From positions 51,005 through 115,004 of the forward strand of contig MHIM01000034.1 of assembly GCA_001817505.1 (NCBI GenBank): a DNA stretch of 64,000 bases. The letters run 5' to 3'. This DNA is from Candidatus Buchananbacteria bacterium RIFCSPLOWO2_01_FULL_39_33. Lineage in GTDB: Bacteria > Patescibacteriota > Patescibacteriia > 2-01-FULL-39-33. Of the stretch, positions 1 through 64,000 are shown one piece after another; position 1 is the stretch's first letter, and every line of letters begins with the position of its first letter. A program made the position numbers and the translations under genes. The notes under the pieces were generated by a model. The model did no database searches, was not told where the DNA came from, and was given only the letters and a program-made list of their open reading frames with translations.

Positions 1-44
1 ATGACCTTTTAAATATTGAGAAATTCAACGCTTATGTCAGGTTA

Positions 45-263
45 TTGATTGATAACACTGCCAGTGATACACTTAATATGTCTTGTTTCCCACTGCCTGC
101 TGGCGCCAGGCCGGAAATGGTGGAAAATTTGAAGGAATTATCCCGAATCAAATACGGCCGTGATAAAATGATGATTGAAAGGGAAATTTTAGAAAGGTCC
201 AAGCTCGGACAATTGGGCCAAGCGCCCAGTAGCGAGTTAAGGGATCGCTTAATGAGGCAGTAA
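45..263 (+). CDS. Hypothetical protein. The same frame is open from base 3, so this is probably the 3' end of a gene that starts upstream of the window.
   Basis: ORF track. I saw no stop codon in frame between positions 3 and 44. No recognisable motif. Confidence 0.35.
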   Translation: MIDNTASDTLNMSCFPLPAGARPEMVENLKELSRIKYGRDKMMIEREILERSKLGQLGQAPSSELRDRLMRQ

Positions 264-283
264 TTGGTATAATATAATGAGAT

Positions 284-469
284 AGTTTTATAATGTTGCT
301 GGCCGAATACCCCCTGGCTTTTAAGCCAGGGGATGAAGGCCGGTGTGAGAAAAAATATTGTCGGCAGTAGAGACGGGGCATGCCCCGTCTCTACTAGTCA
401 TTCTGAATTTGCCCAGACCTGCCTGCCGGCAGGCAGGTACTGCGGTCTTTAGACTGCAGTCAAATTCAT
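284..469 (+). ncRNA. Copy 1 of a 186-nt highly structured repeat element, a candidate small RNA or miniature palindromic element. It contains the hairpins CCCCTGGCTT/AAGCCAGGGG, GAGACGGGGCATGCCCCGTCTC, CCTGCCTGCCGGCAGGCAGG and CTGCGGTC-TTTA-GACTGCAG.
   Basis: Near-identical second copy at 19082-19267. Four of the six differences between copies preserve base pairing, counting G-U wobbles on the + strand. Confidence 0.55.
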
Positions 470-650
470 AACTATTTCAATTAAAACTATGAAGGATAAA
501 CACCAAAAAGAATTAGAGAAAGCTTTTAAGGATTTTTTAGCCAGAGTTAACTCGGCTAAAAAAGATTATAATCGGAAGATTGATGAGATCTTAAAAAAAA
601 TTGATGAGTTGAAAATTGCTAAAGTAAAAAAGAATTTAAATATTTAATTT

Positions 651-2498
651 ATGCCTGAGCGTGCAAAAAAACCAGTTCCCGAAGCCGGCAGCCTGCCTTT
701 GGAAGATTTGCAGCAAATTAAAGATGACTTAGTTAAACAGGAGGATAAAGAGCAAGCTAATGAAACTAAATGGTCTTTAGTTGATCCAGCAGAATCGGCT
801 CAGGATTTAAAAGATAAAAAAGATGAAGATTTTCAGCAGAGTATTGATGAGCTATTCCTTCGTTTTAATGAAGATCTAAGCGAGTCAAAAACCGAAGTGG
901 CTGGCTTAGCCGCTGAAGGAGAAAAATTGGTAGATGAAGGATTAGAAGAATTAGGAAATATCCCAGAAGCCATACCTTTGGCAACTGAAGCGGCAGCAGC
1001 TAAAAACACATTATTGGGAGCGGCCGAAGAAGCGGAAGATGAATTTAATAGAATAGTCAGAGCGGCTGAAGAATACGTTCACAAGAACCAGGTTAGCCAG
1101 GCGGAACAACGGGTGGACGAGCCAGGCGTCTTGAATTTGGATCAGTTTACACAGGCAGAAAAGAAAGCTGAAGTTAAAATTACTGATGGTGGGCCAGTCA
1201 AAGAAATTCCAGTAGAAGAAGTTGATTGGGATGCTTTATTTGCGGCCAATGAACAACCTGAAAGTTCTAAAACTCCAGAGATATTGTTAGTTAAGCCAGA
1301 AATATCGACCGCTAATTTACTTGAAGGTGACACCAGCGTTAAAGTTGAAAATTCAACTGGCGGTAAAGTCAAAGAAGAAATACCTCTCTATAGCCGGGCC
1401 AATGTTAACGCTTTTAAAAAATTAGGCGCTGAAGCCAAAAAAACTTTTGTTGATTTTTATACTAGGACAATCTTAAGCAGTTCCGGAGCTAGAGAATTAA
1501 GGGGTGATCAGAAACTCATAGCCAAATCGGAAGACCGCCTCCATGGGTTAAATGGCGATTTAACGGAAGTTGATGATAAACTGGGCGAATTAAAAGACCA
1601 GTTGATGAATATTGATGAGGTGATGGGCCAGCTTGGCGATGCGGCTAAACCCAAAGAAATAAAAGCTTTAGAAAAAAGCCGCCAAATTTTACAAGGTAAA
1701 ATTAAAAAAGAAGAAGCTGCTAAAGATTTATTATCCCAAAATTTAAAAGCCGAAAAGGAAAAGCAGGCCGGCTTGCAAGAAGGCTTAAAAGAGTCTTTGG
1801 TTGGTCTGGAATTAAAGATTGATAAATCACTTGAGCCTTATAAGCAGGAAGTCGTTAAATTAGAAAGTGATCAAGCCAGTTTAGTGGAGGAAAAAAATAA
1901 TTTTGAAGCCCTAATTGATGATTTTAACGACCGTCTGAACGGCTTAAAAGAGCAATTGGTCGGCTTGGCTGAAATGGCTATGCCCAAAGCCGCCAGAAAA
2001 TCATTTAAAGCGGTTTTAAAGAGAAAAATCGGCGATGTTGAAACAGCGCTTAAAACCTCGCAAAATAATCTTGCTCGTTTGGAAAATAATATAGTCAGAA
2101 TTAATGGTCGGCTCAATAAAGAAGATATCAGGATCAATAAATGGGAAAGCATCCGTGCCGGTTTAAAAGCCAAAGCCGAAGAACAACCGGAAAAAGTCAG
2201 GCAAGAGTTAAGCGGTAGCTATATATCCAGAGACCGGACCGAGCCGATAATGGAAAAAGTTGAATCACCGGTTTTTTCAGCCAGCGCTTATATTGATAAA
2301 TGGAATTCACTTTCTAAAAATGACGGCTTAACTTTGAATAAAGAAGCGATTTTATCTTCCAGTAAAAAAGAATTAACTTTGGAACGCTTGGAAAGTTTGA
2401 TCAAAACCACTAGATTCAAGGGTTTAAGCGAACGCCAGCTGAAAAAAAGAATACAAGAGAAAATAGATTTATTAAGAGTCCATTTCGGCGTACACTAA
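651..2498 (+). CDS. Acidic, Lys/Glu-rich coiled-coil protein of 615 aa, function unknown. No TM segment or signal peptide.
   Basis: Long ORF with heptad-like charged repeats. No catalytic motifs recognised. Confidence 0.6.
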   Translation: MPERAKKPVPEAGSLPLEDLQQIKDDLVKQEDKEQANETKWSLVDPAESAQDLKDKKDEDFQQSIDELFLRFNEDLSESKTEVAGLAAEGEKLVDEGLEELGNIPEAIPLATEAAAAKNTLLGAAEEAEDEFNRIVRAAEEYVHKNQVSQAEQRVDEPGVLNLDQFTQAEKKAEVKITDGGPVKEIPVEEVDWDALFAANEQPESSKTPEILLVKPEISTANLLEGDTSVKVENSTGGKVKEEIPLYSRANVNAFKKLGAEAKKTFVDFYTRTILSSSGARELRGDQKLIAKSEDRLHGLNGDLTEVDDKLGELKDQLMNIDEVMGQLGDAAKPKEIKALEKSRQILQGKIKKEEAAKDLLSQNLKAEKEKQAGLQEGLKESLVGLELKIDKSLEPYKQEVVKLESDQASLVEEKNNFEALIDDFNDRLNGLKEQLVGLAEMAMPKAARKSFKAVLKRKIGDVETALKTSQNNLARLENNIVRINGRLNKEDIRINKWESIRAGLKAKAEEQPEKVRQELSGSYISRDRTEPIMEKVESPVFSASAYIDKWNSLSKNDGLTLNKEAILSSSKKELTLERLESLIKTTRFKGLSERQLKKRIQEKIDLLRVHFGVH

Positions 2499-2539
2499 AG
2501 TTTACTTTATAAACTTTTAACTTTATAAACTAAATCTAT

Positions 2540-2770
2540 ATGAATAATCCAATTGATCCCAAAGACATTATAGACCAAACTGACGATTTGCTCTCTGATA
2601 TTAACCAGGCCAATCTTAAATTTGTTGACAAAACCAATCAATTAGTCAGTTCCGTAAACCAGAGCTTAAAGAAAGTTGATAAGTTTAATGCTGAACTGGA
2701 AAAAGAAGAGCAAAAATCCTTGGCCAAGATCAATAGCCAAACACTCAATTACCTAGCGAAAAGCCAATAA
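2540..2770 (+). CDS. Small hypothetical protein of 76 aa, predicted coiled coil.
   Basis: ORF track only. Confidence 0.35.
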   Translation: MNNPIDPKDIIDQTDDLLSDINQANLKFVDKTNQLVSSVNQSLKKVDKFNAELEKEEQKSLAKINSQTLNYLAKSQ

Positions 2771-2917
2771 AATCAAAGTAAAAGGTGCTTAAAATGAGTG
2801 AAATTAACCGTCTATATTTAGAAAACTGGGCGGTTTTTTTTTCCTTGCCGATAAGCCCCCATTGATTTATAATATAAGGTAAGGGGGCTATTTTAATCCA
2901 GCCGCTTTTAAGTTTTT

Positions 2918-4672
2918 ATGTCCACTCTTTATAGAAAATACCGGCCACAGATTTTTGCTGACGTCATTGGCCAAAATCACGTCAAAATTATTTTACAACA
3001 TGAAATTGAGCAGGGTAAAATTGGCCACGCTTATCTTTTTTGTGGCCCCAGGGGACTGGGCAAAACAACGCTGGCTCGGCTTTTTGCCAAAGCGGCCAAT
3101 TGCGAAAATAGAAAAGCCGGCGAAAGTGAACCCTGCAATAAATGTCAATCTTGTAATGGTATTACCGCTAATAATTCAATTGATATTATTGAAATTGACG
3201 CCGCTTCCCATACTGGCGTTGATAATGTCCGGGAAAATATCATTGACAACGCCAGGTTCACGCCCACTATCAGCCAATATAAAGTTTTTATCATTGATGA
3301 AGTGCATATGCTGTCCATCTCGGCTTTCAATGCCCTGTTGAAAACTTTGGAAGAACCGCCGGCGCATGCCATTTTCATTTTATGCACTACCGAAACGCAT
3401 AAACTGCCCCAGACGATAATCTCACGCTGCCAGCGGTTTGATTTAAAAAGAGTGTCGGCCAAAGAATTGAAAAATAGATTAGAAAAAATCGCTAAAGCCG
3501 AAGGTAAAAAAATAGACGGGCCGGTTTTAGACAATATTATCAGGCATTCCGAGGGCTGCGTCCGCGATGCTGAAAGCTTATTAGGCAAGATTTTTACTTT
3601 AGGCGAAACGATAACCAGCGAACAGGCGGAAATCATTTTGCCTCGATCCGATTTTAATAAAATCGCTTCCTTTTTGGGTTTTATTGCGGAAAACAATTCA
3701 ACTGCTGCCATTGAACTGGTCAATAATTTAATTGAGGACGGTATAGATATGCAGGTTTTTGTGGAAGATCTCTTGGAATTTTTAAGGAAGATAATGCTGA
3801 TCAAAGTCAATGGCAATCTTAGCGATTTTGGCATAGAATTGGATGAAGAATCGCAAAAATCAGCCCAAGAACTAGCCCAAAGGTTTGATTACCGCAAGCT
3901 GATGGCCACTATTGATTTGTTTATGATCAAACGCCAGGCCATCAAATCGGCGCTAATTCAGCAGTTTCCCTTGGAAATGGCGGTTATAGAACTGACTGAA
4001 GAAATTTCTCCTGCCAAAGATTATGACGGTGATGATAGCGAACCAGGCAGTAAGCTGGAAGGTATTGATCTTTCCAGAACTCAAAGGGTTAAAGAAAAAA
4101 TCAAAGATAAATTGTCGCATTTGAACCCGATCAAGCCTAGAAGCACTGAAATATCGCTGGCCAATATTGATTTGAAAAAAGAGGACGCTGATGGGATTAA
4201 AATTGATATGATTTCTTCAAGTGGCAAATTAGGCGAGGAAAAATCAGTTAATTTCAGCAAAGTTAAGGAGAATTGGAAGGAAATCGTGGTTAAATTATTA
4301 GAAGAAAATTATACCATAGCCTCGCTTTTAAGAATCAGCGAACCTTTAAGATGCGATGGCAATGTCTTGGAAATAGCCGTCAAAAATAATTTTTATTACC
4401 AGCGGATCGTTGACCGCTCTAATCGCTTGCTAATAGAGAAAATCATATCCGACGTGCTCAAATTAGAAGTTAAAATCAGACCGATTGTCAAAGATAATGT
4501 TGTGCCTCTGCCGGTGGAAATTGATTATCCGGTGGCTGCCAGTGATGAATCTCAAGTCCTATCACCGGTAACAACAGTAACCGAACCATCAACCGTGAAA
4601 ATAAAAAATTTGGAAAAAGTTTCTTTAGACAAGCCGGCTGATGCCGCCCAGGATGTAATTAGTATGTTTTGA
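2918..4672 (+). CDS. dnaX: DNA polymerase III subunit gamma/tau.
   Basis: N-terminus YRPQxFxDVIGQ...GHAYLFCGPRGLGKTT (Walker A) and the zinc module CxxCxxC (CNKCQSCNG). AAA+ clamp-loader hallmarks. Confidence 0.9.
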   Translation: MSTLYRKYRPQIFADVIGQNHVKIILQHEIEQGKIGHAYLFCGPRGLGKTTLARLFAKAANCENRKAGESEPCNKCQSCNGITANNSIDIIEIDAASHTGVDNVRENIIDNARFTPTISQYKVFIIDEVHMLSISAFNALLKTLEEPPAHAIFILCTTETHKLPQTIISRCQRFDLKRVSAKELKNRLEKIAKAEGKKIDGPVLDNIIRHSEGCVRDAESLLGKIFTLGETITSEQAEIILPRSDFNKIASFLGFIAENNSTAAIELVNNLIEDGIDMQVFVEDLLEFLRKIMLIKVNGNLSDFGIELDEESQKSAQELAQRFDYRKLMATIDLFMIKRQAIKSALIQQFPLEMAVIELTEEISPAKDYDGDDSEPGSKLEGIDLSRTQRVKEKIKDKLSHLNPIKPRSTEISLANIDLKKEDADGIKIDMISSSGKLGEEKSVNFSKVKENWKEIVVKLLEENYTIASLLRISEPLRCDGNVLEIAVKNNFYYQRIVDRSNRLLIEKIISDVLKLEVKIRPIVKDNVVPLPVEIDYPVAASDESQVLSPVTTVTEPSTVKIKNLEKVSLDKPADAAQDVISMF

Positions 4673-4698
4673 TTGTTTCGCTTCATTAGCTAATGAAA

Positions 4699-4728
4699 AA
4701 AATCGTAGAGCTATCTACGATTTTTTAG
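4699..4728. terminator. Bidirectional intrinsic terminator, the palindrome AAAAAATCGTAGAGCTATCTACGATTTTTT, between the convergent genes dnaX (+) and the 98-aa ORF (-).
   Basis: Perfect hairpin flanked by an A-run and a T-run. Confidence 0.6.
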
Positions 4729-5021
4729 ATGTTTTTCCGCCGTTGACTTTCCGGATATTCTTCATCAGGGATTGTTTTTAATTCTTTGGGCAAACCAGTT
4801 TTACCGAAGATGCCTTTTTGTTTTTCCAGCGAAACAATAACCGATTCAAGAGCTTTAATTTGCCTGATTGTTTGGTTGCAAAGTTCTGCCAGTACCGTTA
4901 CCAATTCGTCATCTAAAGCTTTATTTTCTTGTAAAATAGTGGTTAATAGGCGTAATTCCGATCTTTTAGTGTCTAAAATTTTCTGAGTCATCTTTAAACT
5001 TAACACCAGATCGCTTTCCAT
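4725..5021 (-). CDS. Hypothetical 98-aa protein.
   Basis: The ORF converges on the bidirectional terminator, and a promoter-like AT-rich region lies upstream at 5022-5200. Confidence 0.4.
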   Translation of the reverse strand: MESDLVLSLKMTQKILDTKRSELRLLTTILQENKALDDELVTVLAELCNQTIRQIKALESVIVSLEKQKGIFGKTGLPKELKTIPDEEYPESQRRKNI

Positions 5022-5209
5022 GGTCTCACTCCTGGTTGAAATGTTCTATAATTATTTTATACTTGTTATGATTAATTTTCAAGATTACCATAATTTCTTG
5101 ATAATTTAGGGTTTTTATGATATTATTCTTTAAGCTTTAAGCGATTTTAATATTTTTCTCTTCTTAATGAAATGGAGACCCGTTTTGACTAAAGTTACGG
5201 CGGACATGG

Positions 5210-5280
5210 TCGGGGGTCGTCTAATGGTAGGACACTTGGTTCTGGTCCAAGGTATCGGGGTTCGAATCCCTGCCCCCGAG
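5210..5280 (+). tRNA. tRNA-Gln, anticodon CTG. CCA is not encoded.
   Basis: Acceptor TCGGGGG/CCCCCGA (U1-A72, as in bacterial tRNA-Gln). Anticodon stem-loop CTTGG-TTCTGGT-CCAAG. T-arm CGGGG-TTCGAAT-CCCTG. Discriminator G. Confidence 0.8.
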
Positions 5281-5287
5281 TTAGTAC

Positions 5288-5320
5288 AAAAAAGAGACTG
5301 CTTTCGCAGTCTCTTTTTTG
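5288..5320 (+). terminator. Intrinsic terminator after tRNA-Gln: AAAAAAGAGACTGC-TTTC-GCAGTCTCTTTTTT.
   Basis: 10-bp stem followed by a T-run. Confidence 0.65.
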
Positions 5321-5335
5321 TACTATTTCAGAAGT

Positions 5336-5499
5336 AGGCAGGGATTCAAACGGGACAGAAATGAAACCAGCTTTACCGCGGAAGCGGTAAAGAGCAGTTG
5401 AATGTCGCCAGAGTGCCACTGGCACTCTGGCGCTGTCCCAGGACAGAATAATTTGTCGCATTCTGGCGACAAATTATGCCGTAAATCCCTGCCCCCGAG
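5336..5499 (+). other. Structured non-coding segment. It holds an inverted (5338-5352) and a direct (5484-5499) copy of the tRNA-Gln T-arm/acceptor 3' end, AATCCCTGCCCCCGAG. Enclosed are a long-range stem GGGACAG/CTGTCCC, a GNRA-capped hairpin TACCGC-GGAA-GCGGTA and the palindrome GCCAGAGTGCCACTGGCACTCTGGC.
   Basis: 16-nt direct repeat of the tRNA 3' end 204 bp downstream of the tRNA, plus nested hairpins seen in the sequence. Confidence 0.4.
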
Positions 5500-5582
5500 C
5501 CAAATTGTATGTTGCGAGTTTTTTATCGGGAGCCCCAACCCGCCACCTTATCAATCAAGCGGTTTTTTGGTAGAATTAAGAT

Positions 5583-6593
5583 ATGCCAAGAAAAATTTTC
5601 ATTATTTTAATATGTTTAATTAGCTTGGGCGCAGTTGGCGGAGCATACTGGTATCAAAAAGAAAAAACAAAATGGGTTGCTATGTTGACGCCAACACCAA
5701 TCAATACATTATCACAAGTGCCCATTAGAGGCGTGCCCAAAACAAGCGCTTCCGCGATTACCTCACCGCCATCTAGTATGGAAGGTATCAATACTCACAC
5801 AGAAGTATTCGGCACAGACTCTGACCCTAAAATGATTACACTTGGCCCTAAACTTGGCAGTCATCCGGAACTTCCAGCATATGATACCCACCATGGCTTG
5901 GTTTTTGAACTAAAAATTCACGGAACACCCGTACTTGCACCTATTGATATGGCCCTGGTGGGCTTTCAAAATAATAGTAGTTATCGGACAGACGGGCAAA
6001 ATATTACACCAATGGATGATTTGGTATTGTTTTTTGAATCTACCAGTCCTGATTGGCCGGGAATGATTATTTTTGTTTATCATTTATCTAGCTCCCCACT
6101 ATTGCTTGAGCAAAATATAAATCCGGTTTGTAGTGCAGTTAAGGAGCCTCGAGGAGAAAATATCCAGGCTTTGGGGCATCTTTACATGGGTATGAGGGAT
6201 TACGTTCCCGACGACAAAAATAACGCGAGCGCTTGCAAAGCTCTAATTGGATACAAGGTAAAACGAGGGGAATTAATTGGATTTGCCGGTACTGTGCCGA
6301 ACTCAAATGGTATTGGCACTCATTCTTTTGTTGATATTGGATTCAAAGTATCGGACATATCAGAAAATCCGTTCTTTGGTCTCAAGGGATCAGACGTTTC
6401 AGGAGAACGACAAGATAAAACAGGAAATCGCTACCTGCATTGGGTTCAGCCTAGCTCATTCTTTTATTGGAAAAGTTATAGCCCTGATGCGAATTTCCCC
6501 AGTGGGGTGCTGGCTTATCCTTTTGAAATTGACGGTTATCAGCTTCCCGCCGAACAGCGCAATATAAATTATAAATATACTTCGAAAAAATAA
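5583..6593 (+). CDS. Secreted or membrane-anchored hypothetical protein of 336 aa with an N-terminal TM segment. A distant M23-peptidase-like motif is possible.
   Basis: N-terminal hydrophobic segment MPRKIFIILICLISLGAVGG. The stretch HGTPVLAPIDMALVG weakly resembles the M23 GTPVxA motif. Confidence 0.5.
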   Translation: MPRKIFIILICLISLGAVGGAYWYQKEKTKWVAMLTPTPINTLSQVPIRGVPKTSASAITSPPSSMEGINTHTEVFGTDSDPKMITLGPKLGSHPELPAYDTHHGLVFELKIHGTPVLAPIDMALVGFQNNSSYRTDGQNITPMDDLVLFFESTSPDWPGMIIFVYHLSSSPLLLEQNINPVCSAVKEPRGENIQALGHLYMGMRDYVPDDKNNASACKALIGYKVKRGELIGFAGTVPNSNGIGTHSFVDIGFKVSDISENPFFGLKGSDVSGERQDKTGNRYLHWVQPSSFFYWKSYSPDANFPSGVLAYPFEIDGYQLPAEQRNINYKYTSKK

Positions 6594-6780
6594 AAGGCGG
6601 CACGCTAGCTTCGCTGGCACGAAATTCGGCGGCGGAAAAGCGAGGGCGGGCAAAAATTCCTTCCCCCCAACCCCCTTCCTTTTTGCCCGCCTCCTCCAAA
6701 GACGGACAGGCGATCTTAAAGTTTTTCAAAATTCAGCGTTCGGATTTTCGCTAAAAAAAGTTCGGATTTCGTTCAGCGTT

Positions 6781-6827
6781 CGGAGCAAACAAAAACACTC
6801 CCCTTTGGGAGTGTTTTTGTTTGCTCC
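6781..6827. terminator. Perfect 21-bp-stem hairpin GGAGCAAACAAAAACACTCCC-CTTT-GGGAGTGTTTTTGTTTGCTCC.
   Basis: Seen in the sequence. It lies immediately 3' of the tRNA-like fragment on the minus strand. Confidence 0.5.
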
Positions 6828-6852
6828 TGGTGTAAGGTTGGGATTCGAACCG
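6828..6852 (-). pseudogene. tRNA 3'-end remnant: GGTTCGAATCCCAACCTTACACCA read on the minus strand. No foldable 5' half was found.
   Basis: T-loop TTCGAAT and a CCA-like end are present, but the T-stem does not pair and no acceptor partner exists upstream. Confidence 0.3.
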
Positions 6853-7257
6853 ACAGAAGCGAGTTATGAGCAAAATTGAAAGGCCTAAAAAGTTATCCAC
6901 TTAAATGGATTTGTAAAATTATTGAATGATGGTAAAATGAGCGTGGTTAGGAGGCGAATATTTTAATAGATATAGTTAATTAGATCATAGAAATTATGAC
7001 CTTAATGGTTTTATTTCGTCATTTCAACCCCTTATTGCTGATAAATAATCATTTTTGTGTTTTATAATCTCTGAGTTTTTAACTCAGATTTTTTTATTTT
7101 AATGCAAATAATTTATATATTTTAGTTTTAAATTAATTAAAACGGTTTCTAACAGGTCGAATTGCCACCAGGCAGTTTTAACCGTCATAATTTAGAACTG
7201 ACAAATTAAACCTTTAAGGTTAAAACTAAGGAGGAGTTTAAGAAATAAATAAAAACA

Positions 7258-8052
7258 ATGAAGAAAGTTTTAATTAGTTTGAGCGCAATTGTTCTCGTGG
7301 CTGCGGTAGCCATCGGCGCGACTGTCGCTTTTTTTAGCGACACTGAAACATCAACTGGCAATACTTTTACTGCCGGCGCGATTGATTTGACAGTGGACAG
7401 CCAGCAACATTATAACGGACATGAATGTGTGCCAAATCTTGATACCGCCACCTCAGAAAATATGCCTTATGTTTGGGGACCGGGCAGAAATCCTTACCCG
7501 GTAACAGGCACAGCTTGCGGCGGTACTTGGAGACTTAAAGATTTAGTTCCCACTTTTGATAAATTCTTTAATTTTGGCGATATCAAACCAGGTGATGAAG
7601 GAGAAAATACTATCAGCTTGCATGTGATAAACAATGATGCTTGGGTTTGCGCCGAGGTCTCTAATTTATCCAGCGATGATAATGGTTTAAATGAACCCGA
7701 GGCCTTAGTTGATGAATCTGACGGAGTAGGCAATGGCGAATTAGACGACACTATGCTTTGGACCATTTGGAGAGACGATGGAGATAATATTCGTCAGGAA
7801 AACGAACCGATATTAGCTTCTGGTCATCCGGTCAATGGTGTTTTGCCAATTTATGATTCAACTACTACGGGAACTCCATTACCAGGCGGTTCTATGACTT
7901 TTCTTGGCGTTTCTTGGACTCTGCCAGCTGAATCTGGCAATGAAACGCAAACCGACAGTTTAACTGGTGATATTTCTTTCCGGGTTGAGCAAGCCAGAAA
8001 TAATGAAAATTTCAGATGTGTCCCCGTACAAGAACCAACAGGAGATATTTAA
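7258..8052 (+). CDS. TasA/camelysin-family secreted protein with a SipW-cognate class signal peptide.
   Basis: N-terminus MKKVLISLSAIVLVAAVAIGATVAFFSDTETSTGNTFTAGAIDL fits the AxFxDxExS..NxFxAGxLDL pattern. A FNFGDIKPGDEG motif resembles the TasA NLKPGD region. RBS AAGGAGG upstream. Confidence 0.7.
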   Translation: MKKVLISLSAIVLVAAVAIGATVAFFSDTETSTGNTFTAGAIDLTVDSQQHYNGHECVPNLDTATSENMPYVWGPGRNPYPVTGTACGGTWRLKDLVPTFDKFFNFGDIKPGDEGENTISLHVINNDAWVCAEVSNLSSDDNGLNEPEALVDESDGVGNGELDDTMLWTIWRDDGDNIRQENEPILASGHPVNGVLPIYDSTTTGTPLPGGSMTFLGVSWTLPAESGNETQTDSLTGDISFRVEQARNNENFRCVPVQEPTGDI

Positions 8053-8075
8053 TCCACAATAATCATTAGACCTAT

Positions 8076-9365
8076 ATGAAAAAAATACTATTAAGTTTAG
8101 TAGCTATTGTGGCCGTGGCCGGAGTGGTAGCGGGGGTGACTATAGCTTTCTACAACGATACCGAAACTTCAGCCGGCAATATCTTTGTCGCTGGTTCGGT
8201 GGATTTGAAAGTTGACCATACCAAGCAAACTTACAATGACCATGAATGTGTTGGTAATTGTGAAGAGATTGGCAGCAATCTTGTTGTTAATGGTGGTTTT
8301 GAAACTCCAGATGTATCAACAGGTGGCTGGGCAATTTATCCGGATGCTAGTCAAACCTCCTGGACAGTTGAGTCCGGCGCGGGTTTGGAGATTCAAGACC
8401 ATGCTGCCGGCGATCCCCACAGTGGCAATCAATTAGCAGAATTGGATAGCAATAACTCTTCCGTTATTTCCCAAACTTTATCAACTGTGGCTGGCCAGCA
8501 GTACCGTTTAACTTTCTGGTATTCACCTCGTCCGAATCGCCCCGCCGGTGATAACACTATTGGCGCGATGGTCAAAGTTGTGAGTGATAGCACCATTCTG
8601 GTCAATGATACTATTGGCGCAACTTCAGCCGGTGGTTCACAGACCAGTTGGCAGGAGTTCACCTATAACTTTATAGCCACCGATAATAGCACTAAGGTTA
8701 TTTTTTCCGATTTAGGAACCAATAATTCCTACGGTGGGTATTTGGATGATATTTCGGTTAAGGAACTTGAATGTAGCAGCCAGTTTGAAGGTGTAGGCGC
8801 TTGCACTCTTTGGGGTGAGAGAGATCTTGGCCAGGGAGATACTTTTTTCAATTTTGACGACATTAAACCAGGCGATCATGGCACCAATGTTATCTCACTC
8901 CACGTCTATAGCAATAATGCTTACGCTTGTTTGATTACCAGCGACCAAGTGGATGATGAGAATATTGTTTATGAATCAGAAACCGGCGATAATACACCCG
9001 ATGTCGGCGAACTTTCTCAATATATGAATGTCTTCACTTGGGAAGATACTGATGGTGATGGCCTTTATGAATCGGGAGAGAGCCAATTTGCCAGCGGATC
9101 TCTATCAAATCTCTCAAATCTGATGAGCTTGGATTCAGCCAGCCAGCAATTTTTGACCGCCACCACTACCAAATATATCGGTTTGGCTTGGTGCGCCGGT
9201 ACGCTAATTGTCGGCAGCGAAGGTGATTTCACTTGCGATGGTTCAGGTATGTTAAATGACGCGCAATCAGATTCTTTCTCCGCCTCTTTAACTGCTTATG
9301 CCGAGCAAATCAGAAACAATAGCGGTTTCTTATGTTCAGGTGTGGAACTTCCTTCTAATGAATGA
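8076..9365 (+). CDS. Second TasA/camelysin-family secreted protein (429 aa), paralog of the 7258 ORF.
   Basis: N-terminus MKKILLSLVAIVAVAGVVAGVTIAFYNDTETSAGNIFVAGSVDL. Shared FNFDDIKPGDHG motif. Confidence 0.7.
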   Translation: MKKILLSLVAIVAVAGVVAGVTIAFYNDTETSAGNIFVAGSVDLKVDHTKQTYNDHECVGNCEEIGSNLVVNGGFETPDVSTGGWAIYPDASQTSWTVESGAGLEIQDHAAGDPHSGNQLAELDSNNSSVISQTLSTVAGQQYRLTFWYSPRPNRPAGDNTIGAMVKVVSDSTILVNDTIGATSAGGSQTSWQEFTYNFIATDNSTKVIFSDLGTNNSYGGYLDDISVKELECSSQFEGVGACTLWGERDLGQGDTFFNFDDIKPGDHGTNVISLHVYSNNAYACLITSDQVDDENIVYESETGDNTPDVGELSQYMNVFTWEDTDGDGLYESGESQFASGSLSNLSNLMSLDSASQQFLTATTTKYIGLAWCAGTLIVGSEGDFTCDGSGMLNDAQSDSFSASLTAYAEQIRNNSGFLCSGVELPSNE

Positions 9366-9490
9366 TGATCAAGATGAATAAATGAAAAGTATTTATTCAA
9401 TTTTGGAATCTTTTACTCAAGCCCTCAAAAGAGGGCTTGGGACTAAAGGTTTTTGTTTGAAGGGTTAGTTTATAAAATCGCCATATCATT

Positions 9491-10006
9491 ATGCCAAAAG
9501 TATTTAAGATATTTTATTATTTCGTCCTGATTTTAATTTCGGTCATCGCTTTGGCGCTGATAATTTCAATTTTGCCGATTCCCGGCAATATCAAAATTTT
9601 ATCCGTTCTCTCGGGTTCTATGGAACCGACCATTAAAACCGGCAGCGTGGTTTTGGTTAAGCCGGCGGTTAATTATCGTATCGGAGATATTGTCACTTTC
9701 AGGCCTGATAGAAAAATCCAAACGCCGACAACTCACCGGATTTATGACATTCGTCTTCAGACCGGCCAGCCGATTTATCTCACTAAAGGTGATGCCAATA
9801 ACACGCCGGATACCAAAGAAATTGCTCAACAGGATATTTTGGGCCAAGTTCTATTTTCTATCCCTTGGGCTGGCTATCTTATTGATTTTGCCAAAAAGCC
9901 GATTGGCTTTATGTTGGTTATTGTTATACCGGCAGCGGTTATTATTTATGATGAGATTAGAAAAATTTATGCAGAAGTCAAAAAAAAGCAAGAAAAAACA
10001 AATTAA
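9491..10006 (+). CDS. sipW: Signal peptidase I of the SipW / archaeal-ER type.
   Basis: N-terminal TM segment, then VLSGSMEPT (catalytic Ser motif of SipW-type SPases), and a C-terminal TM segment. Genomic context next to proteins with SipW-cognate signals. Confidence 0.8.
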   Translation: MPKVFKIFYYFVLILISVIALALIISILPIPGNIKILSVLSGSMEPTIKTGSVVLVKPAVNYRIGDIVTFRPDRKIQTPTTHRIYDIRLQTGQPIYLTKGDANNTPDTKEIAQQDILGQVLFSIPWAGYLIDFAKKPIGFMLVIVIPAAVIIYDEIRKIYAEVKKKQEKTN

Positions 10007-11471
10007 TCATGGTCTTATAAAAAATTCACTGTTTAAAATAGTGGCGCTTTTATTAGCCATTGGCCTTAATTGGTCGGGCCTTTTAGCGGTGACGGAAACT
10101 TTGGCTTATTACAATGACCAAGAGCAATCGCCCATAAATTTTATTGCCAGCATAGTTGATTTTTCTCTAAATAGCCAAGCGGATTTTATACCGGCAGTGA
10201 CGCCTGACCAAGCAGCCGACAAAAGCATTTATCTTAGCAATGATAGCGGCTTTGATTTGCAACATGACTTGGCTCTTAGTAATTTTACCGGTGATTCTAA
10301 TTTGTGTGATAATTTAATGCTTAATGCTAATTTAGGCGGCACCAATATTTATTCTGGCCGTCTTTTGGATTTCACATTTACCACCACCACTTTGGCTGGC
10401 TCAAGTTCCGCCCTATTAGAGCTGGAAGCTTTCTTGGCGGAAGGTGACGAAGCTTTAAAGAATAAAACTTGCAATTTTAATTTGCATGTTTTGGGTTGGC
10501 AGATTGATTCTGCTGCTACTGGCCAGGGTTTTACGGATGATGAAATAATCGCCAATAGCGTTTCTTCTGGTGATTGGATTATTGAGATTCCGCCAACTCC
10601 GGTAGCTACCGGCGATGTCATCATCAATGAAATCATGTGGATGGGCAGCCGGACTGATGATGATCACAATAAAATCGGCGACGAGTGGATTGAATTGAAA
10701 AATATGACCGATCAGGCAATAGATATTGGCCAGTGGCTGATTGCCAATGCCAGAAACAACGGCAATGATTTAATGATTCCGGCCAGCAATTCAATTCCGG
10801 CCAACGGCTATTTCTTGATTGCCAATAATCCCAGAGACAGCGCCAACACCCTGATTGATGTGGAGGTTGATGAAGTGAATAATAGCCTAGAACTCATCAA
10901 TGATTACAATAGCAATGGCCCGATAATTTTAAAAGATGCCGGTGATAATATTATTGACCAGACGCCGCCAGCCGATGATAGTAATTGGCCGGCTGGTGCC
11001 AATGCCACTGATAAGAAATGGTCAATGGAAAGGAATTTAGATCCGACAACCGGCTGGCATACTTGCGATCCGACTGCCCTGACTTTTGAAGAGCTAACTT
11101 TAATGTCTAATTACTGGAAAATCAATGCTCAAAATTACAATTGTGGCACACCGGGCGCCGGTAATTTGTCAGTTAATAATTTAAATTTACCGGCGGTCTT
11201 GACAGATAACAATCCGGGATTAGGCTTATTAGAACTGCCAACTGAAAATCTTGGCGAAAATTGGCCAGGCAATGAAAATACAGAAAATCTTAATGAAAAC
11301 CGGCCCATTAATGATAATACAGGTGTTGAAGAACCGGCTGCTATAGAAGAATCAAGTGAGGCAGTGCCCGAGCCGGAACCCGAGCTCATATCGGAGCCGG
11401 AGCCGGCTTTAGAGCCGACGCCGGTGCCCGATTTGACTGCGCCAGCGCCAACGGTAATTCCGACTGATTAA
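9969..11471 (+). CDS. Secreted lamin-tail-domain (LTD) protein with a SipW-cognate-like signal peptide and a Pro/Glu-rich C-terminus. The track ORF begins at 9690, but the likely start is ATG 9969, which overlaps the end of sipW.
   Basis: MQKSKKSKKK...LLAVTETLAYYNDQEQSPINFIASIVDF matches the signal class. VIINEIMW...DEWIELKNMTDQAIDIGQWLI...GYFLIA matches the LTD hallmark (INEI...EWIEL.N....DL.GW.L). Confidence 0.6.
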   Translation: MQKSKKSKKKQINHGLIKNSLFKIVALLLAIGLNWSGLLAVTETLAYYNDQEQSPINFIASIVDFSLNSQADFIPAVTPDQAADKSIYLSNDSGFDLQHDLALSNFTGDSNLCDNLMLNANLGGTNIYSGRLLDFTFTTTTLAGSSSALLELEAFLAEGDEALKNKTCNFNLHVLGWQIDSAATGQGFTDDEIIANSVSSGDWIIEIPPTPVATGDVIINEIMWMGSRTDDDHNKIGDEWIELKNMTDQAIDIGQWLIANARNNGNDLMIPASNSIPANGYFLIANNPRDSANTLIDVEVDEVNNSLELINDYNSNGPIILKDAGDNIIDQTPPADDSNWPAGANATDKKWSMERNLDPTTGWHTCDPTALTFEELTLMSNYWKINAQNYNCGTPGAGNLSVNNLNLPAVLTDNNPGLGLLELPTENLGENWPGNENTENLNENRPINDNTGVEEPAAIEESSEAVPEPEPELISEPEPALEPTPVPDLTAPAPTVIPTD

Positions 11472-11479
11472 ATATCAAT

Positions 11480-12868
11480 ATGATTAAAATCAAGAAAATA
11501 AAATTTTTTGGCTTCTTGGCTGCTTTGGTATTGGTTGGTAGTTCGGTCTCGGCTATGTCTGCACCAGTAGCAGCGGCAATCGGCAATTTATCTGTTGAAT
11601 TTGAGAATTCTCCGCTTTTTAGTGAGAATAATTTTTTACCCGGTTCGTCGGTGACGCGCTTTGTAAAAGTAACCAATAACACTGATTTAGCGCAAGATGT
11701 TTTTACCGAAACCAACAACGAATTAAATTCTGATAATTTTGGTGATGTTCTTGATTTGGTTATCAAGCAGGGCGGTGCTGTTGTTTGGAATGGTAGTTTA
11801 ACCGATTTTTTTGCGACTGATAAAACGCCGTTGTCGTCCATTAATGCCCAGCAAACTATTCAATATGATTATACTGTTTCCTTAGTTAATGGCGCCAGTA
11901 ATGATTTTCAAGGCAAGACCTTAGGGTTTGATTTGGTGATTGGTTTTTTGGGCACCGGTGATGTGGTGGATGATAGTAGTGGCACAGTAACGATTTCTGG
12001 CAGTAGCGGCGGCGGCTGGCCGGTTGGTTTGATTATTTATAATGAAGCCGAAATTAATGTTGGGGCAACTACGGCTACTATTACTTGGCTGACCAATTAT
12101 TCGGCTACCAGCCGCGTTATTTACAGCGCGGAAAACGAACCACACGACTTTGATTATACTAATCCGCCCAATTATGGCTATGCCCATTCTACAACTGATG
12201 ATTTATCCAAAGTAGTTTCCCATCAAGTGGAATTAACCGGCTTAACTCCCGGCACTTTATACTATTACCGAGCGGTTTCCCAGGCTTCACCGGATACTGT
12301 CGGTTTAAACCAAAGTTTTACCACTGCCGGAAATAAACCTGAACCTTTAACTGATCAAATACCACCAGGTAAGTTCCAGCCAGAATCAGAGGCATTATCG
12401 TCCTTACCGCCAGGTTCAAGTCAACCACCAGGCGCTACTGGCAATGAAAGCCCTAATGAAGTTGCGCAACCGGTTATCACCGAAACGAATCAGGAACAAA
12501 ATGGCCAAGTGGCTGGCCAAGAAGAAGTGTGCCGATCCCGGCCTTGGTGGCTTTTAGCTACTATGATTATTGGTTACTTGATTTTAATGGTTATAAATTA
12601 TTTAGACAGGTTTAACAAGGAATTAACCAATCTTAAAGAACGTTTGAGTTTTATTTTTGCTTTGCTTTTAGCCGCTTGGCCGGTTTTGGTTTATTTTTTC
12701 ACCATTGGTTTTGCTTGGTGGGTTTGGCTGATTGTTTTGGCGGCTTATGGTATTGTTTTAATTTATTATCGTTATGATTTATTATCTTCAAACTATTGGC
12801 GTTTGAGCTTAGCCCTGACTTTGTATTTATTTTTAATGTTGTTATTGCTTAAAATTTTTATTTGTTAA
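11480..12868 (+). CDS. Secreted protein with an FN3 / purple-acid-phosphatase-N-like domain and a C-terminal multi-TM anchor.
   Basis: Sec-type signal. ITWLTNYSATSRVIYS...LTGLTPGTLYYYRAVS is an FN3-like segment. Three or four C-terminal hydrophobic helices. Confidence 0.55.
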   Translation: MIKIKKIKFFGFLAALVLVGSSVSAMSAPVAAAIGNLSVEFENSPLFSENNFLPGSSVTRFVKVTNNTDLAQDVFTETNNELNSDNFGDVLDLVIKQGGAVVWNGSLTDFFATDKTPLSSINAQQTIQYDYTVSLVNGASNDFQGKTLGFDLVIGFLGTGDVVDDSSGTVTISGSSGGGWPVGLIIYNEAEINVGATTATITWLTNYSATSRVIYSAENEPHDFDYTNPPNYGYAHSTTDDLSKVVSHQVELTGLTPGTLYYYRAVSQASPDTVGLNQSFTTAGNKPEPLTDQIPPGKFQPESEALSSLPPGSSQPPGATGNESPNEVAQPVITETNQEQNGQVAGQEEVCRSRPWWLLATMIIGYLILMVINYLDRFNKELTNLKERLSFIFALLLAAWPVLVYFFTIGFAWWVWLIVLAAYGIVLIYYRYDLLSSNYWRLSLALTLYLFLMLLLLKIFIC

Positions 12869-12896
12869 AATTAAGATAGTTACAAAATTTCCTGAT

Positions 12897-12928
12897 TTAA
12901 AATAACACCCGGCCGGGTGTTATTTTAA
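12897..12928. terminator. Bidirectional terminator, the palindrome TTAAAATAACACCCGGCCGGGTGTTATTTTAA.
   Basis: Perfect palindrome between convergent genes. Confidence 0.65.
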
Positions 12929-12945
12929 AAGTGAAAACTTTGTAA

Positions 12946-15486
12946 TTATTTCACTGTCGCCATTCCTTCTACTCCATTGCCGCCAAACTTTTTATAAAAC
13001 ATCAATTTCAATATTTCCGTGCCGATAAAGTAAGCTATAACCACACTGAAAATTATTAGCAAGTGATTAATAGTCGGCCGGCTAAAAGAAAATATTTGCT
13101 GTCCCCAAAGAGTTAAAGGAATAAAAACTGTGGCTAAAGCCGCGACCAGGGATAAGGCAGAAAGCAGAACTGACGGTTTTTGAGCCGCCAGGAAGAAGAA
13201 TTTGGTGCGAATGGAAAAAATCAGAACTAATTCAGTTAGAATACTGCCGATAAACCAATTAGTTTGCAAGACCGCCGGTGAAACGCGGTAAAACAAACTA
13301 AAAAATATAAAATCAAAAACCGTGCTAAGCAGTCCCAAAACAATGGAAAAGATTATAATGTCTTTAATCTCGTACTTTTTTGGCGATTTCAGTTCACTGG
13401 TGTCAACTGAATCGGAAGCGATGGCAATCATCGGAAAATCCGAGAGCAAATTAATTAAAAGTATTTGCAAAGGCAATATTGGCAAGAAGTCAACCAATAA
13501 AGAAGCGGCGGCGACAGCAAAAAAATTGCCGAAATTAGAAACCAAAGTCGTTTTGATGTATTTAGTGGTATTAGCAAAAATTTTTCGGCCTTCTTCAATA
13601 CCGTTTAAAATCACGCTTAGATCTTTTTTCAAAAGCAAAATATCAGCTGTTTCTTTGGCAATGTCTGAAGCGCTCTCCACCACCAAAGAAACACCAGCCG
13701 CTTTTAGAACTGGCGCGTCATTGATGCCTTCACCCAAAAAGCCCACCTCATACCTGGTTTGCAGAGCTTCAACCAAGGAATATTTTTGTTCTGGTGAAAC
13801 CCGGGCGAAAACAGAATATTTTTCCAAGGCCTCTATTTTTTTCTTGGCATTAAATTTTTCCCAATTCTCGGCCAATAAGACATTGGCCGGTGCTTCTATT
13901 AAGCCGATTTTATAAGCCACTGCCCCGGCCACTTCCGGACTGTCGCCGGTGATGATTTTTATTTTTACTCCCAGAGATCGGGCTTTTTTAGCCACTTGAT
14001 AAGTGCTGGGCTTGATGCTGTCGGCAAAAGAAACAATGCCTAAAAAATCAAAATCTTTTTCATTGCTTAAATTATTTTTTGACTCAGGATTAGTTTTGAT
14101 AGCGATAGCTATTGTCCGGCGGCCAAGATGGCCCTCGGTTCTAAACCACTTGTAAATCCTGTCTGTTTCAACCGGGGTTAAACTAGGGCAAAGCGGGATA
14201 ATAGCTTCAACAGCGCCGCGGGTAATTAATAAGGTTTCATTTTTTTTAGTTACTAAAGCGATATTTCTTTTGATTCTTGGATCAAAAACATCCTCATTAA
14301 GCAATTGATAGCGGCCAACTTCTCTTTGCTCGCTTTTATTTAATTTCTTCCATAAGGCGATGTCAAAGGGTTCAAGTTTTTTGGGCTGTTTGAAATTTGA
14401 AGCCAAGTTGGCTTGAAATAAAATTTCTTTATCAGTAGTTTTTTGGGCATAGATATTAGCCACTGATAACTTGTTCTGCGTCAAAGTGCCGGTTTTATCA
14501 GCGCAAAGAATTTCAATACTGCCTAAATCTTCCACTGCCGACAACCTTTTAACGATTATTTTTTTCTTGGCTAAATTTCTGGCGCCGCGCGACAGAGAGA
14601 AAGTTGTTACTACCGGCAAGGCCTCAGGAATAACGCCGACAGTCAGGGCAATGGTAAAAATTAGAAGTTCAGCCGCGTCGGCTCTCTCGCCCTTAATTAA
14701 GATATTGGCTAAAAAAACAATTATCAAGGTGACAATCACCAGTTTCAAAATAAAATTAGAAAATTTTAAAATACCTTTTTCAAAATTACTGGTGTGTTTA
14801 ACTTCGGTAGCTAAGCTGGCGATTTTACCCACCGCTGTTTGTCGGCCCGTGCCGATTACTACGGCTTTAGCTTCGCCGATTAAAATGGCCGTGCCGGCCA
14901 AGCCCAAGTTAACGGCTTGATAATAATCCTTAGCTGGTTTTTTAAGGCTGCCGGCTTGCTTGTCAACCGGGGTTGATTCGCCGGTTAAAATACTTTCATC
15001 AACTGATAAATGTTCTAAATCAAGGAAATAGACGTCGGCTGGAATTTTATCGCCGGTTTCTAAAAAAATAATATCTCCCAAAACCAGTTCTTCATCTTTA
15101 ATAACAACTTTTATTCCATCGCGTAAAACTTTAACCCGGGAAACTACATATTGCTTTAAAAGCTGAACGGTTTTTTCTGTTCGGTATTCTTGAAAAAATC
15201 CCAAGCCGGCATTAATTGATAAAAATAAGATCATCATCAAGGCCTCCAGATATTCTCCTAAGCCGATGGTGATCAGCGAGGCCGCTATTAGCAGGTAAAT
15301 AAAAGATGACTTAAATTGCCTGCTTAAAATTTTCCACCATTTTAATTGGATTTCAGACAGGATGTTCGGGCCATGTTTTTTTAGCAGCTCTTTGGCTGAT
15401 TTTGAACTCAAGCCCTTAAAAGCGTCTGATTGCAATTCCTTAATAATTGCCTCCGAGCTTTGAGCGCTATAATTAAGAACCTCCAT
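12946..15486 (-). CDS. P-type cation-transporting ATPase, Ca2+/Mg2+ type II-like.
   Basis: Motifs CADKTGTLT, TGES-like and GEGINDAPVLKAAGV, with about 10 TM segments. Confidence 0.9.
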   Translation of the reverse strand: MEVLNYSAQSSEAIIKELQSDAFKGLSSKSAKELLKKHGPNILSEIQLKWWKILSRQFKSSFIYLLIAASLITIGLGEYLEALMMILFLSINAGLGFFQEYRTEKTVQLLKQYVVSRVKVLRDGIKVVIKDEELVLGDIIFLETGDKIPADVYFLDLEHLSVDESILTGESTPVDKQAGSLKKPAKDYYQAVNLGLAGTAILIGEAKAVVIGTGRQTAVGKIASLATEVKHTSNFEKGILKFSNFILKLVIVTLIIVFLANILIKGERADAAELLIFTIALTVGVIPEALPVVTTFSLSRGARNLAKKKIIVKRLSAVEDLGSIEILCADKTGTLTQNKLSVANIYAQKTTDKEILFQANLASNFKQPKKLEPFDIALWKKLNKSEQREVGRYQLLNEDVFDPRIKRNIALVTKKNETLLITRGAVEAIIPLCPSLTPVETDRIYKWFRTEGHLGRRTIAIAIKTNPESKNNLSNEKDFDFLGIVSFADSIKPSTYQVAKKARSLGVKIKIITGDSPEVAGAVAYKIGLIEAPANVLLAENWEKFNAKKKIEALEKYSVFARVSPEQKYSLVEALQTRYEVGFLGEGINDAPVLKAAGVSLVVESASDIAKETADILLLKKDLSVILNGIEEGRKIFANTTKYIKTTLVSNFGNFFAVAAASLLVDFLPILPLQILLINLLSDFPMIAIASDSVDTSELKSPKKYEIKDIIIFSIVLGLLSTVFDFIFFSLFYRVSPAVLQTNWFIGSILTELVLIFSIRTKFFFLAAQKPSVLLSALSLVAALATVFIPLTLWGQQIFSFSRPTINHLLIIFSVVIAYFIGTEILKLMFYKKFGGNGVEGMATVK

Positions 15487-15643
15487 ATATTTTCCTAATA
15501 TCTAATACCGTAATTATAACATCTTCATTTGACATAATAAATGTTCTGTGAAAAAATCATCATAGCTATAATAGCGATGTTGGTTCATTGACAAGTTTAA
15601 CAACTGCCATTATTGAACAATGGCTTAGAAGGAGGATCTGATA

Positions 15644-17218
15644 ATGATGACTTATTATGACGCCGTGATTATCGGCGGCGGCCATAATGGCTTGGTTTGC
15701 GCCGCTTATCTGGCCCGGCAACGCTTGAAGGTGCTGGTCTTGGAACAAAGACCGGTTTTGGGCGGGGCTTGTGTGACTGAAGAAATGGCTGGTTGTAAAG
15801 TCAGTCGAACTTCTTATGTTTACAGTTTATTTTCCCCCAAGGTAGTCAAGGAATTGAAGCTTAAAGACCAGGGCTTGGAATTACTGGAGAGGAATCCGCC
15901 TTCTTTTACACCCCTGTTGGCTGGTCGCAGCTTGTTGCTTTACCAGGAAATGGCGCGTAGCCAAGAAGAAATTGCCAAGTTTTCTAAAAAAGATGCCCAA
16001 GCTTATCCCCAATATGAAGCCATATTGGATCGCATTGTTAGATTCATTGATCCGATTCTTCATCAAACGCCGCCCGATTTCAACCAAAAAGGGGATTGGC
16101 TGAAATTATTGAGATTGGGTTTTAAATTATTAAAGCTGAAGAAAGATCTTCCGGTTTTAGTGGATCTTTTCAGCTTAAGCGCCTATGATTTTGTGTCCAG
16201 ATATTTTGAAAGTGAACCTTTGATTTCCACTTTGTGCACCGATGGCATTATTGGCAGCATCGGCGGGCCGATGTCGCCAGGAACGGCTTATGTGCTTTTG
16301 CACCATGTGATGGGGGAAATTAATGGCCACCGCGGCCGTTGGGGCTATGTCCGAGGCGGCCTGGGCTCTTTGGCTGAAGCCATCTTAAGAACCATTCTTT
16401 TAAATGGCGGACATTATAAAACCAGTTGTGATGTTTCAGAAATTCTGGTTTATAATAATCGGGCTATTGGGGTAATGACTAAACAGCAGGGAGCTTTTTA
16501 TTCTAAGATCGTTGTTTCCGGCGCTGATTTGCACAATACTTTTTCTTTAATGCTAAAACCCGATCAGCTGCCGGCAGATTTTCGGCTGGCTCTAAGCGAT
16601 ATTGATTACCGAAGCGCCACTTCTAAAGTCAATTTGGTAGTTAAAGGCGAACTTAAATTTAATTGTTACACTGGTCCGGTGCCTGGAACTTTCCATCTTT
16701 GTGAAACTTCGCAGGAAATTGAAAAAGCGGCTGATGACGCCAAATATGGACGAATTTCCGACCGGCTTATTTTGGAAGGGTGCGTGCCATCAGTCGTTGA
16801 TGATACCTTAGCTCCTTTAGGCACCCATGTCATCAGCTTATTGGTCCAGTATACGCCATATAAATTAGCTGAAGGTTCCTGGCAGGAAAAGAAATCAGAA
16901 TTATTAGACAAGGTAATTGCTCGGTTGGCTGAATATACCAATATTGTTGATTTAGATATCTTGGCCTCTGATGTGATTACTCCAGTTGATTTGGAAAATG
17001 ATTTTAAACTAACTGGCGGCAATCTTTTCCATGGCATGATGAATCTTAATCATTTGTTCAGTTTCCGTCCTGTGCCTGGCTTTGCCAATTACCGGACGCC
17101 GATTGAAAATTTGTACCTTTGCGGCTCTGGTACGCATCCTGGTGGCGGCTTAACCGGCCTTCCTGGACACAATGCGGCTAGAGAGATCCTGCGGGATAAA
17201 AAATGGCTGTGTAAATAA
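15644..17218 (+). CDS. FAD/NAD(P)-binding oxidoreductase of the phytoene desaturase (CrtI-like) family.
   Basis: N-terminal Rossmann motif DAVIIGGGHNGLVCAAYLA and a C-terminal GSGTHPGGG motif. RBS AAGGAGG upstream. Confidence 0.75.
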   Translation: MMTYYDAVIIGGGHNGLVCAAYLARQRLKVLVLEQRPVLGGACVTEEMAGCKVSRTSYVYSLFSPKVVKELKLKDQGLELLERNPPSFTPLLAGRSLLLYQEMARSQEEIAKFSKKDAQAYPQYEAILDRIVRFIDPILHQTPPDFNQKGDWLKLLRLGFKLLKLKKDLPVLVDLFSLSAYDFVSRYFESEPLISTLCTDGIIGSIGGPMSPGTAYVLLHHVMGEINGHRGRWGYVRGGLGSLAEAILRTILLNGGHYKTSCDVSEILVYNNRAIGVMTKQQGAFYSKIVVSGADLHNTFSLMLKPDQLPADFRLALSDIDYRSATSKVNLVVKGELKFNCYTGPVPGTFHLCETSQEIEKAADDAKYGRISDRLILEGCVPSVVDDTLAPLGTHVISLLVQYTPYKLAEGSWQEKKSELLDKVIARLAEYTNIVDLDILASDVITPVDLENDFKLTGGNLFHGMMNLNHLFSFRPVPGFANYRTPIENLYLCGSGTHPGGGLTGLPGHNAAREILRDKKWLCK

Positions 17219-17233
17219 TTTAGTTGATTTTAT

Positions 17234-17266
17234 AGCTCGCTTAGCAATAAGCGAGCTTTTTATTTT
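17234..17266 (+). terminator. Intrinsic terminator AGCTCGCTTA-GCAA-TAAGCGAGCT followed by TTTTATTTT.
   Basis: Hairpin plus T-run. Confidence 0.7.
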
Positions 17267-17447
17267 GGCCAGTGTCAAGTTTAATTAGTTATTAAACTAT
17301 GTTATAATATACATAATAGTTAGAAAGTTAAAAGTTATAAAGTTTATAAAGTATTTTTAAAGATTACTTTTAACTTTATAAACTTTATAACTTTAATAAT
17401 ACAGTCAAATTAGTAATTTTGGAATTTTATAAACAAGATAAATAATA

Positions 17448-19004
17448 GTGAAAAACAAAGAAAATAATAATCAAAGAATAATTCTAATCATATTAGACGG
17501 CTGGGGTTTGGGCGAATCAAACAACGGCAATGCCATCTCTTTGGCCAAAACCCCGTTTATTAATTCTTTGTATAAGAAATATCCCTGGACCAAGCTTTGC
17601 GCGGCCGGCAAATGTGTTGGTTTGCCGCTCCAGCAAGTTGGCAATTCCGAGGCCGGCCATTTGAATATCGGCGCCGGCCGAATTATTGAACAAGATGTGG
17701 TGAAAATTTCTAAACAAATAAATACCGGAGAATTTTTTAAAAATCCGGCTTTTATAGCGGCTTTAAATCATGTTAAGAAAGAAAAGTCCAATTTGCATAT
17801 TATGGGCATGCTTTCCAATGATCAAAGTCCTCACAGCGACCCTGATCATTTATTGGCGCTCTTATCATTGGCTCGCCATCATAAAATTAAAAATATCTAT
17901 CTCCATCTTTTTACCGATGGCCGCGATTCGCCGCCGCGTTCTTCGCTGAAAGCGGTGGAAGCGCTGGAAAGAAATTTAAGGCCCAATGAAATAATCGCTA
18001 CGATTATTGGTCGTTTCTATGCTATGGACAGAAAGAAGAATTGGGCCAGCACTTGGTGGGCTTATGAAACCATGACTACCGGCAAAGGCCATAAAGCCAA
18101 AAGCCCCCAAGAGGGCATTACCCGGGCTTATAATGCCGGCATTACCGATGAGTTCATTGAGCCGATCGTGCTTTATCAGAAGAATAAAATGATCAAAAGG
18201 GTTGCCGATAATGACGCTATCATATTTTTTAATTTGCGGTCTGACCGAGCCAGGCAAATGGCCAAGCCCTTTATCCAAAAAGAATTTGAAAAGAAAAATC
18301 CTCAGGCGCTCAAACGCCAGAAAGTTTTAAAAAATATTGTTTTTGTAGCTATGACCGATTTTGGACCGGATTTGGATAATATCCTTACCGCTTATCCATC
18401 TGAAGATATTAGGGACTCGTTGCCGGTAATGTTAAAGTATAAAAAGCAGATTTATATCGCCGAAAAAGAAAAATACGCCCATGTCACTTATTTTATCAAT
18501 GGCGGCTATGCCGATCCGGTTAATGGCGAGAAAAGAATGGTTATTCCTTCACCCCCTGTGTCATCTTATGAGGCCACACCGGCTATGGCCACGCCCAAAG
18601 TCGCTCAAGCGGTTATCAAAAACCTTAAAAATTATGATTTTATCTGTGCCAATATTTCCTCGCCAGACATGATTGGCCACACCGGTAATTTAAAAGCCGG
18701 CATTAAAGCGGCGGAAATAGTTGATAAAGCCCTTAAAAAAATTTATCAAGCGGCTAAAAAAGATAAAGCTATCTTGATTATTACCGCTGATCATGGTAAT
18801 TTGGAATCCATGCTTGATGTTAAAACCAAGGAAGTTATAACTGAACACACGCATAATTTAGTGCCGTTTATTTTGGTAATTAAGGGAAATTTAAAAGCTA
18901 AAAGATTGAAAAAGGATGGTATTTTGGCTGATATTGCCCCTACTATTCTTAAACTTTTTAACATTAAAAAGAGCCGCTTGATGACAGGAGACAGTTTAAT
19001 TTGA
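17448..19004 (+). CDS. gpmI: 2,3-bisphosphoglycerate-independent phosphoglycerate mutase (iPGM), copy 1. GTG start.
   Basis: ILDGWG...NAI..A.TP....L......L.ASG..VGLP..Q.GNSEAGHLNIGAGR and a C-terminal TADHGN motif. Confidence 0.9.
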   Translation: MKNKENNNQRIILIILDGWGLGESNNGNAISLAKTPFINSLYKKYPWTKLCAAGKCVGLPLQQVGNSEAGHLNIGAGRIIEQDVVKISKQINTGEFFKNPAFIAALNHVKKEKSNLHIMGMLSNDQSPHSDPDHLLALLSLARHHKIKNIYLHLFTDGRDSPPRSSLKAVEALERNLRPNEIIATIIGRFYAMDRKKNWASTWWAYETMTTGKGHKAKSPQEGITRAYNAGITDEFIEPIVLYQKNKMIKRVADNDAIIFFNLRSDRARQMAKPFIQKEFEKKNPQALKRQKVLKNIVFVAMTDFGPDLDNILTAYPSEDIRDSLPVMLKYKKQIYIAEKEKYAHVTYFINGGYADPVNGEKRMVIPSPPVSSYEATPAMATPKVAQAVIKNLKNYDFICANISSPDMIGHTGNLKAGIKAAEIVDKALKKIYQAAKKDKAILIITADHGNLESMLDVKTKEVITEHTHNLVPFILVIKGNLKAKRLKKDGILADIAPTILKLFNIKKSRLMTGDSLI

Positions 19005-19081
19005 AAACTTAAAACTCAAAATGCCAAGCGCAAAACTACAATTTAAAACTAAAAATAATACCGCCGAAGACAGAATACCGA

Positions 19082-19267
19082 AGTTTTTATAATGTTGCTG
19101 GCCGAATACCCCTGGCTTTTAAGCCAGGGGATGAAGGCCAGTGTGAGAAAAAATATTGTCGGCGGTAGAGACGGGGCATGCCCCGTCTCTACCAGTCATT
19201 CTGAATTTGCCCAGACCTGCCTGCCGGCAGGCAGGTACTGCGGTTTTTAGACCGCAGTCAAATTCAT
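19082..19267 (+). ncRNA. Copy 2 of the 186-nt structured repeat element (see 284-469).
   Basis: About 97% identical to copy 1. It lies between the tandem gpmI paralogs. Confidence 0.55.
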
Positions 19268-19304
19268 TTTTTAGTTAATTATTTTTTAATTATTTAATTG
19301 ATCA

Positions 19305-20897
19305 ATGGCTGTTACTAATACAATTAGACCTAAGCCCATAGTTTTAGTCATTTTAGACGGCTGGGGAGTTGCTCCAGCTTCTGCCAGCAATGCCATTACC
19401 CTAGCCAAGATGCCAACCTATAATGCTTTGGTAAAAAATTATCCAGCCATGACTTTGCAGGCCTCGGGTGAATCCGTCGGTTTATCTTGGGGTGAAATCG
19501 GCAATTCAGAAGTCGGCCACTTAAATATCGGCTCCGGCAAACTTATTTATCAAAATCTGCCTAAAATAGATAAAGACATCACCACTGGGTCGTTTTTTTC
19601 CAATGAGAAATTATTGACTGCCATCAATACCGCCAAAAGAAAAAAGAAATCGTTGCATTTAATGGGTTTATTGACCACTGGCGGCGTTCACGCCTCTTTA
19701 AATCATCTTTACGCCTTACTGGAACTCTGCCATAAAGAAAAATTCAAAAATGTTTTTATCCATGCTTTTTTAGACGGCCGTGATATGCCTTATAACTCCG
19801 GCCTGGATTTGATTGCTAAGGTGCAAGAAAAAATTAAAGAAGTTAAAATCGGACAAATTGCCAGTATTAACGGCCGTTTTTATGCTATGGATCGCGATAA
19901 TCACTGGGAAAGGATAGCTCTGGCTTATCAAGCCATTGCCAATGGCCAGTCGGCTGATAGATTTAATGATCCTCTAAAAGCGGTTTCAGTTTCCTATGAT
20001 AAAAAAATTTATGATGAAGAATTGGCGCCGGTCGTTATCATTAATAAAGATGGTCCACTGGCTACTGTAAGTGAAGGTGATAGCTTAATATTTTTTAATT
20101 TCCGTTCCGACCGAGCCAGACAATTGACCAAGGCCTTTGTTTTGCCGGGCTTTGAAAAATTTGAAAGAAAATATCTGCCAGATCTGTATTTTGTCACTAT
20201 GACCGAATATGAAAAAGATTTGCCGGTGGAAATAGCTTTTCCTCTTGATGTCATCAACCAGCCATTGGCTAAAGTAATCTCTGAAGCCGGCTTAAAACAA
20301 CTGCATATTGCTGAAACCGAAAAGTATGCCCATGTGACTTTCTTTTTAAACGGCGGCCAAGAAGAGACATTTGCCGGTGAGGACCGATTGCTTATTCCCT
20401 CGCCTCGTGTTGCTACTTATGACAAAAAACCGGAGATGTCAGCCAAAGAAATCACCAAAAAATTGATGGAAGTGATAATTAAAAATGAATATGATTTTAT
20501 AGTTGTCAATTATGCTAATAGTGACATGGTGGCCCATACTGGCAATCTTAAGGCCTCCATCAGGGCTTGTGAAGCCATTGACAGTTCCCTTAAACAGTTG
20601 ATAGAAATTATTTTGGCCAAAAACGGCTTAGCTTTTATCACTTCTGATCATGGTAATGCTGAAGAACTGCTGAATCTGCAGTCAGGCAAGATAGACAAGG
20701 AACATAGCACTTATCCAGTTCCGTTTATTATTGTCGGCCGGGACTGGGCAGGCAAAACTGCCGGTCTGCCGGAAGGTCCCAACTCTGATTTGAGTTTAGT
20801 CCAGCCCTCTGGCCTTCTCTCTGATATTGCGCCGACGATACTCAAAATCATGAGTATTGAAAAGCCCCAGGAGATGACTGGCCAGAGCTTGATCTAA
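19305..20897 (+). CDS. gpmI: 2,3-bisphosphoglycerate-independent phosphoglycerate mutase, copy 2 (tandem paralog).
   Basis: VLVILDGWG...GNSEVGHLNIGSGK...TSDHGN. The same motif set as copy 1, but the sequence is divergent. Confidence 0.9.
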   Translation: MAVTNTIRPKPIVLVILDGWGVAPASASNAITLAKMPTYNALVKNYPAMTLQASGESVGLSWGEIGNSEVGHLNIGSGKLIYQNLPKIDKDITTGSFFSNEKLLTAINTAKRKKKSLHLMGLLTTGGVHASLNHLYALLELCHKEKFKNVFIHAFLDGRDMPYNSGLDLIAKVQEKIKEVKIGQIASINGRFYAMDRDNHWERIALAYQAIANGQSADRFNDPLKAVSVSYDKKIYDEELAPVVIINKDGPLATVSEGDSLIFFNFRSDRARQLTKAFVLPGFEKFERKYLPDLYFVTMTEYEKDLPVEIAFPLDVINQPLAKVISEAGLKQLHIAETEKYAHVTFFLNGGQEETFAGEDRLLIPSPRVATYDKKPEMSAKEITKKLMEVIIKNEYDFIVVNYANSDMVAHTGNLKASIRACEAIDSSLKQLIEIILAKNGLAFITSDHGNAEELLNLQSGKIDKEHSTYPVPFIIVGRDWAGKTAGLPEGPNSDLSLVQPSGLLSDIAPTILKIMSIEKPQEMTGQSLI

Positions 20898-20997
20898 ATC
20901 ACCAAAACACTAAACCACAAAAGCACAACTTATTTCTTTGTGTTTTTATTTTTAATCTTGATTTTTACTTCTAAAAATGCTAATTTAACTTGGTCTT

Positions 20998-22488
20998 ATG
21001 CCAGAAAAAACTCTTAAGAAAATAACCGAAGTTTTTCCAGCTGCCCTGGTTTGGCTGACTTTTATAGTTATTATAACCCTATCTTTTGCCCGCCCCCTTT
21101 GGGCGATTTATTTTATTTTGGTTTTCGTGGTTTATTGGATAGTCCGTCTTTTTTATATGATGGTCTGGCTGGTGATTTCTTGGGTGAGATATCTTAGAGA
21201 CATCAAAATTGATTGGTTGGAAAAAATTAAAATTTTGCCTAAAGATTATCGGGAGTATTACCAGGTGATTGAATATCCCACTTGCGGCGAACCGTATGAA
21301 GTGGTAGCCAGATCTTTTGAGGCCTTGCTGAAAACCAATTATCCTAAAGATCAAATGATTGTGGTTTTAGGCGGTGAGGAGAGGAAGGGTGAACAATTTT
21401 TGAAAGTGGCTAAAGAGATTAAGGAAAAATTTGGCAGCCAATTTTTTAAATTGCTTATTACTGTCCATGAATTGCAGCCCGATGAATTGCCCGGCAAAGG
21501 AGCTAATGTCCATTATATGGAATGGGAAATTAAAAAACTGATTGATGAACTTAACCTTCCTTATGAAAAAGTAATTGTCTCTTCTTTTGACATAGAAACC
21601 CTGCCCCACCGCCAGTATTTCTCTTACTTGGCTTATAAATATTTGACTCACCCCAATCCCACCCATGCCAGCTATCAGCCGCTTATTTTATATAACAATA
21701 ATATTTGGGAGTCCAATCCGATAATTCGCGTGGTCGCTTCGGCTACCACCTTCTGGCTTTTAACTGATCTTTCCCGACCGGAAAAATTGTTGACTTTTTC
21801 TTCCCATAGCATGAGCTTCAAAATGCTTTTTGATGTCGGTTTTCATGACAAGACCATTGTGACTGAAGACTCGCGTATTTGTCTACAAGGCCTGGTGCAG
21901 TACGACGGTAAGTATGAAGTTGTGCCGATGTTTGTCACTCTTTCAATGGATACCGTTTACATCGGTAAATTCTGGCAGAGCTTGAAGAACCAATACAAGC
22001 AGATGAGGCGCTGGGCCTGGGGGGTAGAACATTTTCCTTGGATGTGGCAGAATTTTTTTAGCCAAAAGGCCAATAAAAATATTCCTCTTAAGAAAAGAAT
22101 TCAATATCTTTGGAATCAAACCGAGGGCATGTATTCTTGGGCCGTAGCCCCTCTTTTAATTTTAGTCATTGGCCGTTTGCCGCTTTTTTTGGCCTCTGAC
22201 GAAGATAAGGCGACGGCTTTTTTCCAGAACGCTCCTCGTATGTTGGAAAATTTAATGGTTATCGGTATGGTTGGTTTAATTACCAATTCGGTGATGTATA
22301 CGCTGATGTTGCCGAATAGACCTCAAGGTTATTCCTGGCTTAATTATATTATTATGCTGGCGCAATGGGTGGTTTTTCCCGTGACTATGATAATCTTCGG
22401 TTCCATTCCGGCTCTTGACGCTCAAACCCGGCTAATGATCGGCGGCCGCTATAAACTGGGTTTTTGGGTGACGGAAAAGAAAACCTGA
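20998..22488 (+). CDS. Membrane-embedded processive family-2 glycosyltransferase, cellulose/chitin-synthase-like.
   Basis: TED motif (IVTEDSRI) and Q(x)xRW motif (KQMRRWAWG). Multiple TM helices at both the N- and C-termini. Confidence 0.65.
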   Translation: MPEKTLKKITEVFPAALVWLTFIVIITLSFARPLWAIYFILVFVVYWIVRLFYMMVWLVISWVRYLRDIKIDWLEKIKILPKDYREYYQVIEYPTCGEPYEVVARSFEALLKTNYPKDQMIVVLGGEERKGEQFLKVAKEIKEKFGSQFFKLLITVHELQPDELPGKGANVHYMEWEIKKLIDELNLPYEKVIVSSFDIETLPHRQYFSYLAYKYLTHPNPTHASYQPLILYNNNIWESNPIIRVVASATTFWLLTDLSRPEKLLTFSSHSMSFKMLFDVGFHDKTIVTEDSRICLQGLVQYDGKYEVVPMFVTLSMDTVYIGKFWQSLKNQYKQMRRWAWGVEHFPWMWQNFFSQKANKNIPLKKRIQYLWNQTEGMYSWAVAPLLILVIGRLPLFLASDEDKATAFFQNAPRMLENLMVIGMVGLITNSVMYTLMLPNRPQGYSWLNYIIMLAQWVVFPVTMIIFGSIPALDAQTRLMIGGRYKLGFWVTEKKT

Positions 22489-22542
22489 TTTAATTTAAAA
22501 ATTTCTAATTTCTAATTTAAAAAACAATTTTAAAATTTAAAA
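22488..22542. repeat. Left arm (AATTTCTAATTTCTAATTT...) of a conserved AT-rich palindromic intergenic module, directly upstream of the four-helix-bundle gene.
   Basis: The same sequence recurs at 33605-33705 and 52074-52174. Its inverted partner is at 22885-22936. Confidence 0.5.
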
Positions 22543-22881
22543 ATGGTTTATGATTTAGAAAGCAGAACTAAGATATTTAGTAAGCATATGATGAATTTCT
22601 TGTCAGAAATCAGAATAAGAGAAATCAATAGAAATATAATATCTCAATTAATCAAATCAACTACTAGTATCGGGGCTGATTACTGCGAAGCTAATAATGC
22701 TAGTTTTAGGAAAGATTTTAGAAATAAAATATTTATTTGTAAAAAAGAGTCGCAAGAAACTAAATATTGTCTTGAATTATTAGCTGAAATTAATAAAGAA
22801 AAAATTATTCAATTAAGATTATTTTGGCAGGAAGCCCATGAACTACTATTAATATTTAGCAAGATAATTTCCAGTTTATAG
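22543..22881 (+). CDS. Four-helix-bundle protein, 23S rRNA intervening-sequence-protein-like family (112 aa).
   Basis: Length, helical composition and a TSIGADYCEAN motif resembling the NIAEG-type motif of that family. Confidence 0.45.
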   Translation: MVYDLESRTKIFSKHMMNFLSEIRIREINRNIISQLIKSTTSIGADYCEANNASFRKDFRNKIFICKKESQETKYCLELLAEINKEKIIQLRLFWQEAHELLLIFSKIISSL

Positions 22882-22884
22882 TAT

Positions 22885-22936
22885 TTATTAAATTAAATAA
22901 TTGTTTAGAAATTAGAAATTTTTAAATTAGAAATTA
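22885..22936. repeat. Right arm (AAATTAGAAATTTTTAAATTAGAAATT) of the module, ending at the start codon of the GT2 gene.
   Basis: Inverse complement of the left arm. Recurs at the other loci. Confidence 0.5.
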
Positions 22937-23980
22937 ATGGACATGTCTTTACCTAAAGTTACAATTCAAATAGTCACTTGGAACAGCTTGAAATATCTGC
23001 CTTTCACTTTAAAGTCAATTTTTTCCCAAACTTATCGTGATTTCCAGGTTTTAGTCATTGATAACAATTCTCAAGATGGCACGATTGATTTTCTTAGGCA
23101 GGATTACCCCGAAGTCGCTGTTTTTCAAAATAAGAAGAATTTGGGCTTTGCCCGAGCCAATAACCAGGGCATCAGGTTGCTTCATTCTCCTTATATTCTT
23201 TTTTGCAACCCTGACATTATTTTAGAAGCCAATTGGCTGGCGGAAGTTATGCCAAAAGCCGAAGACGAGGCAAACTCCCAAGTGGGCAGTTATGGGGGTA
23301 AATTATTGAAATTAAAGCCAATTGACGGTGAAATCGGCCCTGACAGCCAGACCACTATTATTGATTCTGGCGGCCTGCAAATTTTGAAAAATCGGAAAAT
23401 AGTGGAAATCGGAGCGGGGGAAGACAGTTCTAAATTCAACCGAGATTTAGAGGTCTTTGGCCATTCCGGCGCCCTGGTTTTATACCAAAGAGCAACGCTG
23501 GAAGATTGCCTGGTCAAAACTAAATACCAAAGCCAAGGAGAATATTTTGACGAAGATTTTTTTGCCTATAAAGAAGATATTGATTTGGCTTGGCGCAGCC
23601 GGCTTTTGGGCTGGCAGTCGATTTTTATAAGTCAAGCAGTGGCTTATCATATCCGTTCTTTAGCCGGTTCCCAGAGTCAAGGCCTAGCTGAAATGATTAG
23701 CCATCGGAAAAAACAATCTTCTTTAGCCAGGTATTATTCTTACCGCAACCATTTTTTATTGTTGATTAAAAATGAATTCAGTCAGAATTTTATTAGGGAT
23801 TTTTGGCTAATCAAATGGTTTGAAGCCAAAAAAGCCGGCTATATGCTGATTTTTGAAGGCAAAAACATCAAGGCCTGGCTGGCAGTAATAAGAATGTTGC
23901 CGCTTATGCTAGCCAAAAGAAAGGCAATCTTCAAAAAAGTTCGCATTAAATCATCAGATATAGCGCGCTGGATAAAATAG
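22937..23980 (+). CDS. Family-2 glycosyltransferase, rhamnosyltransferase-like.
   Basis: N-terminal VTIQIVTWNSLKYL...VLVIDNNSQDGT is a GT-A fold signature. Confidence 0.8.
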   Translation: MDMSLPKVTIQIVTWNSLKYLPFTLKSIFSQTYRDFQVLVIDNNSQDGTIDFLRQDYPEVAVFQNKKNLGFARANNQGIRLLHSPYILFCNPDIILEANWLAEVMPKAEDEANSQVGSYGGKLLKLKPIDGEIGPDSQTTIIDSGGLQILKNRKIVEIGAGEDSSKFNRDLEVFGHSGALVLYQRATLEDCLVKTKYQSQGEYFDEDFFAYKEDIDLAWRSRLLGWQSIFISQAVAYHIRSLAGSQSQGLAEMISHRKKQSSLARYYSYRNHFLLLIKNEFSQNFIRDFWLIKWFEAKKAGYMLIFEGKNIKAWLAVIRMLPLMLAKRKAIFKKVRIKSSDIARWIK

Positions 23981-24082
23981 TAACTGGTAACTAGTAATTG
24001 GTAACTGGTAATCGGTAATTGGTGATTTGATGAAATTTTTAAAAACCAGTTACCAGTTGCTAATTACCAGTTACCAAATAAT

Positions 24083-24859
24083 ATGGAAATATCAATCATT
24101 ATCAATAATTACAAAACTAAAGGACTTCTAAAGCAATGCTTAAGGGGCATTTATCTATATCCGCCCAGTGTTGAATATGAAATAATTGTCGTTGACAATA
24201 ATTCCGGTGATGGCTCGGCAGCCATGATTAAAGCCAAATTTCCCCAAGTCAAATTAATTGAGGCCCCTAAAAATCTTGGCCATCATAAAGGCAATAATTT
24301 AGGCCTTAAAAATTCTCAAGGCAAATATGCTTTGATACTCAACACCGATATTGCTCTCTTGGATGACTCCCTGGATAAGATTTACCGTTTTATGGAAGAT
24401 CATAGCCAGGTGGCTCTGGTTGGACCGAAATTAAAAAATCCTGATGGCTCAATACAAATGTCTTGTATGAGGTTTCCTAATAAATTAGTGCCTATTTATC
24501 GCCGCACTTTTTTAGGCAATTTTCCTTTTGCTAAAAAAGAAATAGATTATTACCTGATGAAAGATTTTGACCATTTATCAACTCGGCCGGTGGATTGGAT
24601 ATTGGGGGCTTGCGTAATGGTCAGGCGGTCGGTGATTGATGAAGTGGGACTGATGGATGAGGATTTGTTCCTTTATTTTGGCGACATTGCCTGGTGTCGG
24701 AAGTTTTGGCAGGCGGGCTATAAAGTTTATTATTTTGCGGCTGCCAATATTGTCCATTACCATAAGCGCGAATCAGCGCAAAGCGGCATTTTTTCCTTGG
24801 TTTTCTGGATACATATCATTGATTGGTTGAAATATTTAAAAAAATATTCTCGGCAATGA
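24083..24859 (+). CDS. Family-2 glycosyltransferase.
   Basis: ISIIINNYKT...VVDNNSGDGS is a GT-A signature. Confidence 0.8.
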   Translation: MEISIIINNYKTKGLLKQCLRGIYLYPPSVEYEIIVVDNNSGDGSAAMIKAKFPQVKLIEAPKNLGHHKGNNLGLKNSQGKYALILNTDIALLDDSLDKIYRFMEDHSQVALVGPKLKNPDGSIQMSCMRFPNKLVPIYRRTFLGNFPFAKKEIDYYLMKDFDHLSTRPVDWILGACVMVRRSVIDEVGLMDEDLFLYFGDIAWCRKFWQAGYKVYYFAAANIVHYHKRESAQSGIFSLVFWIHIIDWLKYLKKYSRQ

Positions 24860-26796
24860 AAAAAAACGGCAATTCACATTTTTCATCGAATAATTCAGTC
24901 CGCTTCTTATCCTTAAAGGGGTCTATTTTGTTTATTGCCATTTCTTTAACCAGCTTAATCATTGTTTTGGCGCCTTTAGTTTTTCACGGAGTCAAAGCGG
25001 CTAATTATGCCCTGGTCTCTTATCAGCAAGTTAAAAATCTGGTTAGTGATAGCCAGGCTAAAAATTGGTCAGCTGGTGTCAAAACCGCTGCCAATCTTCA
25101 AGTCAACCTAAAAAAGTTGGATTTAGAAATCAGCCGCCTGGGTTTAATCACCAAATTACCTAAATTAAATCAGGCTTTAAAAATCAGCCGGCAATTTTTG
25201 GCAGTCGCCGATTCTTTGACTGGCAGTTATTTGGAGACCTTTAAAATTTTTGCCAAGGTAGAAGAACTTGGCGCTGTTATTGATCCCTTGGATTTATTGG
25301 AGAATAAGGAAGCCCTGAAGTTAATCAGCGCCAATAACGCTGGTTTGACTTTAGCCCAAAACAATGTTGACCAAGCCAAGAAAAGGTTTGCCGAAATTAA
25401 TACTAATGAATTTTCCGGCCTGTTTTCTAAGTATTTATTTTTAGCCCATGCACAACTCGGCCAAATTTTGACTATCACCGATCTGGCTATTCCGGCTTTA
25501 CCCGAATTAGTTGATTTTTTGGGTTTTAACGGTGCTAAGCATTACCTTTTAATTTTTGAAAATAATATGGAACTGCGTCCGACCGGCGGCTTCATCGGCT
25601 CTTATGGAATTATCACTATTGAGAGTGGCGAGGTCAAGAAAATTTTTACCGATGATGTTTATAACTTGGATAAGTTATCAGCAGGCAAAATGAAAGAATT
25701 GGCTCCGCTGCCTATGCAAAAATATAACAATCAAAAATATTGGTATCTGCGCGATGCCAACTGGTCAGCCAATTGGCCCGATTCAGCCAAGAAAATAACG
25801 GAGTTTTTTCATAAAGAGAGAATTAATGCCAATTTATCCGACCAGCCCTTAGACGGTGTTATCGCTATTACTCCTGATTTTATCGCCAATCTTTTAGCAG
25901 TAATTGGCCCGATTAAGAGTCAGGGCTTAACTTTTTCTGCTAAAAATTTTGCCCTGGACTTGGAAAAATTCGTGGAGTTTGATTTCAGCCAATACGGCGT
26001 GGCTTATAGCGAGCGCAAAGAAATTATCGGTGACTTAGCTGACATTTTAATCGCCAGAATGGAAAATATTCCAACCGGTGATTTGGTTAAATTGTGGCTG
26101 GCTGTCAAAAAGAATATTGATCAGAAGCAGATTTTGGTTTATATGTTTGACGACAAATTGCAAAAATATTTTTCTGACCGCCAGTGGTCGGGTGAAGTGA
26201 AAGCGACTGCTGGCGATTATTTGATGATAGTAGACAGCAATCTGGCTTCGCTTAAGACCGATTCGGTAATGGAGAGGTCAATTAAACAGACGCTTAAAAT
26301 AAATAATGCCGGCGATCTTATTGCCCAGTTGGAGATAACTTATCAGCATAACGGCCAATTTTTAACTGACTTGATAACCCGTTATCGCACTTATGCCAAA
26401 GTTTATGTGCCTGAAGGTTCTTGGTTTGAGCGGGGTTGGATTAAAGCTGGCGATAAGGAGACAGCACTTGATATGTCCAAGGATTTGGAATATGGCAATG
26501 AATTCGGCAAGTCCTATGCGGCTTATTTTCTGGTTATTGAGCCGGGCCATTCTAAGACAATTATTCTGGAATATAAATTGCCGGCCACCTTAAAAAATCA
26601 GTCTGAAAAAGGTCAATATAGTTTAACTGTTCAAAAGCAACCAGGCACCAGTGGACATAAGCTGGAAATTGATTTAAACTTCAGTCGTGACATCGCGGCT
26701 TATAAAAGCGATAATTTTCCCAGTCGTTTTGACGGCCAGTCAATCAGCTGGAAAACGGATTTGAGCGTGGATAGGGAATACATTATTAAATTTTAG
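24856..26796 (+). CDS. DUF4012-domain envelope protein with an N-terminal TM segment. The likely start is ATG 24856, which overlaps the upstream stop as ATGA. The track ORF starts at 24823.
   Basis: Motif ELRPTGGFIGSYG, characteristic of DUF4012. Translational-coupling overlap with the upstream gene. Confidence 0.55.
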   Translation: MKKNGNSHFSSNNSVRFLSLKGSILFIAISLTSLIIVLAPLVFHGVKAANYALVSYQQVKNLVSDSQAKNWSAGVKTAANLQVNLKKLDLEISRLGLITKLPKLNQALKISRQFLAVADSLTGSYLETFKIFAKVEELGAVIDPLDLLENKEALKLISANNAGLTLAQNNVDQAKKRFAEINTNEFSGLFSKYLFLAHAQLGQILTITDLAIPALPELVDFLGFNGAKHYLLIFENNMELRPTGGFIGSYGIITIESGEVKKIFTDDVYNLDKLSAGKMKELAPLPMQKYNNQKYWYLRDANWSANWPDSAKKITEFFHKERINANLSDQPLDGVIAITPDFIANLLAVIGPIKSQGLTFSAKNFALDLEKFVEFDFSQYGVAYSERKEIIGDLADILIARMENIPTGDLVKLWLAVKKNIDQKQILVYMFDDKLQKYFSDRQWSGEVKATAGDYLMIVDSNLASLKTDSVMERSIKQTLKINNAGDLIAQLEITYQHNGQFLTDLITRYRTYAKVYVPEGSWFERGWIKAGDKETALDMSKDLEYGNEFGKSYAAYFLVIEPGHSKTIILEYKLPATLKNQSEKGQYSLTVQKQPGTSGHKLEIDLNFSRDIAAYKSDNFPSRFDGQSISWKTDLSVDREYIIKF

Positions 26797-26928
26797 AATT
26801 TTCAATTTTCAATTTCAAAAACAATTAATTAATTTAAAAATTTAAAATTATTTGAACCCGCCTGCCATGCCTACGGCAGACAAGCCGGCCGGCAGGAATT
26901 AAAATTAGAAATTGAAAATTATTTATTT
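26797..26928. repeat. Variant of the same palindromic module (AATTTTCAATTTTCAATTT...AAATTAGAAATTGAAAATT) with a GC-rich CCTGCC...GGCAGG insertion in its centre. Directly upstream of mreB paralog 1.
   Basis: Seen in the sequence. Confidence 0.45.
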
Positions 26929-35922: not shown

Positions 35923-36194
35923 TTTTTTTCTCCTTGTTTGTTTGGTTGATGTTGGTTTATTTTAGGTACAAATCGCCACTTTGGCTAACTTATATAAGTA
36001 TATCATATAACTTATAACTTGTCAATGATTTTTTCGTATTTAATTTAAATTAAGCCAAAATAAATTCTTTGAATATTATTGCGTTTTAAGGTATTATTAA
36101 ATAACAACTTTTTTAAATTAATCGGCAATCTTCAATCGGCAATCTTAAATCGTCGCCCCCTTGCTTATTATTATAAATACTATAAAATACTCCC

Positions 36195-37421
36195 ATGAGA
36201 CAATCAAAACTCTTCACTAAAACCCAAAAAAATCCACCCCAAGACGCTTTAAGCGCCTCCCATAAATATTTAACCCAAGGCGGGTTTATTGATATGCTAA
36301 TGGCCGGTGTTTATACTTATTTGCCTTTGGGCTATCGGGTGCTGAATAAAATTGCCGATATTATCCGAGCGGAAATGAATTCAGCCGGCGGTCAAGAGAT
36401 GCTGATGCCGACTTTGCAGCCCAAAAATATCTGGGAAGAAACCGGCCGCTGGGAAACTCTAAAAGAAGTGATGTATCAATTCCAAGACCGTTCTGGCAAG
36501 GAGACGGGTCTGGGCGCTACCCATGAGGAAGTGATTTATGACCTGATTAGGCGCAATGTCAGTTCTTACAAGGATTTGCCGCTTTCTCTTTATCAAATTC
36601 AGAATAAATTCCGAAACGAACTACGCGCCAAAGGCGGACTGATGCGGGGCCGAGAGTTTATGATGAAAGATTTATACAGTTTTCATTTGAGCCAGGAAGA
36701 TTTGGATGGTTATTATAACCAGATGATTGAGGCCTATAAAAAAGTTTATCAACGTTGCGGCTTAGAGGTTAAGGTGGTGGAGGCCTCGGGCGGCATTTTT
36801 ACCAAGAAATACTCTCACGAGTTTCAAGTGATAGCCGAAGCCGGCGAAGATAACATCATTTATTGTCCTAAGTGCGATTTTGGCCAGAATTCAGAAATTG
36901 CCAAATTAAAAGCCGGCGATGCTTGCCCCCAAGACGGCGAGAGTTTAAAAGCGGGCAAAAGCATTGAGGTGGGTAATATTTTCCAATTTGGCGATAAGTA
37001 TGCCAAAGATATGAATGGCTATGCCACCACTAAAGACGGTCAGAAGCAGCCGATACTAATGGCCAGTTATGGTATCGGCATTAGCCGTTTGGCGGCGGCT
37101 CTAGTAGAAGTTCATCATGATGAGAAGGGCATTATTTGGCCTAAAAGCGTGGCGCCGTTTGCGGCGCATTTGATTTCTTTGAATAAAAACGAAACGGCTG
37201 ACGAGGTTTATGAAATATTAATTAAGAAAGGTGCCGATGTTTTATATGACGACCGTGATATCTCGGCTGGTGAAAAATTTGCTGATGCCGATTTAATCGG
37301 CCTGCCTTACCGCTTAGTGGTCAGCTCAAAATCCGGCGATAAGATTGAGGTTAAGAAGAGAAGTAGCGATAAGAGCGAGTTGGTGGGTTTAAATGAAGTA
37401 TTAAAATTATTAAGTGAATAA
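36195..37421 (+). CDS. proS: Prolyl-tRNA synthetase, short form lacking the editing insertion.
   Basis: Class II aaRS motifs (motif 2 around FRNELRAKGGLMRGREFMMKD) and a C-terminal anticodon-binding domain. 408 aa. Confidence 0.8.
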   Translation: MRQSKLFTKTQKNPPQDALSASHKYLTQGGFIDMLMAGVYTYLPLGYRVLNKIADIIRAEMNSAGGQEMLMPTLQPKNIWEETGRWETLKEVMYQFQDRSGKETGLGATHEEVIYDLIRRNVSSYKDLPLSLYQIQNKFRNELRAKGGLMRGREFMMKDLYSFHLSQEDLDGYYNQMIEAYKKVYQRCGLEVKVVEASGGIFTKKYSHEFQVIAEAGEDNIIYCPKCDFGQNSEIAKLKAGDACPQDGESLKAGKSIEVGNIFQFGDKYAKDMNGYATTKDGQKQPILMASYGIGISRLAAALVEVHHDEKGIIWPKSVAPFAAHLISLNKNETADEVYEILIKKGADVLYDDRDISAGEKFADADLIGLPYRLVVSSKSGDKIEVKKRSSDKSELVGLNEVLKLLSE

Positions 37422-37520
37422 AATTTTGTAATTTTGAATTATGAATTTTGAATCAATTTTGAAATTCAAATTTTAAAATTAAAAATTCAATCGAAATTCA
37501 AAATTAAAAATTATAATATC

Positions 37521-38558
37521 ATGTTCAAAAAGTTTTTTGGCCAGTTCAATAAAGGCCTGGGCATTGATCTGGGCACCACCAAGACCATCGTCTATCAGCA
37601 GGATAGGGGGATTGTGGTCAGCGAATCATCAGTGGTGGCGGTCAATATCAGAACCGACCAGATTTTAGCGGTCGGCGATGAAGCCATGAAGATGGTGGGC
37701 AAGACCCCGCCGCATATCGTTGCCACCATTCCGTTGGATAATGGCATTATTTCTGATTTTGAAATAACCGAAAAAATGCTCAAATATTTTATGGACCGTG
37801 TGGCTGCCGGCCGAATTGCCCTAGCAGTTAAGCCCAAGGTGGTAGTGGGCATACCGCTGGATATTACAGAAGTTGAAAAAAAAGCGGTTGAAGATGCTGT
37901 CTTGTCAGCCGGTGCCAGCCAGGTATTTTTAGTGGAAAACATTATGGCGGCGGCCATTGGCGCCAGGATTCCCATTCAAGACCCTTCGGGCAATATGATT
38001 GTCAATTTAGGCGGCGGCCTGACAGAAATCGCTGTTATTTCGCTTGATGGCATCGTTAACTGGAAATCAAGCCGCGTTGCCGGCTTGACTTTGGACAAGG
38101 ATATTATCAGATTCGCCAGAGATGAATTCAATCTGGTTTTGGGTGAAATAGTGGCTGAAGATATCAAGAAAAAAATCGGCTCGGCCCTGGAATTAACTGA
38201 ACCTTTGACGATGCAGATGCGCGGCCGGGATATCATCTCCGGCTTGCCGAAAGAGTTTGATGTCAATGATTCCCAGATCCGCGTAGCTATCTTTAAATCC
38301 ATCCAGCATATTTTAGATACGATTAAAGCCACTTTAGAAACCACTCCGCCGGAATTGGTGGCTGATATTTATCAAAAAGGTATAATTTTAACCGGCGGTC
38401 TGGCTCTCTTGAAAAATTTTGACAAATTTATCGCTCAGGGAATTGAGATTCCCGTTCACGTGGCTGATGATCCCCAGACCTGCACTATCAGGGGTCTGGG
38501 TGTTACCATTGACGACGAACATCTGCTTAAAGACATTATTATTCCCTCATCGCAGTAA
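37521..38558 (+). CDS. mreB: Rod shape-determining protein MreB, paralog 2.
   Basis: GIDLGTTKT...ESSVVAV... actin fold. Followed by mreC/mreD-like genes. Confidence 0.9.
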   Translation: MFKKFFGQFNKGLGIDLGTTKTIVYQQDRGIVVSESSVVAVNIRTDQILAVGDEAMKMVGKTPPHIVATIPLDNGIISDFEITEKMLKYFMDRVAAGRIALAVKPKVVVGIPLDITEVEKKAVEDAVLSAGASQVFLVENIMAAAIGARIPIQDPSGNMIVNLGGGLTEIAVISLDGIVNWKSSRVAGLTLDKDIIRFARDEFNLVLGEIVAEDIKKKIGSALELTEPLTMQMRGRDIISGLPKEFDVNDSQIRVAIFKSIQHILDTIKATLETTPPELVADIYQKGIILTGGLALLKNFDKFIAQGIEIPVHVADDPQTCTIRGLGVTIDDEHLLKDIIIPSSQ

Positions 38559-38743
38559 ATGAATATTGGCTATTAGATATTAAATATTTAAATTAAATAA
38601 ATCTTAAATATCTGATATCGAAATCTTAAACAAATCCTAATAACTAAATTCCAAAAATTTTAGAATTTATAATTTATAATTTATTTCGGGTTTGAAATTT
38701 CGGATTTATAATTTATATTATTGTTTTCATATTTTTAAATTAG

Positions 38744-39538
38744 ATGGATAATTTTTTCAAATTAGCGTTGTTAGGTTTAATGATTATTTTTTTAATAATC
38801 GCGCTCCATTATATTAATTGGCTTAAGCCGGTTGAAAATGCCTTAATCAAGGTCTTAGGTCCAGGACAGGAAAAGATTTATTCTTTGGTTTTAGATATTA
38901 AAGATTTTCGAACCCGCTGGCTGATTAAAAGGGATTGGCTTCAAGAAAATGAGGAATTGAGAAAAAAATTTGAGGAATTACGCATTGATCAGTCCAGTCT
39001 TAATAGTTTAAAAAGCGAAAATGATCTTTTAAAACAGGAACTAAACTTTACCCAAGAACGGGAAATTAAGACCGTTACGGCCAAAATAATTACCGGTGTT
39101 TCCGATTCTTTATCTAAGTCGGTGATAATAAATAAAGGTTTTAATGACCAAGTAGAAGATGGTTTGGCGGTGGTAGCCGGCCCGGGAGTGATGGTTGGCA
39201 AGATTTATGATGTTTATGCCGACCATAGCAAGGTTTTGCTTTTAACCGATAACCAAAGCCGGGTGGCGGCCACTATTCAGAATTTAAATAAAACCACTGG
39301 TTTGGTAGAAGGCCAATTCGGCCTAAGTTTTGCCATGACCAATATTCCCCAAGACCAGGAAGTTAAAAACGGCGACTTAATAGTTACTTCCGGTTTGGAG
39401 GGAAAAATACCCAAGGACCTTTTGATTGCCCAAGTTGAAAGCGTCAATGAAGTGGAAAGCGAGATTTTTAAAACCGCGCTTTTAACTCCGATCATCCCTT
39501 TTGATAATTTAAGCTACGTTTTAGTCATCTTGAGATGA
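38744..39538 (+). CDS. mreC: Rod shape-determining protein MreC.
   Basis: N-terminal TM, coiled-coil segment, C-terminal beta-rich domain. Position immediately after mreB. Confidence 0.6.
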   Translation: MDNFFKLALLGLMIIFLIIALHYINWLKPVENALIKVLGPGQEKIYSLVLDIKDFRTRWLIKRDWLQENEELRKKFEELRIDQSSLNSLKSENDLLKQELNFTQEREIKTVTAKIITGVSDSLSKSVIINKGFNDQVEDGLAVVAGPGVMVGKIYDVYADHSKVLLLTDNQSRVAATIQNLNKTTGLVEGQFGLSFAMTNIPQDQEVKNGDLIVTSGLEGKIPKDLLIAQVESVNEVESEIFKTALLTPIIPFDNLSYVLVILR

Positions 39539-39559
39539 TTATTCTAACTGCCCAATCGC

Positions 39560-40081
39560 ATGTGGTATAAAATATTATTGTCAATAATTGCCATTATAAC
39601 TTTGATTATAATTCAAGTCACTTTCTTAGGAAGTTTTAGCGCCTACTGGAGCAATTTTAATTTGGCTTTGGCAATTTTGGTGATTTTGCTATTTTTTCTT
39701 GATTTCCCGATGATCATGTTTTTTGCCGTCACCGCTGGCTTTATGCTGGACCTTTACTCGGCCCTGCCTTTTGGCATATTTATGCTTTCGGTTTTTACCG
39801 CCGCTTTAACAGCTGAATTTCTGCTTTTTAATTTTTTTACCAACCGTTCTTTTTATTCCGTTGTTTTTTTAGGTCTGGCAGCCGTGCTGGCTTTTAATGC
39901 CGCTTTTTTAACTCTTAGCGGCTTAACTTATTTATTCAATCTTAGTGATTTTTACTTAGATAGCAGTTATTGGCGGCAGCTGATTTATCAACTGATAAAC
40001 ACTTGGCTGATTTTAATTGTTTTATTTTTGCCGATCAATAAATTGTCCAGGAAATTTAAACCGAATTTTATCAGTTCATGA
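39560..40081 (+). CDS. mreD: Rod shape-determining protein MreD (polytopic membrane protein).
   Basis: Five hydrophobic helices. Position between mreC and PBP2. Confidence 0.5.
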   Translation: MWYKILLSIIAIITLIIIQVTFLGSFSAYWSNFNLALAILVILLFFLDFPMIMFFAVTAGFMLDLYSALPFGIFMLSVFTAALTAEFLLFNFFTNRSFYSVVFLGLAAVLAFNAAFLTLSGLTYLFNLSDFYLDSSYWRQLIYQLINTWLILIVLFLPINKLSRKFKPNFISS

Positions 40082-41985
40082 GAAAAAATAAAGATTTTTT
40101 TATCGTTGAAGATATAAATATTGGCCGTAAAAATTCTTTGGGCTGGGTTGAAGACAGCTTTATTTCGGAATTCGGTAAAGCCGGCGGCAGCCGAGCCCAG
40201 TTTTTAGGGCTCTCACTGACCGAAAAAAAACTGAAAATGTTTTTTATTCTTTTAATCATCGGTCTGACTGTTCTTTTAGGAAAAAGTTTTTATCTCCAGA
40301 TTATCTCCGGCCGTCATTATTTTGCCCTAGCGGAAGAAAATAGAATCAGGACCAAATATGTCAAGGCCCAAAGAGGAGTGTTTTATGATAATAGCGGAGA
40401 GGTCTTAGTGCGCAACGTTTCCGGCTTTTCGCTTTTTCTGACACCGGCTGATTTGCCCAGGGATCAAGTTAAAAGAGAAGCGGTCATCCGAGAAATTTCT
40501 TCAATTATTGGCTTGTCTTTTCAGGTAATAACGGATAAAATCAGCGACTACCGATATTACTTTCAGCCAATGGTCATTAAAACCGGCATTGATTATGAAA
40601 AAGCTATGGCTCTTAAAATCGTCAGTACCAATTGGCCGGGAGTTTCTCTGGAAGTTGATACTTGGCGGCAATATTTAGCCGGCCAAAGTTTTTCCAATCT
40701 TTTGGGCTATGTCGGCAAAATCAGCCCCGAGGAATACCAGGCTAAAGGCGGCAGTTACCTGTTAACTGACAACATAGGCAAAACCGGCTTGGAGAAATCC
40801 TATGAGGATCTGTTGCGCGGAGAGCAGGGCAAAAAACTCGTGGAGGTTGACGCTTTGGGCCAAGAAAAAAAGGTAGTATCGCAAACTGATTTTATACCCG
40901 GACAAGATTTGATTTTATCAATTAACGCTGATCTGCAAAGGAAGATTTATGAAATACTGGCTGGTAAACTAAAGAACCAAAAAACCGCTGCGGTGGTAGT
41001 TTCCAATCCGCAGAATGGGGAGATTTTAGCGCTGGTTGATTATCCCGGTTATGATAACAATCTTTTTACTACCGGTATTAGTTTGGAAAAATATCGGGAG
41101 TTGATTGAAGATAAGCGCCAGCCGCTTTTTATGCGTTCTATCGCCGGCGAATATCCTTCAGGTTCAACGATTAAAATCGTTATTGCCGCCGCCGCTTTAG
41201 AAGAGGGCATTGTCAATAAAAATACCATCATTAATAGTGTTGGCGGCCTACAGATCAATCAATGGTTTTTTCCGGATTGGAAGATTGGCGGCCATGGCGC
41301 TACCAATCTAATCAAAGCCATTGCCCAGTCGGTCAATACCTATTTTTACTACGTTGGCGGCGGTTATAACGATTTCCAAGGTTTGGGGGTGGACTTACTG
41401 GCTAAGTATATGCGCCTTTTCGGTTTAGGTGTCAAGCTGGGCATTGATTTACCCGGGGAAGAAGACGGGTTTGTTCCAACTAAGGAATGGAAGGAAAAAA
41501 CTAAGAATGAATTGTGGTATATCGGCGATACTTATCACTTGTCAATCGGCCAGGGCGATTTGCTGGTGACTCCATTGCAAGTCAATGCTTACACTGCGGC
41601 TCTAGCCAATGGCGGGACGCTTTATAAGCCGTATCTGGTCAAGGAGATAATCCACAGTGATGGCAAAAGAGAAGTAATTATGCCCCAAACCATCAGAAAA
41701 GATTTCATTGCTTCTGAAAATATTGGCCTGGTCCGTGAAGCCATGAGAGAAACTGTTGTCTCTGGTTCGGCCAGAGGTCTGAATTATTTGCCGGTGAAAA
41801 TAGCTGGTAAAACAGGCACTGCCCAGTGGAGCAGTAGCCAAAACAATCATGCTTGGTTTACGGCTTTTGCCCCTTATAACAATCCTGATTTTGCTATTAC
41901 GGTTTTAGTTGAGGAGGGAGGCGAAGGCAGCAGCATCGCCGCTCCCCTGGCTGGTGAAATAATCAGTTATTGGTTTAGCCGATAA
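40078..41985 (+). CDS. mrdA: Penicillin-binding protein 2 (elongasome transpeptidase).
   Basis: SxxK (SGSTIK), SxN (SVN) and KTG (KTGTA) motifs. N-terminal TM. Start overlaps the mreD stop. Confidence 0.85.
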   Translation: MRKNKDFFIVEDINIGRKNSLGWVEDSFISEFGKAGGSRAQFLGLSLTEKKLKMFFILLIIGLTVLLGKSFYLQIISGRHYFALAEENRIRTKYVKAQRGVFYDNSGEVLVRNVSGFSLFLTPADLPRDQVKREAVIREISSIIGLSFQVITDKISDYRYYFQPMVIKTGIDYEKAMALKIVSTNWPGVSLEVDTWRQYLAGQSFSNLLGYVGKISPEEYQAKGGSYLLTDNIGKTGLEKSYEDLLRGEQGKKLVEVDALGQEKKVVSQTDFIPGQDLILSINADLQRKIYEILAGKLKNQKTAAVVVSNPQNGEILALVDYPGYDNNLFTTGISLEKYRELIEDKRQPLFMRSIAGEYPSGSTIKIVIAAAALEEGIVNKNTIINSVGGLQINQWFFPDWKIGGHGATNLIKAIAQSVNTYFYYVGGGYNDFQGLGVDLLAKYMRLFGLGVKLGIDLPGEEDGFVPTKEWKEKTKNELWYIGDTYHLSIGQGDLLVTPLQVNAYTAALANGGTLYKPYLVKEIIHSDGKREVIMPQTIRKDFIASENIGLVREAMRETVVSGSARGLNYLPVKIAGKTGTAQWSSSQNNHAWFTAFAPYNNPDFAITVLVEEGGEGSSIAAPLAGEIISYWFSR

Positions 41986-41992
41986 TGACGGG

Positions 41993-42021
41993 TTGACATA
42001 AATTTTCCCAACCTCTATACT
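41993..42021 (+). promoter_or_regulatory. Sigma70-like promoter upstream of greA: TTGACA, 17 bp, TATACT.
   Basis: Consensus -35 hexamer and a near-consensus -10 with a 17-bp spacer, 45 bp upstream of the start codon. Confidence 0.55.
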
Positions 42022-42066
42022 GTAAATTATATTGATTTTAGAAATTCACTATAACCAAAACAAAAA

Positions 42067-42528
42067 ATGAAAGAAAATTATATTTCCAAAGAAGGCCTGA
42101 AAAAATTACAGGAGGAATTGGAAGAGTTGAAAAATATCAAAAGACCGCTGACGGTTGAAAAAATTACTCGAGCCAGAGATCAGGGCGATCTCTCGGAAAA
42201 TGCCGAATACCATGAAGCCAGAGAAGAACAAAGCTTTATTGAAGGTAAAATCCAGGAATTGGAATATTTAATCAAAAATTCCATTGTTATAAAAAGCGAT
42301 AAGAAATCCGAAATTATCGGGCTGGGCTCAACAGTTCACGCCACTTGTGATAATGGGACTAAATTGAAATACACTATTGTCGGTCCAACTGAAGCTGATC
42401 CTGCCCAGGGTAAGATTTCCCATGAATCGCCGTTAGGCCGGGCTTTTATCGGCAAATCAGTCGGTCATGAATTTGAATTAGTTATACCGGCTGGCAAGCT
42501 AAAATGCAAGATTGATAAGGTTGAATAA
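42067..42528 (+). CDS. greA: Transcription elongation factor GreA.
   Basis: 153 aa with an N-terminal coiled coil and a C-terminal FKBP-like domain. Typical GreA sequence. Confidence 0.9.
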   Translation: MKENYISKEGLKKLQEELEELKNIKRPLTVEKITRARDQGDLSENAEYHEAREEQSFIEGKIQELEYLIKNSIVIKSDKKSEIIGLGSTVHATCDNGTKLKYTIVGPTEADPAQGKISHESPLGRAFIGKSVGHEFELVIPAGKLKCKIDKVE

Positions 42529-42555
42529 GGCCGCGTCTGGTTTTAGTCAATTAAA

Positions 42556-42587
42556 AACACCCCGAAATATCAACGGGGAGTTTTTTA
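42556..42587. terminator. Hairpin CCCCG-AAATATCAA-CGGGG plus T-run between greA (+) and gyrB (-).
   Basis: Seen in the sequence. Confidence 0.5.
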
Positions 42588-42600
42588 TTCCAATGGAGAA

Positions 42601-44697
<2,097 letters not shown>

Positions 44698-44784
44698 TCA
44701 TTTTACCATATTTTAAGACCGATAGCAAATTTAAAAAACGCTTTTCTGGTGTTATAAAACTGAGATTTATGATATAATCAAAAT

Positions 44785-45636
44785 ATGCTAAAAGATCAAA
44801 CGCAAAATTTTACCGATCAAGAATTAAAATTCAGTTATTGGTATATCACTCATAAGTTGTTGCTCCGGAGGATATTTATAATTTTCTTAATAGCCACCGG
44901 TTTTTTAATCTGGTTTTTTGTAATTTGGCAATTGGCTTTTTGGGGCGCTTATTTCCAACTTGAGCAATACCAGATAAAAAAGCTGATTTTTAACGACAAT
45001 CCCGGTTTGACGGCTATTGATTCAGCCAGACCCCGGCCATTACAGATAAGCGATCCCCTTGCTTTGGCAGGTGAAAATGATCGCCGTGATTATTTAGCCG
45101 AAGTTACTAATGGCAATGATAGTTGGCTGGCGGTTTTTGATTATACTTTTGATGGCGGCGGCAGCCAAACCCGATCTAAACAGGGCTTTATTTTGCCAAC
45201 GGAGAAAAAATTTCTAGTTAGCTTAGGAGCTGAAGGCAATGTTTCAACTTTAAAAATTTCCAATGTCAGCTGGCAGCGATTAGTTAAGGCCCAAGCCGTT
45301 TATGAAGATCGCTACCGGTTTAAAATAGAAAATGACAAGTTTTTAGCCAGTCAGCAAGCCGGCGAACCCAGCCAGCTGGTTTTTGACATCACCAATAGTT
45401 CGCCTTTCAGTTATTGGCAAGTTGGAGTACAGATGTTTCTTTATAGCGGCGGCAATATTGTTTCAGCTGATTATTTAGTTTTAGAACAGCTAAAATCAGG
45501 CGAAAAACGGTTGGTGGCTTTTAATTGGAGCGGTAAGTTACCCAGGCTAAGTAAGATTGAAATTATTCCCGAAGTCAATGTTTTTGATGAAAGCAATATT
45601 ATGCCCCAGACGGTTGAGCCCCAAGCTTCCCAATAA
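44785..45636 (+). CDS. Hypothetical membrane-anchored protein of 283 aa.
   Basis: An N-terminal TM pair. No recognised domain. Confidence 0.45.
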   Translation: MLKDQTQNFTDQELKFSYWYITHKLLLRRIFIIFLIATGFLIWFFVIWQLAFWGAYFQLEQYQIKKLIFNDNPGLTAIDSARPRPLQISDPLALAGENDRRDYLAEVTNGNDSWLAVFDYTFDGGGSQTRSKQGFILPTEKKFLVSLGAEGNVSTLKISNVSWQRLVKAQAVYEDRYRFKIENDKFLASQQAGEPSQLVFDITNSSPFSYWQVGVQMFLYSGGNIVSADYLVLEQLKSGEKRLVAFNWSGKLPRLSKIEIIPEVNVFDESNIMPQTVEPQASQ

Positions 45637-45660
45637 AATAACCAGTCATTTATAACTAAT

Positions 45661-46518
45661 ATGAAAAATGTTTTTTCTTCAAGTTGGCTGGTAATCTTAA
45701 TGGTTGTTTTTTTATTATTGTTTGTTTATTGGCAATTCGGGCCGAATTTTTGGCCGCTAATTAGAATAAGCGACCAGGCCCAGTTAGCCCCCAACTGGAG
45801 CCGGCCGATAAGAGTCGGCTTAAATACCAGCAATTGGGAAGGCGGGGCTTACATCTCCAGCGATGGCACTGCTCTTTATTATGCTTATTATCCTGGTGAT
45901 TTAGAGCGGGAAGCACGCTTAGGCCGATTGCCGAGCGATATTGATGTTTATTACAGCTTAAAGCCATTTGCTAAAGCCAAAAAACATCCTCTTTCAGAAG
46001 ATGCCTGGTCGGAAGGCGGAGTCATGCTGGCGGGCAGTGATATTTATTACATGTCTGATCGTTATAGTCCGGGGACGGAAAATTTATACAAAAATGGCAA
46101 ATTAATTGCTATTGGTAATTTCACTGAGTCCCAAAAAAATCCGCATTACTGCGCTTTAAAAGCTGAGCTTTATTTTGAAATGGCTGGCATTATTTATATC
46201 TATAAAGCTGGCTTGGTTAAGAATTTGACCTGGCCGATAAATGATGGCAACCAAAATATCCAGCCGTTTTTAACTCCCGATTGCCAAAAAATGTATTTTT
46301 CTTCCAATCGGGGCAATGGTGTCTTCAAGATACTTGAGTCCGAAAGGATTAATGAGGATTCTTGGAGTCAACCAAAAGTCGTTGTGGCTAGCCAGCATGG
46401 AGTCGGGGAGCCAACCTTAACTGATGACGGTAGGACTCTGTTCTTTGTCCAAACTTTTAAGTCACTTAGGGGTAATATGAATTCTGATATATTTTATATT
46501 AATGAAGACAAAAAGTAG
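45661..46518 (+). CDS. Secreted protein with PD40/TolB-like beta-propeller repeats.
   Basis: Signal-anchor, then repeats of the type LTPDCQKMYFSSNRGNG and PTLTDDGRTLFFV. Confidence 0.5.
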   Translation: MKNVFSSSWLVILMVVFLLLFVYWQFGPNFWPLIRISDQAQLAPNWSRPIRVGLNTSNWEGGAYISSDGTALYYAYYPGDLEREARLGRLPSDIDVYYSLKPFAKAKKHPLSEDAWSEGGVMLAGSDIYYMSDRYSPGTENLYKNGKLIAIGNFTESQKNPHYCALKAELYFEMAGIIYIYKAGLVKNLTWPINDGNQNIQPFLTPDCQKMYFSSNRGNGVFKILESERINEDSWSQPKVVVASQHGVGEPTLTDDGRTLFFVQTFKSLRGNMNSDIFYINEDKK

Positions 46519-46565
46519 TTAGCCATAATTTAAAACAGCCTATTATCGGGCTGTTTTTATCACTC

Positions 46566-46594
46566 TTGACATCTTTTTAAAAAGACCTTATATT
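46566..46594 (+). promoter_or_regulatory. Sigma70-like promoter of the hrcA operon: TTGACA, 17 bp, TATATT.
   Basis: Consensus hexamers immediately upstream of the CIRCE element. Confidence 0.6.
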
Positions 46595-46598
46595 GTAA

Positions 46599-46625
46599 TT
46601 AGCACTCTGCCTTATTGAGTGCTAA
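46599..46625 (+). promoter_or_regulatory. CIRCE operator (HrcA binding site), TTAGCACTC-N9-GAGTGCTAA.
   Basis: Perfect match to the 9-N9-9 CIRCE consensus directly upstream of hrcA. Confidence 0.9.
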
Positions 46626-46666
46626 TAGTTAAGGCAGAGAATATAATTTCCCTCGGTGTTTTATTT

Positions 46667-47359
46667 ATGGATTCACTTGATAGAAGAAATAATTTATTGA
46701 AAATAATAGTGGAAGAATACGCCAGATCGGCTCTGCCAGTCAGCTCGGGTTTTATCGTGGAAAAGTATTTTAAAAACTTGAGCTCGGCAACCATCAGAAA
46801 TGATATGGCTGAATTGGAAGCCAGCGGCTTAATTTGCCAACCCCATATTTCAGCCGGCCGGATTCCGACCATTGAGGGTTATAAGGAATACCTGGCTATC
46901 TTTGTTGACAATGGCGAAATCACCAAGGCAGAAAGGGCCGCTTTGGATAAGATAGCGGCCTTTGATTTAAGGCAAAAAATCAAAGAAGTCGCCAAAGTGG
47001 TGGCGGACTTGGCCAATAATGCTGTCTTTGTCGGTTTTGGGAAAGACGATTATTTTTATACCGGTTTGGCTAATCTTTTCCGCCAGCCGGAGTTTAGGGA
47101 AAGCGCCTATCTTTATGATATGTCGGAAATCATTGATCATTTGGGCGAAGGCCTAACTAAAATTAATGGCAGTTTAGAATCGGATCAGGTAAAAATTTTA
47201 GTTGGTTCAGATAATCCTTTCGGGGAATTTTCCTCGGTTATTATTGCCCGGTATGGCCACCACCGAGCTGGTTTAATTGGCTTATTGGGTCCCAATCGTC
47301 TGGATTATAAGCAGGGTCTGGGTTTGATCAGTTATGCTCAAGGACTTTTAATTAATTAA
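46667..47359 (+). CDS. hrcA: Heat-inducible transcription repressor HrcA. The start is the internal ATG downstream of CIRCE. The track ORF begins at 46619, which falls inside the operator.
   Basis: N-terminal winged-helix LLKIIVEEY... and operon position CIRCE-hrcA-grpE. Confidence 0.8.
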   Translation: MDSLDRRNNLLKIIVEEYARSALPVSSGFIVEKYFKNLSSATIRNDMAELEASGLICQPHISAGRIPTIEGYKEYLAIFVDNGEITKAERAALDKIAAFDLRQKIKEVAKVVADLANNAVFVGFGKDDYFYTGLANLFRQPEFRESAYLYDMSEIIDHLGEGLTKINGSLESDQVKILVGSDNPFGEFSSVIIARYGHHRAGLIGLLGPNRLDYKQGLGLISYAQGLLIN

Positions 47360-47372
47360 TAGTTAGAATTAA

Positions 47373-47867
47373 ATGGGTCAAGAAGAAAAAAATTTGCCGG
47401 CCGAAATGGAAAAATTGCAACTGAAGCTTTTAGAAACCGAAAAACAAGCGCAAGAAAATTTAGCCGGCTGGCAAAGAGCCCAAGCCGATTATGCTAACTT
47501 CAAAAGAGAAACCGACCAGCGCCAAAAAGATTTATTTGAATTCGCCAATGCCGCTTTTATGACCGAGTTCTTGCCGATTTACAGCCATTTCAAACTGGCT
47601 TTAGAGCATATGCCCGAGGGCCAAAGAAAAATTGACTGGGTAATCGGTATCAGGCATATCAAAAAGCAATTCCAGGATTGGCTGAAAAAATATAAAATTG
47701 AGGAAATTAAGACCATTGGCGAATTATTTAACCATAACTTGCATGAAGCGGTAACCCATGAAGAGCAAGCGGGTTATAAAAGCGAAACAATTTTTGCCGA
47801 AGTCCAGCCCGGTTATACTTTAAACGGCAAGGTTTTAATGCCAGCCAAGGTTAAAGTGGCTAAGTAA
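47373..47867 (+). CDS. grpE: Nucleotide exchange factor GrpE.
   Basis: Coiled-coil N-terminus and a C-terminal beta domain. Position between hrcA and dnaK. Confidence 0.85.
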   Translation: MGQEEKNLPAEMEKLQLKLLETEKQAQENLAGWQRAQADYANFKRETDQRQKDLFEFANAAFMTEFLPIYSHFKLALEHMPEGQRKIDWVIGIRHIKKQFQDWLKKYKIEEIKTIGELFNHNLHEAVTHEEQAGYKSETIFAEVQPGYTLNGKVLMPAKVKVAK

Positions 47868-48014
47868 ATTTTGAATCAAGAATTAAAAATTCCTGCCTGC
47901 CGACAGGCAGGTTGAATCAATTTTGAAATCAGTAATTATAAATTAGAAATTTATTAAAATTTATTAATTTCACCCCATCTTTTTGGAGGATGAGGTGAGG
48001 AAGGAGAAAAAAAT

Positions 48015-48437
48015 ATGAGTTTAATTAGATGGACTCCATTTTTGGAACCGTTGGTTGGCGATGAGTTTGACAAATTTTTTGATTGGCCAACAGCTAATCT
48101 GACAGCCAGTTTTTCACCGGCGGTTGATATTTATCAAGATGACGACCAAGTGGTGGTTGAGACGCCTATGACCGGCATTGATCCGGAAAAAGTGGATATT
48201 AATGTCAAAAACGACATTTTAACCATCAAAGGCGAAAGCGAAAAGAAATCCGAGGTTGAGGACAAGGATTATTATCGCCAAGAAATCAGGCGCGGCAGTT
48301 TTTATCGCTCGGTGCAATTGCCGGCTCAGGTGGTTGGTGAGAAAGCCAGCGCTGAATACAAAAATGGCATTTTAAAGATAACTTTGCCCAAAGCGCCGGA
48401 GTCAAAAACCAAGAGCATTAAAGTTGAGGTTAAATAA
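48015..48437 (+). CDS. Hsp20/alpha-crystallin family small heat-shock protein.
   Basis: Alpha-crystallin domain with the conserved G.L.I..P motif (GILKITLPK). Confidence 0.85.
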   Translation: MSLIRWTPFLEPLVGDEFDKFFDWPTANLTASFSPAVDIYQDDDQVVVETPMTGIDPEKVDINVKNDILTIKGESEKKSEVEDKDYYRQEIRRGSFYRSVQLPAQVVGEKASAEYKNGILKITLPKAPESKTKSIKVEVK

Positions 48438-48546
48438 AATCGGCCAGACGTCCGTTTAATAACGGACGCTTCCGGGCCAGGCTATTAATATTTTAGTATT
48501 TTGGCCCAGGAGAAAATTTTTAAAATAAATAAATAATAAAATAAGT

Positions 48547-50466
48547 ATGGGAAAAATTTTAGGCATTGACCTTGGCACGACCAATAGCGCCATGGCCATT
48601 ATGGAGGGTGGGCAACCGAAAATTTTAGAAAACAGCGAAGGCGCCAGAACTACGCCTTCCATGATTGCTACTGTTAAATCCGGCGAAAGATTGGTTGGCG
48701 TTTCCGCCAAAAGGCAGGCCGTAACCAATCCAGCCAACACTTTATTTTCTGTTAAACGGCTCATTGGTCGGAAATGGAGTGATGAAGAGGTGCAGAGAGA
48801 TTTAAAAACCTTGTCTTTTGCCATTAAAAAATCCGGTGAGGGAGTTAAAGTAGTTATGAGTGGCCAGGAGTACAGCCCGCCGGAAATTTCCGCTATGGTT
48901 TTGCAGAAATTAAAAGCTGATGCTGAAGCCAAAACTGGTGAAAAAATCACCGAAGCGGTCATTACTGTACCGGCTTATTTTGACGATAGCCAGAGGCAAG
49001 CGACTAAAGATGCCGGAGAAATTGCCGGATTAACTGTTAAGAGGATTATCAATGAACCAACTGCAGCCGCTTTAGCTTATGGTTTTGAAAAGAAAAAAGG
49101 ACAGCAGATTGCCGTTTACGATTTAGGCGGCGGCACTTTTGATATTTCCATTTTGGATGTATCTCAAGATACAGTTGAAGTCAAATCCACTAATGGCGAT
49201 ACTCACTTGGGCGGCGATGATTTTGATCAAATAATCATGAATTACATTTTAAATGAATTTAAAAAGCAGGAAGGCCTGGATTTAGTTAAAGACCAGACCG
49301 CTTTACAGCGCGTTAAGGAAGCGGCGGAAAAAGTAAAAATTGAGCTTTCTACCCAGATGGAATCGGAAATCAACCAGCCCTTTATTACTCAAGGTATTGA
49401 CGGTTCACCCAAACACTTAACCTTAAGAATCACCCGGGCCCAATTGGAGGGTTTAGTGGCTGATTTAGTTAATCAAACGTTTGAACCAGTCAAAAAGGCC
49501 TTGGCTGACGCCCAAGTTTCTACCAAAGATATTGAAGAAGTTATTTTAGTCGGCGGCATGACTCGTATGCCCTTAGTCCAGAAGAAAGTTGAAGAATTTT
49601 TTGGCAAAAAGCCCAATGTCAGTGTTAATCCTGATGAAGTGGTGGCGCTGGGCGCGGCGGTTCAAGCCGGCGTGCTTCAGGGCGATGTCAAAGATGTTTT
49701 GCTTTTGGATGTCACGCCATTAACTTTAGGCATTGAGACCCTGGGTGGCGTCGCCACTCCGCTGATAGAAAGGAACACCACTATCCCGACTTCCAAATCA
49801 CAAATATTTTCTACCGCCGCCGATAATCAACCGGGTGTGGAAATCCATGTGCTTCAAGGCGAGCGGCCGATGTCAACTGATAACAAAACTTTAGGCCGGT
49901 TTATGTTAGATGGCATTCCGCCGGCTCCTCGAGGCGTGCCGCAAATTGAAGTGACTTTTGATATTGACGCCAATGGTATTTTAAATGTTAAAGCGCAGGA
50001 CAAAGCCACTGGCCGAGAGCAAAGAATCACTATTACCGCTTCTTCTGGCTTAGCCAAAGAGGAAATTGAGAAAATGAAGCGCGACGCTGAAAGCCATGCC
50101 GAAGAAGACCAGAAGAAGAGGGAACTGATTGATCTTAAAAATCAAGCCGAGAGTTTGATTTTTACCACGGAAAAAACTTTAAAAGATGCCGGTGATAAAG
50201 TTGAGGCGGAAACCAGAAAAAGTGTCATGGACAAAGTTGAGGATTTGAAAAAAGCCAAAGACGGCCTTGATCAGGATTTGATCCGAAAGAATTATGAGGC
50301 CTTGTCTAATGAAATCCAAAAAGTTGGCGCAGCGATGTATCAATCAGCTTCTGCTAATTCTTCCCAGGCCGGAGGGGGAGAAGCGCCTCAAGGCGCAGAG
50401 GGGGTGGGAGCAGCAGGGCCTGCCAATGAACCGGTTGAAGGCGAGTTTGAAGAAGTGAAGAAGTAG
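48547..50466 (+). CDS. dnaK: Molecular chaperone DnaK (Hsp70).
   Basis: [18 protein letters not shown] and the other Hsp70 signatures. 639 aa. Confidence 0.95.
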
Positions 50467-50577
50467 CCTATGGCATATAACCGATAATAGAAACATAGCA
50501 ATCCCATTTGCAATTTTTTGACTGTCAAAAGTTGTACAAAAACTTTTTATCTTAATATTTATAAAAAATAAAATCCT

Positions 50578-50862
50578 ATGGAAAATCAAAATCAACCACA
50601 GGAAATTAAAATCGCTGACAATTTTACCGGCGGGGAATACGCCAATGCTATGCAAGTGGCCCATACTAAAGACGAAGTGCTCTTAACTTTTTTCAATATC
50701 GTTTCGCCATCAGGCCGGGTCTGTGCTAAAATTATTACCAGTCCCGGTCATTTGAAGCGCATGATTACCGCTCTCAACGATAATTTGAAAAGATACGAGG
50801 AGAAGTTCGGCATAGTTGAAGCGGCCGAAAGCCCCAAAAAAGAAATTGGTTTTCAAGGTTAA
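50578..50862 (+). CDS. Small conserved hypothetical protein of 94 aa, DUF3467-like.
   Basis: YANAMQVAHTKDEVLLTF pattern. Conserved placement between dnaK and dnaJ. Confidence 0.45.
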   Translation: MENQNQPQEIKIADNFTGGEYANAMQVAHTKDEVLLTFFNIVSPSGRVCAKIITSPGHLKRMITALNDNLKRYEEKFGIVEAAESPKKEIGFQG

Positions 50863-50870
50863 TATTAATG

Positions 50871-50948
50871 TCATTGCCAGGAGCTAAAAGCGACGAAGCA
50901 ATCCCAGGGGGTTGCCACGTTTCACTTCGTTTCGCTTGCAATGACAAT
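50871..50948. repeat. Imperfect palindromic element GTCATTGC...CGAAGCAATCCCA...GCAATGAC, of the same family as 27957-28003.
   Basis: Shared GTCATTGC and CGAAGCAATCCCA blocks. Internal inverted symmetry. Confidence 0.4.
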
Positions 50949-50957
50949 TAAGTTTTT

Positions 50958-52073
50958 ATGTCCAAAGATTATTACGATATTTTGGGAGTCAAAAAAAACG
51001 CTTCCCAAGACGAAATCAAAAAAGCTTTCAGAAAACTAGCCCACGAGCACCATCCCGATAAAAATGGCGGCAGTGGCGACAAGTTTAAAGAAGTCAACGA
51101 GGCCTACCAAACTTTAGGCAATGAACAGAAACGAAAGCAATATGATCAGTTTGGCTCGTCTTTTTCTAATGGCAACGGTTTTAATTACCAAGATTTTGCC
51201 AGAGCCTCCGCCAGAGGCGGACAAGATGGATTTGGTTTTGGTAATTTTTCCGCCAAAGGCGGACCCGCCTTTGGTAGAGATTTTGGCGATTTGGGTGATT
51301 TGGGCGATATCTTTAACAGTTTTTTTTCTGCCAGAAGCGGTTCTAATACATCTCAAGCTCGAGGCGCTGACATTGAAACACGGCTGGATATAACTTTTGA
51401 AGAAGCGGTTTTCGGCACCGAAAAAAATATTGAATTATCCAAACGGGTAATTTGCCGCCATTGCCGGGGTCAAGGCGCTGAACCCGATTCAAAAATAAAC
51501 ACTTGTAAAACTTGCGGCGGTAGCGGGCGAGTTTCTTCTAGCCAGCAGACGATTTTGGGAACTTTCCAGATCCAAAGTGTTTGTTCAACTTGTCAAGGCG
51601 AAGGAAAAATCTATGAAAAGAAATGTAGCCATTGTAATGGCAGCGGAGCAGAATATGGAACTGAAAAAATAAAAGTTAAAATACCAGCCGGGCTAGAAGA
51701 CGGCCAGCAGCTGCGTTTGTCGCAAAAAGGCGAAGCCAGCCCTAAAGGCCTGGCTGGTGATCTTTATATTAATATCAGAGTCAGGCCTAGCCCGGATTTT
51801 CGCCGAGTAGGCGATGATATTAAGAGTGATTATCATCTTTCTATTGCTCAAGCGTCTTTGGGTGATAAGATTGAAATAAAAACTGTTAATGGCCCGGTTA
51901 ATTTAAAAATTCCAGCTGGCACCCAGAGTCAAACTGAATTCAAATTGGGCGGCCAAGGCGTGCCGCATCTAAGGTCGCGCGGGCGAGGCGATCATTTGGT
52001 TAGGGTGATAGTTGATATTCCTAAAAATTTAAGCAAGAAGCAAAGGAAGCTGATTGAAGAATTAGGCATTTAA
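50958..52073 (+). CDS. dnaJ: Chaperone DnaJ.
   Basis: J-domain with HPD, a G/F-rich region, and four CxxCxGxG zinc-finger repeats. Confidence 0.9.
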   Translation: MSKDYYDILGVKKNASQDEIKKAFRKLAHEHHPDKNGGSGDKFKEVNEAYQTLGNEQKRKQYDQFGSSFSNGNGFNYQDFARASARGGQDGFGFGNFSAKGGPAFGRDFGDLGDLGDIFNSFFSARSGSNTSQARGADIETRLDITFEEAVFGTEKNIELSKRVICRHCRGQGAEPDSKINTCKTCGGSGRVSSSQQTILGTFQIQSVCSTCQGEGKIYEKKCSHCNGSGAEYGTEKIKVKIPAGLEDGQQLRLSQKGEASPKGLAGDLYINIRVRPSPDFRRVGDDIKSDYHLSIAQASLGDKIEIKTVNGPVNLKIPAGTQSQTEFKLGGQGVPHLRSRGRGDHLVRVIVDIPKNLSKKQRKLIEELGI

Positions 52074-52174
52074 ATTTAATTTAAGAATTTCTAATTTCTA
52101 ATTTCTAAACAATTTTAAAATTTAAAAATTAATTAATTGTTTAGAAATTGAAAATTATTAAATTAGAAATTGTC
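52074..52174. repeat. Complete copy of the same module between dnaJ and the methyltransferase gene.
   Basis: AATTTCTAATTTCTAATTTCTAAACAATT...AATTGTTTAGAAATTGAAAATTATTAAATTAGAAATT. Confidence 0.5.
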
Positions 52175-52717
52175 ATGATTATTATTTTAATCATCATACT
52201 TGTTATTAGTATCATTGTTACTCTAATGACACTTTCTCTTATAATTGGTTTAATCATGACTGGCGGTGTGCCTTTTATTTCTACCAGCAAAAAGGATTTC
52301 CAAAATATCTTGGAAGCGGTTGATTTAAAACCAGGGGAAATTATTTACGATTTGGGCTGTGGCAAGGCCCATTTGCTGATTTATGCGGCTAAAAAATTTG
52401 GGGCTAAAGGAGTTGGTTACGAATTAACTCTTTGGCCCTATCTCTGGGCTAAGTTAAAAATATATCTAACTAAAGCTAATGTTAAGGTTTTCCGGCAGAA
52501 TTTTTTTAAGGCCGATTTATCTCAAGCGGATGTGGTATTTTGCTATCTTTTTCCGGCGGTCATGGCTAAGTTAGAGCCGAAATTTTCTAAAGAGCTAAAA
52601 AGCGGCAATAGATTGGTTTCTTATGCTTTCAAATTACCCGATAAAATAGCTGATAAGGTGGTTATTACCAATAATGACCATGCTGAATTAGGAAAAATTT
52701 ATGTTTACAATTATTGA
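52175..52717 (+). CDS. Class I SAM-dependent methyltransferase with an N-terminal TM segment. ATG 52175 is preferred over the track TTG at 52148.
   Basis: Motif I: IYDLGCGKAHLLIYAAK. Confidence 0.55.
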   Translation: MIIILIIILVISIIVTLMTLSLIIGLIMTGGVPFISTSKKDFQNILEAVDLKPGEIIYDLGCGKAHLLIYAAKKFGAKGVGYELTLWPYLWAKLKIYLTKANVKVFRQNFFKADLSQADVVFCYLFPAVMAKLEPKFSKELKSGNRLVSYAFKLPDKIADKVVITNNDHAELGKIYVYNY

Positions 52718-52755
52718 TTGTAAAAATATTTTATAGTAGAATATAAGTCAAATTT

Positions 52756-52830
52756 GCCGCCATCGTCTAGTGGCTAGGACGTCTCCCTCTCACGGAGGCA
52801 ACCGGGGTTCAATTCCCCGTGGCGGTACCA
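52756..52830 (+). tRNA. tRNA-Glu, anticodon CTC, with encoded CCA.
   Basis: Acceptor GCCGCCA/TGGCGGT. Anticodon loop CTCTCAC. T-arm CGGGG-TTCAATT-CCCCG. 3' ACCA. Confidence 0.85.
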
Positions 52831-52898
52831 GTAAATACTAGACCAGATTTTAGGTCTGGCTTTTTGTTTTAACCCTTTAAATATGTTAATATATTCAT

Positions 52899-53798
52899 AT
52901 GACTAAGCCATTATTAATATTGCCTTTTGACCATCGGAGTTCTTTTTCCAAGAATATCTTAGGTATAAATGGCCAATTAAATAATCAACAAAAAAAAGAA
53001 ATTGCCGACCTCAAAAAAATTATTTTTGAGGCCTTTGTTAGGGTTTTTAAAAAATACCAACCTAAGAATTATTTTGGCATTTTAGTGGATGAAGAATACG
53101 GTTGGCCGATTATCAAAGCGGCTAAAAAAATAAAAGCCGTAGTTTGCCTGCCGGTGGAAAAAAGCGGCCAGACAGAATTTAAATTTGAATATGGCAATTC
53201 TTTCGGCAGTCATATCAAAAAAATCAAGCCGGATTACGTTAAAGTTTTGGTGCGTTACAATCCTTTAAATAAAGCAACCAATAAAAAGCAATTGAAAAGA
53301 TTAAAAGAGCTGGGAATTTTCTGCCGGAAAAATAATTACCAGATTATTTTAGAGCTCTTGGTGCCGCCGACTGATTTTGATTTGAAAATAGCTAAAACCG
53401 AGATTAATTATAATAATAAATGGCGCCCCTTAAGAACCATAGAAGCTATTAAGGAAATAAAAAAGGCCATAAAGGTAGATATTTGGAAATTAGAATATTT
53501 TACTCCAGCTAATTGGCAAAAAGTAATTAAAGCGGCTGGACCAGAATCTAAAATAATTCTTTTAGGCCGGGGCGGTGATAAGTCGGTGGTAGATGATTGG
53601 ATAAGAGATGCCGCCAAATTCAAGCAGATAATCGGTTTTGCCATTGGCCGAACTATTTTCTTAGACGAGCTCAAAGAATATAAGTCCGGTAAAATAACCA
53701 GAAAAGCGGCCATTAAGAGCATAGCTAATAACTTTGATTATTTCATTCAACTCTGGGCTAAAAATAAAAAAATTACAACCCTTGACATAATTATTTAG
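52899..53798 (+). CDS. Hypothetical 299-aa protein, possibly DUF2090-like TIM-barrel with an (L)PFDHR motif.
   Basis: LLILPFDHRSSF N-terminus. Lys-rich. No firm assignment. Confidence 0.4.
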   Translation: MTKPLLILPFDHRSSFSKNILGINGQLNNQQKKEIADLKKIIFEAFVRVFKKYQPKNYFGILVDEEYGWPIIKAAKKIKAVVCLPVEKSGQTEFKFEYGNSFGSHIKKIKPDYVKVLVRYNPLNKATNKKQLKRLKELGIFCRKNNYQIILELLVPPTDFDLKIAKTEINYNNKWRPLRTIEAIKEIKKAIKVDIWKLEYFTPANWQKVIKAAGPESKIILLGRGGDKSVVDDWIRDAAKFKQIIGFAIGRTIFLDELKEYKSGKITRKAAIKSIANNFDYFIQLWAKNKKITTLDIII

Positions 53799-53969
53799 AT
53801 ATAATATAATGCATTGTTAATTCTTTAGGTGTTACTTACAATACTATCTAGATAGCCATAGCCAAAAGTGACCGATCGGTAGTTTCTGGCTATGGCTATC
53901 AACGGCTAAAGCCCTTCAACTCACGGGCAGTGAGAAATCCATGAGCTATTAGCTCAAGGGAGAAGTGCC

Positions 53970-54539
53970 ATGAAATATGGAAACGTAACTCTTGGAAAAA
54001 TTGAAGCAGTGTGGAATAAACTCGGTGGAGAAGATGGTGTTAATCAATTTCTTCGGGGTGAATTGACTGTCAAAGGAGCTGAATTACTAAAAAGGGTCAC
54101 GACCATGGCGGTCAGCGGCACGAAGAGGTTCGTCGCCAATGAGCATCGCAAGGAGACCAATGTCGGCTTGACCGGGAGCAACTTTGAGAAGTTGTTTCTT
54201 GAAAAAGTCGAGGAGAACGTCGGTGATGCTATCATCGCCATAGATCGCCTAGTGAGGGCGTCTTTGAATGCCTCGATCAGGGCCGAGCTGGGCAGTCGAG
54301 CCGAAATCAAGTTGGCGCACTTCTTTGAAGTGCTTAAAGCGCAGTCGGGAGGCGAAGCAGGCGTTTTGTTGGTCAACGGATATGCCAACATTGCATATAT
54401 TCGTGGAGCCGATAAAAAAGTCTGGGCCGTGGATGCTTACTGGGGCTCTGACTGCGGCTTCTGGCGTGTGGATGCCCGCTCGGTTGGGGGTCCGAGCGGG
54501 TGGTGCGCTGGCCGCCGGGTTCTCTCTCGCGATTCTTGA
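53970..54539 (+). CDS. Hypothetical 189-aa protein, paralog of 28389-29000, with a C-terminal variable region. Putative DGR target.
   Basis: Shared core LLKRVTTMAVSG...LLVNGYANIAYI. 3' 111 nt aligns to the TR-like repeat. Conserved 5' leader and 3' flank shared with the paralog. Confidence 0.6.
   Translation: MKYGNVTLGKIEAVWNKLGGEDGVNQFLRGELTVKGAELLKRVTTMAVSGTKRFVANEHRKETNVGLTGSNFEKLFLEKVEENVGDAIIAIDRLVRASLNASIRAELGSRAEIKLAHFFEVLKAQSGGEAGVLLVNGYANIAYIRGADKKVWAVDAYWGSDCGFWRVDARSVGGPSGWCAGRRVLSRDS
54420..54530 (+). repeat. Variable repeat VR2 (111 bp) at the 3' end of the 53970 gene.
   Basis: 30 mismatches to the TR-like repeat, 20 of them at template A positions. Confidence 0.5.
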
Positions 54540-54722
54540 TTTTTTGTGACTTTGTCATTTTGAGATTTAGTCACTCTGAATCTATAAATCTTTGGCTCTC
54601 TGACACTTTGAAAGAAGTGGAGGAGGGCCTTTTTTGTTTTGACAGATTATTGTTTATATGTTAATTTTTTGAGATGAGTAGAACTTTTACAAAAAGAGAA
54701 CAGACAAAAGGAAAACCATTTC

Positions 54723-55613
54723 ATGTTGATACCCAGGAAGATACCTCCTGATTTTCTTTTTAAGGAAGTCAGAAAATTAGAGAAGTCGCAAAGAAAAAGC
54801 GACATTGACGTGGTTTTAAGCGCCTTTAGGTCTTGGCGCTCAATTCAGCCGGTTGGCTATTTAAGCACTCCCATTACTACCGGCATTTTATTTTATGAGG
54901 TTTTGGCCAAGCATCAGGTTAAGACCCTGGAAGAATTATTGGCTATAAATAGCAATTTGTTGTTTGAAGAAATTATTGCACCTAATATTAATAGAGGCAT
55001 TGCCTTGGGTGATGAATTAGCTATGAGATTTAATATTCCCATCATCGTGCCGGCGGTCTTTGAAGCCAGGTCCCAGCGCTGGACGCAGGATGATTATATG
55101 TATGTCTGGTATCAGGTAATAAAGGAAATGGTTGGCCATACTATTTTGAGCGACTTTTGGGAGTATTCTAATGGCGGTGTGGAAGAATTCGTCCATTCAG
55201 CGGAAATGCAATTTAGGTTATTATCAGTGCCATTGACTGGTGGTGATTTTTTCCCTTATGTCCCGGTTGATTTGTTTCCCGATAGATTTGTCGGTCAAAA
55301 AATAGAATTCCCTGAAGAAACAATGAAAATAACCGATGAACGCGGTTTAGCTGTCAGAATTGAAGAAGGAGCCATGAAAATCAGCGAAGCTGTTGTCAAT
55401 CTTTATCGGCGCGGCTTTAGGGCTGTTAAGCTCTTAGTTCTTTTAAAGCAACTGGTTGATATTGCCCATTGCGTCAATTGGCATTGGCAAACCAAACAGT
55501 ATCGGGATTATGGCCTGACGCCTCATTATCTGATAAATAAAAAATTAGTTGACAGATATTGGCAGATAGCTTTAGCGGCTGCAGGGGAAAACCGGCCAGA
55601 GCTGGAGTTGTAA
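54723..55613 (+). CDS. Hypothetical 296-aa protein.
   Basis: ORF track. No recognisable motif. Confidence 0.4.
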   Translation: MLIPRKIPPDFLFKEVRKLEKSQRKSDIDVVLSAFRSWRSIQPVGYLSTPITTGILFYEVLAKHQVKTLEELLAINSNLLFEEIIAPNINRGIALGDELAMRFNIPIIVPAVFEARSQRWTQDDYMYVWYQVIKEMVGHTILSDFWEYSNGGVEEFVHSAEMQFRLLSVPLTGGDFFPYVPVDLFPDRFVGQKIEFPEETMKITDERGLAVRIEEGAMKISEAVVNLYRRGFRAVKLLVLLKQLVDIAHCVNWHWQTKQYRDYGLTPHYLINKKLVDRYWQIALAAAGENRPELEL

Positions 55614-55750
55614 GACCGCTTTTAATTGATAAACCAACGCCTAAAACCATAGGCGTTTTTTATTTTAGGTAAATGGGATAATATACATACATACTCTTTA
55701 AAAATTCTGTAATTTTGCTATAATGGACTTGAATTATTAATATTTCTTTT

Positions 55751-57406
55751 ATGAAAAAATTGTTAAAAAATAAGCTCTTTTGGCTGATGTTGGTGGTAGT
55801 TGTAGCGGTTGGCGGCTGGATTATTGTTAAAGTGGTTGGCGGCGGCGAGAAAATTGAATATACCACTGAAGTCGCCAAGCGCGGCAATTTAATTCAAACA
55901 GTAACTGCTACCGGTGCGGTGGCTTCGGCCGAAGAAATTGATTTGAATTTTAAAACGCCAGGCAAATTGGCCAGATTAGCGGTCAAAGAAGGCGATAAAG
56001 TAAAAGCCAAGCAATTTTTAGCCGGCTTAAATGCCGCCGGCTTATCAGCCCAAGTCGCTCAATATCAGGCCAATGTCGCTGCCGCTCAAGCTGATTTGGA
56101 AAAAATTAAAGCCGGTTCTTCAGCGGAAGAAATCCAGGTTTATGAAGAAAAATTTATTAAAGCCAAAAATGATCTTAACACTTTAACAGGCAAAAGGGAT
56201 AACGAATTGCCAACACTAAGAGAAAAGGCCTTAAATGAATTGAATAATGCAATTTTTACCATCGCTGTGGCTTTGAATACGGTTTATAATTATTTGATTA
56301 ATGACAACACTACCAATGATTTGCAAGTTACTGATACTACTGCCTTAAATCAATTGGAGATTGATTATTCAGCAGTTTTGGAAAAATTCAATGAGGCTAA
56401 AATAAAAGTTGATTTAGCCAAAGCCGACAGATCAAATGAGACAATCATCAGCGCCGCCGAGTCCATAGCAGCTGTTTTATCGGCTTTAAATTCTTTTTTG
56501 GATGACTCTTTTAAGATAGCTGATTCAATAATTGTTAATTCCACTTACACCCAAACCAAAAAGGACACCATTAAATCCGATATCACTACTGAACAGTCAA
56601 ACAGCAATACCTCAATCACTTCTCTGCAAACGGCCAAATCCAACCTAATCAATTCTATTAATAGTTATGCTTCTCTGGTGCAAGCAGCGGAAAATACTCT
56701 GACTATTGCTGAAGCCGAGCTTAATTTAACCAAGGCCGAACCCAGGAGCTTTGAAATCAGCGCGGCTCAAGCTAAAGTGGACCAAGCTCAAGCCCAGCTG
56801 GATCAGGCCTTGGCGGACTTAAGCGAATACAGCTTAATAGCTCCCATTGACGGCATTATCACTGAAGTCAATTTCAGTTTAGGCGAGCAGACCAGCGTTA
56901 CTACTCCCGCTCTTAAAATGATCAGTCTGGAGAAATTTGAAATCAAAGTTGATATTCCAGAGTCCGACATCGCCAAATTAACTGTCGGCGACAAGGCGGT
57001 GATTGAATTGGATGCTTTTAGCTCGGACCATTTATTTTCTGGCCAGGTTGCCTTTATTGATCCGGCCCAGACGGTAGTCCAGGATGTGATTTATTATAAG
57101 ACCACTGTTAGTTTGGAAGCTAACGACTGGACGGATAAAATCAAATCCGGCATGAGCGCCGATGTCACTATCACTACTGACCGGCAAGATGATGTGATTT
57201 ATATACCTCAAAGAGCGGTCAAGATACGCGAAGCCTCTTTGGGCGAAGTACCTCAAAAATACGTTGAGGTCTTGGTTAGTAATAAAGTTGAGGAAAAAAT
57301 TGTAACCATCGGCTTGCGCGGCGACAATGGGTTAGTAGAAATTGTCAGCGGCCTTAACGAGGGCGATCAAGTAATCACTTTCAAAAAAACCAACGGCAAA
57401 AAATAA
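55751..57406 (+). CDS. Efflux-transporter periplasmic adaptor, HlyD/MacA family with a long coiled-coil hairpin.
   Basis: N-terminal TM, extended coiled-coil region, C-terminal beta-barrel/lipoyl-like segments. Directly upstream of the MacB-type ABC genes. Confidence 0.7.
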   Translation: MKKLLKNKLFWLMLVVVVAVGGWIIVKVVGGGEKIEYTTEVAKRGNLIQTVTATGAVASAEEIDLNFKTPGKLARLAVKEGDKVKAKQFLAGLNAAGLSAQVAQYQANVAAAQADLEKIKAGSSAEEIQVYEEKFIKAKNDLNTLTGKRDNELPTLREKALNELNNAIFTIAVALNTVYNYLINDNTTNDLQVTDTTALNQLEIDYSAVLEKFNEAKIKVDLAKADRSNETIISAAESIAAVLSALNSFLDDSFKIADSIIVNSTYTQTKKDTIKSDITTEQSNSNTSITSLQTAKSNLINSINSYASLVQAAENTLTIAEAELNLTKAEPRSFEISAAQAKVDQAQAQLDQALADLSEYSLIAPIDGIITEVNFSLGEQTSVTTPALKMISLEKFEIKVDIPESDIAKLTVGDKAVIELDAFSSDHLFSGQVAFIDPAQTVVQDVIYYKTTVSLEANDWTDKIKSGMSADVTITTDRQDDVIYIPQRAVKIREASLGEVPQKYVEVLVSNKVEEKIVTIGLRGDNGLVEIVSGLNEGDQVITFKKTNGKK

Positions 57407-58134
57407 TGAGCCAAGATATCATTATCAAGGTTGAGAATTTAAAAAAGGATTATGTCAATGATGAAATAGTCACCGAAGTTCTTGATAATCTTAATTTTGA
57501 AGTGGCCAAGGGGGAATTTTTAGCGATCATGGGGCCATCGGGCTCCGGCAAATCAACTTTAATGCACTTGCTGGGATTTTTAGATACGCCGACTTCAGGC
57601 AGATATATTTTTAAAGGCAATGATGTTTCCAATTTGAGCGATGATGAATTGGCTAAAATCCGAAATGAAGAAGTTGGCTTTGTTTTCCAAACATTTAATT
57701 TATTGCCTAAGACCACTGTTTTTGACAATGTTAAGCTCCCGCTTTTATACAGCCGGCTCAAAGACCGCGATAGGCGAGTGACAGAGGCGATTACAGCCGT
57801 CGGCTTATTGCACCGCCTGAATAATCTTTCTAATCAGCTTTCCGGCGGCGAAAGGCAGAGGGTGGCGATTGCCAGAGCGCTAGTTACCAACCCCAGCGTT
57901 ATTTTCGCCGATGAACCGACTGGCAATTTAGATACTAAATCCGGCCAGGTGATTATGGGGATTTTAGAAAAACTCAACAATGAAGGCCACACGATAATTT
58001 TAGTCACTCATGAGCAATATACCGCTCAGCACGCCCAAAGGATAATTAAGATTATAGACGGCCAGATAGTTAGCGATGAAAAAGTCAGCGCCAGGCGATC
58101 ATCGTTAAATGGCAATGATATTTTCTTGAAATAA
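57406..58134 (+). CDS. macB: ABC transporter ATP-binding protein, MacB/LolD type.
   Basis: Walker A GPSGSGKST, signature LSGGERQRVAIARAL, Walker B IFADEPTGNLD. Confidence 0.9.
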   Translation: MSQDIIIKVENLKKDYVNDEIVTEVLDNLNFEVAKGEFLAIMGPSGSGKSTLMHLLGFLDTPTSGRYIFKGNDVSNLSDDELAKIRNEEVGFVFQTFNLLPKTTVFDNVKLPLLYSRLKDRDRRVTEAITAVGLLHRLNNLSNQLSGGERQRVAIARALVTNPSVIFADEPTGNLDTKSGQVIMGILEKLNNEGHTIILVTHEQYTAQHAQRIIKIIDGQIVSDEKVSARRSSLNGNDIFLK

Positions 58135-58149
58135 AATTATTAAGTTAAG

Positions 58150-59385
58150 ATGACTTTGCTTGATGGTTTAAAATTAGCTATGGCTGTGTTGCGAACTAAC
58201 AAGGTTCGCAGTTTTTTAACTAGCTTGGGAATCATTATCGGCATTGCCGCGGTGATTATTATTATGTCGGTGGGCGCCGGCGCCCAAAGCTTGATTATCA
58301 ATCAGCTTAATTCAGTTGGCACCAATTTAGTCGGTATCTTGCCTGGCGCTTCCGATGCCAACGGGCCGCCGGCTTCGGTTTTGGGGATTGTCGTTACTAC
58401 GCTTAAATACGAGGACGCTTTGGCTATTAAAAAAGAGATTCCCAATGCTTCAGCAGTCAGTTCTTATAATTCCGGAGTCGGCGCTATCAGTTACCAGAAT
58501 AATTCAGTTGATGCTAATTTTACCGGCGTGATGAGTGATTATCTTAATGTTGAAAATACGGCCATACTTTTAGGCCGGTTTTTTACTGCCGAAGAAGAAA
58601 AGGAAACAGTTAGAGTGGCAGTTTTGGGCTACCAAACCTGGCAAGATTTATTTAATGGCGATAATCCTCTGGGCAAAAGAATTAAGATAAAAAAAGAATC
58701 ATTTGAGGTTATCGGGGTTATGAAGGAGCGCGGTTCGGCTGCTTTTCAAAATCAAGATGACCTGGTTTTAATGCCGGTTTCTACCGCCCAAAAAATAATG
58801 CTGGGAGTCAATTATGTCAATTATATCCGGGTCAAGGTCAATAAGGCGGACGCTCTAGACCAAGTGGCTGAAGATATTAAATTTTTGCTCCGCGACCGCC
58901 ATGATATCAGGATTGATGGCACTGATGACTTTTCTGTCAGAAATACCAAAGATGCCATTGACGCTCTTTTAACCATTACCAACGCTTTAAAGTTTTTTTT
59001 GGCAGCTATTGCCGCTATTTCCTTGATTGTCGGCGGCGTTGGGGTGATGAATATTATGCTGGCTTCGGTCAGTGAAAGAATCAGGGAGGTGGGACTGCGA
59101 AAAGCAGTTGGCGCCAGCCGTTCACATATTATGATTCAATTTATTTTAGAAACCATGGCCATTACTTTAGTTGGCGGCTTGATCGGTATTATTTTAGGCG
59201 GTCTGGTATCAGCTGTGGTTTCTTTAGTGGCTAATTATTTGGGCTATAAATGGGATTTAGTGGTATCGCTCAATTCTATTTGGCTGGGCACAGGGGTAGC
59301 GGCTGTTATTGGCTTGATTTTCGGACTTTATCCGGCTAGGCGGGCGGCCAAATTAGATCCGATAGAGGCCTTAAGATATGAATGA
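58150..59385 (+). CDS. ABC transporter permease, MacB-type (periplasmic domain plus FtsX 4-TM domain).
   Basis: N-terminal TM, large periplasmic domain, C-terminal FtsX-like helices. Confidence 0.85.
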   Translation: MTLLDGLKLAMAVLRTNKVRSFLTSLGIIIGIAAVIIIMSVGAGAQSLIINQLNSVGTNLVGILPGASDANGPPASVLGIVVTTLKYEDALAIKKEIPNASAVSSYNSGVGAISYQNNSVDANFTGVMSDYLNVENTAILLGRFFTAEEEKETVRVAVLGYQTWQDLFNGDNPLGKRIKIKKESFEVIGVMKERGSAAFQNQDDLVLMPVSTAQKIMLGVNYVNYIRVKVNKADALDQVAEDIKFLLRDRHDIRIDGTDDFSVRNTKDAIDALLTITNALKFFLAAIAAISLIVGGVGVMNIMLASVSERIREVGLRKAVGASRSHIMIQFILETMAITLVGGLIGIILGGLVSAVVSLVANYLGYKWDLVVSLNSIWLGTGVAAVIGLIFGLYPARRAAKLDPIEALRYE

Positions 59386-59431
59386 TTGAAATTCAAAATC
59401 CAAAATCCAAAAATCAAAACTAAGGAAAAAT

Positions 59432-60679
59432 ATGAATTTTTTGCCAGTACAATTAGCTTGGAAATCGCTTCGAGTCCATCGGGGCCGGACTTTTTTGACG
59501 GTTTTAGGAATTATTATCGGCATTTCAGCGGTGATTATTGTAATGTCGGCCGGCGAGAGCCTTAAAAGTTTGGTTTTAAGCGAGTTTGAGTCATTTGGCA
59601 CCGACTTTATCCAGGTGGAAATTAAAGTGCCAACGGCTAAAAAAAATTCCGTGGCTAATGCCGGCGGCTTAGCCCAAGGCATTCAAATAACCACTTTAAA
59701 AAACCAGGATGCTGAAGATATCGGCCGACTTAATAATGTTAAAAATTATGGCGGCGGCCTGATGGGCCAGGCTGTCATCTCTTATCTTAATGAGAATAAG
59801 GTTATCAATTATTTGGGCAGTTCAGCTACTACTTTAGAAATAATGGGAATTGAAATTGAACGCGGCCGATCTTACAGCGCTGAAGACGACGATCAATTAG
59901 CCAAAACGGTTATTATCGGGTCAAAAGTCGCCACTGACTTGTTCGGCAATGATGACCCTTTAGGCAAAAGTATTAAAATCGGCAAAATCAGATTTCGCGT
60001 TATCGGCGTAGCCAAGGAAAAGGGGATGAGCTTCGGTTTAAATTATGATGAAATGGTTTATCTGCCCCTGCAAACTGCCCAAAAGCTTTTAATGGGCATT
60101 GATTACCTGATGTTTATCACTGTCAGAGTTTTTGATACCAAGGCCATAGAAGCCACTGCCAGCGAAATAGAGAACTTATTAAGGACCAATCATGAAATTA
60201 CCGAGGCCAAGGATGATGATTTCGCAGTGACAACAGCCACTGAGGCCTTGGCTATGATTAACACGGTTTTTGGCGGCCTGACGCTACTACTAGTGGCTAT
60301 TGCCGGCATCTCGCTTTTAGTCGGCGGCGTAGGCATTATGAATATTATGTATGTTTCAGTCACCGAAAGGACATTTGAAATCGGTTTGAGAAAATCATTG
60401 GGCGCCAAGAAAAAACAGATTTTATGGCAATTCTTGTGGGAGGCGATAGTCGTGACCATGTTTGGCGGCCTGATCGGCATTATTATCGGAGTGACTATTA
60501 CTTTCTTAATCAGTTTCATCGCTGCTCAAATCGGTTTTTCTTGGGATTTTGTTTTGCCACCGCAATCTGTTATAATAGCTTTCTTATTTTCTACAATGGT
60601 CGGGCTTATTTTTGGTTATTACCCGGCGCAGAAAGCCGCCGCTCTGGATCCTATTGCCGCTCTTAGGTATGAAAAATAA
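59432..60679 (+). CDS. Second ABC transporter permease of the MacB/FtsX type.
   Basis: Same architecture as the 58150 ORF and about 35% similar to it. Confidence 0.85.
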   Translation: MNFLPVQLAWKSLRVHRGRTFLTVLGIIIGISAVIIVMSAGESLKSLVLSEFESFGTDFIQVEIKVPTAKKNSVANAGGLAQGIQITTLKNQDAEDIGRLNNVKNYGGGLMGQAVISYLNENKVINYLGSSATTLEIMGIEIERGRSYSAEDDDQLAKTVIIGSKVATDLFGNDDPLGKSIKIGKIRFRVIGVAKEKGMSFGLNYDEMVYLPLQTAQKLLMGIDYLMFITVRVFDTKAIEATASEIENLLRTNHEITEAKDDDFAVTTATEALAMINTVFGGLTLLLVAIAGISLLVGGVGIMNIMYVSVTERTFEIGLRKSLGAKKKQILWQFLWEAIVVTMFGGLIGIIIGVTITFLISFIAAQIGFSWDFVLPPQSVIIAFLFSTMVGLIFGYYPAQKAAALDPIAALRYEK

Positions 60680-60722
60680 TTAGATAGTAGATTGTAGTAT
60701 TTAATAATCTAACAAGCTAAAT

Positions 60723-61886
60723 ATGCTGCCAATTCAGCCCTTATCAATTTTTAAGAGAACCGATTGGTTGCTTTCAACAGTTATTATTTTACTAGCTGTG
60801 TTTGGTTTAGCGGCTATTTATAGCATAGCTTTAAGCCAGAATTTAGGCTTAACTGATTTATCAGCGTCAGCCGGGGAGATGACGGGTGAATTTTTAAATT
60901 TTAAAAAACAACTGGCTTGGCTGATAATCGGTCTGGCGCTGATGTTCTTTTTTGCTAATTTTGATTATCATTATCTTCAAAAAGTAAGTTGGTTGGGCTA
61001 TTTATTATCTCTAATTCTGCTGGTTTTGGTTTTAACGCCGCTGGGCTCCACTCTTCGTGGCACCCGGGGCTGGTTTTCTTTTGGTCCTTTAACTTTTCAA
61101 CCAGTTGAATTAACTAAAGTTTTTTTGATAATAGTTTTGGCTGATATTTATTGTCGCTGGTCTCGGATTATAAACCAGTTCAAACATCTTCTTTTAATCG
61201 GCCTGGTGGTTTTTATACCGTTTGTTCTAACTCTAATTCAGCCGGATTTCGGTTCAGCTATGGTTTTATTTTTTACCTGGCTGATTTCCTTTTTTTTAGT
61301 GACTAAAAATAAATGGCATTTGGTTTTTATTCTTAGCTCAATTATCTTGTTATTTTTGACATCTTGGTTTTTTGTTTTTGCCGATTATCAAAAAGACAGG
61401 ATTAGAACTTTTGTCAATCCGGCGCTGGATCCTTTAGGTAGTGGTTATAATGTTCAACAGTCAATTATTGCTGTGGGCGCCGGCCGACTGGCCGGCCGAG
61501 GTCTGGGCTTTGGTTCGCAGAGCCAATTAAAATTCATACCGGAAAGCCAAACCGATTTTATTTTTTCGGTCATAGCCGAAGAATTGGGATTTATCGGAGT
61601 AATAATGGTTCTCGGTTTTTTTGTTTTTTTGTTTTATCGGCTTTATAAAATAGCCCTGACTGCCCCTGATGATTTCGGTCTGTTTTTAGTTATTTTGGTA
61701 GCGATATTGATATTTATCCAGGTCTTTATTAACATCGGCATGAATATCGGACTTTTGCCGGTTACTGGTATTTCTTTACCTTTTGTTTCTTATGGCGGCA
61801 GTTTTATAATTGTTATGCTAATCTTGGTCGGTTTGGTGATGAATGTTTATAAATCAGGTCTGATATCCAGAAGGCAGAAAATCTGA
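60723..61886 (+). CDS. SEDS-family peptidoglycan glycosyltransferase, FtsW/RodA.
   Basis: Ten TM helices and the conserved IPESQTDFIFS..EELGF motif. Confidence 0.85.
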   Translation: MLPIQPLSIFKRTDWLLSTVIILLAVFGLAAIYSIALSQNLGLTDLSASAGEMTGEFLNFKKQLAWLIIGLALMFFFANFDYHYLQKVSWLGYLLSLILLVLVLTPLGSTLRGTRGWFSFGPLTFQPVELTKVFLIIVLADIYCRWSRIINQFKHLLLIGLVVFIPFVLTLIQPDFGSAMVLFFTWLISFFLVTKNKWHLVFILSSIILLFLTSWFFVFADYQKDRIRTFVNPALDPLGSGYNVQQSIIAVGAGRLAGRGLGFGSQSQLKFIPESQTDFIFSVIAEELGFIGVIMVLGFFVFLFYRLYKIALTAPDDFGLFLVILVAILIFIQVFINIGMNIGLLPVTGISLPFVSYGGSFIIVMLILVGLVMNVYKSGLISRRQKI

Positions 61887-61908
61887 ATTTGCTTTACCGC
61901 CATTTAAT

Positions 61909-62280
61909 GTGTTATTATATAAACAAAATATGCATGATATTATACCGCCCAACAACCGCCCGCCGTCGGAAGAGGGTTTGAAAATGATCAGCCATTGTCC
62001 GGTTTGCCATTACAGCAATACAGCTATTGAGGCCAAAATTATTGAGGAAAACGACAATGCTCATCTGATTTACATCAAATGCCGAAGATGCCAGTCGGCG
62101 GTTTTAGCGCTTTTTTCAGCCAGTGGTTTTGGCCTTAGTTCTATTGGAATAATCACTGATTTTGACAGCCAGGAAATCGCCAAATTCAAAGAATTATCCA
62201 AGGTAGACAGTGATGATGTCCTTTTGGTTTATCAGCATTTGTTGAAAGATGAACAACTTATTGAAACCATGTCATTTTAG
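61909..62280 (+). CDS. Hypothetical 123-aa zinc-ribbon protein.
   Basis: CPVC...CRRC pair of CxxC motifs. Confidence 0.4.
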   Translation: MLLYKQNMHDIIPPNNRPPSEEGLKMISHCPVCHYSNTAIEAKIIEENDNAHLIYIKCRRCQSAVLALFSASGFGLSSIGIITDFDSQEIAKFKELSKVDSDDVLLVYQHLLKDEQLIETMSF

Positions 62281-62389
62281 GTTTAAAGTTGTAATGATTG
62301 TTAAACAGCGGTCAAACCGCCTGGGTCTTGACTTCTTTGCTTTTTAGGACTAAATTAAAATGAACTTAAAGTTAATCAATTATTGAATT

Positions 62390-63049
62390 ATGACTCTTAA
62401 ATTAAAGGCGCAGATTAGGGATTTATTGGGTAAAAAAGTCAGAGCTGTCAGGCAAGACGGCAAAATTCCAGCGGTTGTCTACGGCCATGGAATGCCGAAT
62501 AAGAATTTAGAATTGGTTTATCATGATTTTGATAAAGTTTTCAAAGAGGGCGGAGAAAGCACTATTATTGATTTGGCTATTGATGGCCAGCCAACAGCCA
62601 AAGTGATTATTTCTGACGTGCAAGCTGATCCGGTGAGCGGCCGCTATCATCATGTTGATTTCCATCAAATTAAAATGGATGAAAAAATCCATGCCACTGT
62701 TGAATTGAAATTTGTCGGCGAGGCCAAAGCGGTGAAAGAATTTGATGGCGTCTTGGTTCACAATATCAGCGAATTGGAAATCAAATGTTTGCCGGCCGAC
62801 TTAGTGGGAGAAATTGAAGTTGATGTTTCGCAATTAGACACCTTTGACGAGGTGGTAACCATTAGTGATTTGAATATTTCCAAAGATATTGAAATTATCG
62901 GCCATGAGCCGGCTGATGTGGTGGCTATTGTGGCTCGGCCTAGAGAAGAAGAGAAAGAGGAAGTAGCCGCTGAACAACCGGCCGCTGAAGCTACTGCCGC
63001 TGCCGGTGGAGAAAAAGCCGAAGAAGAACGGGAATCGGAAACCAAATAA
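62390..63049 (+). CDS. rplY: 50S ribosomal protein L25 / general stress protein Ctc.
   Basis: N-terminal L25 domain (R...GK.PAVVYG), an acidic C-terminal tail and 219 aa are typical of Ctc-type L25. Confidence 0.85.
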   Translation: MTLKLKAQIRDLLGKKVRAVRQDGKIPAVVYGHGMPNKNLELVYHDFDKVFKEGGESTIIDLAIDGQPTAKVIISDVQADPVSGRYHHVDFHQIKMDEKIHATVELKFVGEAKAVKEFDGVLVHNISELEIKCLPADLVGEIEVDVSQLDTFDEVVTISDLNISKDIEIIGHEPADVVAIVARPREEEKEEVAAEQPAAEATAAAGGEKAEEERESETK

Positions 63050-63051
63050 AA

Positions 63052-64000
63052 ATGAAAGAATCGGTCAAGATCCAAATAGCAATAGCCGCCTGGCTTTTAA
63101 TAATGGGCGGCTTTTTTGCTTATTTTATTTGTTACCAGGTTTTTAATAATTTAGATTCAGTTCCGGCTAACCAAGAAATAGTCAATGAAGAAATTTTTTA
63201 CAGCCAATTAAATGGTTTAGAAGTTGATAAAGATAATAAAGATTTTTTGCCGGCGGCAGTCATGATAGAAAACCATATTGAATCCCGACCGCCGTCAGGT
63301 TTGGCCCAGGCCAAGATTGTTTATGAAATTTTAACCGAAGCGACTATTACTAGATTTCTGGCGATTTATGATTTGTCGGAGAATTTGGAGAAAATTGGAC
63401 CGGTTAGGTCGACCCGGCCTTATTTTATTGATTTGGCTTTGGAATACGGAGCGCTTTATGCTCATTCCGGCGGCAGTCCGGCAGCGCTTGAGCGCTTAAA
63501 AGATGACGATTCAATTTCTAATCTTGATGAATTTTTTGGCTATAATTCCGGTTATTTTTGGCGCGACAACCAAAGATCAGCGCCGCATAATCTTTATACC
63601 TCTTCTTTATTGTTATCAAAGGCCAAAGACAATTATCAATTCCAGGACAAATCGGATTTTATTTCTTGGAAATTTAAAGATGGCTGGTCAGCCGGCCAGG
63701 ACGGTTCAGAAATTAAAATAAATTATTCCCCGACTCTTTCTTATCAAGTGGTCTGGAAATATCTAAAAAGTTCCAATAAGTATGAGCGTTGGCAAGCCAA
63801 CAAGCGCCATATTGATGAAGAGGGGAATATTATTGAGGCCGATAATGTGATTATCCAGTCTACTAAAACCCAAACTTTGGATGAAATTGGGCGAAAAGAC
63901 ATTGATTTAATAGGCGAAGGCCAAGCGCTGATTTTTCGCGACGGTTTAGCTATAAAAGGCCAGTGGTCTAAAGACAGCGTTACAACTCGAACTATTTTTT
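63052..64000 (+). CDS. DUF3048-domain (YerB-like) membrane-anchored protein. 3'-truncated by the window end.
   Basis: Open frame with no stop from ATG 63052 to the end. Motifs AVMIENH...AKIVYE.L.E..ITRFLAIY...GPVRSTRPYF are typical of DUF3048. Confidence 0.55.
   Translation, partial: MKESVKIQIAIAAWLLIMGGFFAYFICYQVFNNLDSVPANQEIVNEEIFYSQLNGLEVDKDNKDFLPAAVMIENHIESRPPSGLAQAKIVYEILTEATITRFLAIYDLSENLEKIGPVRSTRPYFIDLALEYGALYAHSGGSPAALERLKDDDSISNLDEFFGYNSGYFWRDNQRSAPHNLYTSSLLLSKAKDNYQFQDKSDFISWKFKDGWSAGQDGSEIKINYSPTLSYQVVWKYLKSSNKYERWQANKRHIDEEGNIIEADNVIIQSTKTQTLDEIGRKDIDLIGEGQALIFRDGLAIKGQWSKDSVTTRTIF

Follow-up and report, generated by a model that had tools for sequence, protein, structure and literature searches.

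A probable SipW-dependent, TasA-type surface fibre operon in Candidatus Buchananbacteria

What would an ultra-small bacterium make with an operon that encodes one dedicated SipW-type signal peptidase and four secreted proteins with TasA-like domains? The operon (7258-12868) lies in a stretch of 64,000 nucleotides, the window, from Candidatus Buchananbacteria of Rifle groundwater, and this source bears out the CPR-like genome that a preliminary description had deduced from the letters. The five co-directional open reading frames, all on the + strand, stand where that description had placed them, and the motifs it quoted are all present: AFFSDTETSTGNTFTAGAIDL in g1, AFYNDTETSAGNIFVAGSVDL in g2, FNFGDIKPGD, VLSGSMEPT and IINEIMW/DEWIELKN/GQWLI. 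The reading favoured here, and rated as probable, is that the operon specifies a SipW-dependent surface fibre of TasA type, whose subunits join by donor-strand complementation and which, in contrast to Bacillus TasA, is tethered to the membrane.

Operon boundaries and upstream DNA

Two strong hairpins bracket the operon. The left one, a terminator-like 46-nt perfect palindrome (6782-6827, RNA fold dG -35.8 kcal/mol), stands 3′ of an unrelated upstream gene (5583-6593) that has a homologue in none of 80 related loci, and a related contig (L005) parts from the window sequence exactly at the palindrome centre. The DNA between this hairpin and g1 contains a tRNA 3′ fragment (6829-6870, − strand), an AT-rich stretch holding a single promoter-like site and a strong Shine-Dalgarno, AAGGAGGAG, read from the sequence (7228-7236, + strand). 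The promoter-like site, TTGCCA-18-CATAAT (7162-7191, + strand), was found by consensus scan with 10/12 matches and is ~67 nt 5′ of g1; as the total of scan matches in this region is not above shuffle expectation, it is a candidate promoter only. Rfam gave no credible match in the region. What had been called a 660-bp non-coding leader is ordinary intergenic DNA that holds the upstream gene's hairpin, the tRNA fragment, the promoter-like site and the Shine-Dalgarno. On the right, a hairpin with A and T runs on its flanks (AAAATAACACCCGGCCGGGTGTTATTTT, 12899-12926, dG -18.4 kcal/mol) is a predicted bidirectional terminator between g5 and a convergent P-type ATPase gene (12946-15486, − strand).

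Subunits, peptidase and anchor

The first two genes, g1 (7258-8052, 264 aa) and g2 (8076-9365, 429 aa), encode TasA-like paralogues that begin with SipW-cognate signals, as had been claimed, both above the TIGR04088 (cognate_SipW) cutoff of 19 bits (31.5 bits for g1, 22.5 for g2). In g1 the signal (residues 1-24) is followed by a predicted donor strand (FFSDTETSTGNTFTAGAIDLTVD, residues 25-47) and a jelly-roll body (residues ~48-260) that includes the KPGD strand and, at the C-terminus, an NxxQTDS..F.V.Q strand; its AF2 model is all-beta (pLDDT 79.5). Conservation in the g1/g2 family is highest in the N-terminal segment (there are more than 2315 clusters of g1 homologues). F26, S27, D28, E30, S32, N35, F37, A39, G40, D43 and L44 are invariant, and conservation, in an alternating hydrophobic pattern, reaches ~20 residues beyond the predicted cleavage site. 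Invariant F26 and F37 align onto F29 and F39 of TasA, both of them among the three hydrophobic contacts that PMC9674648 names for its donor strand.

The TasA-like character ascribed to g1 and g2 holds at the N-terminus, where hhalign matches 51 columns of signal and donor strand to an alignment of Firmicutes TasA (93.7%, E 1.9e-7). It is weaker for the body: a body-only profile matches the TasA body at p 3e-4 over ~160 collinear columns, which is no more than suggestive of homology. The Peptidase_M73/TasA profile matches both proteins only at residues 2-50, which correspond to profile positions 4-51 of 196 and cover signal and donor strand. A sequence-profile search of the PDB with the g1 family found nothing, and the Foldseek match to TasA is at E 2e-3 only. 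In g2 the match of the g1-family HMM is split (residues 3-75 and 244-424, E 2.6e-59). Between its donor strand and KPGD strand is inserted a galactose-binding-like domain of the DUF642/MAM/choice-of-anchor-C kind (residues 69-229, nt 8280-8762; DUF642 E 9e-9, MAM E 1e-6, TIGR04362 E 1.5e-21), and other genomes have SpaA_2, DUF11 or Laminin_G_3 domains at the same insertion site. This makes g2 a candidate lectin-bearing subunit.

The third gene, sipW (9491-10006, 171 aa), codes for the ER/archaeal-type signal peptidase I that had been proposed. Its product passes TIGR02228 (sigpep_I_arch, 125.6 bits, cutoff 51.85) and fails the bacterial LepB-type model TIGR02227 (sigpep_I_bact, 25.8 bits, cutoff 47); on NF046067 (SipW-Bacillus) it reaches 111.6 bits, under the equivalog cutoff of 190. 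The predicted catalytic residues, S43 (SGSMEP), H82 (THR) and D101/D107 (GDANxxxD), show at least 95% conservation across 71 homologues, and they lie between an N-terminal (residues 12-30) and a C-terminal (138-156) TM helix.

The next gene, g4 (9969-11471, 500 aa), encodes a TapA-like accessory subunit. It overlaps the 3′ end of sipW by 38 nt and is predicted from that overlap to be translationally coupled to it. The lamin-tail domain (LTD) foreseen for this protein is at residues 213-331 (nt 10605-10961, E 5.3e-14). It is preceded by a SipW-type signal predicted to be cut behind A46, a donor-like strand (YYNDQEQSPINFIASIVDFSL) and a TasA-like domain (residues ~47-200, nt 10107-10568), and followed by a conserved acidic, Pro/Glu-rich tail (residues ~421-500, nt 11229-11468). 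The signal had been put in the same class as those of g1 and g2; a SipW-type signal is assigned, but its TIGR04088 score of 14.9 bits is below the cutoff of 19. The N-terminal g4 alignment matches TasA over 180 columns (hhalign 97.5%, E 8e-12) and the body alone does so at 43.5% (E 2.4e-4). Having no C-terminal TM segment and no membrane or wall anchor, g4 can be placed within any fibre by guess only.

The last gene, g5 (11480-12868, 462 aa), encodes a membrane-anchored TasA-like protein. Its signal peptide has an ordinary AxA-type c-region (SAMSA) without a TIGR04088 match, and it may be a substrate of LepB. A TasA-like domain (residues ~30-160, nt 11567-11959) comes before the FN3/PAP-N-like domain already described (Pur_ac_phosph_N/FN3, residues 186-281, nt 12035-12322, E 4.9e-9, 37.1 bits, cutoff 30), a disordered P/Q/E/S linker (residues 297-352, nt 12368-12535) and the expected multi-TM anchor of four helices (residues 356-461, nt 12545-12862). 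The AF2 model has pLDDT 85-98 for D1 and 94-98 for FN3, shows the same four helices and packs the N-terminal strand in cis. The g5-family alignment (A3) matches TasA with hhalign 96% (E 5e-9, g5 45-154 on TasA 53-228), an independent one gives 97.0% (E 8.6e-11) on TasA stripped of both its signal and its donor strand, and the g4 HMM matches the g5 body (E 1e-11). C-terminal TM segments are present in 23 of 25 g5 homologues. As g4 and g5 also carry TasA-like domains, all four non-peptidase genes belong to the TasA superfamily, and their products show homology to TasA of differing strength. The earlier suggestion that the LTD and FN3 proteins act as anchor or tip is strengthened, since both begin with a TasA-like domain and SipW is fused to g4 in 17 genomes; g5 is the candidate fibre base.

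Gene order in Patescibacteria and known systems

The order [2-4 paralogues]-sipW-g4-g5 recurs in Patescibacteria. A synteny comparison, which the preliminary description had called for, found sipW immediately 3′ of the paralogue array in 70 of 70 evaluable loci. In at least 25 loci, genes of the g4 position and of g5 type come next; where SipW is short, about one locus in two keeps a g5-type gene beside the module. Of the 70, 17 have an in-frame fusion of SipW with a g4-type protein, and the C-terminal extension by which these SipWs are longer is g4-like (99.9%, E 2e-31). Among 45 unfused loci, sipW overlaps g4 in 32. The LTD is found in 9 of 10 sampled g4-position proteins; the insert or decoration domains (lectin, Ig, LTD) are hypervariable among related loci.

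In Candidatus Microsyncoccus archaeolyticus PMX.50, a parasite attached to methanogens, sipW is PMX.50_00004, and the preceding gene, PMX.50_00003 ('galactose-binding domain fold'), ranks in the top five signal-peptide genes by expression (PMC10936435). By gene order PMX.50_00003 is a g2 homologue, an assignment confirmed by the gene order in L081. For two other cultured archaea-parasitising Paceibacteria lepB is listed and sipW is not (PMC10936435); with this patchy distribution, the locus is not required for episymbiosis.

The closest counterpart is tapA-sipW-tasA of Bacillus subtilis (PDB 8AUR, 5OF1). Common to both are an operon-encoded ER/archaeal-type signal peptidase, substrates in which a conserved N-terminal strand (A-F-x-D...F-x-x-G-x-h-D-L) comes after the SipW-cognate signal, a jelly-roll subunit body that contains a KPGD strand and, C-terminally, an N-x-x-Q...F-x-F strand, and an accessory gene that overlaps sipW and whose product has a donor-like N-terminus. 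The SipW-g4 fusions and the sipW/g4 overlap parallel the tapA/sipW overlap and low stoichiometry of B. subtilis (PMC10151520). However, here the subunit genes come first and the accessory gene after sipW, the 2-4 subunit paralogues carry large adhesin or lectin insertions, and past position 51 the bodies of g1 and g2 have diverged too far to match Pfam PF12389. The fusion of SipW to the accessory protein seen in related loci is a further difference. TapA is a complete V-set Ig fold (PMC10151520), whereas g4 joins a TasA-like domain to an LTD and an acidic tail, and g5 has no Bacillus equivalent.

The archaeal bundling pili AbpA/AbpB (Pyrobaculum calidifontis, PDB 7UEG) and the Sulfolobus 'thread' (Saci_0406, PDB 7PNB) likewise consist of jelly-roll subunits joined by donor strands, and AbpB is a larger multi-domain partner, proposed as initiator or adhesin. 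Unlike the present operon, they have no SipW-cognate signal and no TM-anchored family member described, the ABP operon has no dedicated signal peptidase nearby (PMC9245690), and sequence similarity is undetectable. The Clostridium perfringens BsaA/SipW-dependent matrix polymer (TIGR04090) is also a SipW-dependent secreted family beside sipW; g1 was tried as a member and rejected (10.1 bits, cutoff 60, over the signal only). Chaperone-usher (Fim/Pap) and sortase-dependent Gram-positive pili are comparable as cell-anchored Ig or jelly-roll fibres with a specialised adhesin and a base, the former sharing the donor-strand principle. Some paralogues have SpaA-type prealbumin domains inserted. Here, in contrast, there is no usher, chaperone or outer membrane, no LPxTG and no sortase gene in the operon, and an integral-membrane family member takes the place of covalent wall linkage.

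A tethered fibre and its alternatives

On the favoured reading, Sec would export g1, g2 and g4, and SipW would cut each of them immediately N-terminal to a conserved F/Y-F/Y-x-D-x-E motif; alignment to mature TasA places the cut behind A24 for g1 and g2 and behind A46 for g4. The freed N-terminal beta-strand would enter the jelly-roll of a neighbour, and a head-to-tail chain of subunits would grow. In this chain g1 would be the plain and probably major subunit, while g2 would be a g1-like subunit with the galactose-binding-like domain in the loop after its donor strand, so that lectin-like modules would decorate the fibre. Made in step with SipW, g4 could be a TapA-like nucleator or a terminal adaptor or adhesin. 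The membrane-embedded g5 would be the base that holds the fibre, its ~55-residue linker spanning the wall. The order and polarity of the subunits are inferred, as is the peptidase that processes g5.

Could the same proteins do without a fibre? They might be monomeric SipW-processed lectin, LTD or FN3 beta-sandwich adhesins, displayed or secreted, with g5 one more membrane protein and the N-terminal segment serving SipW recognition only. The weak body-level similarity of g1 and g2 to TasA fits this, as do the many inserted adhesin or lectin modules that could act alone and the fact that TIGR04088 marks a signal class and not a fibre. It is nevertheless unlikely: conservation runs well past the cleavage site and covers the TasA contacts, strand and TasA-like acceptor fold are common to four different operon proteins, the nearest solved relatives that align over a long stretch are without exception donor-strand filaments, and tandem paralogues with a low-stoichiometry coupled partner are the TasA/TapA pattern. 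That g1 and g2 are camelysin-type (Peptidase_M73) secreted metalloproteases, matured by the adjacent peptidase, is hardly credible. The Pfam family name and the profile matches would suggest it, but those matches stop at the donor strand, a motif check found neither HExxH nor LPxTG in any of the five proteins, no other zinc motif is present, and TasA, the structurally solved member of the family, is itself a fibre subunit.

A fibre released into an extracellular matrix for community structure, as in Bacillus, with g5 unrelated or a transient platform and no role in host contact, is judged quite improbable. The closest characterised operon does build a matrix scaffold (PMC9674648, PMC10151520), and archaeal ABP bundles also join cells in biofilms (PMC9245690). 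Against this, g5 is itself TasA-like and is kept, with conserved TM anchors, at about half of the short-SipW loci, the hypervariable lectin, Ig and LTD decorations resemble recognition modules, and a homologue is highly expressed in a methanogen-attached parasite. A membrane-anchored family member inside the operon argues for tethering, and a cell-attached surface fibre with lectin-like domains is thus most likely, not a free biofilm matrix.

TasA homologues in Patescibacteria were noted in 2022. The preliminary description is extended here by the TasA-like domains of g4 and g5, the conserved gene order with its SipW-g4 fusions, and the high expression of a g2 homologue. The fibre would likely serve adhesion to surfaces or to the host cells of an episymbiont-type bacterium.

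The peptidase and its TasA-like partners

The five plus-strand genes of the locus are ORFs spaced in an operon-like manner: g1 (7258-8052, 264 aa), g2 (8076-9365, 429 aa), sipW (9491-10006, 171 aa), g4 (9969-11471, 500 aa; 9948 is a second possible start) and g5 (11480-12868, 462 aa). The gap after g1 is 23 nt, g2 ends 125 nt before sipW, sipW and g4 overlap by 38 nt, and only 8 nt separate g4 from g5. The sipW product scores 125.6 bits with the archaeal/ER-type signal peptidase I model TIGR02228 (cutoff 51.85) and 25.8 bits with the bacterial LepB-type model TIGR02227, which is below its cutoff of 47, in keeping with the proposal that it is of SipW/ER type rather than LepB type. With the Bacillus SipW equivalog model, NF046067, it reaches 111.6 bits, under the strict cutoff of 190. 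Judged by these profiles, it is of the same class as Bacillus SipW and not a member of the Bacillus orthologue group. Among 71 SipW homologues S43 (in SGSMEP), H82 (in THR) and D101/D107 (in GDANxxxD) are each at least 95% conserved, and these predicted catalytic residues fit the Ser/His/Asp pattern of the SipW/Sec11 class, which replaces the Ser-Lys dyad (we take the SGSMxP, HR and GDxNxxxD boxes to be the Ser-His(-Asp) catalytic motifs of SipW/Sec11).

SipW-cognate signals, as had been noticed in g1 and g2, are recognized there by TIGR04088 at 31.5 and 22.5 bits (cutoff 19). The placing of g4 in the same signal class is only partly borne out: it scores 14.9 bits, under the cutoff, yet its N-terminus aligns at 97% in hhalign. 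There is no TIGR04088 match in g5, and the c-region of its signal is an ordinary SAMSA. Since the models do find the signals, and the peptidase is not LepB-type, the observation in the preliminary description stands.

How TasA-like the secreted proteins are differs along their length. Peptidase_M73 (PF12389) matches g1 and g2 at residues 2-50 only, equivalent to profile positions 4-51 of 196; this is the signal peptide with the strand that follows it, and the same holds for every relative scanned. The TasA/camelysin match first proposed for the two proteins therefore holds for signal and following strand, but a full-length match of the body fails. (In Patescibacteria genomes, what earns a protein the label ‘Peptidase_M73’ or ‘TasA family’ is its signal and donor-strand segment only.) For profile-profile comparison the reference TasA was the B. 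subtilis sequence, 100% identical over 234 residues to PDB 8AUR, within a set of 36 Firmicutes TasA/CalY proteins, and the g1 family was represented by an alignment of 59 sequences. The match is at 93.7% (E 1.9e-7), restricted to the N-terminal 51 columns, and in it F26 and F37 of g1, both invariant in the family, align with TasA F29 and F39, which provide two of the three hydrophobic contacts of the donor strand in the structure of the fibre (PMC9674648). Cleavage of g1, predicted after A24, would line up with A28 of mature TasA. Conservation of this strand and of the positions matching F29 and F39 would fit polymerisation by N-terminal donor-strand exchange.

Comparison of the g1 family with TasA lacking the N-termini, in a low-diversity alignment, matched the KPGD strand of the jelly-roll body alone (hhalign, p 0.006), and against one TasA sequence there was a 21-column C-terminal match only (hhalign, p 0.12). 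Cores of 204 paralogues are collinear with the TasA body for ~160 columns (p 3e-4, probability 39-45%), a stretch that begins at the KPGD strand and finishes with the C-terminal N-x-x-Q...F-x-x-x-Q strand. As modelled by AF2, g1 is an all-beta sandwich (pLDDT 79.5); confidence is low at residues 20-40, where the putative donor strand begins. Foldseek of this model against the PDB gave marginal matches only (TasA at E 2e-3), and the g1 family, used as a sequence profile against the PDB, found nothing at E up to 1. While g1 is a plain subunit, g2 has a lectin-like insertion, a DUF642/MAM/choice-of-anchor-C domain at residues 69-229. From these alignments we regard g1 and g2 as divergent members of the TasA superfamily, outside strict PF12389 membership.

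The preliminary description missed the TasA-like nature, on profile evidence, of the N-terminal parts of g4 and g5. The N-termini of g4 proteins match TasA at 97.5% (E 8e-12, 180 columns), and their body alone at 43.5% (E 2.4e-4). For g5, N-termini from related loci match the TasA alignment at 97.3% (E 2e-11) and, when TasA is stripped of signal and donor strand, still at 97.0% (E 8.6e-11, 112 columns); an independent g5 alignment from a protein database gives 96% (E 5e-9), with g5 45-154 aligned to TasA 53-228. The g4 HMM also matches the g5 body (E 1e-11). Similarity to the TasA body, as scored by these profiles, declines from strong in g5 through moderate in g4 to weak in g1 and g2, and with the N-terminal parts of g4 and g5 included all four non-peptidase genes would belong to the TasA superfamily. 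Models of g4, g5 and g1-family type matched no further ORF in the 64-kb window.

To the TasA-like domain g4 adds a lamin-tail domain (LTD) and an acidic Pro-rich tail. The LTD had been recognized by eye and is well above threshold (PF00932, 52.9 bits against a gathering value of 34.3, E 5.3e-14). In g5 the TasA-like domain is followed by an FN3 domain and a polytopic membrane anchor. In its AF2 model the first sandwich, residues 30-160, is confident (pLDDT 85-98), and a disordered P/Q/E/S linker at 297-352 leads into four TM helices at 356-461. The FN3/PAP-N-like domain reported for g5 was recovered as Pur_ac_phosph_N/FN3 (PF16656), above the Pfam cutoff at E 4.9e-9 and with an FN3 fold.

As a functional analogy only, g4 is like TapA: its N-terminal end can be aligned to the signal plus donor strand of TasA, its gene overlaps sipW by 38 nt, and it is fused to SipW in 17 loci. 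However, the first domain of g4 is TasA-like and that of TapA is a V-set Ig domain, and for this reason g4 is not filed as TapA. Within the 38-nt overlap, where g4 is in the +1 frame of sipW, there is an A8 run at 9980-9987. As SipW and g4 are fused in frame in 17 related genomes, slippage there could in principle yield such a fusion, but programmed frameshifting was considered and rejected. A runs of at least 7 are present in only 13 of 45 other unfused loci, and the run is therefore probably compositional, a matter of Lys codons in an AT-rich genome.

Conservation, fusions and expression

The operon is widespread in Patescibacteria. In the protein collection the g1 family is represented by more than 2315 clusters, almost all of them patescibacterial. 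A scan of GTDB species representatives with two peptide patterns matched 319 genomes, and 80 loci were kept, among them those of a complete Campbellbacteria genome and of Ca. Microsyncoccus archaeolyticus. Synteny is conserved: in all 70 loci that extend far enough (the other 10 of the 80 are truncated contigs), sipW comes directly after an array of 2-4 TasA-like paralogues.

What follows sipW is of two types. In type A (53 loci, with the arrangement seen in the window) a short SipW is followed by a gene in the g4 position, overlapping sipW in 32/45, and then in at least 25 loci by a g5-type gene. The g4-position proteins vary from 246 to 999 aa, with the N-terminal signal and TasA-like domain retained, as is a P/E/D/T/S-rich tail; nine of ten sampled have an LTD, sometimes also CBM96, bacterial Ig-like or DUF11 domains. 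C-terminal TM segments are present in 23 of 25 g5 homologues. In type B (17 loci: L025, L032, L035, L037, L041, L048, L056, L057, L062, L064, L067, L071, L072, L075, L078, L082 and L084) SipW is 341-560 aa long and there is no g5 nearby. The additional C-terminal part is of g4 type (hhalign 99.9%, E 2e-31), so that these are natural in-frame SipW-g4 fusions, which suggests that cleavage is in cis or that the nucleator is tethered. Immediately preceding the fusion is a last paralogue of ~290-510 aa (most ~290-435), and in most of these loci it matches g1/g2 mainly in the body, with the signal region matched partly or not at all.

The site between donor strand and KPGD strand is one of insertion, occupied in other genomes by DUF642, SpaA-type prealbumin, DUF11 or Laminin_G_3 domains.

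Judged by gene order, a homologous locus is expressed in a cultured archaeal parasite, Ca. Microsyncoccus archaeolyticus PMX.50, studied by Kuroda et al. (mBio 2024, PMC10936435). The start of its contig 1 (our locus L081) has the order ORF1, g1-like, g2-like (3374-4627), sipW (4719-5222), g4-like and g5-like. In the KEGG table of that study PMX.50_00004 is SEC11/sipW, with lepB a separate gene. Its authors name PMX.50_00003, which they describe only by a ‘galactose-binding domain fold’, as one of the five signal-peptide genes with the highest expression; the article text mentions neither TasA nor SipW (PMC10936435). From its position in L081, PMX.50_00003 would be the g2 homologue. The two other cultured parasites in the table have lepB and no sipW (PMC10936435), and the module is therefore accessory.

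Boundaries of the locus and neighbouring genes

A strong Shine Dalgarno sequence for g1, AAGGAGGAG, is at 7228-7236, and there is one promoter-like site at 7162-7191; in the promoter and terminator scan of the region the number of consensus matches was not above shuffle expectation. To the right, a hairpin at 12899-12926 (dG -18.4, with A and T runs either side) is common to g5 and a convergent P-type ATPase gene. To the left, 3′ of an unrelated gene, is a 46-nt perfect palindrome at 6782-6827 (dG -35.8 kcal/mol). The 660-bp non-coding stretch 5′ of g1 had been singled out as a leader, an idea now dropped since Rfam (E-value mode) found no riboswitch or leader RNA in 6550-7300, only chance miRNA/leader matches on the palindrome.

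Adjoining the palindrome, on the minus strand, 6829-6870 resembles the 3′ half of a tRNA, with a CTCATAA anticodon loop, a GGTTCGAATCC T-arm and a ...ACCTTACACCA end; it is without a 5′ half, was not called by ARAGORN or Rfam, and could be a relic of an old integration site or a tRNA gene in decay. Rightwards from the centre of the palindrome the window is identical to contig L005 (compared at L005:1487-2266), from another metagenome. Left of it the DNA of L005 is unrelated and includes a PMT_2 gene, and the loop of the hairpin is in inverted orientation. This junction is either an inversion/rearrangement breakpoint or an assembly chimera.

Just 5′ of the operon, the product of 5583-6593 has 336 aa, a TM or signal segment at its N-terminus and no Pfam or NCBIfam match. 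Neither this gene nor the downstream ATPase gene has homologues next to the module in other genomes, and both were therefore rejected as members. At least 24 further contigs have the same locus. Mobile-island origin was rejected: the locus is surrounded by housekeeping genes (dnaX, iPGM, mreB, PBP2, gyrB, dnaK/J) and GC content is flat, so that it is taken to be chromosomal core.

Elsewhere in the window two full-length MreB paralogues and a PBP2-type transpeptidase (26929-27936, 37521-38558 and 40078-41985) imply elongation (rod-shape) machinery in this ultra-small CPR genome. A BNR/Asp-box (Sortilin-Vps10-like) beta-propeller repeat protein is encoded at 31916-32986, directly after a DNA polymerase III delta′-like gene. 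An HlyD-type membrane-fusion protein followed by two MacB/FtsX-type permease genes at 55751-60679 is a MacAB-like exporter in a monoderm-type genome, and the 242-aa ORF between the permease genes is probably its ATPase. At E up to 1e-5 no Pfam family matches two large ORFs, 651-2498 (615 aa) and 20998-22488 (496 aa). An 851-aa DUF8128 / T4SS-DNA_transf protein (a VirD4/TraG-like coupling ATPase), reminiscent of the monoderm-type T4SS reported for Patescibacteria, is encoded at L001:451-3006, just beyond the left end of the window and ~4 kb upstream of its first ORFs.

A candidate cell-anchored fibre

The locus is real and was read correctly; it is a TasA/SipW system for which a cell-anchored design is plausible. 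Its parts, their homologies, the synteny, the fusions and the expression of a homologue are shown by the data above. For its mechanism we presume analogy with the B. subtilis TasA system, from which we infer cleavage sites, polymerisation, the order and polarity of subunits, which peptidase processes g5, and a role in adhesion. On the B. subtilis model (PMC9674648, PMC10151520) the operon proteins would be exported by Sec, SipW would cleave g1, g2 and g4, and donor-strand exchange would chain the subunits. The protein from g4, made together with SipW or fused to it, may be a low-stoichiometry nucleator or terminal adaptor; g5 may be the base, embedded in the membrane and crossing the wall by its 55-residue linker, and the lectin-like and LTD domains may provide binding surfaces.

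That the products are monomeric adhesins which merely share a SipW signal is unlikely, as ~20 residues after the cleavage site are conserved and four operon partners share both the strand and the fold. Somewhat less likely again is a released matrix like that of Bacillus biofilms, against which stands a conserved family member, g5, with a TM anchor. Camelysin-type protease activity, which the Peptidase_M73 name might bring to mind, is highly improbable: that match is limited to the signal segment, and there is no metal motif. (HExxH and LPxTG, the latter as LP.[TSA]G, were looked for in all five proteins and are absent.) Identity as sortase-dependent pilins was rejected with the lack of a C-terminal LPxTG sorting signal in any of the five. 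An anchored TasA-like fibre is the preferred reading.

Much of the diversity of bacteria belongs to Patescibacteria/CPR, whose usual way of life is attachment to other cells, and to our knowledge the type IV pilus is the only attachment organelle discussed for them so far. PF12389 homologues have been described as ‘readily identifiable’ in Patescibacteria (Wang et al. 2022, PMC9245690), and NCBI names some relatives ‘TasA family’ or ‘CalY family’. That distribution remark was all that was found in the literature on TasA, SipW or camelysin together with CPR/Patescibacteria; no paper was found there on the operon architecture, on SipW fusions, on TasA-like LTD and FN3/TM proteins or on a link to the highly expressed Microsyncoccus gene. 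Cryo-TEM of ultrasmall groundwater cells has shown unidentified ‘pili-like appendages’ (PMC7906910), and the module is a candidate source of some of them. Tentatively, and with the odds against it, the module might define a third kind of monoderm pilus, neither sortase-linked nor type IV: a donor-strand-exchange fibre with a g5 membrane root, a g4 nucleator coupled or fused to SipW and swappable lectin, LTD and Ig modules, constituting at least some host-contacting appendages (PMC7906910). If so, it might also determine host range.

Recognition as TasA-type gives a concrete, testable candidate for a second surface fibre in CPR bacteria, one whose base would be anchored in the membrane and whose lectin-like decorations vary. 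The SipW-nucleator fusions are a natural experiment on TasA/TapA nucleation, and the hypervariable domains may track host specificity.

Follow-up and report, generated by a model that had tools for sequence, protein, structure and literature searches.

An AT-rich inverted repeat recurs between genes of the stretch analysed here (the window, 64,000 nt), and it is probably the stem of a selfish hairpin element resembling the intervening sequences (IVSs) of 23S rRNA, inserted into operon spacers of a few bases, with its ORF-less copies as derivatives. What is directly observed is how the elements are built, that their insertion is polymorphic, that PF05635 genes accompany them in many lineages, and that the two arms match within a locus.

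A repeated inverted repeat fills spacers of the window

The inverted repeat is common to four loci (five stretches), all of them found where the first-pass annotation had placed them. The arms are tandem arrays of a 7-nt unit, AATTTCT or, in one copy, AATTTTC, and the GC content of the modules is 0.09–0.12. The left arm reads TTTAATTTAA(A/G)AATTTCTAATTTCTAATTT at 22489, 33602 and 52077, while the left arm at 26797 is a variant made of AATTTTC units. The right arm TTAGAAATTAGAAATTTTTAAATTAGAAATTAAT is identical at 22905–22938 and 33667–33700, giving an identical 34-nt core in two of the copies, and a variant of it lies at 52141–52172. The copies, 74–101 nt long, are 73–89% identical to one another at four unrelated junctions in 64 kb. 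The sequence AATTTCTAATTT occurs 27 times with at most one mismatch, versus 3.6 ± 2.0 expected, and 0 of 100 shuffles reached 27. In addition, the 22-mer TTTAARAATTTCTAATTTCTAA is present in 35 stretches, the majority from CPR phyla.

The features are listed below by coordinates and strand (a dot where none is assigned); L126 is one of the syntenic relatives described in the next section.

22489..22542, +: left arm of the ORF-carrying element, an inverted repeat in which AATTTCT heptads precede the inner core AAACAATT; directly 3′ of the TGA stop of a glycosyltransferase gene; MFE pairing with 22905–22936
22543..22881, +: 112-aa PF05635 (S23p) ORF, a Pfam match, at the position of the loop of ORF-less copies
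22882..22936, +: right arm of the ORF-carrying element, core AATTGTTT then AGAAATT heptads, ending at the ATG (22937) of a GT2 gene
33600..33705, dot: solo module, the whole frr/rseP spacer; −28.6 kcal/mol, z = −6.6; 1 and 5 nt in relatives
52074..52174, dot: solo module, the whole dnaJ/methyltransferase spacer; z = −3.5
26797..26928, dot: solo module, AATTTTC variant, the whole DUF4012/mreB spacer; z = −3.6; 9 and 5 nt in relatives
23981..24082, dot: hairpin with 8-nt unit TAACTGGT between two GT2 genes; −45.1 kcal/mol, z = −9.1
34879..35042, dot: AT-rich hairpin, 31-pair helix, in the spacer from rseP to a 114-aa gene; z = −6.6; 12 nt in L126
37422..37520, dot: AT-rich hairpin, AATTTTG / CAAAATT units, hisS to the second mreB; z = −3.3; 0 nt in L126
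17331..17394, dot: AT-rich hairpin, AAAGTTAT / ATAACTTT units, 22 pairs, in a 229-nt spacer upstream of the first iPGM gene

The ORF-less modules fold into long stems (z = −6.6, −3.5 and −3.6), and in a 466-nt fold (22480–22945) the split arms base-pair across the enclosed gene. Alignment of solo with ORF-bearing copies shows a match along both arms, the solo loop corresponding to the site of the ORF; the left arm at 22489..22542 can be aligned with its counterparts in solo copies and in relatives. Specifically, the inner 21 nt of module 52074..52174 (AAACAATTTTAAAATTTAAAA) equal the inner end of that left arm, 22522–22542. The stem of module 33600..33705 takes in the frr stop codon, and module 26797..26928 carries a GC-rich hairpin insert (about 26860–26897) nested within its loop. 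Folding energies of the hairpins are similar on the + and − strands. Because the palindrome is near-identical on both strands, orientation relative to the downstream start is undefinable for ORF-less copies.

Each module spans the interval between two genes, in agreement with the earlier placement of the arms between an upstream stop and a downstream ATG at the four loci. The left arms start in or just after a stop codon (TGA 22486–88, TAA 33602–04, TAA 52071–73, TAG 26794–96), and the next ATG (22937, 33706, 52175, 26929) lies 0–8 nt past the end of the right arm. The window holds at least four further spacer-filling hairpins of similar build with other repeat units. Among these, hairpin 23981..24082 has a helix of 39 pairs, and hairpin 17331..17394 is a less certain member of the element type.

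The modules occupy junctions that are nearly empty in relatives

We compared seven consecutive junctions with those of two syntenic relatives, L126 (Frr 78% identical) and L127 (Frr 73%). In order, the spacers measure 448, 102, 132, 101, 164, 99 and 185 nt in the window, 13, 1, 9, 1, 12, 0 and 30 nt in L126, and 7, 1, 5, 5, 71, 42 and 32 nt in L127. At six of the seven junctions L126 has 0–13 nt from stop to start versus a 99–448-nt hairpin module in the window; the seventh measures 30–32 nt in the relatives versus 185 nt in the window. The junction holding hairpin 23981..24082 is 1 nt long in both relatives. At the compared junctions, conservation of the coding sequence extends to the very stop codon on one side and resumes at the start codon on the other. 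Since the relatives' junctions are near-empty, we interpret the modules as insertions, which favours an earlier suggestion that the arms are the ends of a miniature mobile element. Their placement exactly upstream of start codons, also remarked on earlier, follows from ancestral spacers of only a few bases, which left no other room.

The state of a single junction varies among relatives. At frr/rseP we found spacers of 1 nt, 5 nt and 34 nt, other repeat types, an AATTTCT solo module, and arms plus ORF; the 34-nt stretch keeps TTTAAAAATTTCTAA and, by its sequence, is probably a remnant of the module. At the DUF4012/mreB junction of L129 the module is of the AATTTCT type and lacks the GC insert, and the dnaJ/methyltransferase module is also present at the orthologous junction of MAG CAYIBK01 (L015). 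Comparison of filled with empty junctions yielded no clean target-site duplication, genomes at 73–78% Frr identity being too diverged for base-by-base spacer comparison. The distribution among relatives fits repeated gain as well as a single gain with precise losses afterwards. Repeat units differ from junction to junction, and some hairpins may therefore have grown in place rather than been inserted.

The loop of one module encodes a PF05635 protein

The 112-aa ORF at 22543–22881 matches Pfam family PF05635 (23S rRNA-intervening-sequence protein, S23p) with 38.7 bits (cut-off 33.8) and PDB entry 2rld with an E value of 5.8e-17. It has 1375 homologues, and one source name is 'four helix bundle protein'. 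The family alignment contains 31 invariant columns, and the window copy carries W76C, N46D and S55F at near-invariant residues. In a relative, the frr/rseP module holds a four-helix-bundle gene with a nonsense mutation, and the same nonsense codon, at conserved Q71, appears in two independent assemblies; the frr/rseP module of the window is ORF-less. This difference accords with the proposal of the first-pass annotation that the gene was inserted in, or mobilised with, the palindrome. The nonsense codon and the altered near-invariant residues suggest that the ORF is prone to decay.

Within 10 kb on either side of the element no mobility gene was called, be it a transposase, a reverse transcriptase or another type, and the gene lists over that distance contain no reverse transcriptase that would indicate an Avd-type DGR context. 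A scan of viral contigs for PF05635 relatives of the window clade found none and so gave no sign of a phage vector.

Arms and ORF are associated in metagenomic loci

To place the window element in a wider context, we used a sample of 80 metagenomic loci with PF05635 homologues at 49–72% identity. Complementarity between upstream and downstream flanks exceeded the 95th percentile of shuffles in 77 of them (96%), and the neighbours of the ORFs span 56–61 distinct families; this pairing of gene and arms in about 60 gene contexts further strengthens the view that the gene is mobilised with the palindrome. Pairing an upstream flank with the downstream flank of another locus gave a median of 17.5 versus 22.5 for self. 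Cross-locus pairing scored high because loci share motif types, so the shuffles and a self-rank test were added; in the latter, a locus's own partner arm ranked first for 11 of the 80 loci versus 1 expected.

Of the exact tandem units, 47 of 53 on the left and 42 of 48 on the right have a period of 7. The repeat unit differs from locus to locus (AATTTCT, AATTTTC, AAATTTC, AATTTAC, AAAATTT and others) yet agrees within a locus: for 18 of 36 loci, reverse-complementing the right unit gives the left unit (permutation mean 3.2, maximum 9). Heptad runs number 56 within 200 nt of the 80 ORFs versus 21 in the remaining 160 kb. Furthermore, PF05635 genes in about 60 different settings have the same arms on either side, the AAACAATT/AATTGTTT core included. 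The ORF points the same way as its upstream neighbour in 71 of 73 cases and shares the direction of its downstream neighbour in 65 of 72. Mismatches in the 80 stems carry no strand signature (138 G·U-compatible versus 136 A·C), a balance that gives no sign of selection on sense-strand RNA pairing and leaves an RNA-level step unsupported by sequence.

Regulatory signals and rival explanations

No intrinsic terminator (a G+C-rich stem plus T-run) was found in any module; canonical terminators are present elsewhere in the window. For promoters, we required σ70 −35/−10 hexamers at 16–18-nt spacing, facing the downstream gene, with a match of at least 9/12. No such match lies on the + strand of modules 33605–33705 or 22882–22936, and among the 60 sites listed for 20500–39000 one falls in a module, a weak 9/12 match starting in the GC-rich insert at 26877. 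An Rfam search of the whole window at the gathering threshold returned only two tRNAs, and 22400–23000 returned nothing at E up to 1. We discounted integron attC sites and REP/BIME elements, since an ORF splits one palindrome into the two arms, and these are arrays rich in A/T instead of short G+C-rich palindromes.

These results bear on the possibility that the hairpins are cis-regulatory cassettes used by the host, recruited rather than merely tolerated, which would set relative expression between cistrons as a processing site, stabiliser, attenuator or Shine-Dalgarno-independent translation start region. The start codons 0–8 nt past the right arms lack a Shine-Dalgarno sequence, whereas other window genes have GGAGG; two genomes retain the dnaJ/methyltransferase module, ORFs and neighbouring genes point the same way, and the stems are long enough for RNase III. 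However, L126 manages the same gene pairs without a module, its spacers measuring 0–13 nt at six of the seven, and close relatives differ in the state of a single junction. The want of terminator-like sites, the single weak promoter-like match and the lack of a sense-strand G·U excess over A·C also speak against such a role, so that the terminator/promoter/insulator cassette proposed in the first-pass annotation is not supported, and we consider host-used cassettes unlikely. Another proposal from that annotation, a binding site for a global regulator, does not agree with a unit that changes by locus while the arms remain complementary, which argues for pairing or a palindromic origin and not for a fixed protein-binding sequence. 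The same objection meets a related idea, in which the heptad arrays are bound by the PF05635 protein or another DNA- or RNA-binding protein for autoregulation or nucleoid organisation, the inverted layout mirroring the symmetry of the oligomer that binds. In its favour, PF05635 ORFs have a roughly 7-fold or higher enrichment of heptad runs beside them, S23p has been described as a homopentamer built from four-helix bundles (PMC4990558), and the family is reported to be homologous to Avd, the DGR accessory protein (PMC10053308). Yet the unit varies between loci although the protein is strongly conserved, with its 31 invariant columns, the two arms co-vary as complements, and solo modules sit at junctions far from any PF05635 gene; we regard this as the least probable of the explanations considered here.

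Alternatively, nothing moves. Slippage of 7-nt units during replication, together with template switching, would have built the palindromes on the spot in AT-rich spacers, and PF05635 genes would be hot spots or have had their arms copied along with them by recombination. Such an origin would allow each junction its own unit and copy number and fits the failure to find a target-site duplication and the mismatches without strand signature; heptad copy number also varies among Coxiella strains (PMC4990558). It is difficult to reconcile with 73–89% identical copies at four unrelated junctions, with the same arms, core included, around PF05635 genes in about 60 contexts, with the 22-mer shared mostly among CPR phyla, or with ancestral spacers of 0–13 nt that offer nothing to expand. 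We judge formation in place to be distinctly unlikely.

A model for the hairpin element

We therefore prefer the IVS-like selfish hairpin element. Its stem would consist of terminal inverted repeats of tandem 7-nt units; the full form (22489–22936) would carry the PF05635/S23p four-helix-bundle ORF in its loop, the modules at 33600–33705, 52074–52174 and 26797–26928 would be ORF-less derivatives, and several other spacer hairpins of the window may be diverged members or sister types. The elements run from stop codon to start codon because they were inserted into few-base spacers between operon genes, where they would be co-transcribed with the neighbouring genes. In the transcript the arms would form an AU-rich duplex of 25–45 bp, a predicted substrate of the RNase III type. 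By analogy with the S23p-bearing IVSs of Coxiella, Leptospira and Salmonella 23S rRNA, RNase III would cleave the stems, and the host would tolerate the insertion because cleavage merely separates cistrons; no RNase III gene was found among the window ORFs examined. The ORF would then decay and be lost, leaving a solo hairpin and eventually, by deletion, an empty junction. The element is presumed to be mobile.

A bolder extension, which we think rather improbable, is that the heptad hairpin with an S23p/Avd-like ORF is one widespread mobile class able to invade any transcribed spacer, with the PF05635 protein as its own mobility or maintenance factor and the classical 23S rRNA IVS merely its best-tolerated landing site. 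The spacers would be operon junctions in CPR and rRNA helices in other bacteria, and the protein might, for instance, bind hairpins as the cofactor of a reverse transcriptase or nuclease that is provided in trans.

To our knowledge, neither S23p/PF05635 proteins nor 23S rRNA IVSs have gained an accepted function or origin in the roughly thirty years since they became known. The same architecture of ORF, inverted-repeat stem and heptamers now appears outside rRNA, in many CPR lineages, at operon junctions that are empty in close relatives. If the selfish-element reading is right, the IVS looks like one case of a general hairpin element and not a peculiarity of rRNA, and much intergenic DNA of these streamlined genomes would be recent insertion rather than regulatory sequence. 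This matters for promoter and terminator annotation, operon prediction and CPR genome assembly.

Comparison with known systems

The window elements resemble bacterial MITEs in length (~100–130 nt), terminal inverted repeats, hairpin fold, copy number, intergenic location and presence or absence at orthologous sites. Unlike MITEs, they gave no target-site duplication (in comparisons of diverged genomes), their ORF-bearing form encodes a four-helix-bundle protein and not a transposase, and their arms are arrays of 7-nt units whose sequences drift in concert. In phage T7 early mRNA, RNase III processing hairpins lie between cistrons, and cleavage separates the cistrons; the primary reference, as cited in PMC4990558, is Dunn and Studier (1973). 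The window elements would share with them long intergenic stems within a polycistronic transcript, whereas each T7 site is a functional signal in single copy, with internal loops and no ORF, and is not an invasive repeat.

The PF05635 protein also links the element to Avd of diversity-generating retroelements, for which family homology is reported (PF05635 and cd16375; PMC10053308). The context is unlike that of Avd, with no RT gene called within 10 kb on either side and neighbours that vary by locus.

Our literature search found no description of hairpin-flanked PF05635 genes outside rRNA or of CPR intergenic palindromes, the closest sources being the Coxiella IVS paper (PMC4990558) and a CPR rRNA-insertion paper. 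The rRNA IVSs lie in helix 25 or 45 of 23S rRNA, whereas the window elements lie between protein-coding operon genes: no rRNA was found in the window, and the flanks are glycosyltransferase, frr/rseP, dnaJ and mreB genes. Also unlike rRNA IVSs, the window elements occur in several copies per 64 kb and have stems of almost pure A/T, and their excision by RNase III is presumed. In other respects they agree closely with the S23p type of Coxiella burnetii, Leptospira, Brucella and Xanthomonas, in which a PF05635 ORF occupies the loop of an inverted-repeat stem, heptameric tandem repeats adjoin the ORF start, the ORF tends to decay and ORF-less forms also exist. In the Coxiella IVS, the S23p ORF lies in the loop of a stem of 28-bp terminal inverted repeats, tandem heptameric repeats precede it, and RNase III cuts within the stem (PMC4990558). 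That IVS, situated in a transcribed spacer as the window elements would be, has been described as a selfish element with a decaying ORF (PMC4990558).

Anatomy of the AT-rich modules

The first-pass annotation had described a palindromic module in front of start codons, and re-reading of the stretches found the modules at the positions and with the sequence reported. Each is an AT-rich inverted repeat of tandem 7-nt units:

22489-22936, module copy bearing an ORF in its loop
22543-22881, the ORF, 112 aa, family PF05635 (23S rRNA-intervening-sequence protein, S23p; four-helix bundle)
26797-26928, ORF-less copy, with a GC insert
33600-33705, ORF-less copy (frr/rseP)
52074-52174, ORF-less copy (dnaJ/methyltransferase)

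The left arm reads TTTAATTTAA(A/G)AATTTCTAATTTCTAATTT at 22489, 33602 and 52077, and the unit AATTTTC is its variant at 26797. The right arm has one and the same sequence, TTAGAAATTAGAAATTTTTAAATTAGAAATTAAT, at 22905-22938 and 33667-33700. Copies of the 12-mer AATTTCTAATTT with no more than one mismatch number 27, where 3.6 would be expected, a count that no shuffle reached. Folding gives long stems for the three unsplit copies (z = -6.6, -3.5 and -3.6), and in a fold of 22480-22945 the split arms pair across the intervening gene of 339 nt. Similar copies of ~100 nt lie at unrelated junctions (73-89% identity, with a 34-nt core in common).

The PF05635 protein of the window has 1375 homologues, the majority in Patescibacteria, and a relative of solved structure (PDB 2rld). 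Its gene is far higher in A/T than the adjoining genes, and the protein departs from near-invariant family residues (W76C, N46D and S55F), which may represent early decay.

Junctions filled in the window and empty in relatives

Using Frr (ribosome recycling factor) as a handle, we fetched the syntenic regions of relatives. In two of them, L126 (Frr 78% identical) and L127 (73%), gene order is conserved over seven consecutive junctions.

Spacer lengths (nt) at the seven junctions, in the order window; L126; L127
GT / GT2: 448; 13; 7
GT2 / GT2: 102; 1; 1
DUF4012 / mreB: 132; 9; 5
frr / rseP: 101; 1; 5
rseP / 114-aa gene: 164; 12; 71
hisS / mreB2: 99; 0; 42
mreB2 / mreC: 185; 30; 32

Among the three, alignable coding sequence reaches the very stop codon on one side of a junction and sets in at the start codon on the other; the flanking genes thus need no promoter or terminator from a module. 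This comparison of sequences demonstrates an insertion polymorphism and identifies the modules as insertions. That they reach from stop codon to start codon is a consequence of an ancestral spacer just a few bases long. No target-site duplication could be defined by comparing filled and empty junctions, with relatives' Frr at 73-78% identity.

The states of the frr/rseP junction in relatives are diverse: 1 nt; 5 nt; a stretch of 34 nt with TTTAAAAATTTCTAA still at its start, probably a module remnant; a non-palindromic 65-nt repeat; a 135-nt module with another type of unit; a module of AATTTCT units that holds a nested GC hairpin; and a PF05635 gene between AATTTCT arms.

The PF05635 gene belongs to the element

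The last of these states was found twice, in the MAG CAYIBK01 and, independently, in a contig from Hainich groundwater; in both, the PF05635 gene, 73% identical to that of the window, occupies exactly the loop position of the window's ORF-less frr/rseP copy. In this gene an in-frame TAG replaces a conserved glutamine (L034 3973-3975; L046 919-921); its identity in two independent assemblies speaks against a sequencing error and marks the gene as a true pseudogene, which shows that the ORF decays. In a Parcubacteria genome that is less closely related, a 54%-identical PF05635 gene sits between AATTTCT arms in another gene context. CAYIBK01 (L015, L022, L025, L026, L034 and L043; contigs CAYIBK0100000xx) is labelled 'uncultured Gammaproteobacteria'; it has gene order and intergenic modules in common with the Buchananbacteria window, and the label looks wrong.

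A metagenome scan for PF05635 homologues yielded 80 loci (49-72% identity). At nearly all of them, tandem heptads and AAACAATT precede the ORF, and AATTGTTT and inverse heptads follow it, stopping just before the next start codon. Upstream/downstream complementarity exceeds the 95th percentile of shuffled controls in 96% of the loci. The arms match within loci: the best-matching arm is the own partner in 11 of 80 (1 expected), and in 18 of 36 the left and right units are reverse complements (permutation mean 3.2, maximum 9). The period of exact tandem units is 7 in 47/53 left and 42/48 right flanks, and heptad runs number 56 within 200 nt of the 80 ORFs versus 21 in the other 160 kb. Furthermore, the ORF is co-oriented with the upstream gene in 71 of 73 cases and with the downstream gene in 65 of 72, and its neighbours fall into 56-61 distinct families. 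Together with the relatives' gene-in-loop copies, these properties indicate, at the level of sequence, that gene and arms are an old unit now found in many places.

The annotation's suggestion that the modules are the ends of a miniature mobile element, with the gene mobilised with the palindrome, thus gains support from the empty junctions and from the gene within the relatives' frr/rseP module. No mobility gene was called within 10 kb on either side, and a scan of viral contigs found no PF05635 relatives of this clade.

Species-representative genomes contain the 22-mer TTTAARAATTTCTAATTTCTAA in 35 stretches, where it mostly adjoins gene ends. CPR phyla supply most records (CPR2, Nealson-, Davies-, Doudna-, Vogel-, Azam-, Magasanik-, Roizman-, Peregrini- and Saccharibacteria); the others are one Pacearchaeota MAG and a few MAGs under other labels. 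This spread may reflect horizontal transfer or else repeated arrival at a favoured unit.

Other hairpins and repeats in the window

Listing and folding every spacer of the window showed the module to be one of several hairpins that fill spacers. The further ones are long and strongly A/T-rich, with short tandem units of different sequence:

17331-17394, A/T-rich, other tandem unit
23981-24082, unit TAACTGGT, 39 pairs, -45 kcal/mol, z -9
34879-35042, A/T-rich, other tandem unit
37422-37520, A/T-rich, other tandem unit

A second repeat family consists of short hairpins, rich in G+C and built as CCTGCCTGCC-N4-GGCAGGCAGG (window ~420-440, 19220-19240, 26860-26897, 27975-27995, 28250-28275 and 47893-47912; in a relative, L034 3718-3742). 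In relatives as well as in the window, several are nested within AT-rich modules, as though inserting into them.

A 159-nt repeat with dense G+C-rich hairpins, e.g. GTAGAGACGGGGCATGCCCCGTCTCTAC, has two 97% identical copies, at 311-469 (upstream of the gene at 651) and 19109-19267 (upstream of the second iPGM gene), and matched no Rfam family. Three other assemblies (L003-L005) have different genes upstream of that point, so the repeat may mark a recombination or assembly breakpoint. A 204-nt repeat (28881-29084, 29345-29548 and 54420-54623; 60-76% identical) spans the 3' ends of paralogous 203-/189-aa genes of unknown function together with the sequence downstream of them; the upstream regions of these genes also resemble each other. 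An 88-aa ORF from the mechanical ORF list, 5195-5461 (-), overlaps tRNA-Gln at 5210-5280 (+) and is probably not a real gene.

Regulatory readings, other origins and a possible mechanism

The regulatory readings offered by the annotation, a cassette or a regulator site, find no support: the same junctions are empty in relatives, no canonical terminator lies within any module, and, among the sites listed for 20500-39000, the sole promoter-like match inside modules on the + strand is a weak 9/12 whose start lies at 26877, within the GC insert. Terminators of the canonical kind (G+C-rich stem, then a T-run) are present in other parts of the window, so the organism evidently employs them. The modules matched no Rfam family. 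Recruitment by the host as a regulatory hairpin is possible for individual copies, given that the dnaJ/methyltransferase module is retained in two genomes and that genes downstream of modules have no Shine-Dalgarno sequence, but the empty junctions rule it out as a general explanation. Part of the unit turnover may come from modules growing in place through slippage and template switching; such growth fails to explain the similar ~100-nt copies at unrelated junctions and the arms common to ~60 contexts. Heptads serving as protein-binding sites are unlikely to be the main reason for the inverted arrangement, since a conserved protein goes with a variable unit.

As inserted elements, the modules would be transcribed together with their operons, which fits the co-orientation and, that weak match aside, the absence of promoter-like sites. 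In the transcript the arms would pair into an AU-rich duplex, 25-45 bp long, which RNase III would cleave by analogy with rRNA intervening sequences (IVSs). Across 80 stems, G.U mismatches show no excess over A.C (138 versus 136), and the + and - strands of modules fold about equally well; sequence thus gives no evidence for selection of sense-RNA pairing, and the palindromy may just date from the making of the element and decay later.

Comparison with 23S rRNA intervening sequences

The 23S rRNA IVS of Coxiella burnetii, described as a selfish element, carries an S23p ORF in the loop of a stem with 28-bp terminal inverted repeats and three tandem heptameric repeats before the ORF, in strain-dependent copy number; RNase III cleaves within the stem and the ORF is undergoing decay (PMC4990558). 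A few of the rRNA insertions recorded in CPR bacteria also contain S23p-type ORFs (PMC11270868), and PF05635 is reported to be homologous to Avd of diversity-generating retroelements (PMC10053308). Among the papers searched, we found no description of a non-rRNA version or of its ORF-less derivatives. The window element has the ORF family, stem and heptads of the IVS but, unlike it, lies between protein-coding genes and not at the rRNA location that defines an IVS. The elements, ORF-less derivatives included, are best filed as IVS-type hairpin elements with an S23p ORF, residing in CPR operon junctions, a finding that bears on the unexplained origin of IVSs and on PF05635 function.
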